NCBI RefSeq assembly: GCF_039654945.1
Contig: NW_027361684.1
Span: 8,122,001-8,186,000, forward strand
Direction: 5' to 3'
Origin: Dendrobates tinctorius
Lineage: Eukaryota
Length of the DNA: 64,000 bases
Made by a program: the position numbers and the translations under genes. A model generated the notes under the pieces. It searched no databases. It was not told the DNA's origin and saw only the letters and a list, made by a program, of their open reading frames with translations. Below, piece after piece: positions 1-64,000 of the stretch. The stretch's first letter is position 1; each line of letters begins with the position of its first letter.

Positions 1-4
1 TACA

Positions 5-1965
5 CAGCGGGGAAAATAAGTATTTGATACACTGCTGATTTTGCAAGTTTTCCCACCTACAAAGAAAGGAGAGGTCTAATTTTTATTGTAAGTACACTTC
101 AACTGTGAGATAAAATATAAAAATAAATAACAGAAAATCACATTGCATGATTTTTACATAATTAAATCGCATTTTATTGAATGACATTAAAGTATTTGAT
201 CACCTACCAACCAGCAAGAAATCTGGCTTTCAAACATCTAAGTTTTTCTTTAAGAAGCCCTCCTACTCTGCACTCATTACCTGTATTAATTGCATCTGTT
301 TGAACTCGCTGTTAGACCAAACAGCTGTCTAAGAACACCAGGGACAAAATTGTAGACTTGCACAAGGCTTGGATGGGCTACAGGACAATAGGTAAGGCTA
401 GTTTCACACTAGCGTTTCACTGACCTGCGTCGGTCTGCGCACGGCCGCTGCTAAGTTCCGCCCCCTGCCACGCCTCCTTCCGTCAGCTCCGCCTATGGGC
501 GCATGCAGCCTTGCATGCGACCTGCGTACCCTATTTTTAGCATTGGGTACGCAGGCCGTGCACAGGTATGTTTGCCGGCTCAGGCGTCCTTTTGACGGTG
601 CGCCGACCTGCGCCAAACGCACCGTGTTGCATTTTTGTGCATTCTACGCACCGTCAAAAGGACGTATGCGCCGGCAAATGCATACCTGCACCCAGCCTGC
701 GTACCCAATGCTAAAGATAGGGAACGTAGGTCACATTCAGGCCGCATGCGCCCATAGGCTGAGCTGACAGGAGGAGGCACGGCAGGGGACGGAGTTTAGC
801 GGTGGGCGTGCACAGCCCGACGCAGCTCCAGGAAACGCTAGTGTGAAACTAGCCTAAGCAGCTTGGCGAGAAGGCAACTGTTGGCACATTTATTAGAAAA
901 TGGAAGAAACACAAGACTGTCCATCTTCCTCTGTCTGGGGATCCATGCAGGATCTCGCTTTGTGTGGTAAGGATGATTTTGAGAAAGGTCAGGAATCAGC
1001 CCAGAACTACACTGGAGGACCTAGTCAATAACATGGAGAGCTGGGACCTCAGTCTCAAACGTTACTGTTAGTAACACACTATGCCGTCATGAATTAAAAT
1101 CCTTCAGGGTATGCAAGTTCCCCCCTGCTCACGCTAGCAAATGCCCAGGCCCATTTCGATGATCCAGATGGTCATTGGTGAACTTCAAAGGAGGCATGGG
1201 AGAAGGTCATGTGGTAAGATAAGACCAAAATAGAACTTTTTGGTATCAGCGCCACTCACCGAGTTTGGAGGAAGAAGGATAAGTACAATCCCAAGAACAC
1301 TATCCCAACTGTGAAGCATGGTGTGGGAAAGATGATACTTTGTAAAAAAAAAAAAAAATGCAAAGACCCAAAGGGCACAGGAAGACTGCACCTTATTGAA
1401 GGGAGGATGTATGGGGTCATTTACACCAGAGATTTTGGCCAACAACCTCCTTCCTTCAGTAAGAGAGTTGAAGACAGGTTATGGCTGTGTCTTCCAGCAT
1501 GACAATGAAATGAAACACAGCCAGGACAACTAAGAAGTGGCTCCGTAAGAAGCATTTCAAGGTCCTGGAGCGGCCTAGCCAGACTCCAGACATGAAACCA
1601 ATAAAAAAATCTTTGGAGGGAGCTGAAACTCAATGTGGCCCAGCGACAGCCCCGAAACCTGAAAGATCTGGAGAATCAAAATGGAGGCGTGGACTACTGC
1701 AGTGTGTGCAAACTTGGTCAAAAACTACAGGAAATGTCTAACCTCTATTAAGTTCTGTTTTTCTATTGTATGAAATACCGTACTTATTTCATGCAGTAAA
1801 ATGCAAATTATTCAAAAATCATACAATGTGATTTCCTGGATTTTTTTTCTTTAAGATTCTGTCTCATAGCTGAAGTGTAACTATAAAAATTACAAACCTT
1901 TCTATTCTTTGTAGGTGGGAAAACGTCAAAATCTACAGTGTATCATGTAGTTATTTTCCCCACTG
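5..1965 (+). mobile_element. Decayed full-length Tc1-type (IR/DR) DNA transposon
   Basis: Ends CAGCGGGGAAAATAAGTATTTGATACACTG and CAGTGTATCATGTAGTTATTTTCCCCACTG followed by TA. Transposase remnants [19 protein letters not shown] and [10 protein letters not shown], with many frameshifts. Confidence 0.9.
396..854. mobile_element. Fold-back MITE with TAA TSD (probably PIF/Harbinger-type) inserted in the Tc1 relic
   Basis: Perfect TIR GGCTAGTTTCACACTAGCGTTTC; TAA at 393-395 and 855-857. Removing it restores ATA GGT AAG CAG CTT GGC (IGKQLG). Confidence 0.9.
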
Positions 1966-2779
1966 TATATGGTTAAAAGATGAGGATCCTTTTGGCAAAT
2001 CTGTCGTGACTAATCTGCAGTATTTAGGAGAGAATATCCCCTTTCTAGTGGACAGCCTAGACAGACAGACTGTCAGGGCCAGTTGACTACCGAGTACAAC
2101 TAGAAACAGGTTTTTAGCATAGCAGTGTTATTATACACAGAGGCGTAGCAGTGTTATTATACACCATATGACAAACCTTCATATATATGGAAGTAGTTGT
2201 ATAACTACGAGTCTGCCTTTACAGTATTAAAGGAGTCATTTGTGACTAGCACAATTGGCTACTGTCTATAATGAGGCAGAGGAGCAAGGGGACTGATGGC
2301 GCTTGCTTGCTCTGCTGTGGCGGGATGTTTTTTTTGTACACATGCAGCTGCCGCTTTAGCCGCCACCTTTCATGGATGTGGATTTTCTGCCATTCGTGAT
2401 ACCGGCTTCTGACAGTAACTGATAACAGCGGCAGTGGCCAGATAAAACCTCCAAGGTTCTTCTGCTCCATACATTTTCCTTCTGAAGCCCCGACAAAGAA
2501 TGAACTGCCAGGCGGCTCAATCCAGCGTCAACAAAGGAAGAGAGAAATCTCATTTGTTCAGGGAATCTGCTTAGCTAGTGGAGAATAGAAGATTTAAGGA
2601 AATGAAGGAAACGATCATATGAAGCTATTCCCTGCTCCTTACGGAAATGTAAAGGGACTGCCAGCGATGCCCTGTCTGCACCGAGGTGTCCAAGAGTTAA
2701 AGGGCGCTATGCGGAGCCTCGGAGTGACTGTGGATAAAGTATAGAAGAGATTAGAAAAATAAGAATTTAAAATACCCAC

Positions 2780-3025
2780 CCTGGCCAGGACTCGATTTTC
2801 AGACAGAGCTCTAAACCCTCTGCACATGATTAAAAGGGTCGTAGGATCATCCACTTTATTGAAGTTTTGATGTTTTCTTGGTGTAATTCTATATAACTTA
2901 CTAATGGACAACGGTTTCCAAAGCTCCACTGATGTCTCCCTTTCGCCCTTGGTCTTGGCAGCTTCTCTTCTGGCCCAGTGTTCAGCATAGGAGAGAATTT
3001 GCAGTGTGAAGGTTTCATTAGTCAT
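2780..3025 (-). CDS. Candidate alternative first coding exon for a short (RhoGAP-only) ABR isoform: MTNETFTLQILSYAEHW...MCRGFRALSENRVLAR
   Basis: 82-codon open frame in non-repetitive sequence, with in-frame ATGs at 3025 and 2827, ending in a phase-0 donor AGG|gtgggt. Phase 0 is what the next ABR exon requires. No transcript evidence. Confidence 0.4.
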
Positions 3026-3442
3026 GGGTATGATACTCACTGCTTGTTTCGGTAGCTCAGCCAGGCACCTTCTTTGTCATTGCTCATGTATAGAAAGAGA
3101 AGGGGGCTGGCTTAGCTAATCAAATAAGCAACCAGACAGGAGTACTTCTGTGGTTTGTCCTGAGGAAGAAGCAGGTGTGCTTTAAAACGCGTTGATATAA
3201 AATCCAAAAAATGCATTTATATCTTCAGGATTTTTCCATTGCATCTTTTACTATTGTCAGCATGTTTTTTTCTCCTCTTTCACCAGTTGCACATGGCAGG
3301 CCCTTTATGTCGGCACATGACTATCTACTGCCAAGCACAGGGTCGTACGTGAAGCCACCTGACTTCGGACCAAGGGTAAAACCCGGGCATCAGTGCATTA
3401 TTGCAGAGAGACAAATTAGTATGTTAAATAGAAATAATCTAA

Positions 3443-4098
3443 GTGTACCGTTACACATAACGATGTCCCAGCGATCCCACCAACGATCCGACGTGGATGG
3501 GATCACTGGGACATTGTTAGCTGATCGCTGGTGAGCTGTCACATTAACAGACCCTCCAGCGATCAGGACCAGCGAGCACGCTGGTTACCAACGTAACCAT
3601 CGGGTTTCTAAGAGCTGCGGGGCCCTTAGAAACCCGATGTTTACCCTAGATACCAGCGTGCACTTAAGGCAGGGCGGGAGGTGGAGGCAGAGCGGCGCAG
3701 ACAGACCGGCGTAGCTCTATCTGCTACTCCGGTTTGACAGACTGGAGTAGCAGATAGCAGAGCTACTCCGGTCTGTGCGCCGCTCGGCGCTCTGCCTCCA
3801 CCTTCCGCCCTGCCTGCAGTGCACGCTGGTATCTAGGGTAAACATCGGGTTTCTAAGGGCCCCGCAAACCTTAGAAACCCGATGTTTATGTTGGTAACCA
3901 GTGTGCAGCGTCGCTCATCGCTGGCTCCTGCTGCCACACGCAGCGATGCGCGCTGGCCAGTGGGAGACCAGCGATGAAAAAACGGGCCAGGATGATCCAG
4001 CACGATCAGCGATACCCCGCGGGGGGGGTTCGATCGCTGCTGGATGTTACACACAGCGATTGCTGATGTGTCACAATATCAGCGATCTCGCCAGTAAG
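3443..4098. mobile_element. MITE of the AGCGAT-rich family (terminus GTGTACCGTTACAC), right end deleted
   Basis: TAA then a terminus like those at 27491 and 38673; internal palindrome; fused directly to the inner TIR of the Tc1. Confidence 0.75.
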
Positions 4099-5514
4099 TA
4101 TTTGGTCAGAAACAAAATTTCATCTCAATACTTTGTGATATATCCTTTGTTGGCAATGACAGAGGTCAAACGTTTTCTGTAAGTCTTCACAAGGTTGCCA
4201 CACACTGTTGTTGGTATGTAGGCCCATTCCTCCATGCAGATCTCCTCTAGAGCAGTGATGTTTTTGGCTTTTCGCTTGGCAACACGGACTTTCAACTCCC
4301 TCCAAAGGTTTTCTATAGGGATGAGATCTGGAGACTGGCTAGGCCACTCCAGGACCTTGAAATGCTTCTTACGAAGCCACTCCTTCGTTGCCCTGGCGGT
4401 GTGCTTTGGATCATTGTCATGTTGAAAGACCCAGCCACGTTTCATCTTCAATGCCCTTGCTGATGGAAGGAGGTTTGCACTCAAAATCTCACGATACATG
4501 GCCCCATTCATTCTTTCATGTACCCGGATCAGTCGTCCTGGCCCCTTTGCAGAGAAACAGCCCCAAAGCATGATGTTTCCACCACCATGCTTTACAGTAG
4601 GTATGGTGTTTGATGGATGCAACTCAGTATTCTTTTTCCTCCAAACGCGACAAGTTGTGTTTCTACCAAACAGTTCCAGTTTGGTTTCATCAGACCATAG
4701 GACATTCTCCCAAAACTCCTCTGGATCATCCAAATGCTCTCTAGCAAACTTCAGACGGGCCCGGACATGTACAGGCTTAAGCAGTGGGACACGTCTGGCA
4801 CTGCAGGATCTGAGTCCATGGTGGCGTAGTGTATTACTTATGGTAGGCCTTGTTACATTGGTCCCAGCTCTCTGCAGTTCATTCACTAGGTCCCCCCGCG
4901 TGGTTCTGGGATTTTTGCTCACCGTTCTTGTGATCATTCTGACCCCACGGGGTGGGATTTTGCGTGGAGCACCAGATCGAGGGAGATTATCAGTGGTCTT
5001 GTATGTCTTCCATTTTCTAATTATTGCTCCCACAGTTGATTTCTTCACTCCAAGCTGGTTGGCTATTGCAGATTCAGTCTTCCCAGCCTGGTGCAGGGCT
5101 ACAATTTTGTTTCTGGTGTCCTTTGACAGCTCTTTGGTCTTCACCTTAGTGGAGTTTGGAGTCAGACTGTTTGAGGGTGTGCACAGGTGTCTTTTTATAC
5201 TGATAACAAGTTTAAACAGGTGCCATTACTACAGGTAATGAGTGGAGGAAAGAGGAGACTCTTAAAGAAGAAGTTACAGGTCTGTGAGAGCCAGAAATCT
5301 TGATTGCTTGTTTCTGACCAAATACTTATTTTCCACCATAATATGCAAATAAAATGAAAAAAAAAACAGACAATGTGATTTTCTGGATTTTTTTTTTCTC
5401 AGTTTGTCTCCCATAGTTGAGGTCTACCTATGGTGTAAATTACAGATGCCTCATCTTTTTAAGTGGTGGAACTTGCACTATTGCTGACTGACTAAATACT
5501 TTTTTTCCCCACTG
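4095..5514 (-). mobile_element. Young Tc1 (DD34E, IR/DR type) transposon, one TIR mostly deleted
   Basis: Intact ~207-bp TIR at 5308-5514 ending CCCCACTG+TA. Only 21 bp of the other TIR remain (4095-4115, exact reverse complement of 5308-5328). Confidence 0.95.
4125..5147 (-). pseudogene. Tc1 transposase, uninterrupted 340-codon frame but start codon reads AAG
   Basis: Paired-like HTH N-terminus with GAPRK; [22 protein letters not shown] with D-E spacing of 34. Positions 5147-5145 read AAG, followed by GTG AAG ACC AAA GAG. Confidence 0.9.
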
Positions 5515-6964
5515 TATGCTACTACAATGCTCTGAACAAGGGGTAAGTGACATAGCGAATCAGAAGAACTATACTACATCTCTAATTGGAGGTATTTGCA
5601 AATATTATTCTAAATCCACCCACTACATATTGTTATGGGATCTTGGAGATGGCAGTACACCTTTAATGTTGGAACCCACAGGCAATTTTTACCAGTGTAT
5701 ACCTACACAGTCACATTCTTTATTAGTATCAGGGAAATTCTCATGATGTAAACCTCCAATGTACACTGCAATTGTTTTTTTTTTTCTGCAAAAAACGGCA
5801 TTGATTCCAGCACTTCTACTGTGAGATTATGAGCACCACCGGGGGCTAGGACTGAGACGTGTGAACGTGCTCTGTGCACAGATCATCGGAGATTTCACTG
5901 GTTTATAGGTGGCTGATCATGAATAAGGCTTTGTTTCCGTAGGTGTAATGCAGGTTACATTTCCATTCAGTTTTTATTTCCTTCAGAAAGAGGAATAAAT
6001 CTCAGCAGAGGCAAAAAGGAAAACATTCCCGAAAGAAAAGGCTTGTGAACCCCTCACTTATTACCTCTGCGGAGATCTGTTTCCATTAAAATAGAATGAA
6101 AATGGTCCCCTTTTACACACAAGACTGGCACGGATATTGAGGAGGGGGCACTGCACTGTTACTGAGGCTTGATTGGTAGAATCATGCAATAAAAATAAAA
6201 TCCTGCACAATTTGGTTAAAGACTAAAGCACAAAACTATGTAATCAAAAAAATCAAATCCACATTTAAGAAAAAAAAAAAAAATCCAGCAAAAGAAATGC
6301 CCGTAAAACATCTGCTTTCAATTTCAGACCCCTGTCCCACATGGGTCAAAATCAGAAATGGCAGCGAAAGAGGCCAGCAAGACTTTGGCAGGAACCAGTC
6401 ACAGGCACAAATCTCCAGAAAGTATGCAACATAAAAACACGCCGACTCTTGGGATCTCTGAAGAACATAACGCCCAACAGCCCAGCACCAAACAAAAATC
6501 AGATATTAGGAAATGTACAGGCAAATAGTTAAGAAAAAGGAAAAGATGCCTTCACGTGATCATTGTACTGATTATAACTCCTCCAAGAAAAATAAATTAA
6601 AGAAAAATATAACATTGCTTTAAATATCAAGTCAGGTATTTTAGTTATTAAAAAAAAATAAAAAATCAGCATTATAAATTTCTACAGGTGAAAGAAGCCA
6701 TGATTTTCTAATCTAGGACAACCCCTTTGACGTGGACATTGTAACAACATTCTTTTGTCAAGATCAGTATTTATACTATATTTTATAAGTGTACAGTCAG
6801 GAGTCTGAACGGTCATCGCTTACATTATAATTGTGTGACCGGAGCTGTGCAGTCATCATTATCTGTGACAGCAGATACTGGTTTCCCCTGTAGAAAACTT
6901 CAGTGGTTGAGCATGCAGTTTTACCACACAGTAGGTTCTAGTGACTGAGATATTGACTCTTCAG

Positions 6965-7247
6965 CAGCGGTGTACAACCTGTGGCCAGAAGGCTACATGT
7001 GGCCCGCAATGCCATTCCATGAGGAGCCATCTGACTCCACTGTATTCAGTAGGTTTCAAACTATAGTGATGGTGGTGCTCATTGTGCGGTCATCTTCAAG
7101 TGCTAAATATTGGTGCAGAGGATTTTTTTTTTTTTTTTATAGTACTGTTGATATATAACTCTGATCAGAATATCGTTTTAAATTTTATGTGGACCTTGGG
7201 AGTGGTACATAATTTTGCACTTGGCCAAAAAAATGTGTGCACCTCTG
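6965..7247. mobile_element. hAT-type MITE
   Basis: Termini CAGCGGTGTACA / TGTGCACCTCTG; perfect 8-bp TSD CTCTTCAG at 6957-6964 and 7248-7255. Confidence 0.85.
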
Positions 7248-8203
7248 CTCTTCAGAAATCATAAAGCCGTATAATTCCCAGACAATCCCTGCATGTGTTG
7301 TGGCAGTCGAACAGCCCCGAAACATACAGCCGCAGGGACTCAAACATATTTTTCGAGCACGCTGAAGACACCGTTTGCACATGAGCATGCTCAGATAACA
7401 CCTAACCTGAGCACGTTCGCTCATCACTAATGGTACCATATAAGTGAGTGAGTAAAATCTATAAAAGAAAATTGCTTTAGTGCTGCTTGCAAATTCTGTT
7501 GTGTCAATCCTTCTGATTTATTCAATAAAACTTGTACGAGATCAATCATGGCCTTCACAGACCATGTAACGTGATAATGTAGGTAGACCCTAAAAGATGC
7601 AGGAAAAAAACTTGACTGAAGAACTGATTAGCAGATATTATTTCATCACCCTCTCCAACAGATTGGGAAACCTCAAAGTCTGCACAAACCGGGCAAGAAT
7701 TGCATTTATTTGTTCAGTGTCATACACACACATGCTGCTCTTTCTCCAAGTAGTAAGAGGCTGGAGTGTGGAGGCTGTTTTGTTAAACACATTAAGATGA
7801 TAGAGGAGAAAAGCAAGAAAACAGGGATGGTATGCATCTCGCCCCATAAACCCTGCAAAGCATTAACATTCCAGCGTAGCCACCGGAAAGGCAAAATAAT
7901 GTGATAAAGAGAAATGCCAAAAAGAGAGGGAAATGCACTCACTACTTGAGGTCTCCAGGCCTCCATACACATCAGATAAAATTCGTCTGAACCCAGCCAT
8001 GTAACGTGTATAGGAGCCTCCCAACTCTGCCATGACAGATTATATCGGGGACATAAGGATCGGGTGGATCCCCTAGTTCTCCATGAGGTAAACCAATGTC
8101 AGATGATTGTGGCAGTGGCTTTCTCATAGAGAATCACAGGAGCGCTTGGCCTAGCAGTGTTTCTTTACATGGAGGAGTCGGCGAAGATAGCTGTCAGCCG
8201 AAT

Positions 8204-11200
8204 CAGGGCTGTGGAGTCCAGCCAAACCTACGACTCAGACTCCCCAATTTCCCTTACCCTGACTCCACAGCCCTACCTCACTACTGAGCATAAATTGCAG
8301 CACAGATTTATCTCATCTATGACTCCACAGCACTGGTCACTACTGAGCATGTGCATAAAGGGCAGCACAGATTCATCTCAGCTACATCTCCACAGCACTG
8401 GTCACCACTGAGCATGTGCATAAAGTGCAGCACAGATTCATCTCATCTATGACTCCACAGCACTGGTCACTACTGAGCATGTGCATAAAGTGCAGCACAG
8501 ATTCATCTCATCTACATCTCCACAGCACTGGTCACTACTGAGCATGTGCATAAAGTGCAGCACAGATTCATCTCATCTATGAATCCACAGCACTGGTCAC
8601 TACTGAGCATGTGCATAAAGTGCAGCACAGATTCATCTCATCTACATCTCCACAGCACTGGTCACTACTGAGCATGTGCATAAAGTGCAGCACAGATTCA
8701 TCTCATCTATGAATCCACAGCACTGGTCACTACTGAGCATGTGCATAAAGTGCAGCACAGATTCATCTCATCTACATCTCCACAGCACTGGTCACTACTG
8801 AGCATGTACATAAAGTGCAGCACAGATTCATCTCATCTACATCTCCTCAGCACTGGTCACTACTGAGCATGTACATAAAGTGCAGCACAGATTCATCTCA
8901 TCCACATCTCCTCAGCACTGGTCACTACTGAGCATGTACATAAAGTGCAGCACAGATTCATCTCATCCACATCTCCTCAGCACTGGTCACTACTGAGCAT
9001 GTACATAAAAGTGCAGCACAGATTCATCTCATCTACATCTCCACAGCACTGGTCACTACTGAGCATGTACATAAAGTGCAGCACAGATTCATCTCATCTA
9101 CATCTCCTCAGCACTGGTCACTACTGAGCATGTACATAAAAGTGCAGCACAGATTCATCTCATCCACATCTCCTCAGCACTGGTCACTACTGAGCATGTA
9201 CATAAAAGTGCAGCACAGATTCATCTCATCCACATCTCCTCAGCACTGGTCACTACTGAGCATGTACATAAAGTGCAGCACAGATTCATCTCATCTACGA
9301 CCCCACAGCACTGGTCACTTATTGAGCATGTACATAAAGTGCAGCACAGATTCATCTCATCTACGACCCCACAGCACTGGTCACTACTGAGCATGTATAT
9401 AAAGGGCAGCACAGATTCATCTCATCTATGATCCCACAGCACTGGTCACTACTGAGCATGTACATGAAGTGCAGCACAGATTCATCTCATCTACATCTCC
9501 ACAGCACTGGTCACTACTGAGCATGTGCATAAAGTGCAGCACAGATTCATCTCATCTACATCTCCCCAGCACTGGTCACTACTGAGCATGTACATAAAAG
9601 TGCAGCACAGATTTATCTCATCTATGAATCCACAGCACTGGTCACTACTGAGCATGTGCATAAAGTGCAGCACAGATTCATCTCATCTACATCTCCACAG
9701 CACTGGTCACTACTGAGCATGTGCATAAAGTGCAGCACAGATTCATCTCATCTACATCTCCTCAGCACTGGTCACTACTGAGCATGTGCATAAAGTGCAG
9801 CACAGATTCATCTCATCTATGAATCCACAGCACTGGTCACTACTGAGCATGTGCATAAAGTGCAGCACAGATTCATCTCATCTACATCTCCACAGCACTG
9901 GTCACTACTGAGCATGTACATAAAGTGCAGCACAGATTCATCTCATCTACATCTCCTCAGCACTGGTCACTACTGAGCATGTACATAAAGTGCAGCACAG
10001 ATTCATCTCATCCACATCTCCTCAGCACTGGTCACTACTGAGCATGTGCATAAAAGTGCAGCACAGATTCATCTCATCCACATCTCCTCAGCACTGGTCA
10101 CTACTGAGCATGTACATGAAGTGCAGCACAGATTCATCTCATCTACATCTCCACAGCACTGGTCACTACTGAGCATGTGCATAAAGTGCAGCACAGATTC
10201 ATCTCATCTACATCTCCCCAGCACTGGTCACTACTGAGCATGTACATAAAAGTGCAGCACAGATTTATCTCATCTATGAATCCACAGCACTGGTCACTAC
10301 TGAGCATGTGCATAAAGTGCAGCACAGATTCATCTCATCTACATCTCCACAGCACTGGTCACTACTGAGCATGTGCATAAAGTGCAGCACAGATTTATCT
10401 CATCTATGAATCCACAGCACTGGTCACTACTGAGCATGTGCATAAAGTGCAGCACAGATTCATCTCATCTACATCTCCTCAGCACTGGTCACTACTGAGC
10501 ATGTGCATAAAGTGCAGCACAGATTCATCTCATCTATGAATCCACAGCACTGGTCACTACTGAGCATGTGCATAAAGTGCAGCACAGATTCATCTCATCT
10601 ACATCTCCACAGCACTGGTCACTACTGAGCATGTACATAAAGTGCAGCACAGATTCATCTCATCTACATCTCCTCAGCACTGGTCACTACTGAGCATGTA
10701 CATAAAGTGCAGCACAGATTCATCTCATCCACATCTCCTCAGCACTGGTCACTACTGAGCATGTACATAAAGTGCAGCACAGATTCATCTCATCCACATC
10801 TCCTCAGCACTGGTCACTACTGAGCATGTACATAAAAGTGCAGCACAGATTCATCTCATCCACATCTCCTCAGCACTGGTCACTACTGAGCATGTACATA
10901 AAGTGCAGCACAGATTCATCTCATCCACATCTCCTCAGCACTGGTCACTACTGAGCATGTACATAAAAGTGCAGCACAGATTCATCTCATCCACATCTCC
11001 TCAGCACTGGTCACTACTGAGCATGTACATAAAGTGCAGCACAGATTCATCTCATCTACGACCCCACAGCACTGGTCACTACTGAGCATGTGCATAAAGT
11101 GCAGCACAGATTCATCTCATCTACATCTCCCCAGCACTGGTCACTACTGAGCATGTACATAAAGTGCAGCACAGATTCATCTCATCTATGATCCCACAGC

Positions 11201-13771
11201 ACTGGTCACTACTGAGCATGTACATGAAGTGCAGCACAGATTCATCTCATCTACATCTCCACAGCACTGGTCACTACTGAGCATGTGCATAAAGTGCAGC
11301 ACAGATTCATCTCATCTACATCTCCCCAGCACTGGTCACTACTGAGCATGTACATAAAGTGCAGCACAGATTCATCTCAGCTACATCTCCACAGCACTGG
11401 TCACTACTGAGCATGTACATAAAGTGCAGCACAGATTCATCTCATCTACATCTCCCCAGCACTGGTCACTACTGAGCATGTACATAAAGTGTAGCACAGA
11501 TTCATCTCATCTATGACCCCACAGCACTGGTCACTACTGAGCATGTACATAAAGTGCAGCATAGATTCATCTCATCTACATCTCCACAGCACTGGTCACT
11601 ACTGAGCATGTACATAAAGTGCAGCACGGATTCATCTCATCTATGACTCCCCAGCACTGGTCACTACTGAGCATGTACATAAAGTGCAGCACGGATTCAT
11701 CTCATCTACGACCCCACAGCACTGGTCACTTATTGAGCATGTACATAAAGTGCAGCACAGATTCATCTCATCTACGACCCCACAGCACTGGTCACTACTG
11801 AGCATGTATATAAAGGGCAGCACAGATTCATCTCATCTATGATCCCACAGCACTGGTCACTACTGAGCATGTACATGAAGTGCAGCACAGATTCATCTCA
11901 TCCACATCTCCACAGCACTGGTCACTACTGAGCATGTGCATAAAGTGCAGCACAGATTCATCTCATCTACATCTCCCCAGCACTGGTCACTACTGAGCAT
12001 GTACATAAAGTGCAGCACAGATTCATCTCAGCTACATCTCCACAGCACTGGTCACTACTGAGCATGTACATAAAGTGCAGCACAGATTCATCTCATCTAC
12101 ATCTCCCCAGCACTGGTCACTACTGAGCATGTACATAAAGTGTAGCACAGATTCATCTCATCTATGACCCCACAGCACTGGTCACTACTGAGCATGTACA
12201 TAAAGTGCAGCACAGATTCATCTCATCTATGACCCCACAGCACAGGTCACTACAGAGCTTGTACATAAAGTGCAGCATAGATTCATCTCATCTACATCTC
12301 CCCAGCACTGGTCACTACTGAGCATGTACATAAAGTGCAGCACAGATTCATCTCATCTACGACCCCACAGCACTGGTCACTTATTGAGCATGTACATAAA
12401 GTGCAGCACAGATTCATCTCATCTACGACCCCACAGCACTGGTCACTACTGAGCATGTATATAAAGGGCAGCACAGATTCATCTCATCTATGATCCCACA
12501 GCACTGGTCACTACTGAGCATGTACATGAAGTGCAGCACAGATTCATCTCATCTACATCTCCCCAGCACTGGTCACTACTGAGCATGTGCATAAAGTGCA
12601 GCACAGATTCATCTCATCTACATCTCCCCAGCACTGGTCACTACTGAGCATGTACATAAAGTGCAGCACAGATTCATCTCAGCTACATCTCCACAGCACT
12701 GGTCACTACTGAGCATGTACATAAAGTGCAGCACAGATTCATCTCATCTACATCTCCCCAGCACTGGTCACTACTGAGCATGTACATAAAGTGCAGCACA
12801 GATTCATCTCATCTATGACCCCACAGCACTGGTCACTACTGAGCATGTATATAAAGGGCAGCACAGATTCATCTCATCTATGATCCCACAGCACTGGTCA
12901 CTACTGAGCATGTACATGAAGTGCAGCACAGATTCATCTCATCTACATCTCCCCAGCACTGGTCACTACTGAGCATGTGCATAAAGTGCAGCACAGATTC
13001 ATCTCATCTACATCTCCCCAGCACTGGTCACTACTGAGCATGTACATAAAGTGCAGCACAGATTCATCTCAGCTACATCTCCACAGCACTGGTCACTACT
13101 GAGCATGTACATAAAGTGCAGCACAGATTCATCTCATCTACATCTCCCCAGCACTGGTCACTACTGAGCATGTGCATAAAGTGTAGCACAGATTCATCTC
13201 ATCTATGACCCCACAGCACTGGTCACTACTGAGCATGTACATAAAGTGCAGCATAGATTCATCTCATCTACATCTCCACAGCACTGGTCACTACTGAGCA
13301 TGTACATAAAGTGCAGCACAGATTCATCTCATATACGACCCCACAGCACTGGTCACTACTGAGCATGTACATAAAGTGCAGCACAGATTCATCTCATCTA
13401 TGACCCCACAGCACTGGTCACTACAGAGCTTGTACATAAAGTGCAGCATAGATTCATCTCATCTACATCTCCCCAGCACTGGTCACTACTGAGCATGTAC
13501 ATAAAGTGCAGCACGGATTCATCTCATCTATGACCCCACAGCACTGGTCACTACTGAGCATGTGCATAAAGTGCAGCACAGATTCATCTCAACTGAACAC
13601 CGAGATCCTTAGATCAGGAACAGAACAGACATATATAGGACATTTCATAACTTTCCCAAATTATTATGAAAGAATATTCGTCAGCACATCCTGCATTGTA
13701 CTAATGGAGCCAACATATTATATATTTTATGTGTCAGAGATGGTCCATTTTATACCGACTCCACAGCCCTG
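8204..13771. mobile_element. Non-autonomous hAT-type element carrying the 65-bp satellite
   Basis: Perfect 15-bp TIRs CAGGGCTGTGGAGTC (8204-8218) and GACTCCACAGCCCTG (13757-13771); perfect 8-bp TSD AGCCGAAT (8196-8203, 13772-13779). Confidence 0.9.
8261..13591. repeat. Tandem satellite, 65-bp monomer, about 82 copies
   Basis: Monomer CACAGCACTGGTCACTACTGAGCATGT(G/A)CATAAAGTGCAGCACAGATTCATCTCATCTACATCTC; occasional 66-bp units; variation concentrated in one ~10-nt segment. Confidence 0.98.
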
Positions 13772-15819
13772 AGCCGAATGATAGCTCAATTGACAGCTAT
13801 CTAGTGTTTATGGTCAGCTTTATAGTCTCAGTATTTATAAGCCAGAGAAGGAAAGCAGAATAATTCAAAAATGTGCACCTATTCTGTGATTTGAAGCTAC
13901 TTCTTTTTTTCTTGCAAATACTGATGAAATACTGACCAAAAATACTGGTACACAATACGGCCATGTACAAGACACCTGAAAAAGCAGCTCCAATTGCAGC
14001 GGACCAAGGAAGTTGTGGAACCAGTTAGGAGTCAGTCTGGTTTCCACATTAATAATCCTGAACACCCACGTCTTATACAGCACACAACACTCATCAGATT
14101 AATTTCACCATGCGTCTCCATGTGAAGTCTGAAGAAGCTCACAAACCACCCATGTAGCTCCACTCCAAGCACATCCCGGGCCCCCCCATACATTACTGCG
14201 ACAGTCCCCTCGGTACTATTGGAAGACTGGCAGTGTAAGCACTTAGTCTAAACATGACTTTATAGGAGGGGGGAAGAGGTCAGGACCCCAATCTGCTAGC
14301 ATAACAGCAAGGAGCGGGGCAGAGATGACAGTTGTGTCAGTGAGTTAGACAGCGTGTTGTCCCATCTATGAGTCCAGGGTCTGTTCTAGCCGCACGTACA
14401 TCGCATACCGGGACACATGGTGAAAGGTCTGCTCATTAGTAGGGTCCTTGTATACACTAACAGACCACCAGTGATGGTCAAGAGAGGTTGTAATATCGGA
14501 AACCTAATAACACAAAAATGGTCAAAAACAAGCAAAAAATGTTGAGATCGCTCTGACAATGATTATATCTTGTGTCACCTTGAAGAAAATGTGCGCGCCT
14601 CTTAAATATCATTTCCAGGAATGTGAATGCCGACCCAATGACACGGGCAGAACGTGACATCGGGACAGTTTATAATAATGGGATCCCATGAATAATAAAA
14701 TAGCTGTATAATGTTAAGAACTAAGAATATAGTAAGGGGAGAAGTATAGTATAAATCACTTATTGTCATACTTAAAATATTCTTAGAATATTCAAGTATT
14801 GAGCACAAGATCCACAATGCTCACACGTAAACGCTACTACCTCACTTTTAGGGTGAATTCACACACAGAAGGTTTGGGTGCAGTAATAAAATGTCTTCAA
14901 ATAAACGGCAAAGGTCACATTTTGCCGCTTTTCAAGGGCAATGTGAGGCCTCATGAATGGATTGATGCATAACGTGTGCAGAGCCTATAAATCCCTCCGA
15001 TATTATACAGGACTTATACTTCACTATCAAATACTGACAAGCAGCACACGTCAGGCGATGTTTACACATGGCGAATAAGTTGTGTATTTTTAGTCTGAGT
15101 TTGTGGGTGAAGATTTTACCAACACCATCCACATACTGAAAAAAAAATATCTGTGGCGACAATCGACCTGCAGTGCAGTTATCAAATCTGCTGCAGATTT
15201 TTCACAGTGGATTTTACTCTATATATATTTTGAAATCTAGGGAAATAGCAAAATCAAAGACGCCAACATGCTTTGCAAATTTTGTCACTGATTTGTTTTG
15301 GATTCATAGAAAAGGCAAACATTCACTAAATAAATGTATAGGTAATGATGTGTGTTGCTGGGAACGCTCCCCATATATGATGGAAGAGATGTACAAATCA
15401 TCTTCTGATCATTGTATTAATGTAGAAAATTCTCTAATCTAATCTCAACCTCCTAAAACTCAGGAAGAACCGCAAACTTATGACCTTTGATGAGACCAAA
15501 AGGGCGAAACCCTGGATCGGGCAGGCCGCTGAGCGTATGGTATCGTTTTCAAAAATGGATTACCGTATACTGATGTGCTGACGCTCCTCTGTGAGGAAGC
15601 GAATTGCATTGTGGAATTAAAAAAAAAAAAAAGTGTGAATAGTTTTATACTTTGTTTCGGCTACTGTGTTTTATAGAGAATCCCACCATCTATCTGGAGA
15701 ACATCCTGAGCATTAGGAAGGTGGTTCTTCTAGTGGAAGCTGCTCAATTAGAAGAACCACCTGGTCGGAGTATTGGTATGAAAGCGCGTGAGTTTTTTAT
15801 GACACCATTCAGACTGTGA

Positions 15820-16125
15820 GGCCATGTGCACACGCTGCGGAATCACCCGCGGGTTTTTTCCCGCGGAAACGCAGGTAAAACCGGAGGCAAAGTGACCTGC
15901 AGTTTTGCTGCGGTTTGGCCTGCGGTTTCACACCTCTACTATGTTAAAGGTGTGAAACCGCAGCGGAATCCACAAAAACAATTGACGTGCTGCGGAAAAA
16001 AACGCAGCGTGAGCACTGCGGTTTTGAAAACCCATAGGGTTACATGGTACTGTACCATGTCTGCGGAACTGCTGCGGTTCCGCAGGGCCAAAACCGCAGC
16101 GGAACCGCAGCGTGTGCACATAGCC
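15820..16125. mobile_element. Fold-back MITE, TGA TSD (Harbinger-like)
   Basis: TIR GGCCATGTGCACACGCTGCGG / CCGCAGCGTGTGCACATAGCC; TGA on both sides. Confidence 0.85.
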
Positions 16126-17371
16126 TGATAGTCTTGATCGGCCATAATTTTGACTATTCCAGAGTTCTTTATGGACTTTCTCCTCCATCATAAGACCAGG
16201 TCCATTAAACATGGGTAACATATCGACTTTATATGTGTAGTAATTTTACTAAACATTTTATTTCTGCTTCTGTAACAATATTTGCAGCTTTTTTTTTATT
16301 ATTGTGCTATGATTACTTTATAATCTAATTGTGTAACAGCCGTAAACTCCTATGACCGGAAAGCTGATATATGGGGAGTTTAGTTCTCTATTTTACCCAC
16401 GCAAAGCGGAGATAGCAACGTGGCAACTGGTGATTTTTCCCACAGTGACTCTGCGCAGTATAGAAGAAAGAAAAAATTCTTTGACTCCTTGGCGCTTACA
16501 GACGCTAAAGATTAATATTCCGGATGATTTCTGGAGGCACAGGGATAGCCATGTTTGATTAACAGTTTCCTGGCATAGTCGGTGTCGAGCACATGTTGGA
16601 TCATTAAATACTAAGTATGTAACAAGAAGTGTCCAGACCTCTGGTGTAATGATACAGCTTGTACTTTTCTCCGATCAGGGACAGTAACAATGTCCAAGAG
16701 GCTCATAAAAAATAATACTTAAGCAGCAGAGCTTCTGGATGTGCCACCTCCTGCGAAACACTGCGCACGTGGCCAACTCCACAAGTAATGAGATGAGGCC
16801 GAGATACCACAGGGAGGATCATTAATCATCCGGTGCCAGGCACAGCTGTGGCCCCAGACAGCCCACTTGTCTCCTGCCTACTGGACAAGACAGGACGGGG
16901 ATGATGAATATTTACAAGGTGTGTCCAGCTGAGGACGATTACACCGAGCCTGGAGAGAAGGCATCCATGGGAGAAAAACCTACTAAAGCGATGACATCGG
17001 CACCAGGGTGCTGTAACACAACAGCTCACATCTCTACCATTGTGAAAAATGGCGCACAACCACAGCATCAATGCCCACACGATCGGTGCTCGGCTGGCAC
17101 ACAGAATGAATTTGGCTGTCATGTATCGGGCTTTTCTCTTTTTTGTTTTATTTACTTTTTGTGCCTTTGGCTAGAACTCGCTCATGAGAATATACAATTG
17201 TGACTGTTTTTTTCCCCATTGTTGTGATACTATTTTAATATTTACTGTTTTTCCCTAAAAATCACGTCAAATTCTCTGCAATATACTTTTGCCTAAAATC
17301 AAGCTGTAGTTATCGCATGCAATGAGAGCAGAGATCCTAGTCTTCAGAGAGTTTATATTGTGACTCTTATT

Positions 17372-17754
17372 TTGTGTGCACACGATGCAGATTTGCAGCG
17401 GATCCGCAGCGCATTTTACCGCGCAGAAACGTTGCATATCCGCATTGTGAGGATGTACAGTAGCCTTAAAATCAATGGGAAAAAAAACCGCTGTGCAGAC
17501 GCTGCGGATTTTTCCGCGCGGTTTTCCTGCGGTACAAAATCCGCAGCATGTTACTTGTTTTGTGCGGTTTTCCACCTCCCGTCTCCAAATCCGTAGGGGG
17601 GAGTCCGCAGTGGAAAACCGCACAAAAAAACGCAAGGAAACCGCAGGAAAAATGGAAGAAATCTGCAGGAAAAATGCAGGTCATTTGACCTGCGGATTTC
17701 TTCCATTCTGCAAAGAAAAATCCGCAGGGCTAAAAACTCCGTCTGCACTCAGCC
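17372..17754. mobile_element. TGCGG/CCGCA-rich MITE
   Basis: Right terminus GTCTGCACTCAGCC+TAA; internal palindromic TGCGG/CCGCA motifs; left terminus decayed. Confidence 0.65.
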
Positions 17755-19801
17755 TAAATTTATAAAAGTCCATCAGTGTTTGCACCAGGTATGTATAAAT
17801 CAAAGACTGTGCAATTAGTGCATTATTCTGGCTGCACCACTTCCTACAAATATCAAATTAAAGGGATTCGCTAAGAATTCAGCCTTTATTTCGTTGCGTG
17901 GGGTCCACTGGACCCCAATTTTATTTTTGTCATATTTCCGCAAGAATGGAAGGTAGGCAACCGTCCGTTTGGGTAGCTCCCTAGCTCGGGCCCCTGCCTC
18001 ATCAGTGCATCACGTCAACTACACGTGCCATAGCGAGGTGTGCAACTAATATAGAGTAAGTATTTTGGGGCGACTACCTGAAGGTTAAGTGCTGATAGAC
18101 TCTAGATCCATGAGAGTCAAAAGCACAATCAGCCCTTTACTGCGAGTGAGGGTCCTGAAGGTAGGGTAACAACTAATCTAATATCGGAGGGGTTTTCCAG
18201 GTTCATAAAGACCCTATTCCATTTTTTTTTTTTAATTAATTTTGACCATTTTTCAATGTCACTGTATACTAAATAATATCTTGGCTCAATGGAAATAAAT
18301 TATTATACATTCATAAAAGTTATCTGTGAGTGACTGCATCTGGTCCGGGTGAGAGTCAGGACTGCACAAGAATGCAAAATATACGAGGTGTTTACCTAAC
18401 GAACACGCTTTATTCTGGGAATGAAAACCAGCTGTCACCTCTTACAGAACGCGGACCTGCACAGATTCCCCATGTTTAAGTTTTGTATCAAGTTTTAGTC
18501 TTCGGTCACAAGTGGTCACCACTGCCTGTGACCAGAGTGAAATTTTCACATATAGAATACTACATTATTGATGATAATGTGTGCAAACTGTGAAGCGCTG
18601 CAGAATATGTTAGCGCTATATAAAAATAAAGATTATTATACATTGTAAGGCCGCATTCACACATCCACATGCAAGGCCATCTGGCAATTCTGGCAAATGC
18701 CAGAAGGGCCTGTCTGGTCGGGGGCCATCTTGTTTGCTACATTGTTAACAGAATCGGTGTTCTCAAGACAACTCATACTGTTAACAGTTGTGACGGAGCA
18801 CAAAGTCACAGACTCCGTCACTTACCCCAGCAGGCCACGGGTATCATTAGGAATATTGGTCTTGTTGTAAATCTTCCTTTTCCTCCATCTAAGGTAATAT
18901 TAGGAATATATCTCCACCTGGTTCTTGGGGATGAGGACATCATGGGCCTGTGTGATTTCAAATGCCAGGGCTGGATTTCAGCCCCAGTCCGTACCTGTTC
19001 ACATGTCATGATCTGTGATACAAGGTCCAGCCGCGGGAGCGCCGACACAAACCAGGTGGCCTCATAGGTCAGTCCGTGCACCGCCATCCAAACTCAGACT
19101 ATGTCACATGGATGTGCAAATCTGGCTGAAGGCCAGCGCTCTACCACAACTGCTGCAGGTTTCCGCCACCCCAATGTTTCCATGCAGGCGGAGGCAGTCA
19201 CAAGAATGGCGTGATGCTTTTCTCCTTGCATATGAGGAAAATGGACCTATTGACCTTAATGGGTGATACTGATCCACAAATCAGATAAACCCGTAGCCAG
19301 TCGGGAAATCACAGACTGTACATGGACATGTGAGTGCAGCCATACAGCCGCAAGATATTTGGCCCTGAAAGTCATATGCGGATGGCCTGTGGTTATATTC
19401 ACACACAGAATTTTTGTTGCATTTTTTTTCTTGGAAAAAAAACCCCCACCCAAGTAATGCAGTTTTGTTTTTAGTTTTTTTTTACTTGCACAATAGTTAA
19501 AAAAAAAAAAATAAATAAAAAAAAAATACAAGGAAAAAAATGTTTCAATGAGATGTAATAGTTCTCAGTTTTGCTGCTGGAAAATACTGCATTCTTTTGC
19601 TACCAAAGGAAAAAAAAATTGATGGAAAAATGCCAAGTGTGAACAAATCCTTAGGGTGAGGATATACATTAGTGTTTCATGCTATAATTTTGTAGGTTGA
19701 ACTAGTCATTTTTACTCCCCAAAATTATCTAGTTCTCAAATGTATATCAAACATATTTGCAAAGTTATTCCACGTGGACGTAGCTAAAGTTCATTGTGGT
19801 A

Positions 19802-19843
19802 TGTCCTGAGGAAGAAGCATGAATACTTCGAAACGCGTTGACA
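19802..19843 (+). ncRNA. Minimal type I hammerhead ribozyme motif (Penelope-like element type)
   Basis: UGUC-CUGAGGA-A-GAAGCA-UGAA-UACUUC-GAAA-CGCG-UU-GACA: stem I, full catalytic core, stem II, palindromic ACGCGU stem III; followed by AATAAA. Confidence 0.6.
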
Positions 19844-21084
19844 AATAAAAAACGCATCCAAACACGCTTGGTCTCCGATCGCTTATTGGACCTCTGGCAG
19901 AGCGGATTTACATCCACTTTCCATCATTTTCAACATCAGAATAGAAAGAAAAAAAAACAGCATCAGGGCTCAGGGATACTTTTTGTTGGATAATTACGCC
20001 TTTTCCCTTCCAGAATGGTGCAATCATCTCACATAAGGATGTTTGGCTCATAAGATGTAGCATCTTCAATACCAGGATTATCCCTTTGAAACAAAGATGA
20101 TGATCATTTACATAACTCAGTCATGTGATTAATTATATAGGGAGTTTGGAAGATAATGACCCAGTGGGGAAGGGACTGATATAATTAGAAACATAAGGAA
20201 CAGTATGAATGTAAAACAGCATAAACTGCGTTGTGCCTCCACCTTGCCACGTGAGCAATCACACATGACAGAGCCGAGTTACTGCAGAGAATATCTGTCC
20301 AATTAATGGCTTGCAAGTCAATCAAATCCAGAAAGGTCTCCAGCTCCTGGTCTATAACAATGTCAAGGCATGAGAAATCTCTACATCACGGCTGCTAATA
20401 TAACACACGTGTACGGGAGCATTCGCGGAATGTAGACGTTCTACACCAAGGTTTGCAACATTCAGGGTAGCACTTCTGGTTCCCCCATACTCCGGCCTTA
20501 TCCGCACTCGCTGCCCCGATCAGACTATGATCGGCTAATTGTGTCTGCAATGACATTATCGGTACGCTGCAAATTGCCCATTGATATTTTTCATGTAAAT
20601 AGAGATCAGCACCTAAATGCCCTGGATCTGCTATTTATGCACACATTTTATTACTTTACAGTACGTTTTTTTCCCCTCTGGCTGCATTTTACATAATTTA
20701 TCATTTCCCCTAAGAGCACTAGGAATCCTTATAAATCGGTATATAGAGAATTGGTATTTTTAAAAAAGGACCTGTATCAGATCTAAGCTCTCTTTATTCC
20801 TGCTGCCCCCCAAAATATTCTGTTTTTTGTTTACACCTACCATACTGTTCCAGAGATATGGGCCTTGTTATTTAGTGCTAATGTCCATGGTCTCAACCAA
20901 GAGGGCATGGTCACGGGATTTTCTGGGGGCGTATATTTAGACAGCTCTGCATAATTACCCTTTAAGCCCTACCTCCTAATAAAAAAAATATAAAAATTAG
21001 CACAAAAATAGCCCTGTAAATTTAGAACTGTATGGCAGATAAAAAAAATTATTAAAAATGAAATGGGGCAGCAGTGGGAACAAA

Positions 21085-22427
21085 CTTTGCTGAGGTAATC
21101 TGGAGAAATTTCACCCCATGCTTCCAGAAGCCCCTCCCACAAGTTGGTTTGGCTTGATGGGCACTTTTTTGCATAGCACATGGTCAAGCTGCTCCCACAA
21201 CAGCTCAATGGGGTTGAGATCTGGTGACTGCACTGGCCACTCAATTACAGATAGAACACCAGCTGCCTGCTTCTTGCCTAAATAGTTCTTACATAATTTG
21301 GAGGTGTGCTTTGGGTCATTGTCCTGTTGTAGGATGAAATTGGCTCCAATCAAGCGCTGTTCACAGGGTATGGCATCGCAAAATGGAGTGATAGTCTTCC
21401 TCATTCAAAATCTCTTTTACCTTTTACAAATCTCCCACTTTACCAGCACCAAAGCAACCCCAGACCATCACATTACCTCCACCATGCTTAACAGATGGCG
21501 TCTTTTCAGTTCTGTCTTACAAATGTTCCTCTGTGTGATCCAAACACCTCAAACTTGGATTCGTCTGTCCATAAAACTTTTTTCCAATCTTCCTCTGTCC
21601 AATGTCTGTGTTCTTTTGCCCATATTAATCTTTTCCTTTTATTAGCCAGTCTCAGATATTTTCTTTGCCACTCTGCCCTGAAGGCCAGTATCCCAGAGTC
21701 GCCAATTCACTCTAGACGTTGACACTGGCGTTTTGCATGTACTATTTAATGAAGCTGCCAGTTGAGGACCTGTGAGGCATCGATTTCTTAAACTACAGAC
21801 TCTAATGTACTTGTCTTGTTGCTCAGTTGTGCAGCGGGGCCTCCCACTTCTTTTTCTACTCTGGTTAGAGCCTGTTTGTGCTCTCCTCTGAAGGGTGTAA
21901 TACACACCGTTGTACGAAATCTTCAGTTTCTTGGCAATTTCTCGCATGGAATAGCCTTTATTTCTAAGAATGAGAATAGACTGTCGAGTTTCACATGAAA
22001 GTTCTTATTTTCTGGGCATTTTGGGTGTTTAATGGAACCAACAAATGTAATGCTCCAGATTCTCAACTAGCTCAAAGGAAGGTCAGATTTATAGCTTCTC
22101 TAAACAGTCAAACTTTTCAGCTGTGCTAACATACTTGCACAAGGGTTTTCAAGGGTATTCTAACCATCCATTAGCCTTGTTAGACAGTTAGCAAACACAA
22201 AGTACCATTAGAACACTGGAGTGATGGTTGTTGGAAATGGGCCTCTACACACCTATGAAGATATTTCATTACAAACCAGATGTTTGCAGCTAGAATAGTC
22301 ATTTACCACATTAACAATGTATAGAGTATTTCTGAATCATTTAATGTTAGCTTCATTGGAAAAAAAACTGCTTTTCTTTAAAAAATAAGGACATTTCTAA
22401 GTGACCCTAAACTTTTGAACAGTAGTG
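21085..22427 (-). mobile_element. Decayed Tc1-like transposon with DD38E spacing (Intruder type), 3'-truncated
   Basis: TA+CACTACTGTTCAAAAGTTTAGGGTCAC terminus at 22427; fragments RSGRPRCTT and QQDNDPKH...SPDLNPIE with 38 residues between D and E. Confidence 0.85.
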
Positions 22428-25114
22428 TACATTCATTCTAGTATCAATAACATAAGAATGGAAGAGCGCAGAGATCTAAGAACAGAGTCTTCAGAATTCT
22501 GCAATACCAGAGTACATTTACCTACGGAAAAGCTGTAGTTTCAAATATATTAAATTTTGGTCTACTGGGATTTACCCTGTCCTGCATTGTGAAATATATT
22601 ATTCAGAAAATGTTGGTCTTCTGCTGAAACGTGCGATACGTGACCAGCAGACTCAACTCCACAAGATGTATTCCACCAAAAGTATACGCAAGATAAGCTC
22701 AGGAAGCTATTTAGGGAAAGTGAGACAGATCAATGCCTGGGAAACTTGTAGAAAACCTAAAATAGCACTCGAAGGATAAAAAAAACTCACCAGAATGGTT
22801 TTCAGGCTCGTTCAGTCCTAATAGATGAGCCATCAATCCTCAAGATGAGTGTGAAAGCGGAGCTTAGGTAAACTACACTATAAATACAAAATATACATTA
22901 GAGTTTCACTATTACCAGAAGGAGAACAAGGAGCTGGAATGGGGTAAGAAACGTTCAGAGCCAACAGTTTATAGAGTGCTTCTCCAGTTCTATAGCGGAC
23001 CATCATTAGGATCGGCCATCCATATTAGATCGGTGAAGGTCAGGTTTTCCCGCATCCCTGTTTATCAGCTCCTTGAAGGGGCTGGGACTCTTCCGTGAGC
23101 TTTGCATCCCCTTTGTACATTGCTTTGTACTGGACAACAGCATATTCATGTGATGTCCAGAAAGAGAAAAAATTTCACCCTCCATGTAAAACGTTCCTTT
23201 ATTTCATACTGTAAAAAAGTTGCAGCGAGAGAATGGTGGGACACTTCATGAGATAATGGCCGATTCGCGCTGTCTGCGCTTCAATGGGTCCTGTACCGAA
23301 GGTCCTGTGACTTTTTTACAATATGAAATAAAGGAACGTTTTACATGGACGGTGAGTGCCACCTTTTTTCTCTTTCTGGACAAAGTTTAAAACTTTTTTC
23401 TGGTGTGCACTTGAACTCTTTATTGACCGGTGTCGTCTTCATACAGGCTGATGAGGTAATTTGCAATGGCAGAAAATAGGGGATTTGGTGCCGGTATTTT
23501 GTCTTGTCTTCCGGTACATATTCATGAAATGATTGGCGGGGTGCCAAGCGTAAGTTCACCACTGATGCACCACAGATGGCTTAGCCTACAGATCATTAAT
23601 TTTGCCAAACAGGATTTTAATGCATATAAAAAATGATATATTGAGTATGACAGGACCAGAAATGAGGGATCACCACCTGGTCAGGTTTGCTGCACCGATC
23701 CTCTGAGCCTGTTAAACTTTTGCACAGGCATGACAAATCTAACACAAGTAGTAACAGTCGTTCTGTCCTGCTAGGAACGTGAATAAGGGAAAACAGAGGG
23801 GAACCCAACGGCGAAACATCACTTATAGTAATGGTGTTCTCATACGGGACAGTGGAAACATTCGGACTCCTTCAAGCGCCAATGTTTGGGTAAGAACCCG
23901 ACCTTGGGACCCCCATAACTACACAGGTAATTATTTAAAGTCCACCCATGTATTTGCACTAGAAGACAGGAGTTTACTATAAATCAGGGATATCGTCCAG
24001 ATGGGACACGGAGATCATTAATCTAGTGATTAGTGATGAGCAGACATGCCACATCCTTGACTTTTTCCTCCGTGTCGGCACAGACCGTTCTAATTTTTGA
24101 TAAATGATAATAAAAGATGAAATGGAATGGACTTCAGTGTTGTCTCCAATGTGGGAGTTAAATACAAGAACTATTTTCTGCTTTAAAGGCTTATCACTAA
24201 GAAAACAGATTACGACCAAACATCAAGAATAAATGGATTTCCATCTAGGAGCAGCTGGTGAGATGGAGATTTACCGTACATGAAGAGACGGGAAGGGTTC
24301 TTACCAAAAATAACAAAACCAATAGCCCAAAGAACGTACCATACGGTGCCAGCCGCACGCTGGGAGAGGCACAGGATAAAATATTAACCCCTGCTTTATT
24401 AGTAAATCCGTCATCCCTCTGAACATTGCACCTCTCCGGTCTGACCCCAGTTCAAGGGGAAGAGGTAATTATATAGGATATCAGGGGGCCTAGCGAGGGG
24501 TTGTATGGACTGACAAGATCTCCTGTGAGGGAAGGAAGAAATTAACTTAGATGCATTCCTGCCTTCTCCCCAAAGATTCACCGCAGCAGAGGAGGAGAAC
24601 GCAGCACCCCCCAGAGCGGAATAGTAATGAGAAACATGACAATTATGGCACGCTTCATACATTACATCACAGGAATCACAACTGCGAGCGATAGTAGAGC
24701 GCGCGGCAATGATACAACACTACAGCCACAGAATGCCGAAAATTACACAGGCATCAGTCTCAGAGTCGGACGCCATGTTCACAAAATATAAATAAGAATT
24801 TCATGTACTAAATGCTAGAGAAAAGCTGCAAAGTAAAGTAGACTTCATAGAACCGGACAACTTAGTTATAGCAATTTCTAATAATGTATGTATGCATGTA
24901 TGTATAAAACACATACATACAGCTTAAAGTGGTCACACTGTTAAATATACAATTTTCCTGTTAAATCAGACAAAATATTTTTAGAGACTGACCATATTTC
25001 TCTACATAGCAGTTACATATTTGTTATAGTGCCCGCTGATATCAGAACATTCATCTACATATGCAACAAAAAAAATAATTTGATGGCATGAGTGCATCAT
25101 GCCAAGATGCTTAA

Positions 25115-25619
25115 AGGGGTCATCCACTAGTCTGACAACCCCTTCTGAATTCCCATGTCATCCCCCCAATAAAAAAAAAAAACTACACTTTGGCTTAATT
25201 CACACGTCAGCATTTTTGAGCAGCGTTACATTAGTATTTTTGAGCAGTATTTTATTAGTACTTTTATGCCAAAACACAGAATAGATGTCAATCTTTGAAT
25301 TATAGTTTTTCTCTAAGTGTCCCACTTCTGGTTTTGGCATACAAATACTGACCAAATACGGACGTGTGAATGAGGCCTTATACTTGCCTCAGATTCTGGC
25401 ACCATTCCAGAGATGTTGCCACTGGCTCTCCTGGGGATTGCCTGACATTATGTCTCTTGCTTCTCTCTTGCCTCCATTAGACAAATCAAGACATCTGGAG
25501 AAAGTGAGAGAGGTACTCACAAGATCCCCAGGAGAGCCAGTGCTAACACCGATGAAATGGCGCCAAACACCAGAGGTGAGTGTAGGTGTTATTATTTTAC
25601 TGGGTAGTGGACAACCCCT
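25115..25619. mobile_element. TTAA-target MITE (T2/Kolobok-like) with a smaller MITE nested at about 25192-25377
   Basis: TTAA-AGGGGTCATCCACTA ... TAGTGGACAACCCCT-TTAA. Confidence 0.75.
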
Positions 25620-25891
25620 TTAAAAATTAATACTGCACTTTACGGACAGAACATGGCTGCCCAGTTCACTGATTGGCTGCAGAAGTCACACAATAACTGC
25701 TCATAAACAAAAGCATAAGGACCACCGGAGAATTGAGCCTGGAATGCCTTGGAAAAGAGCTGAACACTTATTTTTGGGCTTTGTAAGATTTGCAGTAGTT
25801 TTTCTTTTAGAGCCCCATTAAATGTTGATGAGAAGTGACATCTAGTGTGCTGGTTCTTGTTGAATGGCTTAACTAAAAAATCTAGAATCCT

Positions 25892-28800
25892 ACATTGTGG
25901 CCTTGCATCTGACCAGAGATACTGTTTGGTGCGTGCAGAAACCTTGGGTACAATGGTCTGTCCATGCATTTCACACTAGTTATTCGAGAGGGGTTTCACT
26001 GCTGGTACATAGAGATGTTAGATGGGAAGCCAGGGAGACCCGGAGGGATTCTGAAGGTAGCTTTGTTTTTGTACATGCATTGATAAAAAGCAGGAAATAT
26101 GTAATCCTATGTGTGTTTATAACCCCCCCCCCCCCCCCCCCGGCTAATACGTTCATTCTTCAAAAAGCAATGAGCTTTGCCCTAAATTATCCAGACGCGG
26201 ACGTTATCTGTATGGGAGACTTCAATATGGTCATGAATACTTACCTTGACAAATTGAGATTAGAGGGAGGCACGTCTGGGGGAGTCTCTTCGCTGAATGT
26301 GACCCAACTGTCACTATTTATGGAGGGTGGTGGGTGGCTAGATTTATGGAGGATGTGTCACCCTGAATCAAGGGAGTATACCTGCCACTCATGCACTAAG
26401 CGATCTCTATCGCGCATAGACTACATATTCGGATCCAGCGGCCTGGCGATGTGGGTAGACGGTATAGAACATGGCAGTAGGGGGATTTCAGACCATAGTC
26501 CAGTCATTCTTAAACTTAAATATGGACAACCAAATAATAGGATGTTCTGGAAGTTGAATCCTTTTTGGTTAAAGCTGATGGTGACTCCAGATAGAACGAT
26601 CGATCAGTTGCATTGCTTCATCTCGTCCCACCCAGAACCTCAAGATATCAATTTATTTTGGGATGCCCTTAAGGCATATCTGAGGGGTTGCTTATCCTCC
26701 ACGATTTCTTATATTAAAAGGGTAACCTCAAGGGAGGATGATGAGATGGAGCAGTGATTGAAAGATTCAGAGGCTACATATATATCTAACCAAACTAGCG
26801 GTAACAGGACTGAGTGGTTGGCTGCTCAGAGGTTATATGCTCAGCATAAGGACACTAAGTCCAAGCGTAAACTATTCTTTAACAACTCAAATACAATACT
26901 ACAGATTCGTAAGCCGGATGATTCATTGGTATCGTCAACCGAAGAAATACTTGGCTGTTTTTATGATTATTACAGATTATATGAATCTAAAAGTGACTGT
27001 GACAGCTTGGGGTGTTTAGATTATTTGTCAGATGTGACATTCCCTACATTAGACCCTGAACAGCGGGCCCTTATGGACGCTGAATTTACTGCGGAGGACA
27101 TAGAAAATGCCATAACGGACATGGCCTCCGGGAAGGCTCCTGGGCCGGACGGATTTCCTATTGAATTGTACAGGAAATATCGGGATATATTAACGCCACT
27201 GTTGGTTAAAGTATTTCGGGGAATTTGGGAAGGGAATTCTATGCCTGAATCCTTTTACGAAGCCAATATCATAGTACTTAAGAAGGAGGGGAAGCACCCT
27301 TTGGAATGTGGATCCTACCGCCCTATCTCGTTAGTAAATGTGGACTATAACATTTTCACTAAGATTCTAGCTACCAGACTGAATTCGATTATATTGAGCC
27401 TTATACATTCTGATCAAACAGGCTTTATGCCTGCTAAGAGCACTTCCATTATCAGACGGGTCCAGTCAATAGCCCAATATAGCTCGCTAAGGGTACCGTT
27501 ACACCTAGCGACTCACCAGCGATCCCGACCAGCGATATGACGCGGTCAGGATCGCTGGTGCATCGCTAGGTGGTCGCTAGTGAGCTGCCACACAGGCAGA
27601 TCTCACTAGCGACATCGCTGGGGACGGGGATCGCTACTTACCTGTCAGACGCGGCGATCCTGCGTCCTCCCGCCCGGCTCCACGCGTCGCTTGTCGTCAC
27701 AGCAGGAAGCGCCGCAGGAAGTGACCGACGAGAAATGATCCAGCAGCTTCTCGCGCGATCAGCGATAACCAGCGGGGGAGCCGGTCGGAGGTATCACATG
27801 CAGCGATATCGCTAGCAATATCGCTGCAACGTCACAAAATCGGTGACTTTACAGCGATATTGCTAGCGATATCTCAGTGTGTAACGGGGGCTTAATGCCA
27901 GATAACAAGTGGGCACTGGCATCGCTAGACGCTGCCAAAGCTTTTGACTCTCTTGAGTGGCCTTTCCTTTCCACGTGCTTATAAAGATATGGCTTTGGTG
28001 ATAAATTTATAAAATGGATCAAAGCACTATATATGAAGCCCAAGGCCCGTATCATAGTGAATGGCTCTGTGTCTGAGTCTTTTCCATTACATAGGGGGAC
28101 TCGTCAAGGGTGTCCCCTCTCCCCGGCCCTATTTGCGGCAATATGCATTAGGTCTTCCCCTGGCATTAGAGGTATAAATATAGTGGGTCGGGTAGATATC
28201 ATTGGTCTATATGCTGACGATATGGTGATATTCATGGATGAAGCGGAGGAGACTCTACCACAAGTAATTGCCATTATAGATTCAGTAAATACTCAGGTCT
28301 ATATATAAATTGGGAGAAGTCCGCTCTGTTACCCCTTTCCCATGCCCCAATGCCCCAGCTAGAAGCTCTCTCTTCGCTGTCTATTGTATCTAGTTTTAAA
28401 TATTTGGGTATACACATATCTCGAATTAATACGCTTGACTCACAACTCAATATTCACCCACTGCTGGAACTAGTTAAAGTGAAATTTACAACTTGGAGCA
28501 CACTCCCACTGTCTGTGGCCGGATGTATTAACCTGATTAAAATGATATTACTCCCCAAGCTCAGCTACTCCCTTCAGCATAGTGCCGTAGTGGTACCCAA
28601 ATCCTTCTTTGTAAGTCTCAATTCCCAGATCACATATTTCATCTGGGGGAAAACTAGGCCTAAACTTAAATTGATCACCCTGCAGAGATCAAAAAAGGGA
28701 GGTGGGGCGGCGTTACCAGATTTTTTCTTATACTATTTGGCTGGGCAAGCTAAAGCTTTAAATAAATGGATGCCGGGTAGTTGCCTCCCCAATTCGGAAA

Positions 28801-30088
28801 GCCACCTACTCCATGCTGCACGAACTGCCTGCCCACTAGGCTTCCTTGAGTTGGAGAGGACTAATGTCCCTCGTCTACTACCCTTGCTCCGACTGGCGAG
28901 ATTAGTATGGAGACAAATTAAAAAAGTGATTGGGTTTAAAGATTTTATAGCTGAAATGCCCCTGTGGAATAATGATTATTTCCCGGAACTACTGAACCAC
29001 CCATCCACTGATTTTTGGATGCAACATAAAGTCTCCTCGATGGGAGACTTGTATGACCAGTTTTTCCGTTATTTACAGCTGATGTCGGCTCTTCAATCAC
29101 ACATGAGATGTGGGGGTGTGGACCATACTATTTCATCTCTGCCTCTGATAGGAAGCCTTAATTCGCAGGGTCCCATCTCCTCTTTATACACGTACATGCT
29201 GTCGGTGGGAACGGAATCTGCTATAAGCTCTATTAGAAGGAAATGGGAAAGACTCATCCCTGATACTCAGGGAGAGGAGTGGGAGGAGATCCTGGAGCCT
29301 CCAAATGGAATATCACCATCTATTAATAATAGAATGATACAGTTGTATATAATTAATCAATCATACTTAACTCAGACACGTCTTTTCAGGATGGGTCGAC
29401 TTCAAATAGACTGTCTGCGATGTCATTCACCAGATGCGGATTTTGTTCACATGATCTGACAATGTCCCATTATTTTACATTATTGGAAAGAGGTGACCCT
29501 GATTTTGTCATCCTTGATGCAGGCCCCAGTCCCTCTTGAACCACTGGTCTGCTTGTTTGGGGTATGGGATGAGGAGAATTGGGGTCATCATGATGGGATT
29601 TTTCTGCGTGAAACACTATTTATGGCACGGAAGGTGTTGGCACTACAGTGGATGGGGGGTTTGTGTCCCTCCCTTAGAATGTTGATTGACCTGGTGAACT
29701 CGATTGTTCCATACGAACGTATGCTTTATCAAACTAGGGGATGCCCGGGCAAGTTTGAGAAGATCTGGGAGAGGTGGAATTCCTCTCACCTTACTTTGCA
29801 AAATTGAGACATCATATGTGAGATAATATGATATAAGATATTAGGCTGCGCAGTAGTAGGCACCAGTTGATGTAGTTGTAGTTTAGGAATTTTCTTTATT
29901 ATCTGAATGACAATATTGATAACAGCTTGTGAAACTCAACTGATATACATGCTTCACAATGTATAACCGGCTGTTATTGCTGTATACTTGAAAGGCTGTG
30001 TGTGTAATTAATTATCATAAGCCAAAATGTATGTTCTGCATTCTTTTTGTAAAATAAACAAATTTAAAAAAAAAAAAATAAAAAAAAT
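25892..30088 (+). mobile_element. 5'-truncated L1-clade LINE (ORF2 EN-RT-CCHC pseudogene, 3' UTR, polyA)
   Basis: EN motifs MGDFN, SRIDY, SDHSPV; RT motifs KAPGPDG, YRPISL, QTGF, LDAAKAFD, RQGCPLSP, YADD; C-terminal CLRC...HMI. AATAAA at 30053, polyA tail, TSD AAATCTAGAATCCT (25878-25891, 30089-30102). Contains stops and frameshifts. Confidence 0.95.
27491..27892. mobile_element. AGCGAT-rich MITE inserted in the L1 RT domain
   Basis: TAA TSD (27488-27490, 27893-27895); termini GGGTACCGTTACAC / GTGTAACGGGGGCT. Removing it restores SSLMPDNKWALASLDAAKAFD. Confidence 0.92.
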
Positions 30089-30457
30089 AAATCTAGAATC
30101 CTGTTGATAACAGTTTGTTAGAATATCCAGGCTAGGAAGGACACAATTTGGATGTCGTGAGAGAGAAGCTAAAGACCAGAATGGGGCGCCATAACAAGAA
30201 TTTTGCAGCATTCTCATAACCATACTGACAGGTCGAGTTTAATGTTCACCAAAGAAATCAAAATTAATAGGAGATAAACAATGACTAATATGCAAATTCT
30301 ATTAGTCTTAAGATATACACATGAAGGCTGAGCCAAAAACAACAAGAGGTACATTGGGCCACAGAATTACTTGTTAGAATCTACCACTCCACCAGATTCC
30401 CTGACATAGGGAGCAGACGTTGGTAACAATATGGTATAATTTCAGCATAGTTTGTAC

Positions 30458-30589
30458 CTGGATCTGTCCCTTGCCCATGATCTTGTCCACAATCTCGTTG
30501 TTGTCTTTGTTGAGCTTGCTTTTGTCATAGCATTTCTCATAGCACAAGATTCGCAGGTACTGAGACCCCTCCAACTCAATTTCAAATTC
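30458..30589 (-). CDS. ABR: ABR internal exon (C2): [44 protein letters not shown]
   Basis: 132 nt, phase 0-0. Acceptor ccggcag|GAA, donor CAG|gtacaa. [16 protein letters not shown] is ABR-type rather than BCR-type. Confidence 0.96.
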
Positions 30590-30719
30590 CTGCCGGAAAA
30601 AAAGAGCATAACGCTGGTATCAAGGTGCAGAACTTGGGCTAAGAATGTATAGATTCAATAGTAGCACACTCCAAGTTGTGGTTAAAAAGTTTTTTGACCA
30701 AAATCAGTTGTCAATTTAA

Positions 30720-31162
30720 AGCACTCCTCATCCCAAAAAAGTTTTCATCCTGCTAATATATTTTAGTCATCATATTATAAAGCACTGTGTTCTTACAATT
30801 GCTCATTTTGTCTTTCTACCCAGCTAATTCTTCTCTTTTCTGTGTTCTGTGTAGAAACAGGAAGTCTCTTGTCCCTGCAGAAATCATTCCCCTCTTCACC
30901 TCCTGACCCAGCTGCTCCCTCCTCCCTGCTGCCAGGGACTTTTGCAGTGATGTCTCATACAGGGAAAATTTACCTCCTGTTTCTACACAGAGCTTAGAAG
31001 GATTCAGTTAGTCAGTTTTTAATCACGTGCTGTCATAGACCTAATTGAAAACAGAAGAATTAACTGGGTAGAAGGGAACATGAGCAATTGTAAGTACACA
31101 GTGCTGTAGAATAGGATTACATTAAGGAGGATACAAGTGTTTATGGGAGGAGGAGCAATTCT
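30720..31162. mobile_element. Old fold-back MITE
   Basis: Long imperfect inverted arms, e.g. CTTACAATTGCTCAT / ATGAGCAATTGTAAG and GTGTAGAAACAGGA / TCCTGTTTCTACAC; begins after TTAA. Confidence 0.6.
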
Positions 31163-31730
31163 TTCATAAAATTGAATCAACTTACTTTTTTGTTAAATAA
31201 GGAAATTTGGTCACTATTACAACAAGAAAAGCAAAATATATATATATCCATATTTGTACAATCATGATCCTAAAATGTGTTTATTAGGCAAAAAGAGAAA
31301 TGGGAACTAAGATTTTCTCTGTTGTCAAACTTCTAAACTTGTTCATTTTTAAGATTCTAAGCAGACTATTTTAATAAATACTAGAAATCTGCGGTTAGCT
31401 GATATAACCAGCAGCTAGCTGATGTAACTAATTTCTCATTAGAGAAATCCCACTGGACTCAATGGGGGTTGTTAATGGAAAGATTTCATCACATTAGTCT
31501 TAGATCAAAAAAGAAAACTAGGAAACAGAATAATGTAGAAAAAAAGCAGGTATGAAGAATGGCTGTCCAATTAAAGTATATGTAACTGGACCTGTGCATG
31601 GGATAATCCCTTTAACGAGACCATTTAAATTTCTTTTTTGTCATGTCAGCTAGTACATAGGCTGTATGGATATGATAAGATCGTTGTCGAGAGAAGCACA
31701 AAAGTCTGGGCAATGCTCCTCACTGCTCAC

Positions 31731-31828
31731 CTCGTTCCACTCAGGTTCTGTAGTGTCTCGGAAAACTCTAGTTTTAGCTTTGCTGACAAAATAGCCAAAC
31801 GAGTCTACTTCTAGTGTGCAGTATAGGT
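31731..31828 (-). CDS. ABR: ABR internal exon (C2): [33 protein letters not shown]
   Basis: 98 nt. Acceptor ctcctcag|AC, donor GAG|gtgagc (phase 0). Confidence 0.96.
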
Positions 31829-32251
31829 CTGAGGAGACAAGAAAGGAGGGCAAAATTCAGACGCAAGAAATAATCCACCTTTCAACTCTAAAGCCTACAA
31901 AACTATGCCATAGTGATATCTCTATATGTAATCGTGTTCTACTGGCTTCAGCCGTTTTGCAGCTGATTTTCGTCATATGTCGGATTTAGAAAAATGTTGG
32001 CGTTTCGGTGTTCCTCAAGAAATAACAAATCAGGAGAATATTTTCTTTAAACTCTGTTCCTGTTATCCATACTTGAAATTTATGAATTACCCTAATTGCC
32101 AGCTTGGTGTTACCATTCCTCATGAAAAAGGGGTGTATTCCTACACACTGAGGGCTGATTGGACTAGCTCGAAAATTGTAGGGACACACCCCCAGCTGGT
32201 AACAGTTAATTTATGTCAGAATTTGTAGGAGGAATAACAGAGGATCAAATA

Positions 32252-32412
32252 GAATGCAAGTCCGCAAGGGCAGGGTCCTCTCCCCTCTGTGCCAGGCTGT
32301 CATTGTAAATTTGTTTACTGCTAACGATATCTATAACTTTGTATGTAACCCCCATCCTCATGTACAGCACCATGGAATTAATGGTGCTATATAAATAAAT
32401 AATAATAATAAA
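32252..32412 (+). mobile_element. L2-type LINE 3' end
   Basis: GGGCAGGGTCCTCT...TGTACAGCACCATGGAATTAATGGTGCTATATAAATAAAT(AAT)n, a stem-loop plus short-repeat tail. A related tail lies at about 18577-18638. Confidence 0.65.
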
Positions 32413-34433
32413 ACCAAAGTTCTAAGAAAGAATGATCCAGAATTGTTACATCCTGTTATAACCACGACAAACAGGAGACCGATCCCCTAATCAGCCATTC
32501 TGACATATCCATCCAAGTAAAAACGTATACCTTTCCTAAAATAACATTGAGGAGGCACAGTTTCTTGGAGCTCTGCATTGTACTATTCCTCCTGGACATT
32601 TGTTTATAAATTGACAACTAGGTGTTACCACTTCCCTTGACAATAGCAGGGATTCTTACAATAAATGTCAGTATCTAATCAGCGCTGACAGCATCAATAG
32701 AGATACAACCAAATGACAAGGAAAGTGGTAATATCCAAGAAAAAGAAGAACAGCAGCATAATGCTGCCTTCAAAGCATTTTTTTAATGGTGAATGCAAGT
32801 ATTTACTAAGTGACAGGTCTTTATCAGGCAAGAGAAGACTTTAATAATCAAGATTATGAAAACTCCACATTGTACGTAGTGAAGTTGTGAGATGAAACGC
32901 GCCTCTGAGTGATATTGGATTACAACTTTGCATTTCTAGTTTTTTTTTTTTTTTTTCTTTAGAAATATTGTATAAGGTGTCGCCAAACCCGATGGGCAAT
33001 GTTAGTCAATGATCATAATTATCCCCCAATTAGATTGGTAAAGATAAAATCGCACTGAATACGACATGTGTTTTCAGGGAAATGTCAGGTCAGATTGCCT
33101 TTGAATATTGAGATCAAGTTGCAAGGTGAAGCCTAGTATTAGACATCAAAGCTTCCCTGCCATAAATACCCCGGCAATTCAGGGCAACCAAACTGAAGAG
33201 AATCGGGCCCCTTTAACTGAACTCTTGCATGACATTCATCTCTGGAGGACCTGATAAATATTAAGCGTGACCCTGTCACACTTGCAGGATCCTGTAAGCC
33301 TGTACATGAAAGGAGCCCGAGCTTAACATGTCAGCTCCACTTAGCTGCTTTAGATCAAAAGCTATTTTCCAACATGGGAGTTCAGGGCAATGGCTCATCT
33401 ATCAGGACGTATCCAGCCATATATCCCAAACACATTGTAGGGAAAACTTGCCATATTTAGCGGTGTTACATTTAGACGGGCCAAGGTGCATCTATGAAGA
33501 TCACCTCTTGCTTCATCGATTTTAGCTATGAAATGACATATTAACCCCTCTAAGGATACATTTACACAGGCCAATCAAGAGGGGCGGGGGGACTGCTTAT
33601 TTGCTATATTAAAGCTGATCGGTTGTCGTTTAAGGGCAACAAAACAGTGATGGGCACAGAACGACTGCTAATATTTTAGTACTGTCCCCATATAATATCA
33701 TGTTTTGACAGAACATGTGCTATTTACACAGGAAGATGCGCTGCACATGAGCTTTATGCTCATTTGTTGAGTGATTGCCAGTCTGGTTAAACAGACCAAT
33801 AACCGGGAACTGAGGCCTCTGAGGGTAGGTACACAAGGTCAGTAAGCAGTGCGGGTTGGACGCTGCGCACTTGCACAGCATCCAGATGTTACAGCATAGT
33901 GGTTGGGATTTCAAGAAATTTCATCCCACTTTGCGTCCAGAGACGCCCGCAGATCATTCGCGGAGACAGTGAATCTGTATGGTTCAAAGAACACATGTGA
34001 ATTCACCTGCGTTCAATAGACGGCAGCACTTTGGATGCAGCGGACATGTCCTGCGTCCAAAGCGCTGCCAATTACTAAACATCTGCACATACCCTTATGA
34101 ATGCTCAGTTGCTGATTACTGGCTCGTCTCAATGTGCAAAAAACAATATTTATGTACAGCTTAAAGGCTCCATAGATAATAGGGCAGACTCGTGTATAAA
34201 GCTTGATGCAGTAACATGTAGAAAACGAGGAACGTGGCACTCTACACCGGTATTATGCCACTTTCCTTGTTTGCTACCTGCTACAGTGATGAACTGAGCA
34301 CCGTATGATCTGGCGATTGGATCCGCATGTTATTGGTTTTCCTTAAGTTTGGGTGTGGGAGTAGCGCCAACATTTTTCCTTGCTACTCCTTTTATAAAGT
34401 TTGATGCTTATGATAAAATGAAGAATTGCTTTA

Positions 34434-35364
34434 GGCTGTGGGCCCACGTAGCGTTTTAAAACGCTTACTAAAAACCGGACTCCTTCCCAGAAATCACGCG
34501 TTTTTTTCAGCGCGATTTCACCGCGATTATGATCGCGATTTTGACGCGATTTTCGCGTGCGATATTCAAGCACTTTCCAAGCGATTTGAAGCATCGCTTG
34601 GAAAGTGTTTGACAGGTTGGTCACACTCGTCAAACATAGTGTTTGACAAGTGTGAGCAGCTTTTTACTATTGAGGCCGCCTATGCGGCATCAATAGTAAA
34701 AGATAGGATGTTAAAAATGCTAAAAAAAAATAAAAATAAAAAAAATCGGGGTATATTTACCTTCCGGCGTCCCGCGCTGCATTCCCAGGCCTCAGCGTTC
34801 TCAGTAATGCCTTGCGAGACCTGCGATGACGTAGTCTCGCGTTGCTATAGCGATCTCGTGAGACCGCTAGAGTCACACGAGACTACGTCATCACAGGACC
34901 TTGCCGCAAGGCATTACTGGGAACGCTTAGGCCGGGAATGCAGCGCAGGACGTCGGAAGGTAAATATACCCCGATTTTTTATTTTTTATTCTTTTTTTTA
35001 CAGGGGTATGGTACCCAGGGCCTGGAGGACAGTCTCCTCTCCTCCACACCGTGGGTACCAACCGCACATGAAACGCTTAACTTCCCGCATAGTGGGCATA
35101 GCCACATGCGGGAAGTAAGCGATTCTCATGCATTCCTATGGGTGTGGAATCGCGGCAATTCTTTGCGATTCCGCACAAAAGAATGAGCATGCTGCGATTT
35201 TTTCCGCGATGCGATTCCGCCGCGGAAAAAAGCGCAGCATTAGCACAGCATGTGCGGAATGCCATAGGAATGCATGGGGGGGCGTTCTGTACACGATTTG
35301 TAAGCGTTTTCGCGCCGAAAATCGCGGCAAAAACGCTTAAAAATCGCTACGTGGGCACATAGCC
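34434..35364. mobile_element. 931-bp MITE, TTA TSD (Harbinger-like)
   Basis: TIR GGCTGTGGGCCCACGTAGCG / CGCTACGTGGGCACATAGCC. A closely similar inverted copy lies at 52119-53000. Confidence 0.9.
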
Positions 35365-35642
35365 TTAGTCTTGCGGCTCGCTTCCTCTAGGACAGACATG
35401 ACGACAGTTTGCTCGTTTATTTTCTAAACTTCTAACAAAAATCAATATATAAAGTTGCGTATGCGTGGCCATTTCTTCAGCACAAGTTTGGGGGACCCCC
35501 ATCATTAAAATAGGTGCGAACCCCAGCTGTGGGATCCACATCTGCTGTTGTAGAGAAGGATCAGTGGCTGTGGGTCCAGAGGTGACAGATGAGGCCAATC
35601 CTGGCCCTGAAGGCTCGCCCACATACGTGAAATATGTAACTA

Positions 35643-36936
35643 CGAGGGGCGATCCAAAAGTAATGATAATCAATAATAAACACAATGAATATAGTAAAAA
35701 AAAAAAAATCTATTTTTCTACTTAGTCTCCTAACAAGTCTATACATTTAGTCCATCTCTTTTCTAAACTTAGAATTCCCTTCGAAAAAAATTCTTGATCT
35801 TGACCCTCAAAAAACTCCCCAACAGCGGTTATCACATCGCTATTGTCGTCAAATTTCTTGCCCCGGAGGTGTTCCTTGAGCCGAGGAAAGAGAAAGAAGT
35901 CACTGGGGGCTAGATCTGGCGAATAGGGGGGGTGTTCCACCAGTTCAAAGCCCGCTTCTTGAATGGTAGCCATAGCAACTGCAGCTTTGTGAGCCGGTCG
36001 TTATCTTGGTGAAACAGCACTCCAGCCCCCAGTTTGCCGCGCCTTTTCTCCTTGATAGCCTCCCGCAATCTTCTTATTTGTTCTGCATAGTAGGAGCCCA
36101 TAATAGTGGCTCCCTTCTCCAAATAGTCCACCATAATAATTCCTTCAGCGTCCCAAAAAACAGACACCATAACCTTCCCTGCTGAGCTTGACACTTTGAA
36201 TTTCATCGGCGTTGGTTCGTCGGCTCGTTTCCATGTCATCGATTGTTGTTTAGTTTCGGGATCAAAGTGGTGGATCCAGGTCTCATCCATGGTCAAAAAA
36301 CGTGACAAAAAATTCTCCTTGTCTGCTTGGAACTTTTCGAGATTTGCTATTGAAATGTCAACTCATTTCTTCTTTTGCTCGTCGGTTAACATTTTTGGCA
36401 CCCAACGCGTGGAGACCTTTCTCATATGCAATTCTTTTGCAAGAATTCTTTGAATACTGCCATATGAGATCCCTGTGACCTCAGCTACATGCCTGATAGT
36501 CACTCTTCGATCTGCCAACACAACTTCAACTTTTTTCACGTTTTCTTCATTGAGGGACGTGGATGGGTGTCCTTCGCGATGTTCATCTTCCGTCGATGTT
36601 CTTCCCAGCTTAAATTCCTTGGCCCAGCGTGCAACTGTGGAATATGGAGGAGAAGAGTCCCCCAATGTTTCCACCAAGTCGCTGTGTACGTCTTTGGTAG
36701 ACAGTTTTTTCAAGCAGAGGTATTTTATGCCAGCTCTGAGCTCGTTTTTTTTCCATTTTGATGTTCACGCCTTGGCAGTTCATATTCAAATGAATGTAGC
36801 TCCCGGGAATCGTGGCCTATTTCAGTGAGTTTTTTTTCATGGACTAGTGGGTAACTAAAAGAGAAGAAAACATTTTATTTTTATTTCTGTGTGCAATAGA
36901 AATAACCGATTATCATTACTTTTGGATCGCCCCTCG
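35643..36936 (-). mobile_element. Full-length mariner (DD34D, irritans/Himar1-like) with few lesions
   Basis: Perfect 29-bp TIRs CGAGGGGCGATCCAAAAGTAATGATAATC with TA TSD; ATG at 36756; motifs WVPKML, TMDETW, HQDN, YSPDLAPSDFFLF, GD*VEK. Confidence 0.95.
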
Positions 36937-38672
36937 TAGATGTGGTCAGGACAGTAGAACAGTAGATACCGCTTGTGCCTTGCGAACAGCTCGCTTTCTT
37001 TTTGCCTCAAAGATTCTGCCTCGGCAAGCTGAAGGGTTCGGGGCAAGCTTCTCCCATTCATTGATGTTGACTCCAAGTTTTTGAGAGATGCTTTAAGGCA
37101 GTCTTTATAACGTTTCTTCTGCCCCACAACTGCTCGCTTTCCCTAACAGTTCTCCATACAGTAGTTATTTAGGCAATTGGCTGTCTGGCATCCTGACCAC
37201 AGGTCCAGTCCACACGGCTAGGGCTTTCAGCATGTGAGTGTAAACGCTGCAGAGCCCAGATTGTTCCAGGATTGCTGTGTTGGGGACATCGTCTTGCCAC
37301 CTGATGTGGGGACCGATCAGGTGAAAGCGATAGAGCTGTTTGGCATGCCGGCTGTAGACTGTCCAGGTCTCTCTGGCATAGAGAAGTGTGGTAACGACCA
37401 CAGGGAGGTAAACTTTCAGCTTAGTAGGAAGGCTGAATCGGCTTTATTCCCAGATGTTCTTATGCAGTCTCCCAAAGGCGATGCTGGGTTTCACAGTTCT
37501 GTTGTTGTCCTTTGAGTCTATGGTCACTGCACATGAGTGTGTGTTGCCCGGTAGGTGAAGTTGTCAACTGCTTTGAGGTTGTGCTCCTTCACAGTAATGT
37601 GTGGCTGCTGGTATGGTTTTCCTGGTTCAGGTTGGTACATAACTTCAGTCGATTTAACATTGCTAACGAGACCAAGTTGTCAAAATCTTGTGAAAAACGG
37701 TCCATTTCATACTACATCTGTTGCTCTGTGCTGACGTGGAGTGCGCAGTCATCAGCAAACAACAAGTCACAGCTAACAGTCTCATGCATGCACCTTTGTA
37801 ACAGCCTTCAGGTGTCTGGGATAGAATAGTTGCAGTCAGTCCTGTACCTGACATGGATTCCGTCTTCGCTGTTGCTAAAGGCATCTCTCAGTATGGCATA
37901 AAATAGCATATTGTACAGGGTCGGGGCAAGTACACAGTCTTGTTTTATACAGTTTGTAACCAAGAAGGCCTCTGTTTTGTCTCCATCATTCAGCGCCTTC
38001 ATCGTCATATCATGGCGCTTCTGGACGATTGTGATGAACTTGCTTGGGCAGCCAAATTTTGACATGATTCTCCCACAGGCTCTCTCTGCCGACTGTGACG
38101 AAAGCCTTGGTCAAGTCCACAAAGGTTATGAAAAGGTCGCTGCTTTGCTCTTGGCACTTTTCCTGGAGTTAACACGCTGCAAAGACCATATCTGCCTCCA
38201 CACGTTCAAACCGAAGCTGCACTGACTGCTCCTCAACCGCCACCTCAACCTGGGAGGAGTAGACGACCTTGCTCAAGGTGGCCGTGAATGGGTAGTAGAG
38301 CTTGCTCAAAGTGGTTGAGGAGGCGGTTGAGCAAGAGGAGAGCCAAAGACTTCCCAGCAGTGGACAGAAGGGAGATGCTTCAATGTTTGTTGTAAGATTG
38401 GTGTTTGCCTTTTTTCTTGTAGATGTGGATTATGCCTCCTGTTTTGTATAACTCGACAGGTATGGAATCGTTTCCTGGCACTTTGTCACAGGAGAGTTGT
38501 TTTACTGCCTTCATGACTATGTTCACTGGGAAGAACATTGAGGTCCTTGCTGATTTGTATCTGGGGCAAGTGAGCAATGGCCTTGTCATTGATAATGGCA
38601 CAACAATTAAGGATACTGTTGAAGTGCTCAACCCACCGTTCCAGAATCTGTCTCTTTCCTGTCAGAAGATTA

Positions 38673-40286
38673 GGGCCCCGTCACACATAGCGACTCAACA
38701 GCGATCCAGACAATGATATCAACTTGTCAGGATCGCTGGTGAGTCGCTACATGATCGCTGGTGAGCTGTCAAACAGACAGCTTCAACAGCGATCAGCACC
38801 AGCGACGCAGAGTGCGCGGCGTCGCTGTGTACTTTAGTTACCACCTCGCTGATGCAGGGAGCTGGTAACTAAGGTACACAGAGGGTTCCTAAGGGGCGTG
38901 TGTCACATAGAAACCCGATGTGTACCTTGATCGGACCCAAAGAGTGGTCGTAAATGGCTGCACATCCAGTTGGAAGAATGTCTCAAGTGGGGTACCACAG
39001 GGCTCTGTCCTGGGCCCTGTATTGTTCAACATCTTTATCAACGATTTAGATGAAGGAATTGAGGGTAAACTGATTAAATTTGCTGATGACACAAAGCTAG
39101 GAGGGATAGCTAATACTAGAGAAGAGAGAGAGAGGATTCAAAAAGATTTAAATAAACTGGAGAAGTGGGCAGCAACTAACAGAATGGTTTTTAACAGGGA
39201 GAAATGCAAAGTACTACATCTGGGCAATAAAAATGAAAAAAGCATATACAGAATGGGAGGAATAGGGCTAAGTGACAGCACATGTGAAAAAGACTTGGGT
39301 ATACTAATAGATCACAGACTGAATATGAGTCAACAGTGTGATGCAGCAGCAAAAAAGGCAAATGCAATTCTAGGATGTATTAACAGAAGCATACAGTCTA
39401 GATCACGTGAAGTGATTATTTCCCTCTACTCCTCTTTGGTCAGACCTCATCTGGAATATTGTGTCCAGTTTTGGGCACCACATTTTAAAAAAGACATCAA
39501 CAAACTGGAGCAAGTTCAGAAAAGAGCGACCAGAATGGTGACCGGTCTGCAAACCCTGTCTTATGAGGAAAGGTTGCAGGATTTGGGAATGTTTAGTTTG
39601 CAAAAGAGAAGACTGAGAGGAGACTTAATAGCTGTCTACAAATATCTAAAGGGCTGTCACATTGTAGAAGGATCATCTTTATTCTCATTTGCACAAGGAA
39701 AGACTAGAAGCAATGGGATGAAACTGAATGGGAGGAGACAGATTAGATATTAGAAAAAACTTTTTGACAGTTAGAGTGATCAATGAGTGGAACAGGCTGC
39801 CACGAGAAGTGGTGAGTTCTCCTTCAATGGAAGTCTTCAAACAGAGGCTGGACAGACATCTGACTGGGATGATTTAGCGAATCCTGCTTTGAGCAGGGGG
39901 TTGGACCAGATGGCCCAGGAGGTCCCTTCCAACTCTATGATTCTATGATTACCAGCTCCCTGCATCAGCGCGCTGGTAACTAAGGTACACATCGGGTTTC
40001 TAAGCACCACCTGGTGCTTAGAAACCCTGTGTTTTTTACCTTAGTTACCAGCACGCTGATCGCTGGTCTCCCGCCTGTCACACGCAGCGATGCATGCTGG
40101 TCAGCGGGAGTCCAGCGATCAAAAAATGTCCTGGCTATTCCAGGACGATCAGCGATAACCGGCAGGGGGCCAGTCGCTGGTCAGTGTCACACACAGCGAT
40201 CTCGCTGGTGAGATCGCTGTTGCGTCACAAAACTTGTGACTCAGCAGCGATCTCGCTAGCAAGATTACTATGTGTGACGGGGGGCT
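38673..40286. mobile_element. AGCGAT-rich MITE (TTA TSD) inserted in the RTE and interrupted by CR1
   Basis: TTA-GGGCCCCGTCACAC ... GTGTGACGGGGGGCT-TTA; RTE sequence resumes on both sides. Confidence 0.88.
38929..39948 (+). mobile_element. Young 5'-truncated CR1 LINE (ORF2 RT C-terminal part and 3' UTR)
   Basis: GVPQGSVLGPVLFNIFINDL, KFADDTKL, RPHLEYCVQFW; 3' tail (TTCTATGA)n; one frameshift near 39740. Confidence 0.95.
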
Positions 40287-40774
40287 TTAGTTTCATCTGA
40301 GTTTGCGATGAAGAGTTGAATGATTGGGGCCCATATACAGCCTTTTGCACATCATACAAGCGCTTGAGGTCATGGCTGTCTGCATAGCCTTGGATTTCCT
40401 GGTGTCCTGCATCGTGCGTAGCTTTTTTTGTACCTTTCTTTTTGTGCTGGTAAAGGCATCCGTCTGGGCTAGCAACATGGCGTCGGTTTGATGTGCTTTG
40501 TACTGCTGATGTTTCTGTTCTAGGAGTGCCTTTATTTTTTTTGTCATTTTCATAGAACCAATATTGGATACTTCGGGCTGTTGGTCTGAGATGCTTCATG
40601 GCAGTATTGTAAATAGCATCTTAAAGAGTCATCCACTGTTCTTCAACACCAGTCTTGTCTGACTGCGGTATGTTTGAAAGTCTGCCATCAAGGTAATTGG
40701 CAAATTCCTTTGCAATGCTTCTGCTTTGCAGGTAGGAGACATTCAGCCTCTTTGTAGTCTTCTGGGGGCCATCA

Positions 40775-41988
40775 GAAGGTTAGTATATCCCTATTTTGTA
40801 TTTTAATTCTATTTTTTACAGGAATATGGTACCCAGCGCATGGAGGAAAGTCTCCTCTCCTCCAGACCCTGGGTACCATCCACACACGAAGCGCTCACTT
40901 TACGCATGGTAGGCATAGCCACATGTGTAAAGTGAGCGTTTCAATGCAATCCTATGGCGGCGGAATCGCCGCGATTCCACAAAATTAATTGACATGCTGC
41001 GGATTTTTCCGCTATGCGATTCCGCAGCGGAAAAATCCGCAGCATTGGCTGTTCTGAGTTCATTTTCCCCTTCACCGTTGATGTCTGATGAACTCCCTCT
41101 GCTGGTGAAGAGAGGTAGTGAAATTGATTGGGTTGGGAAGAACCTGTCATCTTAACAGGTGGAGCCTGATTGGACACCCGGAATCACTGAGTGGATAGAA
41201 GGGAGCCGACGCCCTACAGGGGTGCTGGTGATCCTTTCTGCTCTGAGCTCTTGCAAACCAGTTCAGTACCTGTCTTCTGAAAGCTAAGTATTTGCTCTCT
41301 TATTTTTCCATGAGATATTGTCTGTTTACTTAGTGTTTGTGTTCTGCCTGCCCTTGTTGGTACAGGCTGAGCTCCATTTTTGTCTCTCGTCAAGTTGATC
41401 TTTTGCTCAGTCTTCAGAATATACCTGAGTGCTGATATAGTGTTTTTGAAGTCTAGTGACTTCAGGGCCTTTTTTCTATCAGACGTGTTGGACATTATTT
41501 TGGCAGTATTTTTGCGGATTGCAGCCAGCATCTTTTCTGTCCTTTCCTATTTAGTTAGTTGGGCCCCATCGTTTGCTCAGCCTGTCTGTCTGTGTTTGTG
41601 TTTTCATCTGCTTTTCACCGACAATACATGTTGGGGGCTGTCTATTGCTTTGGGGTCTGCTCTGGGGCAGTTTAGATTTCCCCTTTCTTTCTTTAGGCTT
41701 ATTTAGTTCTCCGGCTGTGAACGAGGGGTCTAGGGCACCGTAGGAACCCCCCACGGCTACTGTTAGTTGTGTGAATAGGATCAGGGGTCTGCAATCCGAT
41801 AGCTACCAACCTCTCCGGTTTTTTGGACTCAGCTTGTATTTTTGTTTTTTCCTCCTTCGGTGACTCATTCATAACAATTGGCACAGCAAATGCGGAATCC
41901 CAGAGGATTGCATGGGATGCGTTTTACCTAGCGTTTCCACTGTGGCAAAAACGCGACAAACGCTTAAACGCAATGTGGGTACACAGCC
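40775..41988. mobile_element. Left-truncated MITE related to the 931-bp family, interrupted by a solo LTR
   Basis: Shares GGTACCCAG...GTCTCCTCTCCTCC...GGGTACC with 35010-35058; ends GTGGGTACACAGCC+TTA. Confidence 0.75.
41050..41876. mobile_element. Solo LTR (827 bp)
   Basis: TGTTCTGAGT...ATTCATAACA termini (TG..CA, short inverted repeat), flanked by ATTGGC on both sides; the host MITE resumes after it. Confidence 0.85.
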
Positions 41989-44296
41989 TTAAAGTCACTT
42001 GGATTGGTCATGGTGAGAGCATAGGCACTAATCAGCGTGGCACGCTTCTTGTTTGTAAGTGGGAGCTGAAGTGTCATCAAGCAATCGTTGATGCCCTCTG
42101 GAGGCTGGATAAGTTTAAGAACAAGGTGAGGTTTGATAGGTCATCCCACTCCTGCTTCTTGTTGTTCAGTGCTGCCACTCCAGAAAAGCGTGTATCCACC
42201 ACAACGCTCTTTCAGTTGGCCCTTAAGTGCTAAGTACGTTGCGGTGAGAGCTGCTATGTCCATGTTGTAGAGAGCTAGCTCCTTAACAAACAGTGCTGTT
42301 CTTCTCTCTGGTCTGTCCGCCTTGATATTGTGTAGCAGAGTGCTTACATTCCATGTGCCAAGGTTGAGTACCATCATTTTCTTTTTTGTGTATTGACCGC
42401 TATGAGGGATACCCTCTAGCTGAGGTAGGCTGGTTAGGGCAAGGTGAAGCACGCTATATATGAGGTACCGTTTCTAGCTCCTTCCTCAACAGAGGTGAGC
42501 AGAGTGATTCTAAAGAGAGCTGCTCAGACACCCATGGGGCTACCGAACGCCACTGCTGCTTTGGTCCAGTGGGGAGCGACCCAATGCCCTGGGCCACCTT
42601 GGTGCAGGCTCGTGACTACAGATTCCAGAGATTCCACACCTGTCGCTTTGCCACTCCCCCATCGCTACAGGACTTTTAAGTGCGGAAATAGAAGTCATCA
42701 CTTCTCACTTGACTTGAATTAAAGTGAAGAAGAGTTGCGCATGTCATCAGCCTCACTCGCTTGTCCATGCCTATCAGGTCCCAGTGGCCAGAGCTAGTTT
42801 AGACAACTGGAGACAGGTCAGGATGCAATGGATGGACAGCAGTGTCCTTTATGTGCCTCGCTGCGCACCCACAGTGCTCCATAACACTTTGATGGGAGTC
42901 GATTTTCTGTCTGTTGAAGCTTAGATGGTTTCATCCGCCGAATCCAACCTTCTCATGCACGGGTAGGCAAACCCTTAAACCTACTGTGTGCCTTAAAACA
43001 AACGGCTACCCTCACCAGGTTTGGCCCGCCTGCCCTGGTGGTGTTCCAGGATGTACCCACTGCCGCATGCTAGCAGTTACTTGGAGGTACAGGTGAGACT
43101 TCAGTACCAGGTTAGGACCAAAGATGGGCATGCAGTCCTAAAAGGACACGGCAAGCCCTCCACCAGAGGTGCTACTTCTATCTGGACACCCCATGACATT
43201 CTGTGTATGATGGAGAATAAAATGCATTTTTATTATTTTTATCAGACTCTGCATCAGTTTGGTTCTTCTAATACAAGTTATATCAGTTAAAGCCATAGCA
43301 AAAAATACCCCCGATAAACTCTTCCGTAAATAAAGCGGTCAATGGGTTAAGTAAGTTCCTAAAAATAAACAACGCAAAAAAGTGAATGTAGCTAAAAGCA
43401 ATAACACAATTCATTGTGCAAAGCAATACCTCCCTATGCATCATGTTCACAGAAAGCAGTAATACAAAGCAGCTAATGACTTTGGAGGCCGCCTCCACAG
43501 CACATTAGGAAGTACGTAACCCAACTTTCTGTTCCCAGGGAAGCAGGACGACTGCGGAGCACGAGGAGAAATCCGCACAATACTCCTCAGCAGGAGACCA
43601 GCGCTCTTCCATCGGTAGCACACAGCTGCAAGTGCTTGGATCTGCTGCTATGCGGCTGACGGTTGTGGTCTATGTAGGCCATGCTATTAATGGTGATACA
43701 GTATCAGGGCTGCTCACTGGTGAACAACAGGGGAAACTCCTGAGACAGATACAAAGGATCTACTTTTTATTAACTTTTACATTGTTAAGGCTAAGTCAAT
43801 ATAGCATTTCCACGCTTAGCCAAAAATATGTCAGGAAAAGCTCCCGGGAAATACTTGAACATTCCCATGGGTCACTGTTCACCAGAACATCTGGTCAGTA
43901 CTGTGCGTCCGCAGACCACTTATTAGATAGTATAGGAAGGAGCAGCAGACTTTAATCTCCTATATAGGGGGTCACAGCAAAAAAAAAAACTACCATCCAC
44001 CTGTATAATGCGCTTTAAACATGTTTTTGGAGTGGGTCCCTATGGTGGGCAGATGCCACAGCGCCCATCATGACTGTGGTCACTGTTGGGCATATAAAGG
44101 CTCAGAGTGGCCAAAAGGAAAATGGGTGAATCCCGCAGAGTCAATGTTATTGGTGGGCCTGTCTGACACTGGGCTTCATGAGTGTATAATACTTGATAGT
44201 GGTCACAAACACTATGTGAACTCAGCCTTATAAAAAAAAAAAGCGTTGCTAGCATTTTTTAATTATTTTAGTGTTCTTTTAAGATGGTAAACATTA

Positions 44297-44650
44297 GGGC
44301 TCATTCAGACATCAGGGAATTGAATTTACTCCTATGTAAAAAAAACAAAAAAAAACAACAACAATAAAACAGATTTCTTTAGTGTTTTGGACCTGAGCAT
44401 CATCAGTGTTTGGTAAATGTGTCAATTTTTACCGTCAGAATGTTATAGTTTTTATCGATCGTAGATCGTATGTGATCGTAGACTTGCATCAACGACTCGA
44501 ATCAAAATTGGATGCGTCTCTGTGACTTGGTGAGGACCACGTGATCGGCAAAACTGCAGACGCATACAGATATCCCCATAGACTATAATAAAAACGAGCT
44601 CCGTCAGTGAAAAACACCGATGCAAGAAAATCCGATGTCTGAATGAGCCC
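44297..44650. mobile_element. MITE
   Basis: Perfect 17-bp TIR GGGCTCATTCAGACATC; TTA on the left, right TSD decayed. Confidence 0.7.
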
Positions 44651-44973
44651 ATGGGCCTTATTGATATTTGTGCTGGATCTTCTCTAAAAACCGCCAGAGC
44701 TAATCGGGCAGCATGCTGAGCTGTGTCCTCAGGTGAAGTGACGGAAATCCAACACTCAGGTGTCAGAGTCCGGAACAGAAACCAGGTACTAATAGTGCAG
44801 ATGGAAGAGATATTACTTCTCGAGGCACCATCCCATTAATATTACATATTTCATGCCAATTAGAAAAACAGAATAAACTTTGATTTACTACAAAACCTCC
44901 TCCACATGAGATCAGCGTCTACACCGAACCAATACAAACAGATGAGCTCACGTCTCTGGACGGCAGGACTTAC

Positions 44974-45048
44974 TGGCAGAGTGGTCGAAGCCTTTGGCAG
45001 AGTGAACAATCACATGCAGGAAACCGTACAGCCCAGAAGACTCATCAT
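44974..45048 (-). CDS. ABR: ABR internal exon (start of C2): [25 protein letters not shown]
   Basis: 75 nt, phase 1-1. Acceptor tctcctag|AT, donor GCCA|gtaagt. Confidence 0.95.
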
Positions 45049-45279
45049 CTAGGAGAAACATGGAGGTGTCAATGCTCAATATACATTCAGCGAAAAAAAA
45101 CAGCACAATCAAGTCTTCTCTTGCAGTAGCTTCTTTACTATCCGGACATTTCATGCTGGACACAGGCTGCCGGGGGAAACCTGCGGTCACTGGACTTTAT
45201 GCTGCGGACTGTAAATATCATTTCCTATCTTGTGCACATTTTAAAGCTCCACAGTTGTTTTATTTTTTATTTTATTTAA

Positions 45280-45788
45280 GGGGGTTTTCCCATGAAAAAA
45301 AAATTTGATTTTAATCACTAGATCTCAGAATAATAATAATGTCCACAAATGGATGTGATTAAATAAAGTGTGCCTGTGCTGAGATAATCTTATAAATGTG
45401 CTCCTGCTGTGTACTGTGTAATGGCTGTGTCTGACTGTACCGACATGGTCTGATCATACCACAGCTCCTGGGCAGGGGAGTAGGCGAGTGTTTTTTTTTT
45501 TTTAATATTTTACTTAAAAAAATAAATAAATGAAAAGAATAATCTATGATTCCATGGTGTTCTGTCTGTATATTCTTTTACGCCTCCCCTGCCCAGGAGC
45601 TGTGGTATTATCAGGTGATGTTCCTGTACAGTCAGACACAGCCATTACACAGTACACAGCAGGGGCACATTTATAAGATTATCTCAGCCCAGGAACATTT
45701 TTTTTTTAAAACACATCCAATTGTGGAAATTATTATTACCCCAAGATCTAATAGTTAAAATGAACTTTTGTTAGTATGGAAAACCCCT
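45280..45788. mobile_element. Whole-length palindromic TTAA-type MITE; half copy at about 46345-46530
   Basis: TTAA-GGGGGTTTTCCCAT...ATGGAAAACCCCT; arms pair over about 200 bp. Confidence 0.8.
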
Positions 45789-47894
45789 TTTAGCATTGGA
45801 GTGGTGCTACTAGACCAAGAACCCTGCTTCTAGCATTATACTTAGCAGCAGCTGCTTTCAGCGGGTTCTGGCGCCGCTCCGATCGGTCTCCATCAGTTTG
45901 TGACCTGCCGAATCGCTCCAGAGTTTGTTGGGTGATGCAGAAGTTACAACTCAATGTAAGTCTATGAGAGTCAGAAAAAGGCCCTCAGACTCACACTGAG
46001 AGCTTGTGATCATTACCTCTGACTTCCGGTCAGTCAGAAGTTGCGGTCACGAGATGGTGATGCAGGACAGGAGTGGTGATGAGAAGAGCTGAAGACAGCA
46101 ACTGGTAAGTGTAAGACTAGGTGAAGGGAACTTCGATTAATAGCATCACTCCAGAACTGAAATAAAAGAAAGGTGCAAAACTACAAACGCAATCATTCCC
46201 TGATGTGCTAAGCAAGTCCACTGTTGTAGCATATTGTTAGCACTGGTTCCAAATTGCAAGAAAACATACAATATGTAACAGAAAATATGCTATTAAAACA
46301 GACATTTCAATAATTGATGCCTCTAATTAACATTACCACTTAATGGTGTTTTCCCACAAAGTACATTTTAATCAATAGATCTTTGAATAATAATAATTTC
46401 CACAATTGGATGTTTTCATAAAATGTTCCTGTGCTGAGATAATCTTATAGATGTGCCCCTGCTGTGTACTGTGTAATGTCTGTGTCTGACCGTACAGGGA
46501 CATGGTCTGATCATACCACAGCTCCGGGGCAGGATGGGGGTGGTGGGGGGTATATACAGGCCTTACAGCATGGGATCACAAATGAAAATAAAAAAATAAT
46601 TCCCTGCCTGTTTTATCACAGGAGTGAGTGTTTCCACTACGTCTCCAGCACTCTGAGTGTTACTGCCGGGTCTCATAAAGTAAGTCAGTAATGTAGGAGT
46701 TCAGCGGCAGCCATTTAATTTATACCCATCTAGTAATTTCTCTACCAGTTCGGTGCCATAGCATGAATGCTTCCACTGCTTTTTGTGAACTGTCTTGCCA
46801 ATCAGTGTCCTCTAATCTCATCACTATAGGACAGTTTGCAAAAAGTAGATGGATCCCCCAGTGGGGCAAGGCAGTTACCAGATGAATAGAAGTTATTTTT
46901 TAGCCTGTGGCCATTTTTAAATATCTTAGACAAATCCTAAAAAAGCTCTGTCTGCACATAATAAATATGACCGAGTCCACTAGAAGACAGATCAAACCGA
47001 ATTCAATAGATAACACTGATCGACTTGTAAAGGTGGAATGAATACTATGAATACTGCATGTCCTCTGCTGCTCCTTTTACTTTCAATAGGACCTAAGGGG
47101 TAACGTCTTTCTGAAGAGTGACATGACTGACAAGCCAGTGTATGGAGACTTATAGGCCATGCAAAGCTCCTGTGGGAAATTAAATATGCAAATTGGTTCA
47201 ACATTGACTTCAAAGATCGCTCTTTCCAATAGGTGGCACCATAGTTCAAGTCTAGGAGTGATGGAGTGAGTCCCATACACAATGCATGAAAACGCATACA
47301 CGACCATCACTTCATTAACAAAGGGAACGCGGACCCCCTAATTGAATTTTAGACAATTCCTTTAAGAATGATTTCACATAGATATTTTATATTGGGGCAC
47401 ATGCTACATTTTTTTTATTTATTTTTTTAACTGAATCCAAAAGTGGATTCAAACAGAATGGGAAATATTTTACTTTTTGCTGGATTTTAGATCCGATAAA
47501 AAAAAAAAAAATAAAAAATAAAAAAGGAAAAATAAACTGTACAAAGAAATTCAGTGGCTAAAACCACTACAAAATCCTCAATAAAGTCTGAATGTTTTAC
47601 ATTTTCAGTCTGTTGCCGCTCGACTTAAAGGGGACTGTCTCAAAACGACAACCTCTTTACAAACAGAATTGAATATAGGTAATGCCTTAATTGCTTTCCT
47701 GCTATGTGCAAAAAGTCTTAATATTTCAGTCATTACACTCAGATATTCAGGTAATGACTTTCTTGCTCCCTAGATTTATACTGTATGACTAAGTACCCTA
47801 GAAAAAAAAAAAAAAAAGGAAAAAGTCAAAATACAACTTGCAGTGCCACACAGTGGTCAGAAGGTTGCACTACCGGCCGGCCGCAGTCGCTTAC

Positions 47895-47999
47895 CATCTT
47901 TATTGCTGATTATAGGCATGTTGTGAACTGTTCTCAGCTTGAAGCAGGATCCGGTGAGCACCTGGAGCTCCAAAGAACTGAGTGCAAAGGCTTGTAGAT
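47895..47999 (-). CDS. ABR: ABR internal exon: [35 protein letters not shown]
   Basis: 105 nt, phase 1-1. Acceptor ttttag|AT, donor GATG|gtaagc. Confidence 0.95.
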
Positions 48000-48546
48000 C
48001 TAAAATGAAAGGAAATGAACAATTCAGGGTATGTCCACATGTACAAGTTTTGAGTTGCAATAATTCTGCGGCACATCTGTGATAAAACAATCATGTGCTC
48101 CATTCAGATTTGATGCATATTTGTCGCACATTGCAAAGTGTGAAATCTGCACGACAAACGAATATTAAAAAAAAAAAAAAAAAAGCATTGCAGGTTAATT
48201 TCAGAAACAGATTTGAAAAAAACTATATAAAAAAAGCTACTAAATTGCCGTTATGAAAAATCTGCAATACATCTGGTTCACCTTGGTCTAGAAAGCGCAC
48301 TCTGCATTTGAAGGGGTATTCCCACCTTGTATATAATGGGATATTGGTGGGACGTTCAGCTGTCTTGGAACTAAGCCTGACCGTTCCACTGGCACATAAA
48401 GCTCCCATTGTTGGGACCAATGTCTATATGTTCATGACACACCCTGTGGAGAGACCATAAAAATATAACATGGGCATAGCCCTTTAAGACGTAGTTGGGC
48501 TTTGCAGTTAACGTTCATGCTATTACAGTAGCGTGACTGCAAAATC

Positions 48547-49288
48547 TGGACCCATCCTGGTACATACGTCCTCCATCCAGGACGCATTCTGGTATATATG
48601 TCCTCCATCCTGGGCCCATGCTGGTATATATCTTCTCCATCCTAGGCCCATCCTGGTATATATGCCTCCATCCTGGGCCCATCCTGGTATATATGCCTCC
48701 ATCCTGGGCCCATCCTGGTATATATGCCTCCATCCTGGGCCCATCCTGGTATATATGCCTCCATCCTGGGCCCATCCTGGTATATATGCCTCCATCCTGG
48801 GCCCATCCTGGTATATATGCCTCCATCCTGGTATATATGTTCTCAATCCTGGGATATATGTCCTCCATCCTGGGCCCATCCTAGTGTTATGTCCTCCATC
48901 CTGGGCTCATCCTCGTATATACTGTATGTCATCCATCCTGGGCCCATCCTGGTATATATATCCTCCATCCTGGGCTCATCCTCGTATATACTGTATGTCA
49001 TCCATCATGGGCCCATCCTGGTATATATGTTCTCAATCCTGGACCCATCCTGGGATATATGTCCTCATTCCTGGACCCATTCTGATGCATATGTCCTCCA
49101 TCCTGGGCCCATACCGGTATATATGTCCTCCATCCTGGGCCCATACCGGTATACATGTCCTCCATCCTGGGCCCTTACCAGTATACATGTCCGCCATCCT
49201 GGGCCCTTACCAGTATACATATCCTCCATTCTGGGCCCATCCTGGTATATATATATCCTCCATCCTGGTATATATACTCTCCATCCTC
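48547..49288. repeat. 31-bp minisatellite, about 23 copies, probably internal to a larger non-autonomous element
   Basis: Unit CCTCCATCCTGGGCCCATCCTGGTATATATG (period 31, e.g. 48665 and 48696); homogeneous in the centre and divergent at the edges. Confidence 0.92.
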
Positions 49289-50242
49289 ATATAAATCTTC
49301 CGTTCTGCTGCTGTTCTTTAACGCATAAAAAAAAATAAACAATTCCACTCACCTTCTCTAAGCTCCACCGCCGCTCAGCGTCCTCTTCTGTAGCCGGCAG
49401 CTCACTTCAGAGGGCAACCAACAGGCAGTGCAAGACGTCACTGCCATGCATAACCAGCGACATGCAAGCGGACGTCAGCTGCTGGCCTCTGATTAGCCGT
49501 GGCATGTATTGTGGTGCAGGACCCGTTGAGTAACACACAATTTTTTTTTTTTAATTATTTTTAAAAATATGGCGTGGGGACCCCTCTATTCTTGATAACA
49601 AGCCTTGCTGAAGCTGACAGTTGCAATCCCCAGCTGTTACCTTTGCCTGGCTGGTTATCAAAAATACAGGGAAACCCACAACTTTTTTTTTATAGTTATT
49701 TACAGCGCAGGAGGCGGCTGATGAATACTTCCATCAGCCGCTCCTGCTCTCACTGTTATTAGCGGCAGCAGGTGTCGGATGATGGGATCAGTAGTCCCAT
49801 CAGCTGACACCAATGACTGGAAGTAAACTTTATACCTCCAATCCCAGCTGCGCGCTCATGCTGTCTTTTGATCAGCACAACAAACACCAGGTGTTAAGGG
49901 GCCGAACCTGAAAGTAACACGGATTTCCTGGTCCGTGTCCGAACAATAACTGTTTGGGTTCACTCATCTCCACTTGCAATAGGATTCTCCTTATTAGTAC
50001 AATTATGGCAATGCCAAACATGTCCAGTTTTGTTTTTAATATCTTAGTAGTGAAAAAAAAAAAAAATCAGAAGTTTGCCAAAAATGTTTGAGGTTGTGTC
50101 GCCCATTTTCCAAGACTGGATGCTGTGTTACGGCTTATATTTTGCGGGGCGACAACTGTTTTATTAACAGCATTTTGGGATCGATGTGACATTTTGATTG
50201 CTTGTTTCAGAATTTTTTGTGGTATTGCAGAGACTAAAACAA

Positions 50243-50278
<36 letters not shown>

Positions 50279-50946
50279 GGTATTTTCAGATCTGTTTACT
50301 TATTTTTATATTTTGATAGATCAGACATTTCTAAATGTGGCAATGCCACGAGTATTTTTTTTTTTTAGTATCTTTATATTAAATGGGGGAAAAGGGAGGC
50401 AATTTGAACTTGTGTTTGTATGATTTTTTTTATATTTTATAACTTTTTATTTTTTTTTACTTTTCAATGCACTTGTTAGCCCCCTTAGGGGACTTGAAGT
50501 CTGATCGTTTGTGATCATCTGATCGCTTGTGCTACATACAGCGATGCCACAGCATTGCTGTATATAGTAAAAATCACGGTCTCCTTTGAAGCCAGGCTAC
50601 AGGCATTATAGAAATCCGCAGGCCAAATCCGCATTAAAAAATGCACGGATTTTGACCTGCGGATTCTGCCAAGAGATGCAGATTCCGCGCAGAAAATTCC
50701 GCACAGCAACCCGCAACTTGTGCACATATCCTTAAAAGATCTGGAACAATCCACAAAAAGCAGGAGGACAAACAAAACACAGAAATTGTGATAAACTCCA
50801 AGCACTGATTAGACAAGACTCATTCAAGATTGGGCCCAGGGCGAATGGAAGTAGTGATAAAGAAGGGACAACTCTGTAAATATTGAGTCTTTACATAAAC
50901 TTTGTGTTTGTCAATAAAGGTTCAAAAACTTGTAAAATCCTTATAA

Positions 50947-53000
50947 GGGTATGTGCACACGTTGCAGAAAATTTCTGCACAAAAACCTGAATCCCTTCCC
51001 AGAAACCGCACCTATATTTCCACGGCGGTTTTTGTGCGTTTTTTGCGCGGTTTTGATGATTTTTTACCGCAGCGGTTTCTAAAAGCATGGGAGAAGCCTA
51101 AACCGCGGAAAAAAACGCAAAATTAATGTGCATGCAACGGTTTTTACCGCGATGCGTTTTTTTTGCGGTAAAAAAACGCATCAATGTGCACACAAAGCGC
51201 AAAATGCATAGAAATGACTGTGCAGCTTATTTTTAGCGGTTTTATAGTGAAAACCGCGGTAAAAACCGCTAAAAAAAACGCTATGTGTGAACACAGCCTA
51301 AGGCTATGTGCCCACGTAGCGTTTTTTAAACAAAACACTCAGGAAACGGGTTCTCCTTCCCAGAAAACGCACGTTTTTGATGCGTTTTTTTCGTGCGTCT
51401 TTTCGACTATAGGAAATAGCCAAAAACGCGGACCTAACGGGAAATTAACGAACATGCTGCGTTTTTTACCGCTAAGGGTTTCCTTAGTGCTAAAAAAAAA
51501 AAACGCATCCATTGGCACAAAAAGGCCAAAATGCATTTAAATGAATGGGATGCTTCTTGTAAGCATTTTTGATGCGGTTTGACCCCGAAAAACGCATCAA
51601 AAACGCTTAAAAAAACGCTACGTGGGCACAGAGCCTAAATGTACTTCAGTAATTACAGAAACAGATGGCTACGGCTATGTACACACGTCGCGTTTTTGCT
51701 GCATTTTTTTTACTGCAAAATTTAATCTGCGTTTTCCAGTACCAGCAAAAGCTATGAGATCTGAGGAATCTCATGTACACGCATTATTTTTTTTTTCGGG
51801 GGGGGGGGGGGGGGGGGAGGGACTGCTGCGTTTTTGCAATGTTTTTTTCATCCATAGAAAGCAATAAGTCCAAAAACGCAGCAAAAATGCACGTATCAGC
51901 TTTTGCTGTGCTTGTGGTGCAAAAACCTTAAGGGAATTGCATTATGATTTTTTGGAGGGCACTAACCTTTACCAGCATTCACAAGACACAACAAAAATGC
52001 AACAAATACTCAGCAAAACCTGCTGTTTGTAAGCAGCTTCTATATTGCCAGGAGAACAGGTTTTGTCTGCAGAAGAAAAAAAAACGCAGCGAAAACGCAA
52101 CGTGTGAACATAGCCTAAGGCCCACGATGCGATTTTTAAGCGTTTTTGCCGCGATTTTCGGCGCGAAAACGTTTAAAAATCGTGTACAGAACGCCCCCCA
52201 TGCATTCCTATGGCATTCCGCACATGCTGTGCTAATGCTGCGCTTTTTTCCGCGGCGGAATCGCATCGCAGAAAAAAATCGCAGCATGCTCATTCTTTTG
52301 TGCGGAATCGCAAAGAATTGCCACGATTCTGCACCCATAGGAATGCATGAGAATCGCTTACTTCCCGCATGTGGCTATGCCCACCATGCAGGAAGTTAAG
52401 CGTCTCATGTGCGGTTGGTACCCACGGTGTGGAGGAGAGGAGACTGTCCTCCAGGCCCTGGGTACCATACCCCTGTAAAAAAAAATGAATAAAAAATCGG
52501 GGTATATTTACCATCCGTCGTCCCGCACTGCATTCCCGGCCTAAGCGTTCCCAGTAATGCCTTGCGGCACGGTCCAGTGATGACGTAATCTCGCGAGATC
52601 GCTATAGTAACGCGAGACCAACGTCATCACAGGTCTCGCAAGGCATCGCTGGGAACGCTGAGGCCCGGGATGGCAGCGCGGGACGTCGGAAGGTAAATAT
52701 ACCCCGATTTTTTATTTTTTTTATCATTTTTAACATTTTATCTTTTACTATTGATGCTGCAAAGGCGGCCTCAATAGTAAAAAGCTGCTCACACTTGTCA
52801 AACACTATGTTTGACGAGTGTGACCAACCTGTCAATCACTTTCCAAGCGATGCTTCAAATCGCTTGGAAAGTGCTTGAGAAAATCGCGAACAGAATCGCG
52901 GTAAAATCGCGGTGATATCGCGCGGGAAAAAAACGCGCGATTTCTGGGAAGGAGTCCGGTTTTCACTGTGCGTTTTAAAACGCTACGTGGGCACATAGCC
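50947..53000. mobile_element. Cluster of four MITEs: 50947-51298, 51302-51635, 51673-52115, 52119-53000
   Basis: Each starts GG.TATGT.C.CACG (the last has a shortened left TIR) and ends ...CA.AGCC. Junctions read GCC-TAA-GG at 51299, 52116 and 53001. Confidence 0.85.
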
Positions 53001-53513
53001 TAAGGGTGCTTTTGCACTGTGTTCTGTGTCACCGTCGGGAAAAAAGTCCGAAATCCCCAGCAAAACCTGGTCCGTACGCATGTGCAGACGAGGCCAATAG
53101 ACTGCGATGGTGACGGCAGAGCGAACATGCGTGCTGCCGTGCGCTTTTTTCAGGAGTTTACACCTACTGGAGGCGGACAGTCAGAGGTTGTAGACTGCGT
53201 CTGAGTGTCTGCCTCTTGTACGGTAGACACACACTCCAGAGAAAAGTCCCACTGCAGTCTATTGTTTCACAGGTAGAGAATTGATCTCTGTGCAGGTATG
53301 GAACCAAAACTTCTGACCCCGTCCACGTCACTTCCGGCTACAGCGCTGGCGATCACTGACGTCGACCTGGCTTCAGCGGTACGCGCCTTGAATCAGCTGA
53401 TTGTGGAACGCATACAGCGTTCTAACGTATGCTTCAGGCTACCTCGGCGCACATGTGCTCGTTCCTAGCGTGACCCAGGTGCAACACATGAGTAATGATA
53501 TGGGCCTTATATA

Positions 53514-53970
53514 CAGGGTGGGCCATTTGTATGGATACAGATAAATAAAATGGGAATGTTTGGTGATATTAACTTCCTGTTTGTGGCATATTAGTATATG
53601 GGAGGGGGAAAACTATTCAAGATGGGTGGTGACCACGTCGGCCATTTTGGATCCAACTTTATTTTTTTTCAATGGGAAGAGGGTCATGTGACACACCAAA
53701 CTTATTGAGAATTTCACAAGAAAAACATTGATGTGCTTGGTTTTAACGTAACTTTATTCTTTCATGAGTTATTTACAAGTTTCTCTTTGTTTACAGCCAT
53801 TGACATGTCGCAGCCAAAAAAGTTTGCCTCATCACTGAACATAAATCTTCTGTGTAAACTGAGGGTCCTGTTCCAATTTTTGTTTTGCCCATTCTGCAAA
53901 TTCAGCGCCGATCTGGGTCACCAACCATTCCTATTTTATTTAGGTGTATCCATATAAATGGCCCACCCTG
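53514..53970. mobile_element. Internally deleted Tc1/mariner-superfamily element (CAGGGTG termini)
   Basis: 26-bp TIR CAGGGTGGGCCATTT(G/A)TATGGATACA; TA on both sides. Confidence 0.85.
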
Positions 53971-55765
53971 TAGCTATACGCACCTCTCCTGAACAGATGA
54001 TATGCATCGCATCATGCAGCACACCATCAAGAGGGATTGATCCCTATGTGCCTGATCTCTACACCCTGGTACCGCAATGGTACTCTCTTTACATTTACCT
54101 TACTCCTGATGAACCTTTTAAAGAGGAAACACGTTGAGTGTTCTTACATCGCTCTTAGTTTCAGGCTTTGATATATTTACCTGTTGCCTCTTATTAGGGA
54201 TGGTGAAAAGATATTTTTCTACATGTTGCTATTTTTGGACATGATCAATACATTATGTTCTATTACATATGATTGCTAGACACCCCCCTCCACTATTCAC
54301 ACTTCCTAGTGCATCCATCCCCTGAGACCCACGTGGTTTTTGCTGACACCTCTAGGGATGAGGGCCAGACGTCGGGTGTGGGGGAACCATTCTCGCTATT
54401 AACTTAGGGCGCCAACCTCCGCTGACAGGCAGGGCACAGAAAGGGTGAATCTGTCCCCTCCCCCACCACTGGCATCAATTTCACTGCCTATGTTGTAGCA
54501 CTATTGCGCTTTAATTATTAAGTGCAATATTCTATATCTATATCAATATATATCTTTAGATCTTTCACTGTGAATAAGGCCAACTCTCGGCCATAGTTGC
54601 ATCCTTTCAGGCTGATTACATCCCCCCCCCCCCAACCTATACAGGATGACACAGGGATAGAAGGGTCAGCAGTCGGTGAGTGGGGGCACCAGTGCGCAGG
54701 TCCTAGGGAGCCAACCTCCGTTGCAAGGCAGGACCAGGCTAGCATTCTAATAGGTTCAGGCACCTCTTGGGTCCTATTTTTTTTTTCTTTTAATGGTGAT
54801 GGTGGTCTCTCTTATTTATATTACCAACTTCCCAGTAAGTAAAGACTTTAATAAAGGTTATATTTTAATAAGTACAGAAGTTGACACGGTGATTTCATCA
54901 AGTGCAGTCTATTGGCCACATCGGCAAATATGCCCAGACTCCAAATGTGAAAGCAGCCTAAAAGAGCTAAAAACACTGCAAACTGTGAAAACCAAAATTT
55001 GTGTCAATCTCAAAACTTTTGGCTGTGACTGTACACACTACTTTCACAGGAAACCAATTAACCTATCTGTAGAGTATAAGTTGAAGCCACAAGAGGCGAC
55101 ACTGACCGCGTCACCAGGCAGCCTAAACCCGTAAGGGACAGCGGCCAATATGGTTTCTACATCGGTTGTAAAATAGCAGCATCGCTTTGTAGATAAACAG
55201 GAGTTTTACTGCAAAGCAATGCGTTTGAAGATGGAAGTGGTCATGTCCTGATGCCGCCCCTTGTGGCCTAATCCTTAAAAGCTTTATTCATAAATTTGGA
55301 TGGCAATAAAAAAAAAAAAAAACCTGCACAAAAAAGAAAACTGAATTAACACGGCGTTAAAATAAACAAAATTTTGCAAAAGAAGCAATAGTTTCACCAA
55401 TTACCAACAATTCCCATTCTGACACTGCACCCGTCTCAATCACCTCCTGCAGCCTTGAGTGTCTGGATTAGTTACTACTGCCTGTGATTGGCTGCAGTGG
55501 TCACATATTCCTTTTTCAGGACATCATCAATGCTTCAGGAAGTAAAGATTGTACGGGACCAAGCAGCATCAGAATGTGAGTGATGGATGATGGGTGAGCA
55601 GTGCTTGTATTATCATTAACTCCTTCTTGGCCTTTTGTAACAATTTTTTACAGGCTGGACATAGAGTAAATCTTGGTGGTGATGCACAGCTGTAGCATAA
55701 AGGTGAAACGGCACAGTCCATCATATCAGACAAGTTGTCAGTGGGTTACATCAGGAGGCTTTTAC

Positions 55766-55841
55766 CTTTCTTCTGCAGCTTCTGAATGGCCTCCCTCCAC
55801 TCCGACCTCTCATAATCTGATGATAACAGGAACAGATAGCT
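55766..55841 (-). CDS. ABR: ABR internal exon (end of PH): [25 protein letters not shown]
   Basis: 76 nt. Acceptor ctcctcctcag|AGC, donor AAAG|gtaaaa (phase 1). Confidence 0.95.
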
Positions 55842-56735
55842 CTGAGGAGGAGAAGAAGACGAGGACTGCATTATCTTACGCAATTTACTATAGAGACATG
55901 GACAAAATGATTAACATACAGCACCTGACACATAAGTCGAGGAAACCACATTACCTGACTATGTAACCCAAAGATCTTGGAGACTTTTCACCAAAATTGC
56001 AGAGTCATAAGTATATTTTTCACTGTAAGGTACACCTGGACACACGTCGCCTTCCCGTGGTGGCCAACGGCTGCACGATTTATTGGCAAAATTGCACAGC
56101 CTTTGGCCACCGTGTACAAGCCGCAAACATTCAGCCACACTGGCTGGTCTTACCCTAAATCAACTTTTAGCATCAATTTTGAGCCCTGCAGCCATTTGGG
56201 AAGGCTGATTAATTTTATTTAATACACTTCACACTTTTGATGTGTGTTGTATCTCACGGGTGACTAATATGAAGGGACGTTTACCTATGTAGTTGTGTTA
56301 CTTTCCTGGTGTGATTGCATTACAAAGAATGGAGTTTAGGCAGGTAAGACTAAGCTTGCAAAGTGTCGGAAGGGCAGCAGTAGAGGTATAGAGTGCAATT
56401 ACACTGGCCAATTATCATGAATGGCAGTTCCTAGGAGCACTCTCATCTCAAAAATCGTACAGTGGAAAAAGGCTTGCAAAACACTCATCCATTTGGGAAG
56501 AAGCCATTGGCGAAACACGCGTCGGGGTGAGAGGATGGCACTTCGGGCTCCAGCTCACAAGGTGAATCGGTCTCCTAATACTTGCAGGCACAGTCATTTA
56601 CTATTTGCGGGCACTTTTTTGATTCTGTCAGTGGTCATTTAGCAGGTTACTTATCACTAGCAATTATAAGCTTATACATTGTTGGGTCTAGTATTAAGTA
56701 TAAGTTGCCTTCATCACAGTCAGTAAACTTGATGA

Positions 56736-56737
<2 letters not shown>

Positions 56738-56771
<34 letters not shown>
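56738..56771. repeat. (TA)n microsatellite
   Basis: About 17 TA units directly 5' of the short CR1 copy. Confidence 0.95.
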
Positions 56772-56772
<1 letters not shown>

Positions 56773-56775
<3 letters not shown>

Positions 56776-56977
56776 TAGAAAAAACTTTTTGACAGTTAGA
56801 GTGATCAATGAGTGGAACAGGCTGCCACGAGAAGTGGTGAGTTCTCCTTCAATGGAAGTCTTCAAACAGAGGCTGGACAGACATCTGACTGGGATGATTT
56901 AGCGAATCCTGCTTTGAGCAGGGGGTTGGACCAGATGGCCCAGGAGGTCCCTTCCAACTCTACGATTCTATGATTCT
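56773..56977 (+). mobile_element. Short CR1 3' end
   Basis: Matches 39749-39950 with one difference seen by eye (CTCTACGA vs CTCTATGA). Confidence 0.95.
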
Positions 56978-57424
56978 CTAACTATATAAAGTTCCTGAAT
57001 TCTCCTTGCACTCCTATAACTTTAATTCTCATATGTACTATATTTTTAGCCATCATGGTTTTGAGTCAGTTTCTTTATTTATCCTCAACTTTGAGGTAGC
57101 TACTGAGCAAATCATCGATATGTTTAAATACTGGTATATATGAAGTATTGGATATTCAAAAAGGACTCTCTAAGCCGGTTGCCATCAGATATATGTAGAC
57201 TATTTCACCGTATTTGCTAGTAAGGAATCTCTACTTAGCATACTAATTTTGTACATTTATGGCGTGTTAGTTCTGGGCCTCTCTGCATTTTATTTTTATG
57301 AATAAAAGTTAATTTTAAACCTAAGGATCTCTTCATTCTCCCTTTGTACTTCCAATGGGATATGAGTACTGCATATTGAATTGAAGTGCCATTATTTACG
57401 CACTTTTGGACACTATTTTGAGCT

Positions 57425-57516
57425 AAACTCCTTACAGATGTTGTCCTTGGTGGGATTGGAACCCAGGACCCCTGTGCTGCAAAGCAACAGTGCCAACCAC
57501 TGAGCCACCATGTTGC
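57425..57516 (-). mobile_element. tRNA-derived SINE head (V-SINE-like)
   Basis: Minus strand GGTGGCTCAGTGGTTGGCACTG (A box) ... GGGTTCCAATCCC (B box-like), followed by non-tRNA sequence. Confidence 0.75.
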
Positions 57517-57615
57517 TCAGGTTAAACCCACTGATTAGCATACATGATTGTTTAACACTTTAAAGGAGTTCTGTCACCCAAAAACTGAATTTGAACCATT
57601 TAGGAGACTTCGCCT

Positions 57616-57684
57616 CAGGGCTGAGGAGTCGAAGTCTTGGAAATTCAGGCGTCGGAGGTTTGGCTTACCGACTCCACAGCCCTG
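57616..57684. mobile_element. 69-bp minimal copy of the CAGGGCTGTGGAGTC hAT family
   Basis: CAGGGCTGAGGAGTCG...CGACTCCACAGCCCTG; flanks CTTCGCCT / CTTAGCCC (6/8 TSD match). Confidence 0.75.
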
Positions 57685-60197
57685 CTTAGCCCCAATAAAA
57701 ATTATACGTGTACTGTAGATTTTAGCAAATGTGTTTTATAGAAAAGTCTCCTGTGTATAGCAGCCACTTGCTGCACATTGGATCACACGGCAGAGTGTGG
57801 CCTCTACGCACAAGAGGTATGAGAATGTGACACACGTAATGTGCGCATGCATACAGTATGCGCTCACTTATTCCACTCCCGTCAGCTTCAGCTGCTTTGT
57901 AATTTTGTATGCAGCAAGTTGCCACTGCACACAGGAGAGGGATGAGAACTCAGTCCCTGGAAATCAGATACTTATGCAGTTGGTCAGCCGCCCTGATGAC
58001 AGTGTATGCAGGGCTGGTGAGTTAGATCTTATTGTCACATTTCTGCTCAGAAATATAGACGGATCAGGCTCAATACAAGTAAACATGTTGGGATGCACCA
58101 TGTTAAAGGAGTTTTCTAAAGTTGCTTCTTCAGGCGCGCACCGCCACTGTCTCCCAGCTTCCTGCTTTGCAAGGGGGTGGTGCACTCCTGAAGATTGACA
58201 GTTCACACCAATAGCATGGTTGTCTATATGGTGCTTTGATTTTTTCCTCCCCTTCTTTGAAAAAGATAAAGGCTATGGCTTTTCCATCAATATAGCTGAA
58301 TGGAGGCTTGTATTTTGTGGGATCAGTTTTAGTTTTGAGTTAAACCAATCACTTCACATATCTTAACATATCGAAAAATTTGAACAAAATTCCAAAAAGG
58401 GTGAAAACAATATAAATTAGCAAATTTTTTTGTTTATTTGGGTGGGTGGAAGATGAGGTTGGTTCTTATTACAGCATTTATTTTACAGAAAAATTAACTT
58501 GGCAAAATAATTCTCCAAGTCAGTACGATCATGTCAATATCAAGCTTACAAGGTTTTTTTTGGCATTTTCATTTTAGTAGTTAAGAAAAAAAGGTTTGTT
58601 TCCGAACTCCGTATCAGTTCTATTTTTCTGTCCACAGATTTGTGCAACATGTTGTTTTTTTTTTATATGGTGAGCTGCAATTTCCATCTATATCATTTTG
58701 CGGTACACATGACATTTTAATTGCTTTTTATTGCATTATTTGGGGGGGAAGCAATTACCTATATCCATCCAGCACTTTGATCTCTTTACCTTGTTTAGCA
58801 CTGGGTTAATTTTATACTTGATAGTATAGACTTCTATGGATGCGGCACTACCAAAAGGATTTCTTTTTTAGTTTTTCTTTTTTAAATTGCAGGAAAAGGG
58901 AATCAAAGTTTTATATTTTCTCTTAACATTTTTAAAATAATTTAATTCATTTTCACTTTGTTTTTTTAGTCTCCCTCAGCAAATTGAATCTGTTTGATCA
59001 CTTGATTGCTTCTAGTAATTACTGCAACTCTTCAGTATTGTAGTATTTAGTGAAATTGACAATCTTCTGAGGAAATAAAAAGACCGCAACAATGCAGTTA
59101 CACGAGTGCACCGACAACGCAACCACTGAGATTGTACTGTCAGTGATCGTCAGAGGCATCTAAGCAATCGGAGTCCTAGTTGCTGCTATTCGAGGCAGAT
59201 GCCGGCTGTACAATGCTCCATACACGCACAAACTGATTCTGCCTAGTAGAATAGGGTAGAATAATATGCGTGTTGTTCTGGAGCAAACATGTACCAACAT
59301 GCTGCATGTACCGACTAACCTCTGGGTATGAAAAATTGTGAAGGACGATCAAAAAAGTGTCTAGAACGCTAGATTCTGCTCATCTTATGGAGATGCTGTC
59401 ATATAAATATGAATTTATATTTGCAGTTTTAAAGACTTTCACCCTAGTCTCTACGATTGCACTCACATTGCCTAGCACGGATTTTGCAGGAACGCATGGT
59501 AAGCCCAATGATTGGAGTTACCAGTTGGGAGCTTTAAGAAGGATCATGGACACAACCTTCAACTACTGAAAATCAAAGTAAACGTTGCGCCACGCGATAC
59601 TTTCCAGAGCAGCTTATATGAATCACACATCCCAAGATGAAAAGTTGACGACTCCTTTAAGGATTATAATCCCCTAGAAGAATGCATGCAAGAATAAATG
59701 TGAATTACTTTCTATCCCTGAGTTCCTCTTATGACTTACAAAGACCATTTCTTTAGCTATTTCAGTTTTCCGGAAACATACTGCCAGCTGAACTGCTCAA
59801 TACAACAACATGGGGTCTGGAGCAAAAAGGAGCTCTTTGAAGGTTTGGCTTTAAAGCAATATGTCCTTGTAATTTGGACTCAAAGGCAAAGAGTGGGTTT
59901 AAAGCCATATCAGTGGAAGATGTGTGTGGAGCTCATATGGCTCCCACGCATTTGTTCCCCCGGCATCCTGACTCACTCCTTACACATCAGACACTGCAGA
60001 AATCCCCTCCTGGCATCATCCTCTCCATATAGAAAATGTTCAAAGTATGCAAATAACCAGTGTCGTCTTTCCTCAATTCCCGAGTGGGAAAACCAAAGCA
60101 GATTCCTATTTGTATCTCTCACACAATACTGGCTTGATCTAGCATCTCAGCGGGCGATGCAGCTGCCAGCTGTGGGCAACCCACGACTACGGCTTAC

Positions 60198-60320
60198 CTT
60201 GCCATTCTTGTTATGGATTCGGAAAGGAATAGTAGGGGAGAAGAGAAGAAGCCAGGATTCATACTCAAACATCTTCTTCTTCAGTCTTTCTATAGCACGA
60301 CTTGATCCTTTATTGGACTT
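60198..60320 (-). CDS. ABR: ABR internal exon (PH): [41 protein letters not shown]
   Basis: 123 nt, phase 0-0. Acceptor ctgcag|AAG, donor AAG|gtaagc. Absent from the ORF track; read directly from the minus strand. Confidence 0.94.
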
Positions 60321-60916
60321 CTGCAGATATAAGTGAGGACAGCAAAGATCAGAAATACCCCGTTACTGCTGGTCAGAAACAAAGTCACTAAGGACAGACA
60401 GGAAATAGGAAAACATTTAACTTATTGACCGCTGGAGGTCCGATCACTAAAGGAGTGCTGGTTTGCATTCTCGATCTCTGCAGAGCCCCATCTGAAAAGG
60501 ACATTTTTAATTTACGTATGACCTTCCTCTATGGGTGGTGAGGCCCAGACTATCTTGGCCTGTCCAGTGAGGCCCCAGCAGAAAAACTTTAGGAAGATCT
60601 GCCCCATCACATCGATAGGGTCGGCCTACGGGGGTCTGTCTATTTCTAGGAGGGATAATAGAGGACCTGCACAGAAACATGAGCTACGATTTTATGAAAG
60701 TATCTACTAATATTAGAAATAGGTCGACTCTGTCCCCACGCAGATTTTATTGTTCCCAGGTTTATGGGACATTAGCTAATCCGCTGGTAAAGCCCTCCTA
60801 AAATACTATTTTACACTTTGCTCTCATGACAGCTTCGGATCCACGGTAATTTACCTTTCGCCCCTTATATATAAAAGGCGAGAATGTAATAAAAGAGCTT
60901 TAATTGATCAACTGAC

Positions 60917-61085
60917 CTTTTCTTTTTGGATCTCACTTTTAAGAACAGATATCTTTGCCTTCATCTCCTCTATCTCATGGTCGGGTGGGGCGTGTAGCTG
61001 TGGAATGGGCTCCGACTCCTCCACGGAGGGGAACACCAGATCGGCCAGGGGGATGTACCACTTACAATCATACTGCTGGTGTTTC
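60917..61085 (-). CDS. ABR: ABR internal exon (PH): [56 protein letters not shown]
   Basis: 169 nt. Poly-T acceptor cag|G completes the Gly codon; donor AAG|gtcagt. [16 protein letters not shown] is ABR-type. Confidence 0.96.
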
Positions 61086-62000
61086 CTGAAAAAAAAAAAA
61101 AAAAAATTGTAATGCTTGCAGTGATGAAACCCAAATAGCTGTAATAAAAACCCAGCAAAATGAAAAAACTGTAGGATGCCGCGCTGATGGCAGCAGTACG
61201 GCTCGTGAATGCTAAGGCGCCGATTGCCTGCAGCAGTCACTTGGCGGATACTACAACTCAGCGCTGACAATCTCTATACAAGCAAAACAGGGAACAAGCT
61301 GGTGCAGCGGCGCAAGATCAGGGGGAAAGAGGCGAGTGCCGATTCCTATATTTTAGAACATGGTCTACTCCCTTTTTCTCAGCTCAAGCACCCAGACACT
61401 AGTATAAGTCACTAATCCCTGTTACAGCACAAGGATGCCGCCACATTGAGCCAAGAGGCAGATTACAGAGGCGAAACTGTCAGTGCCAGCTGTACATAGC
61501 GGGTGCCAACACTTCAAAAACTGTTAATTAACACATCTTGGCAGATTTCTCATGCCCCTGTACACGGAGCACAAAACATAAGCAATATTGTTGGGAACAA
61601 AGGACATATATTGGTAACCGCAGGAAATAAATTATAACTGGCGTCACACCTTCTCTGCGGATTGTTGCTGGCTTTTACATGGCACATGGTTGGCAGCAAT
61701 GGACACAGTTTTCCAAGGCACAAACATATAACAAAAAAAAATGCCGTAAGAAGCAGATAAACATGCTGGTCTTTGTAGGAGCGCTGTAAAGAGCAAGGTG
61801 TAAACATAGAAAAAACATAAGACGCAGTTTGCTCACAGTGGGGATAATGTAACTGCCAATGAATGGAGAGAAAAACAATAGAGGATAAATGGTGCTGACT
61901 ACATCTACATGTTGTGCTCTGCCAAATACAGGCCCGACAATGGATATGCTCCGAGAATAAAACACTCATATACTCCCACACTTCTCTACATTTCACCTAC

Positions 62001-62122
62001 CCAACAGTTGCCTTCTTGAGTTTGGCACAAAGCAAGAGGTCTGTAAACAAGAAAAGATGCCGCAGTTTTCGGGAGTTTTCTGAAAGTTCAACCAAGAAGC
62101 CATCTTTTACAAGTTGACGGGT
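62001..62122 (-). CDS. ABR: ABR internal exon (start of PH domain): [41 protein letters not shown]
   Basis: 122 nt. Acceptor ttttcag|ACC, donor GG|gtaggt (phase 2). The peptide matches the BCR/ABR PH-domain start. Confidence 0.96.
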
Positions 62123-64000
62123 CTGAAAAATAAACCAAAAAGCAAATAGTACCATACAAATGAATAGGTCACATATATAATTATAAAATTTGGGTGATAT
62201 ATTCCAACTCATAGTAGTAGCAGCTCTGCCAAGACATGCTTGATTTACACCACGTAACAGAAAATGACATGCGCACTTTCCATACACAGCTACAGGCCAC
62301 GGGGCTCTAACTGTAGAGCCTTTAAAGAGTTTGTCTGGTCACAAGATATTGATGAGCCATCTCTATAAAATATAGAATATAAGTTATAAGTAATTGATAT
62401 GAGATTAGTAGGGGTTCGACGTCCGGCAACCCCAATGATCAGCAATTATTGGATCCAGCTGTGTCTGGATGTGAACACTGAATCCTGTGCTACACTGCTC
62501 CAAGTCGTGTGTGGCAGCCGCTGCATGATGCTTCTTCCAAATCTTTTGAAGGTGTTGCAGCTACAGCACAACAGCTCTTATTTTCTGGAAGGTGTAGCAG
62601 CCGCTGCTGGGTACTGAAGACCAGCCCCTATTTTCTTGAATGTGTAGCAGCTGCTGCCGTATGTTGCAGAACAGCACTGATTAGTAGCTGTTCTGCGATA
62701 CCCAGGAGCAGCTGCTACATACTGAATGGAGTTGCGCATTTGTAGCTCCATTCACTGTTTACATCCAACCAGCATTGCTTCTAACAGCTAACAATGGGGA
62801 TGCCGGGAGCCCCACTGTTCTGATATCGGTGCCCTATCCGGTGTGATCAGACAAACTTTTTACAATAAAACTAACACAATGAGGGTCAGATTGACCAATA
62901 TCAATATCGCCACGTTTGGACTATAGTACAATGTGTATGGGGGCCCCAACAGATTATGTTGGGAGAGAAAAAGAACTGGAACGTTGGATTTTGGACATCT
63001 GATCCATTTGTGTTGTAAGAGAGAAGATGCCACCATAGATGTCTGGTAGCGGCTCCATCCTAGAGATCACAGGTGCGGTTGATAGAGTGAGCTTTCCTGT
63101 GTATGGGAAGTCAGAAAAGATACCTGCTGGCTAAATGATTGGCCGAACCGTAATTCGACCGAAGTCTATGTAAAGTGTATTGGGAAGGTCTAAACACCAG
63201 ACAGTCTTAAAACGGGAACAACGTATCATAAATTGGCACATTATTAGTCACTTCTGCCCAATTTTACATCACATATTGATTGGCTTTGTTTATGATAATA
63301 TTTGAGACGTTTTGGTGCATATTGTTCTATTTTAAGTCACAGTCTCTCTAGAAATGGATATGTACTGGCCACGTGGATTTTATGGAAAGGCTCAGACAAA
63401 TCTACAGTACATGTAGCCGCTGTTTCTTCTGTGTAAAGTGAACAATTCCAATTGTGCAAATCGGGGTAATACATTTCAATCAGCCCCATAAACTTCCTAG
63501 GTGTCTTTACCTGTAGCTCACCTATAATATTTCTCATATTCACAACTTTAAACTGTATCTTCCAGTCAGATGGGCAGGGAGGGAATGCCGCCTACTTCCT
63601 GAACGCATGCCTGAGCAGCAGCTACCTGACACTGAATTTGGCAGATACTAAGCCAATACTCACTTACTTGACTTTTGTAACAAGAAAAAAAACAAATCTT
63701 CAATCCAACTTTTTTTTCTGTCCAAGTAAACATATGCTATGAAACTTATTTTGAGACATTTGTAATTGCATGCATATGGCAAGGCATTGAAACGGTTATA
63801 TAGCAAGCAAGAAGGGCAGATTTTTGACACAATTAAGACTCGCTCTTTGCACTATAAAACATTATCATTATCCGCAGCGTTCTCCGAAAGAGCCACATTG
63901 TCAGCAGATGCACAGCTGTCTGATTCAACGGCTGAGTGTGTGTGGCGAAGATGCCACACTGGAGTGGCTGGAACAATGGAGCATATTAATATAGACTGTT

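What the first reader, a model, noticed from the sequence alone, without database searches (positions are those of the whole stretch)
8196..13779. A 5.3-kb satellite array is cargo of a hAT-type transposon
Seen: the ~82 x 65-bp array is enclosed by perfect 15-bp TIRs (CAGGGCTGTGGAGTC) and a perfect 8-bp TSD (AGCCGAAT), and only about 240 bp of the 5568-bp element is non-array. The element interrupts a hairpin of an older MITE (GATAGCTGTC-AGCCGAAT-GATAGCTCAATT-GACAGCTATC). Known: 8-bp TSDs with short CAG-starting TIRs indicate hAT, and MITE-borne tandem repeats are described in Xenopus (Xstir/Xmix, a different TTAA family). Inference: this is a mobile satellite-seeding unit that delivered or grew an array inside an ABR intron.
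Basis: partly seen in the sequence, partly recalled or inferred. Interest (0 to 1): 0.75.

Follow-up and report, generated by a model that had tools for sequence, protein, structure and literature searches.

The report
Frog hAT-like transposon carrying satellite array
A 5.6-kb jumping gene with no transposase of its own, almost entirely filled with 82 copies of a 65-base repeat that is abundant in this frog and its relatives, sits here with perfect ends and a perfect insertion footprint; it is a clean example of the already known way in which small transposons carry satellite DNA.

Summary
A perfect 15-bp inverted repeat (8204-8218 / 13757-13771) and a perfect 8-bp duplication, AGCCGAAT, frame 5,568 bp that hold about 82 units of 65 bp.

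What I add:
- The left 72 bp is a complete mini-MITE. A solo 69-bp relative lies at 57616-57684.
- The array starts exactly at that mini-MITE's inner end, and every unit begins with a decaying copy of that end.
- In public contigs of four related organisms the repeat is laid by thousands of contigs each. The "unique" right arm (13592-~13690) is just as repeated and joins back onto monomers in other copies.
- The flank from 13804 on is single copy.

So this locus received a tract of an old, widespread satellite; it did not seed one.

hAT assignment rests only on structural hallmarks: the 8-bp duplication and CAGGG (YARNG) termini. No transposase lies in the element or the window. The "older MITE" at the target is not supported: there is only a 12-bp-stem palindrome. 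The ABR-intron claim was not tested.

This scan has already reported several hAT-framed satellites on other DNA of the same genome. Verdict: a real feature and a new member of a known kind.

The parts
8196..8203 (.). left copy of the 8-bp target site duplication AGCCGAAT
   Evidence: one of only two copies in the window, directly abutting the left TIR
8204..8218 (+). left terminal inverted repeat CAGGGCTGTGGAGTC (terminus CAGGG fits YARNG)
   Evidence: perfect complement of 13757-13771
8204..8275 (+). 72-bp mini-MITE module: left TIR, 42-bp core, and an inner right-end copy (GACTCCACAGCCCTA, 14/15)
   Evidence: 14-nt perfect inverted repeat inside; 72% identical to the solo MITE at 57616-57684 (minus orientation), sharing GCCAAACCT.CGAC and AATTTCC in the core
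8261..13591 (+). satellite array of about 82 units of 65 bp. Unit 1 starts with the inner TIR copy. Each unit starts with a TIR-like 15-mer in right-end orientation (25 units with up to 2 mismatches).
   Evidence: 37 distinct unit sequences; multi-unit block duplications (753 bp with 5 mismatches at a 28-unit offset; 354 bp exact at 11 units)
13592..13654 (+). spacer segment at the array's right edge. It is not unique: it is as repeated as the monomer and is followed by monomers again in other genomic copies.
   Evidence: bins 13576-13689 are highly covered in all four runs; joints 13652 -> 13336/13401/13531 with 1-5 letters between; contigs bridge 13591/13592 at ~88-91% identity in all four runs (table 8)
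13655..13756 (+). right subterminal region, with much lower coverage than the array; no detectable homology to the monomer
   Evidence: coverage drops from 13690; alignment to the monomer no better than shuffles, p 0.3-0.6; no other copy in the window
13757..13771 (-). right terminal inverted repeat (GACTCCACAGCCCTG on the + strand)
13772..13779 (.). right copy of the target site duplication AGCCGAAT
8185..8196 (.). left arm (AGATAGCTGTCA) of a 12-bp-stem palindrome in the target; the element sits in its loop
   Evidence: the right arm is 13791-13802
13791..13802 (.). right arm (TGACAGCTATCT) of the target palindrome
57616..57684 (-). solo 69-bp MITE of the same family (TIRs 14/15 and 15/15), flanked by CTTCGCCT / CTTAGCCC (6/8 identical, an old TSD)

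Best explanation
This is one copy of a non-autonomous, hAT-like cut-and-paste transposon family whose interior is a tract of an old, abundant 65-bp satellite.

Shown:
- The 5,568-bp unit has perfect 15-bp TIRs and a perfect 8-bp TSD, so it (or a shorter forerunner) was inserted here by a transposase.
- The array begins exactly at an inner copy of the right end, and every unit starts with a decaying copy of it.
- The same monomer, and the same junction between monomer and right arm, occur many times in four related genomes.

Inferred:
- Long before this insertion, a unit made of the right-end TIR plus the ~50 bp next to it was amplified in tandem inside a ~70-bp MITE-like element.
- The family then spread, each copy moved by a hAT transposase supplied in trans that recognises the outer TIRs.
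- This copy arrived already holding a mixed array, which has since been remodelled by unequal exchange of blocks of 2-28 units.
For: - Frame.
- hAT hallmarks (8-bp TSD, YARNG terminus): PMC3014272.
- The left 72 bp is a whole mini-MITE with a solo relative in the window.
- Unit 1 is the inner TIR copy plus 45 bp. There is a gradient of TIR likeness across the array, GACTCC then GAATCC then GACCCC/ATCTCC.
- Family-wide spread: 5,217 to 18,202 contigs are laid on 1.1 kb in four runs, against one contig each on the flank 13918-14400. Contigs bridge 13591/13592 in all four runs. At variable monomer sites (13449, 13473) the letters not called 'other' also carry many times the single-copy depth, so the local unit subtypes probably also occur elsewhere and were probably not made here.
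- Block duplications at 98-100% identity.
- The element has no protein-coding capacity apart from an in-array ORF, and no hAT transposase is found among the 20 window ORFs scanned (ten of 148-369 aa, ten of 115-136 aa).
Against: - No second framed copy with array, TIRs and TSD could be read, because no genome search was available.
- No contig shown crosses 13771/13772, so neither other insertion sites of the right end nor an empty allele were seen.
- The TSD AGCCGAAT does not fit the usual hAT target consensus (NTNNNNAN): position 2 is G.
- No autonomous partner is known.
- With 0 differences in only 23 paired bases (TIR plus TSD), the age of the insertion is poorly bounded. In-situ growth therefore cannot be excluded by dating.
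- In many other copies the spacer 13592-13652 is followed by more monomers rather than by the right end. Many arrays may therefore lack this frame.
Confidence: 0.6

Rival explanations
1. In-situ growth. A short element (left arm, one or a few monomers, right arm; a few hundred bp) inserted here, and the 5.3-kb array grew afterwards at this locus by slippage and unequal exchange.
For: Large internal block duplications at 99-100% identity (354 bp exact, 753 bp with 5 mismatches) show recent local amplification. Perfect TIRs and TSD do not date the event tightly.
Against: The array holds 37 distinct unit sequences and at least five subtypes. Those in 13272-13591 probably also occur in many other copies in four organisms. 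Mutation at one locus would not recreate shared subtypes. The overall 93% match is low for a young local expansion beside an unmutated frame.
Confidence: 0.2
2. Composite (macro)transposition. A complete 72-bp mini-MITE and an independent right end lying some kb apart were used together by the transposase, moving the host DNA between them, including a resident satellite tract.
For: The left 72 bp is a complete two-ended MITE. The right arm is a mosaic: 13607-~13690 also occurs joined to an unrelated sequence in other copies (loose ends at 13607). The right arm is not homologous to the monomer.
Against: The array starts exactly at the mini-MITE's inner TIR, and all units carry a TIR-like head in the same orientation. 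The satellite therefore derives from the element end and is not unrelated host DNA. The junction between monomer and right arm recurs in four genomes, as expected of a family structure and not of a one-off capture.
Confidence: 0.12
3. Chance resemblance or assembly artefact. The frame is fortuitous, or the array is a mis-assembly.
For: No raw long reads could be laid.
Against: A 15/15 TIR directly abutted by an 8/8 direct repeat is far beyond chance. The array carries ordered unit variants and is short enough for single long reads. The flank contig of run X1 matches with 0 differences.
Confidence: 0.03

Closest known systems
Xstir satellite riding on the Xmix MITE of Xenopus laevis (Hikosaka & Kawahara 2004, as listed in review PMC9659126)
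   Same: A frog MITE whose TIR region gave rise to a tandem repeat that occurs framed by the MITE ends. The satellite is spread by a non-autonomous DNA transposon.
   Different: A different transposon family. The sequences are unrelated as far as known, and the genome is a dendrobatid according to earlier scan notes.
miDNA4, a Tc1/mariner MITE of Xenopus tropicalis with an internal satellite motif (Scalvenzi & Pollet 2014, via PMC9659126)
   Same: A MITE with a satellite motif inside, amplified into tandem arrays (PMC9659126). The model is birth of a monomer inside a MITE followed by amplification.
   Different: Tc1/mariner, not hAT-like. In the element here each monomer carries a copy of the element's own end, and the array is 82 units long.
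Tetris foldback transposon and TIR-220 satellite of Drosophila virilis (PMC4079207)
   Same: Non-autonomous. The tandem repeats derive from the TIR region. The same repeats also form kb-size satellite-like arrays. It shares its termini with a small MITE (DAIBAM), as the 72-bp module and solo MITE do here.
   Different: Foldback architecture, with repeats inside long TIRs on both sides. Here there are short 15-bp TIRs and one central, one-orientation array. Insect, not frog.
DTC84 / pearl-type tandem-repeat-containing MITEs of bivalves (PMC3879986)
   Same: Flanking arms act as a cassette for an internal array of ordered repeat variants of variable number.
   Different: Up to five core repeats, a putative AA target duplication and a microsatellite tail. 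No hAT hallmarks.
Tandem accumulations of hAT-derived MITEs at inversion breakpoints in Atlantic cod (PMC12368964)
   Same: A vertebrate hAT-family MITE arranged in tandem.
   Different: There, whole MITEs lie in tandem at breakpoints. Here, a sub-element unit (one end plus 50 bp) is repeated inside a single framed element.

Membership tests
hAT superfamily (non-autonomous member) | 8-bp target site duplication | tested here: met
   AGCCGAAT x2 abutting the termini. The solo MITE has 6/8. Listed as a hallmark in PMC3014272.
hAT superfamily (non-autonomous member) | Short TIRs with terminal motif YARNG | tested here: met
   A 15-bp perfect TIR starting CAGGG. The motif is as given in PMC3014272.
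hAT superfamily (non-autonomous member) | hAT transposase (BED finger, DDE domain with hAT dimerisation domain) encoded, or an autonomous partner with the same TIRs | tested here: not met
   No coding capacity in the element. Twenty window ORFs were scanned (ten of 148-369 aa, ten of 115-136 aa). They give Tc1, mariner and LINE domains only. A partner elsewhere in the genome could not be searched for.
hAT superfamily (non-autonomous member) | Target consensus NTNNNNAN (weak preference; from my own knowledge, and from TSD patterns in table 1 of PMC3014272) | tested here: inconclusive
   AGCCGAAT has A at position 7 but G at position 2. This is one site only.
MITE | Small (tens to a few hundred bp), non-coding, with TIRs and a TSD, multi-copy | tested here: inconclusive
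   The 72-bp module and the 69-bp solo copy fit. The 5,568-bp element as a whole is far above MITE size because of its array. Copy number is only indicated by contig coverage of the right end.
Tandem-repeat-containing MITE / transposon-borne satellite (Xstir, miDNA4, Tetris, DTC84 kind) | Central array of repeats framed by the transposon's arms, with the same repeat present at many loci | tested here: met
   Array inside the TIR/TSD frame. Thousands of contigs of the monomer, and the recurrent junction between monomer and right arm, are seen in four runs.
Tandem-repeat-containing MITE / transposon-borne satellite | Several framed copies with variable repeat number at different insertion sites | not testable with these tools
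   No search of the eukaryotic genome was available. Contigs break in the repeat. The metagenome scan found nothing.
Satellite DNA | Long head-to-tail arrays of one unit, abundant in the genome, with higher-order structure | tested here: met
   81.4 x 65 bp. Block structure. Very high contig number and summed word depth in four organisms (the depth is only a rough guide).

The most novel reading that the evidence does not exclude
Each monomer's TIR-like head is a usable alternative right end. The transposase could then pair the single left TIR with any of the ~25 well-kept inner copies and move nested sub-elements of any length, from the 72-bp mini-MITE (of which the solo copy at 57616-57684 would be a product) up to the full 5.6 kb. 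This would be a built-in mechanism that both spawns MITEs and scatters satellite tracts of graded length, and it could explain why several hAT-framed satellites with TIR-bearing units occur in this genome.
Probability: 0.12. Interest if true: 0.6.

Novelty: new member of a known kind. Interest (0 to 1): 0.3.

Why it matters
This copy gives an unusually legible picture of how a satellite hangs on a transposon. It shows the progenitor mini-MITE, the exact point where amplification began (its inner end), the decaying end copies in each unit, and an intact insertion footprint.

Taken with the other hAT-framed arrays this scan has noted in the same genome, it suggests that hAT-like elements are a regular vehicle for satellite DNA in poison-frog genomes. 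The published genome paper for the dyeing poison frog does not mention satellites (PMC11152451). As a single locus, however, it does not change what is known.

Tried and rejected
As the tool advised, I laid the right junction region only. The left junction and the array were therefore never laid.
2. All 22 runs were Logan contigs, not raw reads. Array length, junction support by long reads and an empty allele could not be tested. No listed contig crosses 13771/13772.
3. Homology between the right arm (13592-13756) and the monomer was rejected: local alignment scores are no better than shuffles (p 0.32 and 0.62).
4. "Older MITE" at the target: there is no second copy of the flank or of the palindrome arms in the window, and the adjacent flank is single copy. 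In the window, 1.4% of positions lie in comparable hairpin loops.
5. Constraint on the TIR-like head of the monomers was rejected. Five of the eight variable columns of the unit lie inside it, and 51 of 81 units have the ATCT form with 3 or more mismatches.
6. Exact-pattern scan of metagenome contigs with the monomer core: 0 hits.
7. Rfam and tRNA scans of 7500-14500: nothing.
8. Literature search for the TIR string: nothing.
9. Earlier-findings look-ups by sequence and by relatives: blank.
10. A BLAST self-comparison of the array failed technically and was replaced by my own ungapped scan.
11. The ABR-intron context was not tested: exons are too short to find with the ORF and Pfam route within safe call sizes.
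12. The 32-bp minisatellite at 48546-49268 was checked for a TIR frame; none was found.
Full report
**Observation**

AGCCGAAT stands at 8196-8203 and 13772-13779 and nowhere else in the window. Directly inside these lie CAGGGCTGTGGAGTC (8204-8218) and its perfect reverse complement (13757-13771). The inverted repeat stops at 15 bp. Shuffled sequence gives 0.08 matches to this 15-mer at up to two mismatches, against 29 observed. An exact 8-mer at two fixed positions has a chance of 1 in 65,536. Tandem Repeats Finder reports one array, 8289-13591, with period 65, 81.4 copies and 93% matches. The frame is real, and the element is 5,568 bp long.

**Anatomy: the left module**

The first is that the left 72 bp (8204-8275) is itself a complete two-ended mini-element:
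- the left TIR;
- a 42-bp core;
- an inner copy of the right end, GACTCCACAGCCCTA, 14 of 15.

A solo element of 69 bp with the same TIRs lies at 57616-57684. Its core is related (GCCAAACCT.CGAC, AATTTCC; 72% identity overall). It is flanked by CTTCGCCT / CTTAGCCC, 6 of 8 identical, which looks like an old TSD. The mini-module inside the big element has no TSD of its own, because 8276-8283 is CCTCACTA. It is therefore part of the element and not a later insertion.

**Anatomy: the array**

The second point is that the array begins exactly at that inner end. Unit 1 (8261-8320) is the inner TIR copy plus 45 bp. Every later unit begins with a TIR-like 15-mer in the same right-end orientation. Likeness to the TIR falls along the array:
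- GACTCC (1 mismatch) in units 2 and 4;
- GAATCC in the left third;
- GACCCC and GATCCC in the right half;
- ATCTCC (3 or more mismatches) in 51 of 81 units.

In all, 25 units match the TIR with at most two mismatches. Five of the eight variable columns of the unit lie inside this 15-mer. Nothing therefore suggests that the end-like head is being kept functional.

The array is not a simple ladder. It has 37 distinct unit sequences. It also contains duplicated multi-unit blocks: 753 bp with 5 mismatches at an offset of 28 units, 1,033 bp with 18 mismatches at 10 units, and 354 bp without mismatch at 11 units. This is the signature of unequal exchange.

**Anatomy: the right arm**

The third point is that the 180-bp right arm shows no detectable homology to the monomer apart from the TIR.

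**Evidence from other genomes**

Only assembled contigs of public runs were on offer, and the organisms were coded. I therefore laid 13272-14400, which covers five units, the right arm, the junction and the flank, on one run each of four organisms.

The flank 13918-14400 is covered by a single contig in each run. It has 0 differences in X1, 10 in X18, 24 in X15 and 27 in X5 over about 485 bp. These are therefore the same species or individual plus three relatives at roughly 2%, 5% and 5.6% divergence.

In contrast, 5,217 to 18,202 contigs per run are laid on the 1.1-kb stretch, almost all on 13272-13690. More than a thousand per run are 99% or more alike. Summed word depth over the units is about 10^5 times that of the flank in all four runs. 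The tool warns that this is not a copy number, so I use it only to say "very abundant".

Contigs cross the 13591/13592 junction at about 88-91% identity in all four runs (table 8). Many contigs go from 13652 back into the start of a unit (13336, 13401, 13531) with one to five letters between. In other copies this spacer therefore lies between units. One group of contigs joins 13607 onward to an unrelated sequence, so the right arm is a mosaic.

Coverage falls about a hundredfold from 13690, partly because other copies diverge there (loose ends at 13671 and 13679 read like diverged continuations). It stays well above single copy across the TIR. It drops to single copy at 13804-13841 in three of the four runs; in X15 it is about twice the single-copy figure.

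At variable unit sites (13449, 13473) the contigs not counted as carrying the 'other' letter also have many times the single-copy depth. The unit subtypes found here therefore probably also exist elsewhere.

No listed contig crosses 13771/13772. I could see neither other insertion sites of this right end nor an empty allele.

**What it is and how it most likely works**

The frame shows a transposase-made insertion. The 8-bp duplication together with a short TIR starting CAGGG matches the structural hallmarks given for hAT families, 8-bp TSDs and YARNG termini (PMC3014272). The element encodes nothing. The 20 window ORFs scanned (ten of 148-369 aa, ten of 115-136 aa) carry only Tc1, mariner and LINE domains. 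The transposase must therefore come from elsewhere. This is inferred, and no partner was found.

The position of the array start and the end-like head of every unit show that the satellite arose by tandem amplification of "right end plus about 50 bp" next to a ~70-bp MITE-like element.

The abundance of the unit, its presence in relatives up to about 5.6% diverged, the recurrence of the junction between unit and right arm, and the probable sharing of subtypes all say that this happened long before the present insertion. They also say that the copy most likely arrived already holding a mixed array. The near-identical internal blocks say that the array has also been reshaped locally. I put this reading at 0.6.

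**Rivals**

- Growth entirely in place from a short insert: 0.2. It is disfavoured by the probably shared subtypes and the 93% unit identity next to an unmutated frame, but dating cannot exclude it, because only 23 paired bases are available.
- A composite move of a mini-MITE, a host satellite and an independent right end: 0.12. The mosaic right arm favours it. The array's derivation from the element end, and the recurrent junction, argue against it.
- Chance or mis-assembly: 0.03.

**The other claims**

The target hairpin exists and has a 12-bp stem (8185-8196, 13791-13802) with an 18-nt loop once the element is removed. However, 1.4% of all positions in the window lie in comparable loops. 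No other copy of the flank or of the arms is in the window, and the neighbouring flank is single copy. "Older MITE" is therefore unsupported.

The ABR-intron statement was not tested.

The name of the organism, dyeing poison frog, comes from earlier notes of this scan. I did not verify it, and the runs' organisms were coded.

**Comparison with what is known**

Transposon-borne satellites are established, also in frogs. The Xmix MITE gave the Xstir satellite from its TIR region, and the Tc1/mariner MITE miDNA4 holds an internal satellite motif that is amplified into tandem arrays (review PMC9659126). Tetris of Drosophila virilis has TIR-derived tandem repeats that also form kb-size arrays, and it shares its termini with a small MITE (PMC4079207). 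DTC84 of a clam has arms that act as a cassette for ordered repeat variants (PMC3879986). hAT-derived MITEs stand in tandem at cod inversion breakpoints (PMC12368964).

The present element works like these. It differs in three ways: the hAT-like frame, a unit that consists of one transposon end plus adjacent sequence, and an array of 82 units that makes up 96% of the element.

The genome paper for the dyeing poison frog reports hAT elements as 3.91% of the assembly but does not contain the word satellite (PMC11152451).

This scan has already noted several hAT-framed satellites on other DNA of this genome (s1-376861, s1-369615, s1-377030, s1-377005, s1-386068, s1-382824). I could not read those loci and cannot say whether any is the same family.

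**Verdict**

This is a real, well-preserved, non-autonomous hAT-like element carrying a tract of an old and widespread satellite. It is a new member of a known kind, not a seeding event and not a new mechanism.

The most novel reading still open is that the end-like heads of the units serve as alternative right ends, so that nested sub-elements of graded length, down to the 72-bp MITE, can be mobilised. The decay of those heads argues against it, and I give it 0.12.

Noticed in passing
window 57616-57684: A solo 69-bp MITE of the same TIR family (TIRs 14/15 and 15/15), flanked by CTTCGCCT / CTTAGCCC (6/8). It is an older insertion than the big element.
   Followed up: yes
window 4125-5144 (-): A 339-aa open reading frame of a Tc1/Sleeping-Beauty-type transposase (HTH_Tnp_Tc3_2, HTH_SB, DDE_3), possibly full length.
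   Followed up: partly
window 35910-36713 (-): A mariner-type transposase remnant split over two ORFs (Transposase_1 partial DDE; HTH_48/HTH_32).
   Followed up: partly
window 25897-27540 (+) and 38920-39753 (+): LINE fragments: endonuclease (Exo_endo_phos) followed by reverse transcriptase (RVT_1), and a second RVT_1 piece.
   Followed up: partly
window 48546-49268: A 32-bp minisatellite, about 22 copies at 83% matches, containing the palindromic core TGGGCCCA. No TIR/TSD frame was found around it.
   Followed up: partly
window 13880-13955: A short stretch in the right flank is covered at hundreds to thousands of times the single-copy level in all four runs, so it is another dispersed repeat. 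The flank contigs of all four runs end at 13916-13918.
   Followed up: no
window 8185-8196 and 13791-13802: The element sits in the 18-nt loop of a perfect 12-bp-stem palindrome. The background rate of such loop positions in the window is 1.4%. This is a single case, so no target preference can be claimed.
   Followed up: yes
window 13607-13690: In other genomic copies this part of the right arm is preceded by an unrelated sequence ending ...GTGTGTGAATGTAG (loose ends in X1 and X18). It may therefore be a fragment of yet another repeat family.
   Followed up: no
I did not examine it.
   Followed up: no
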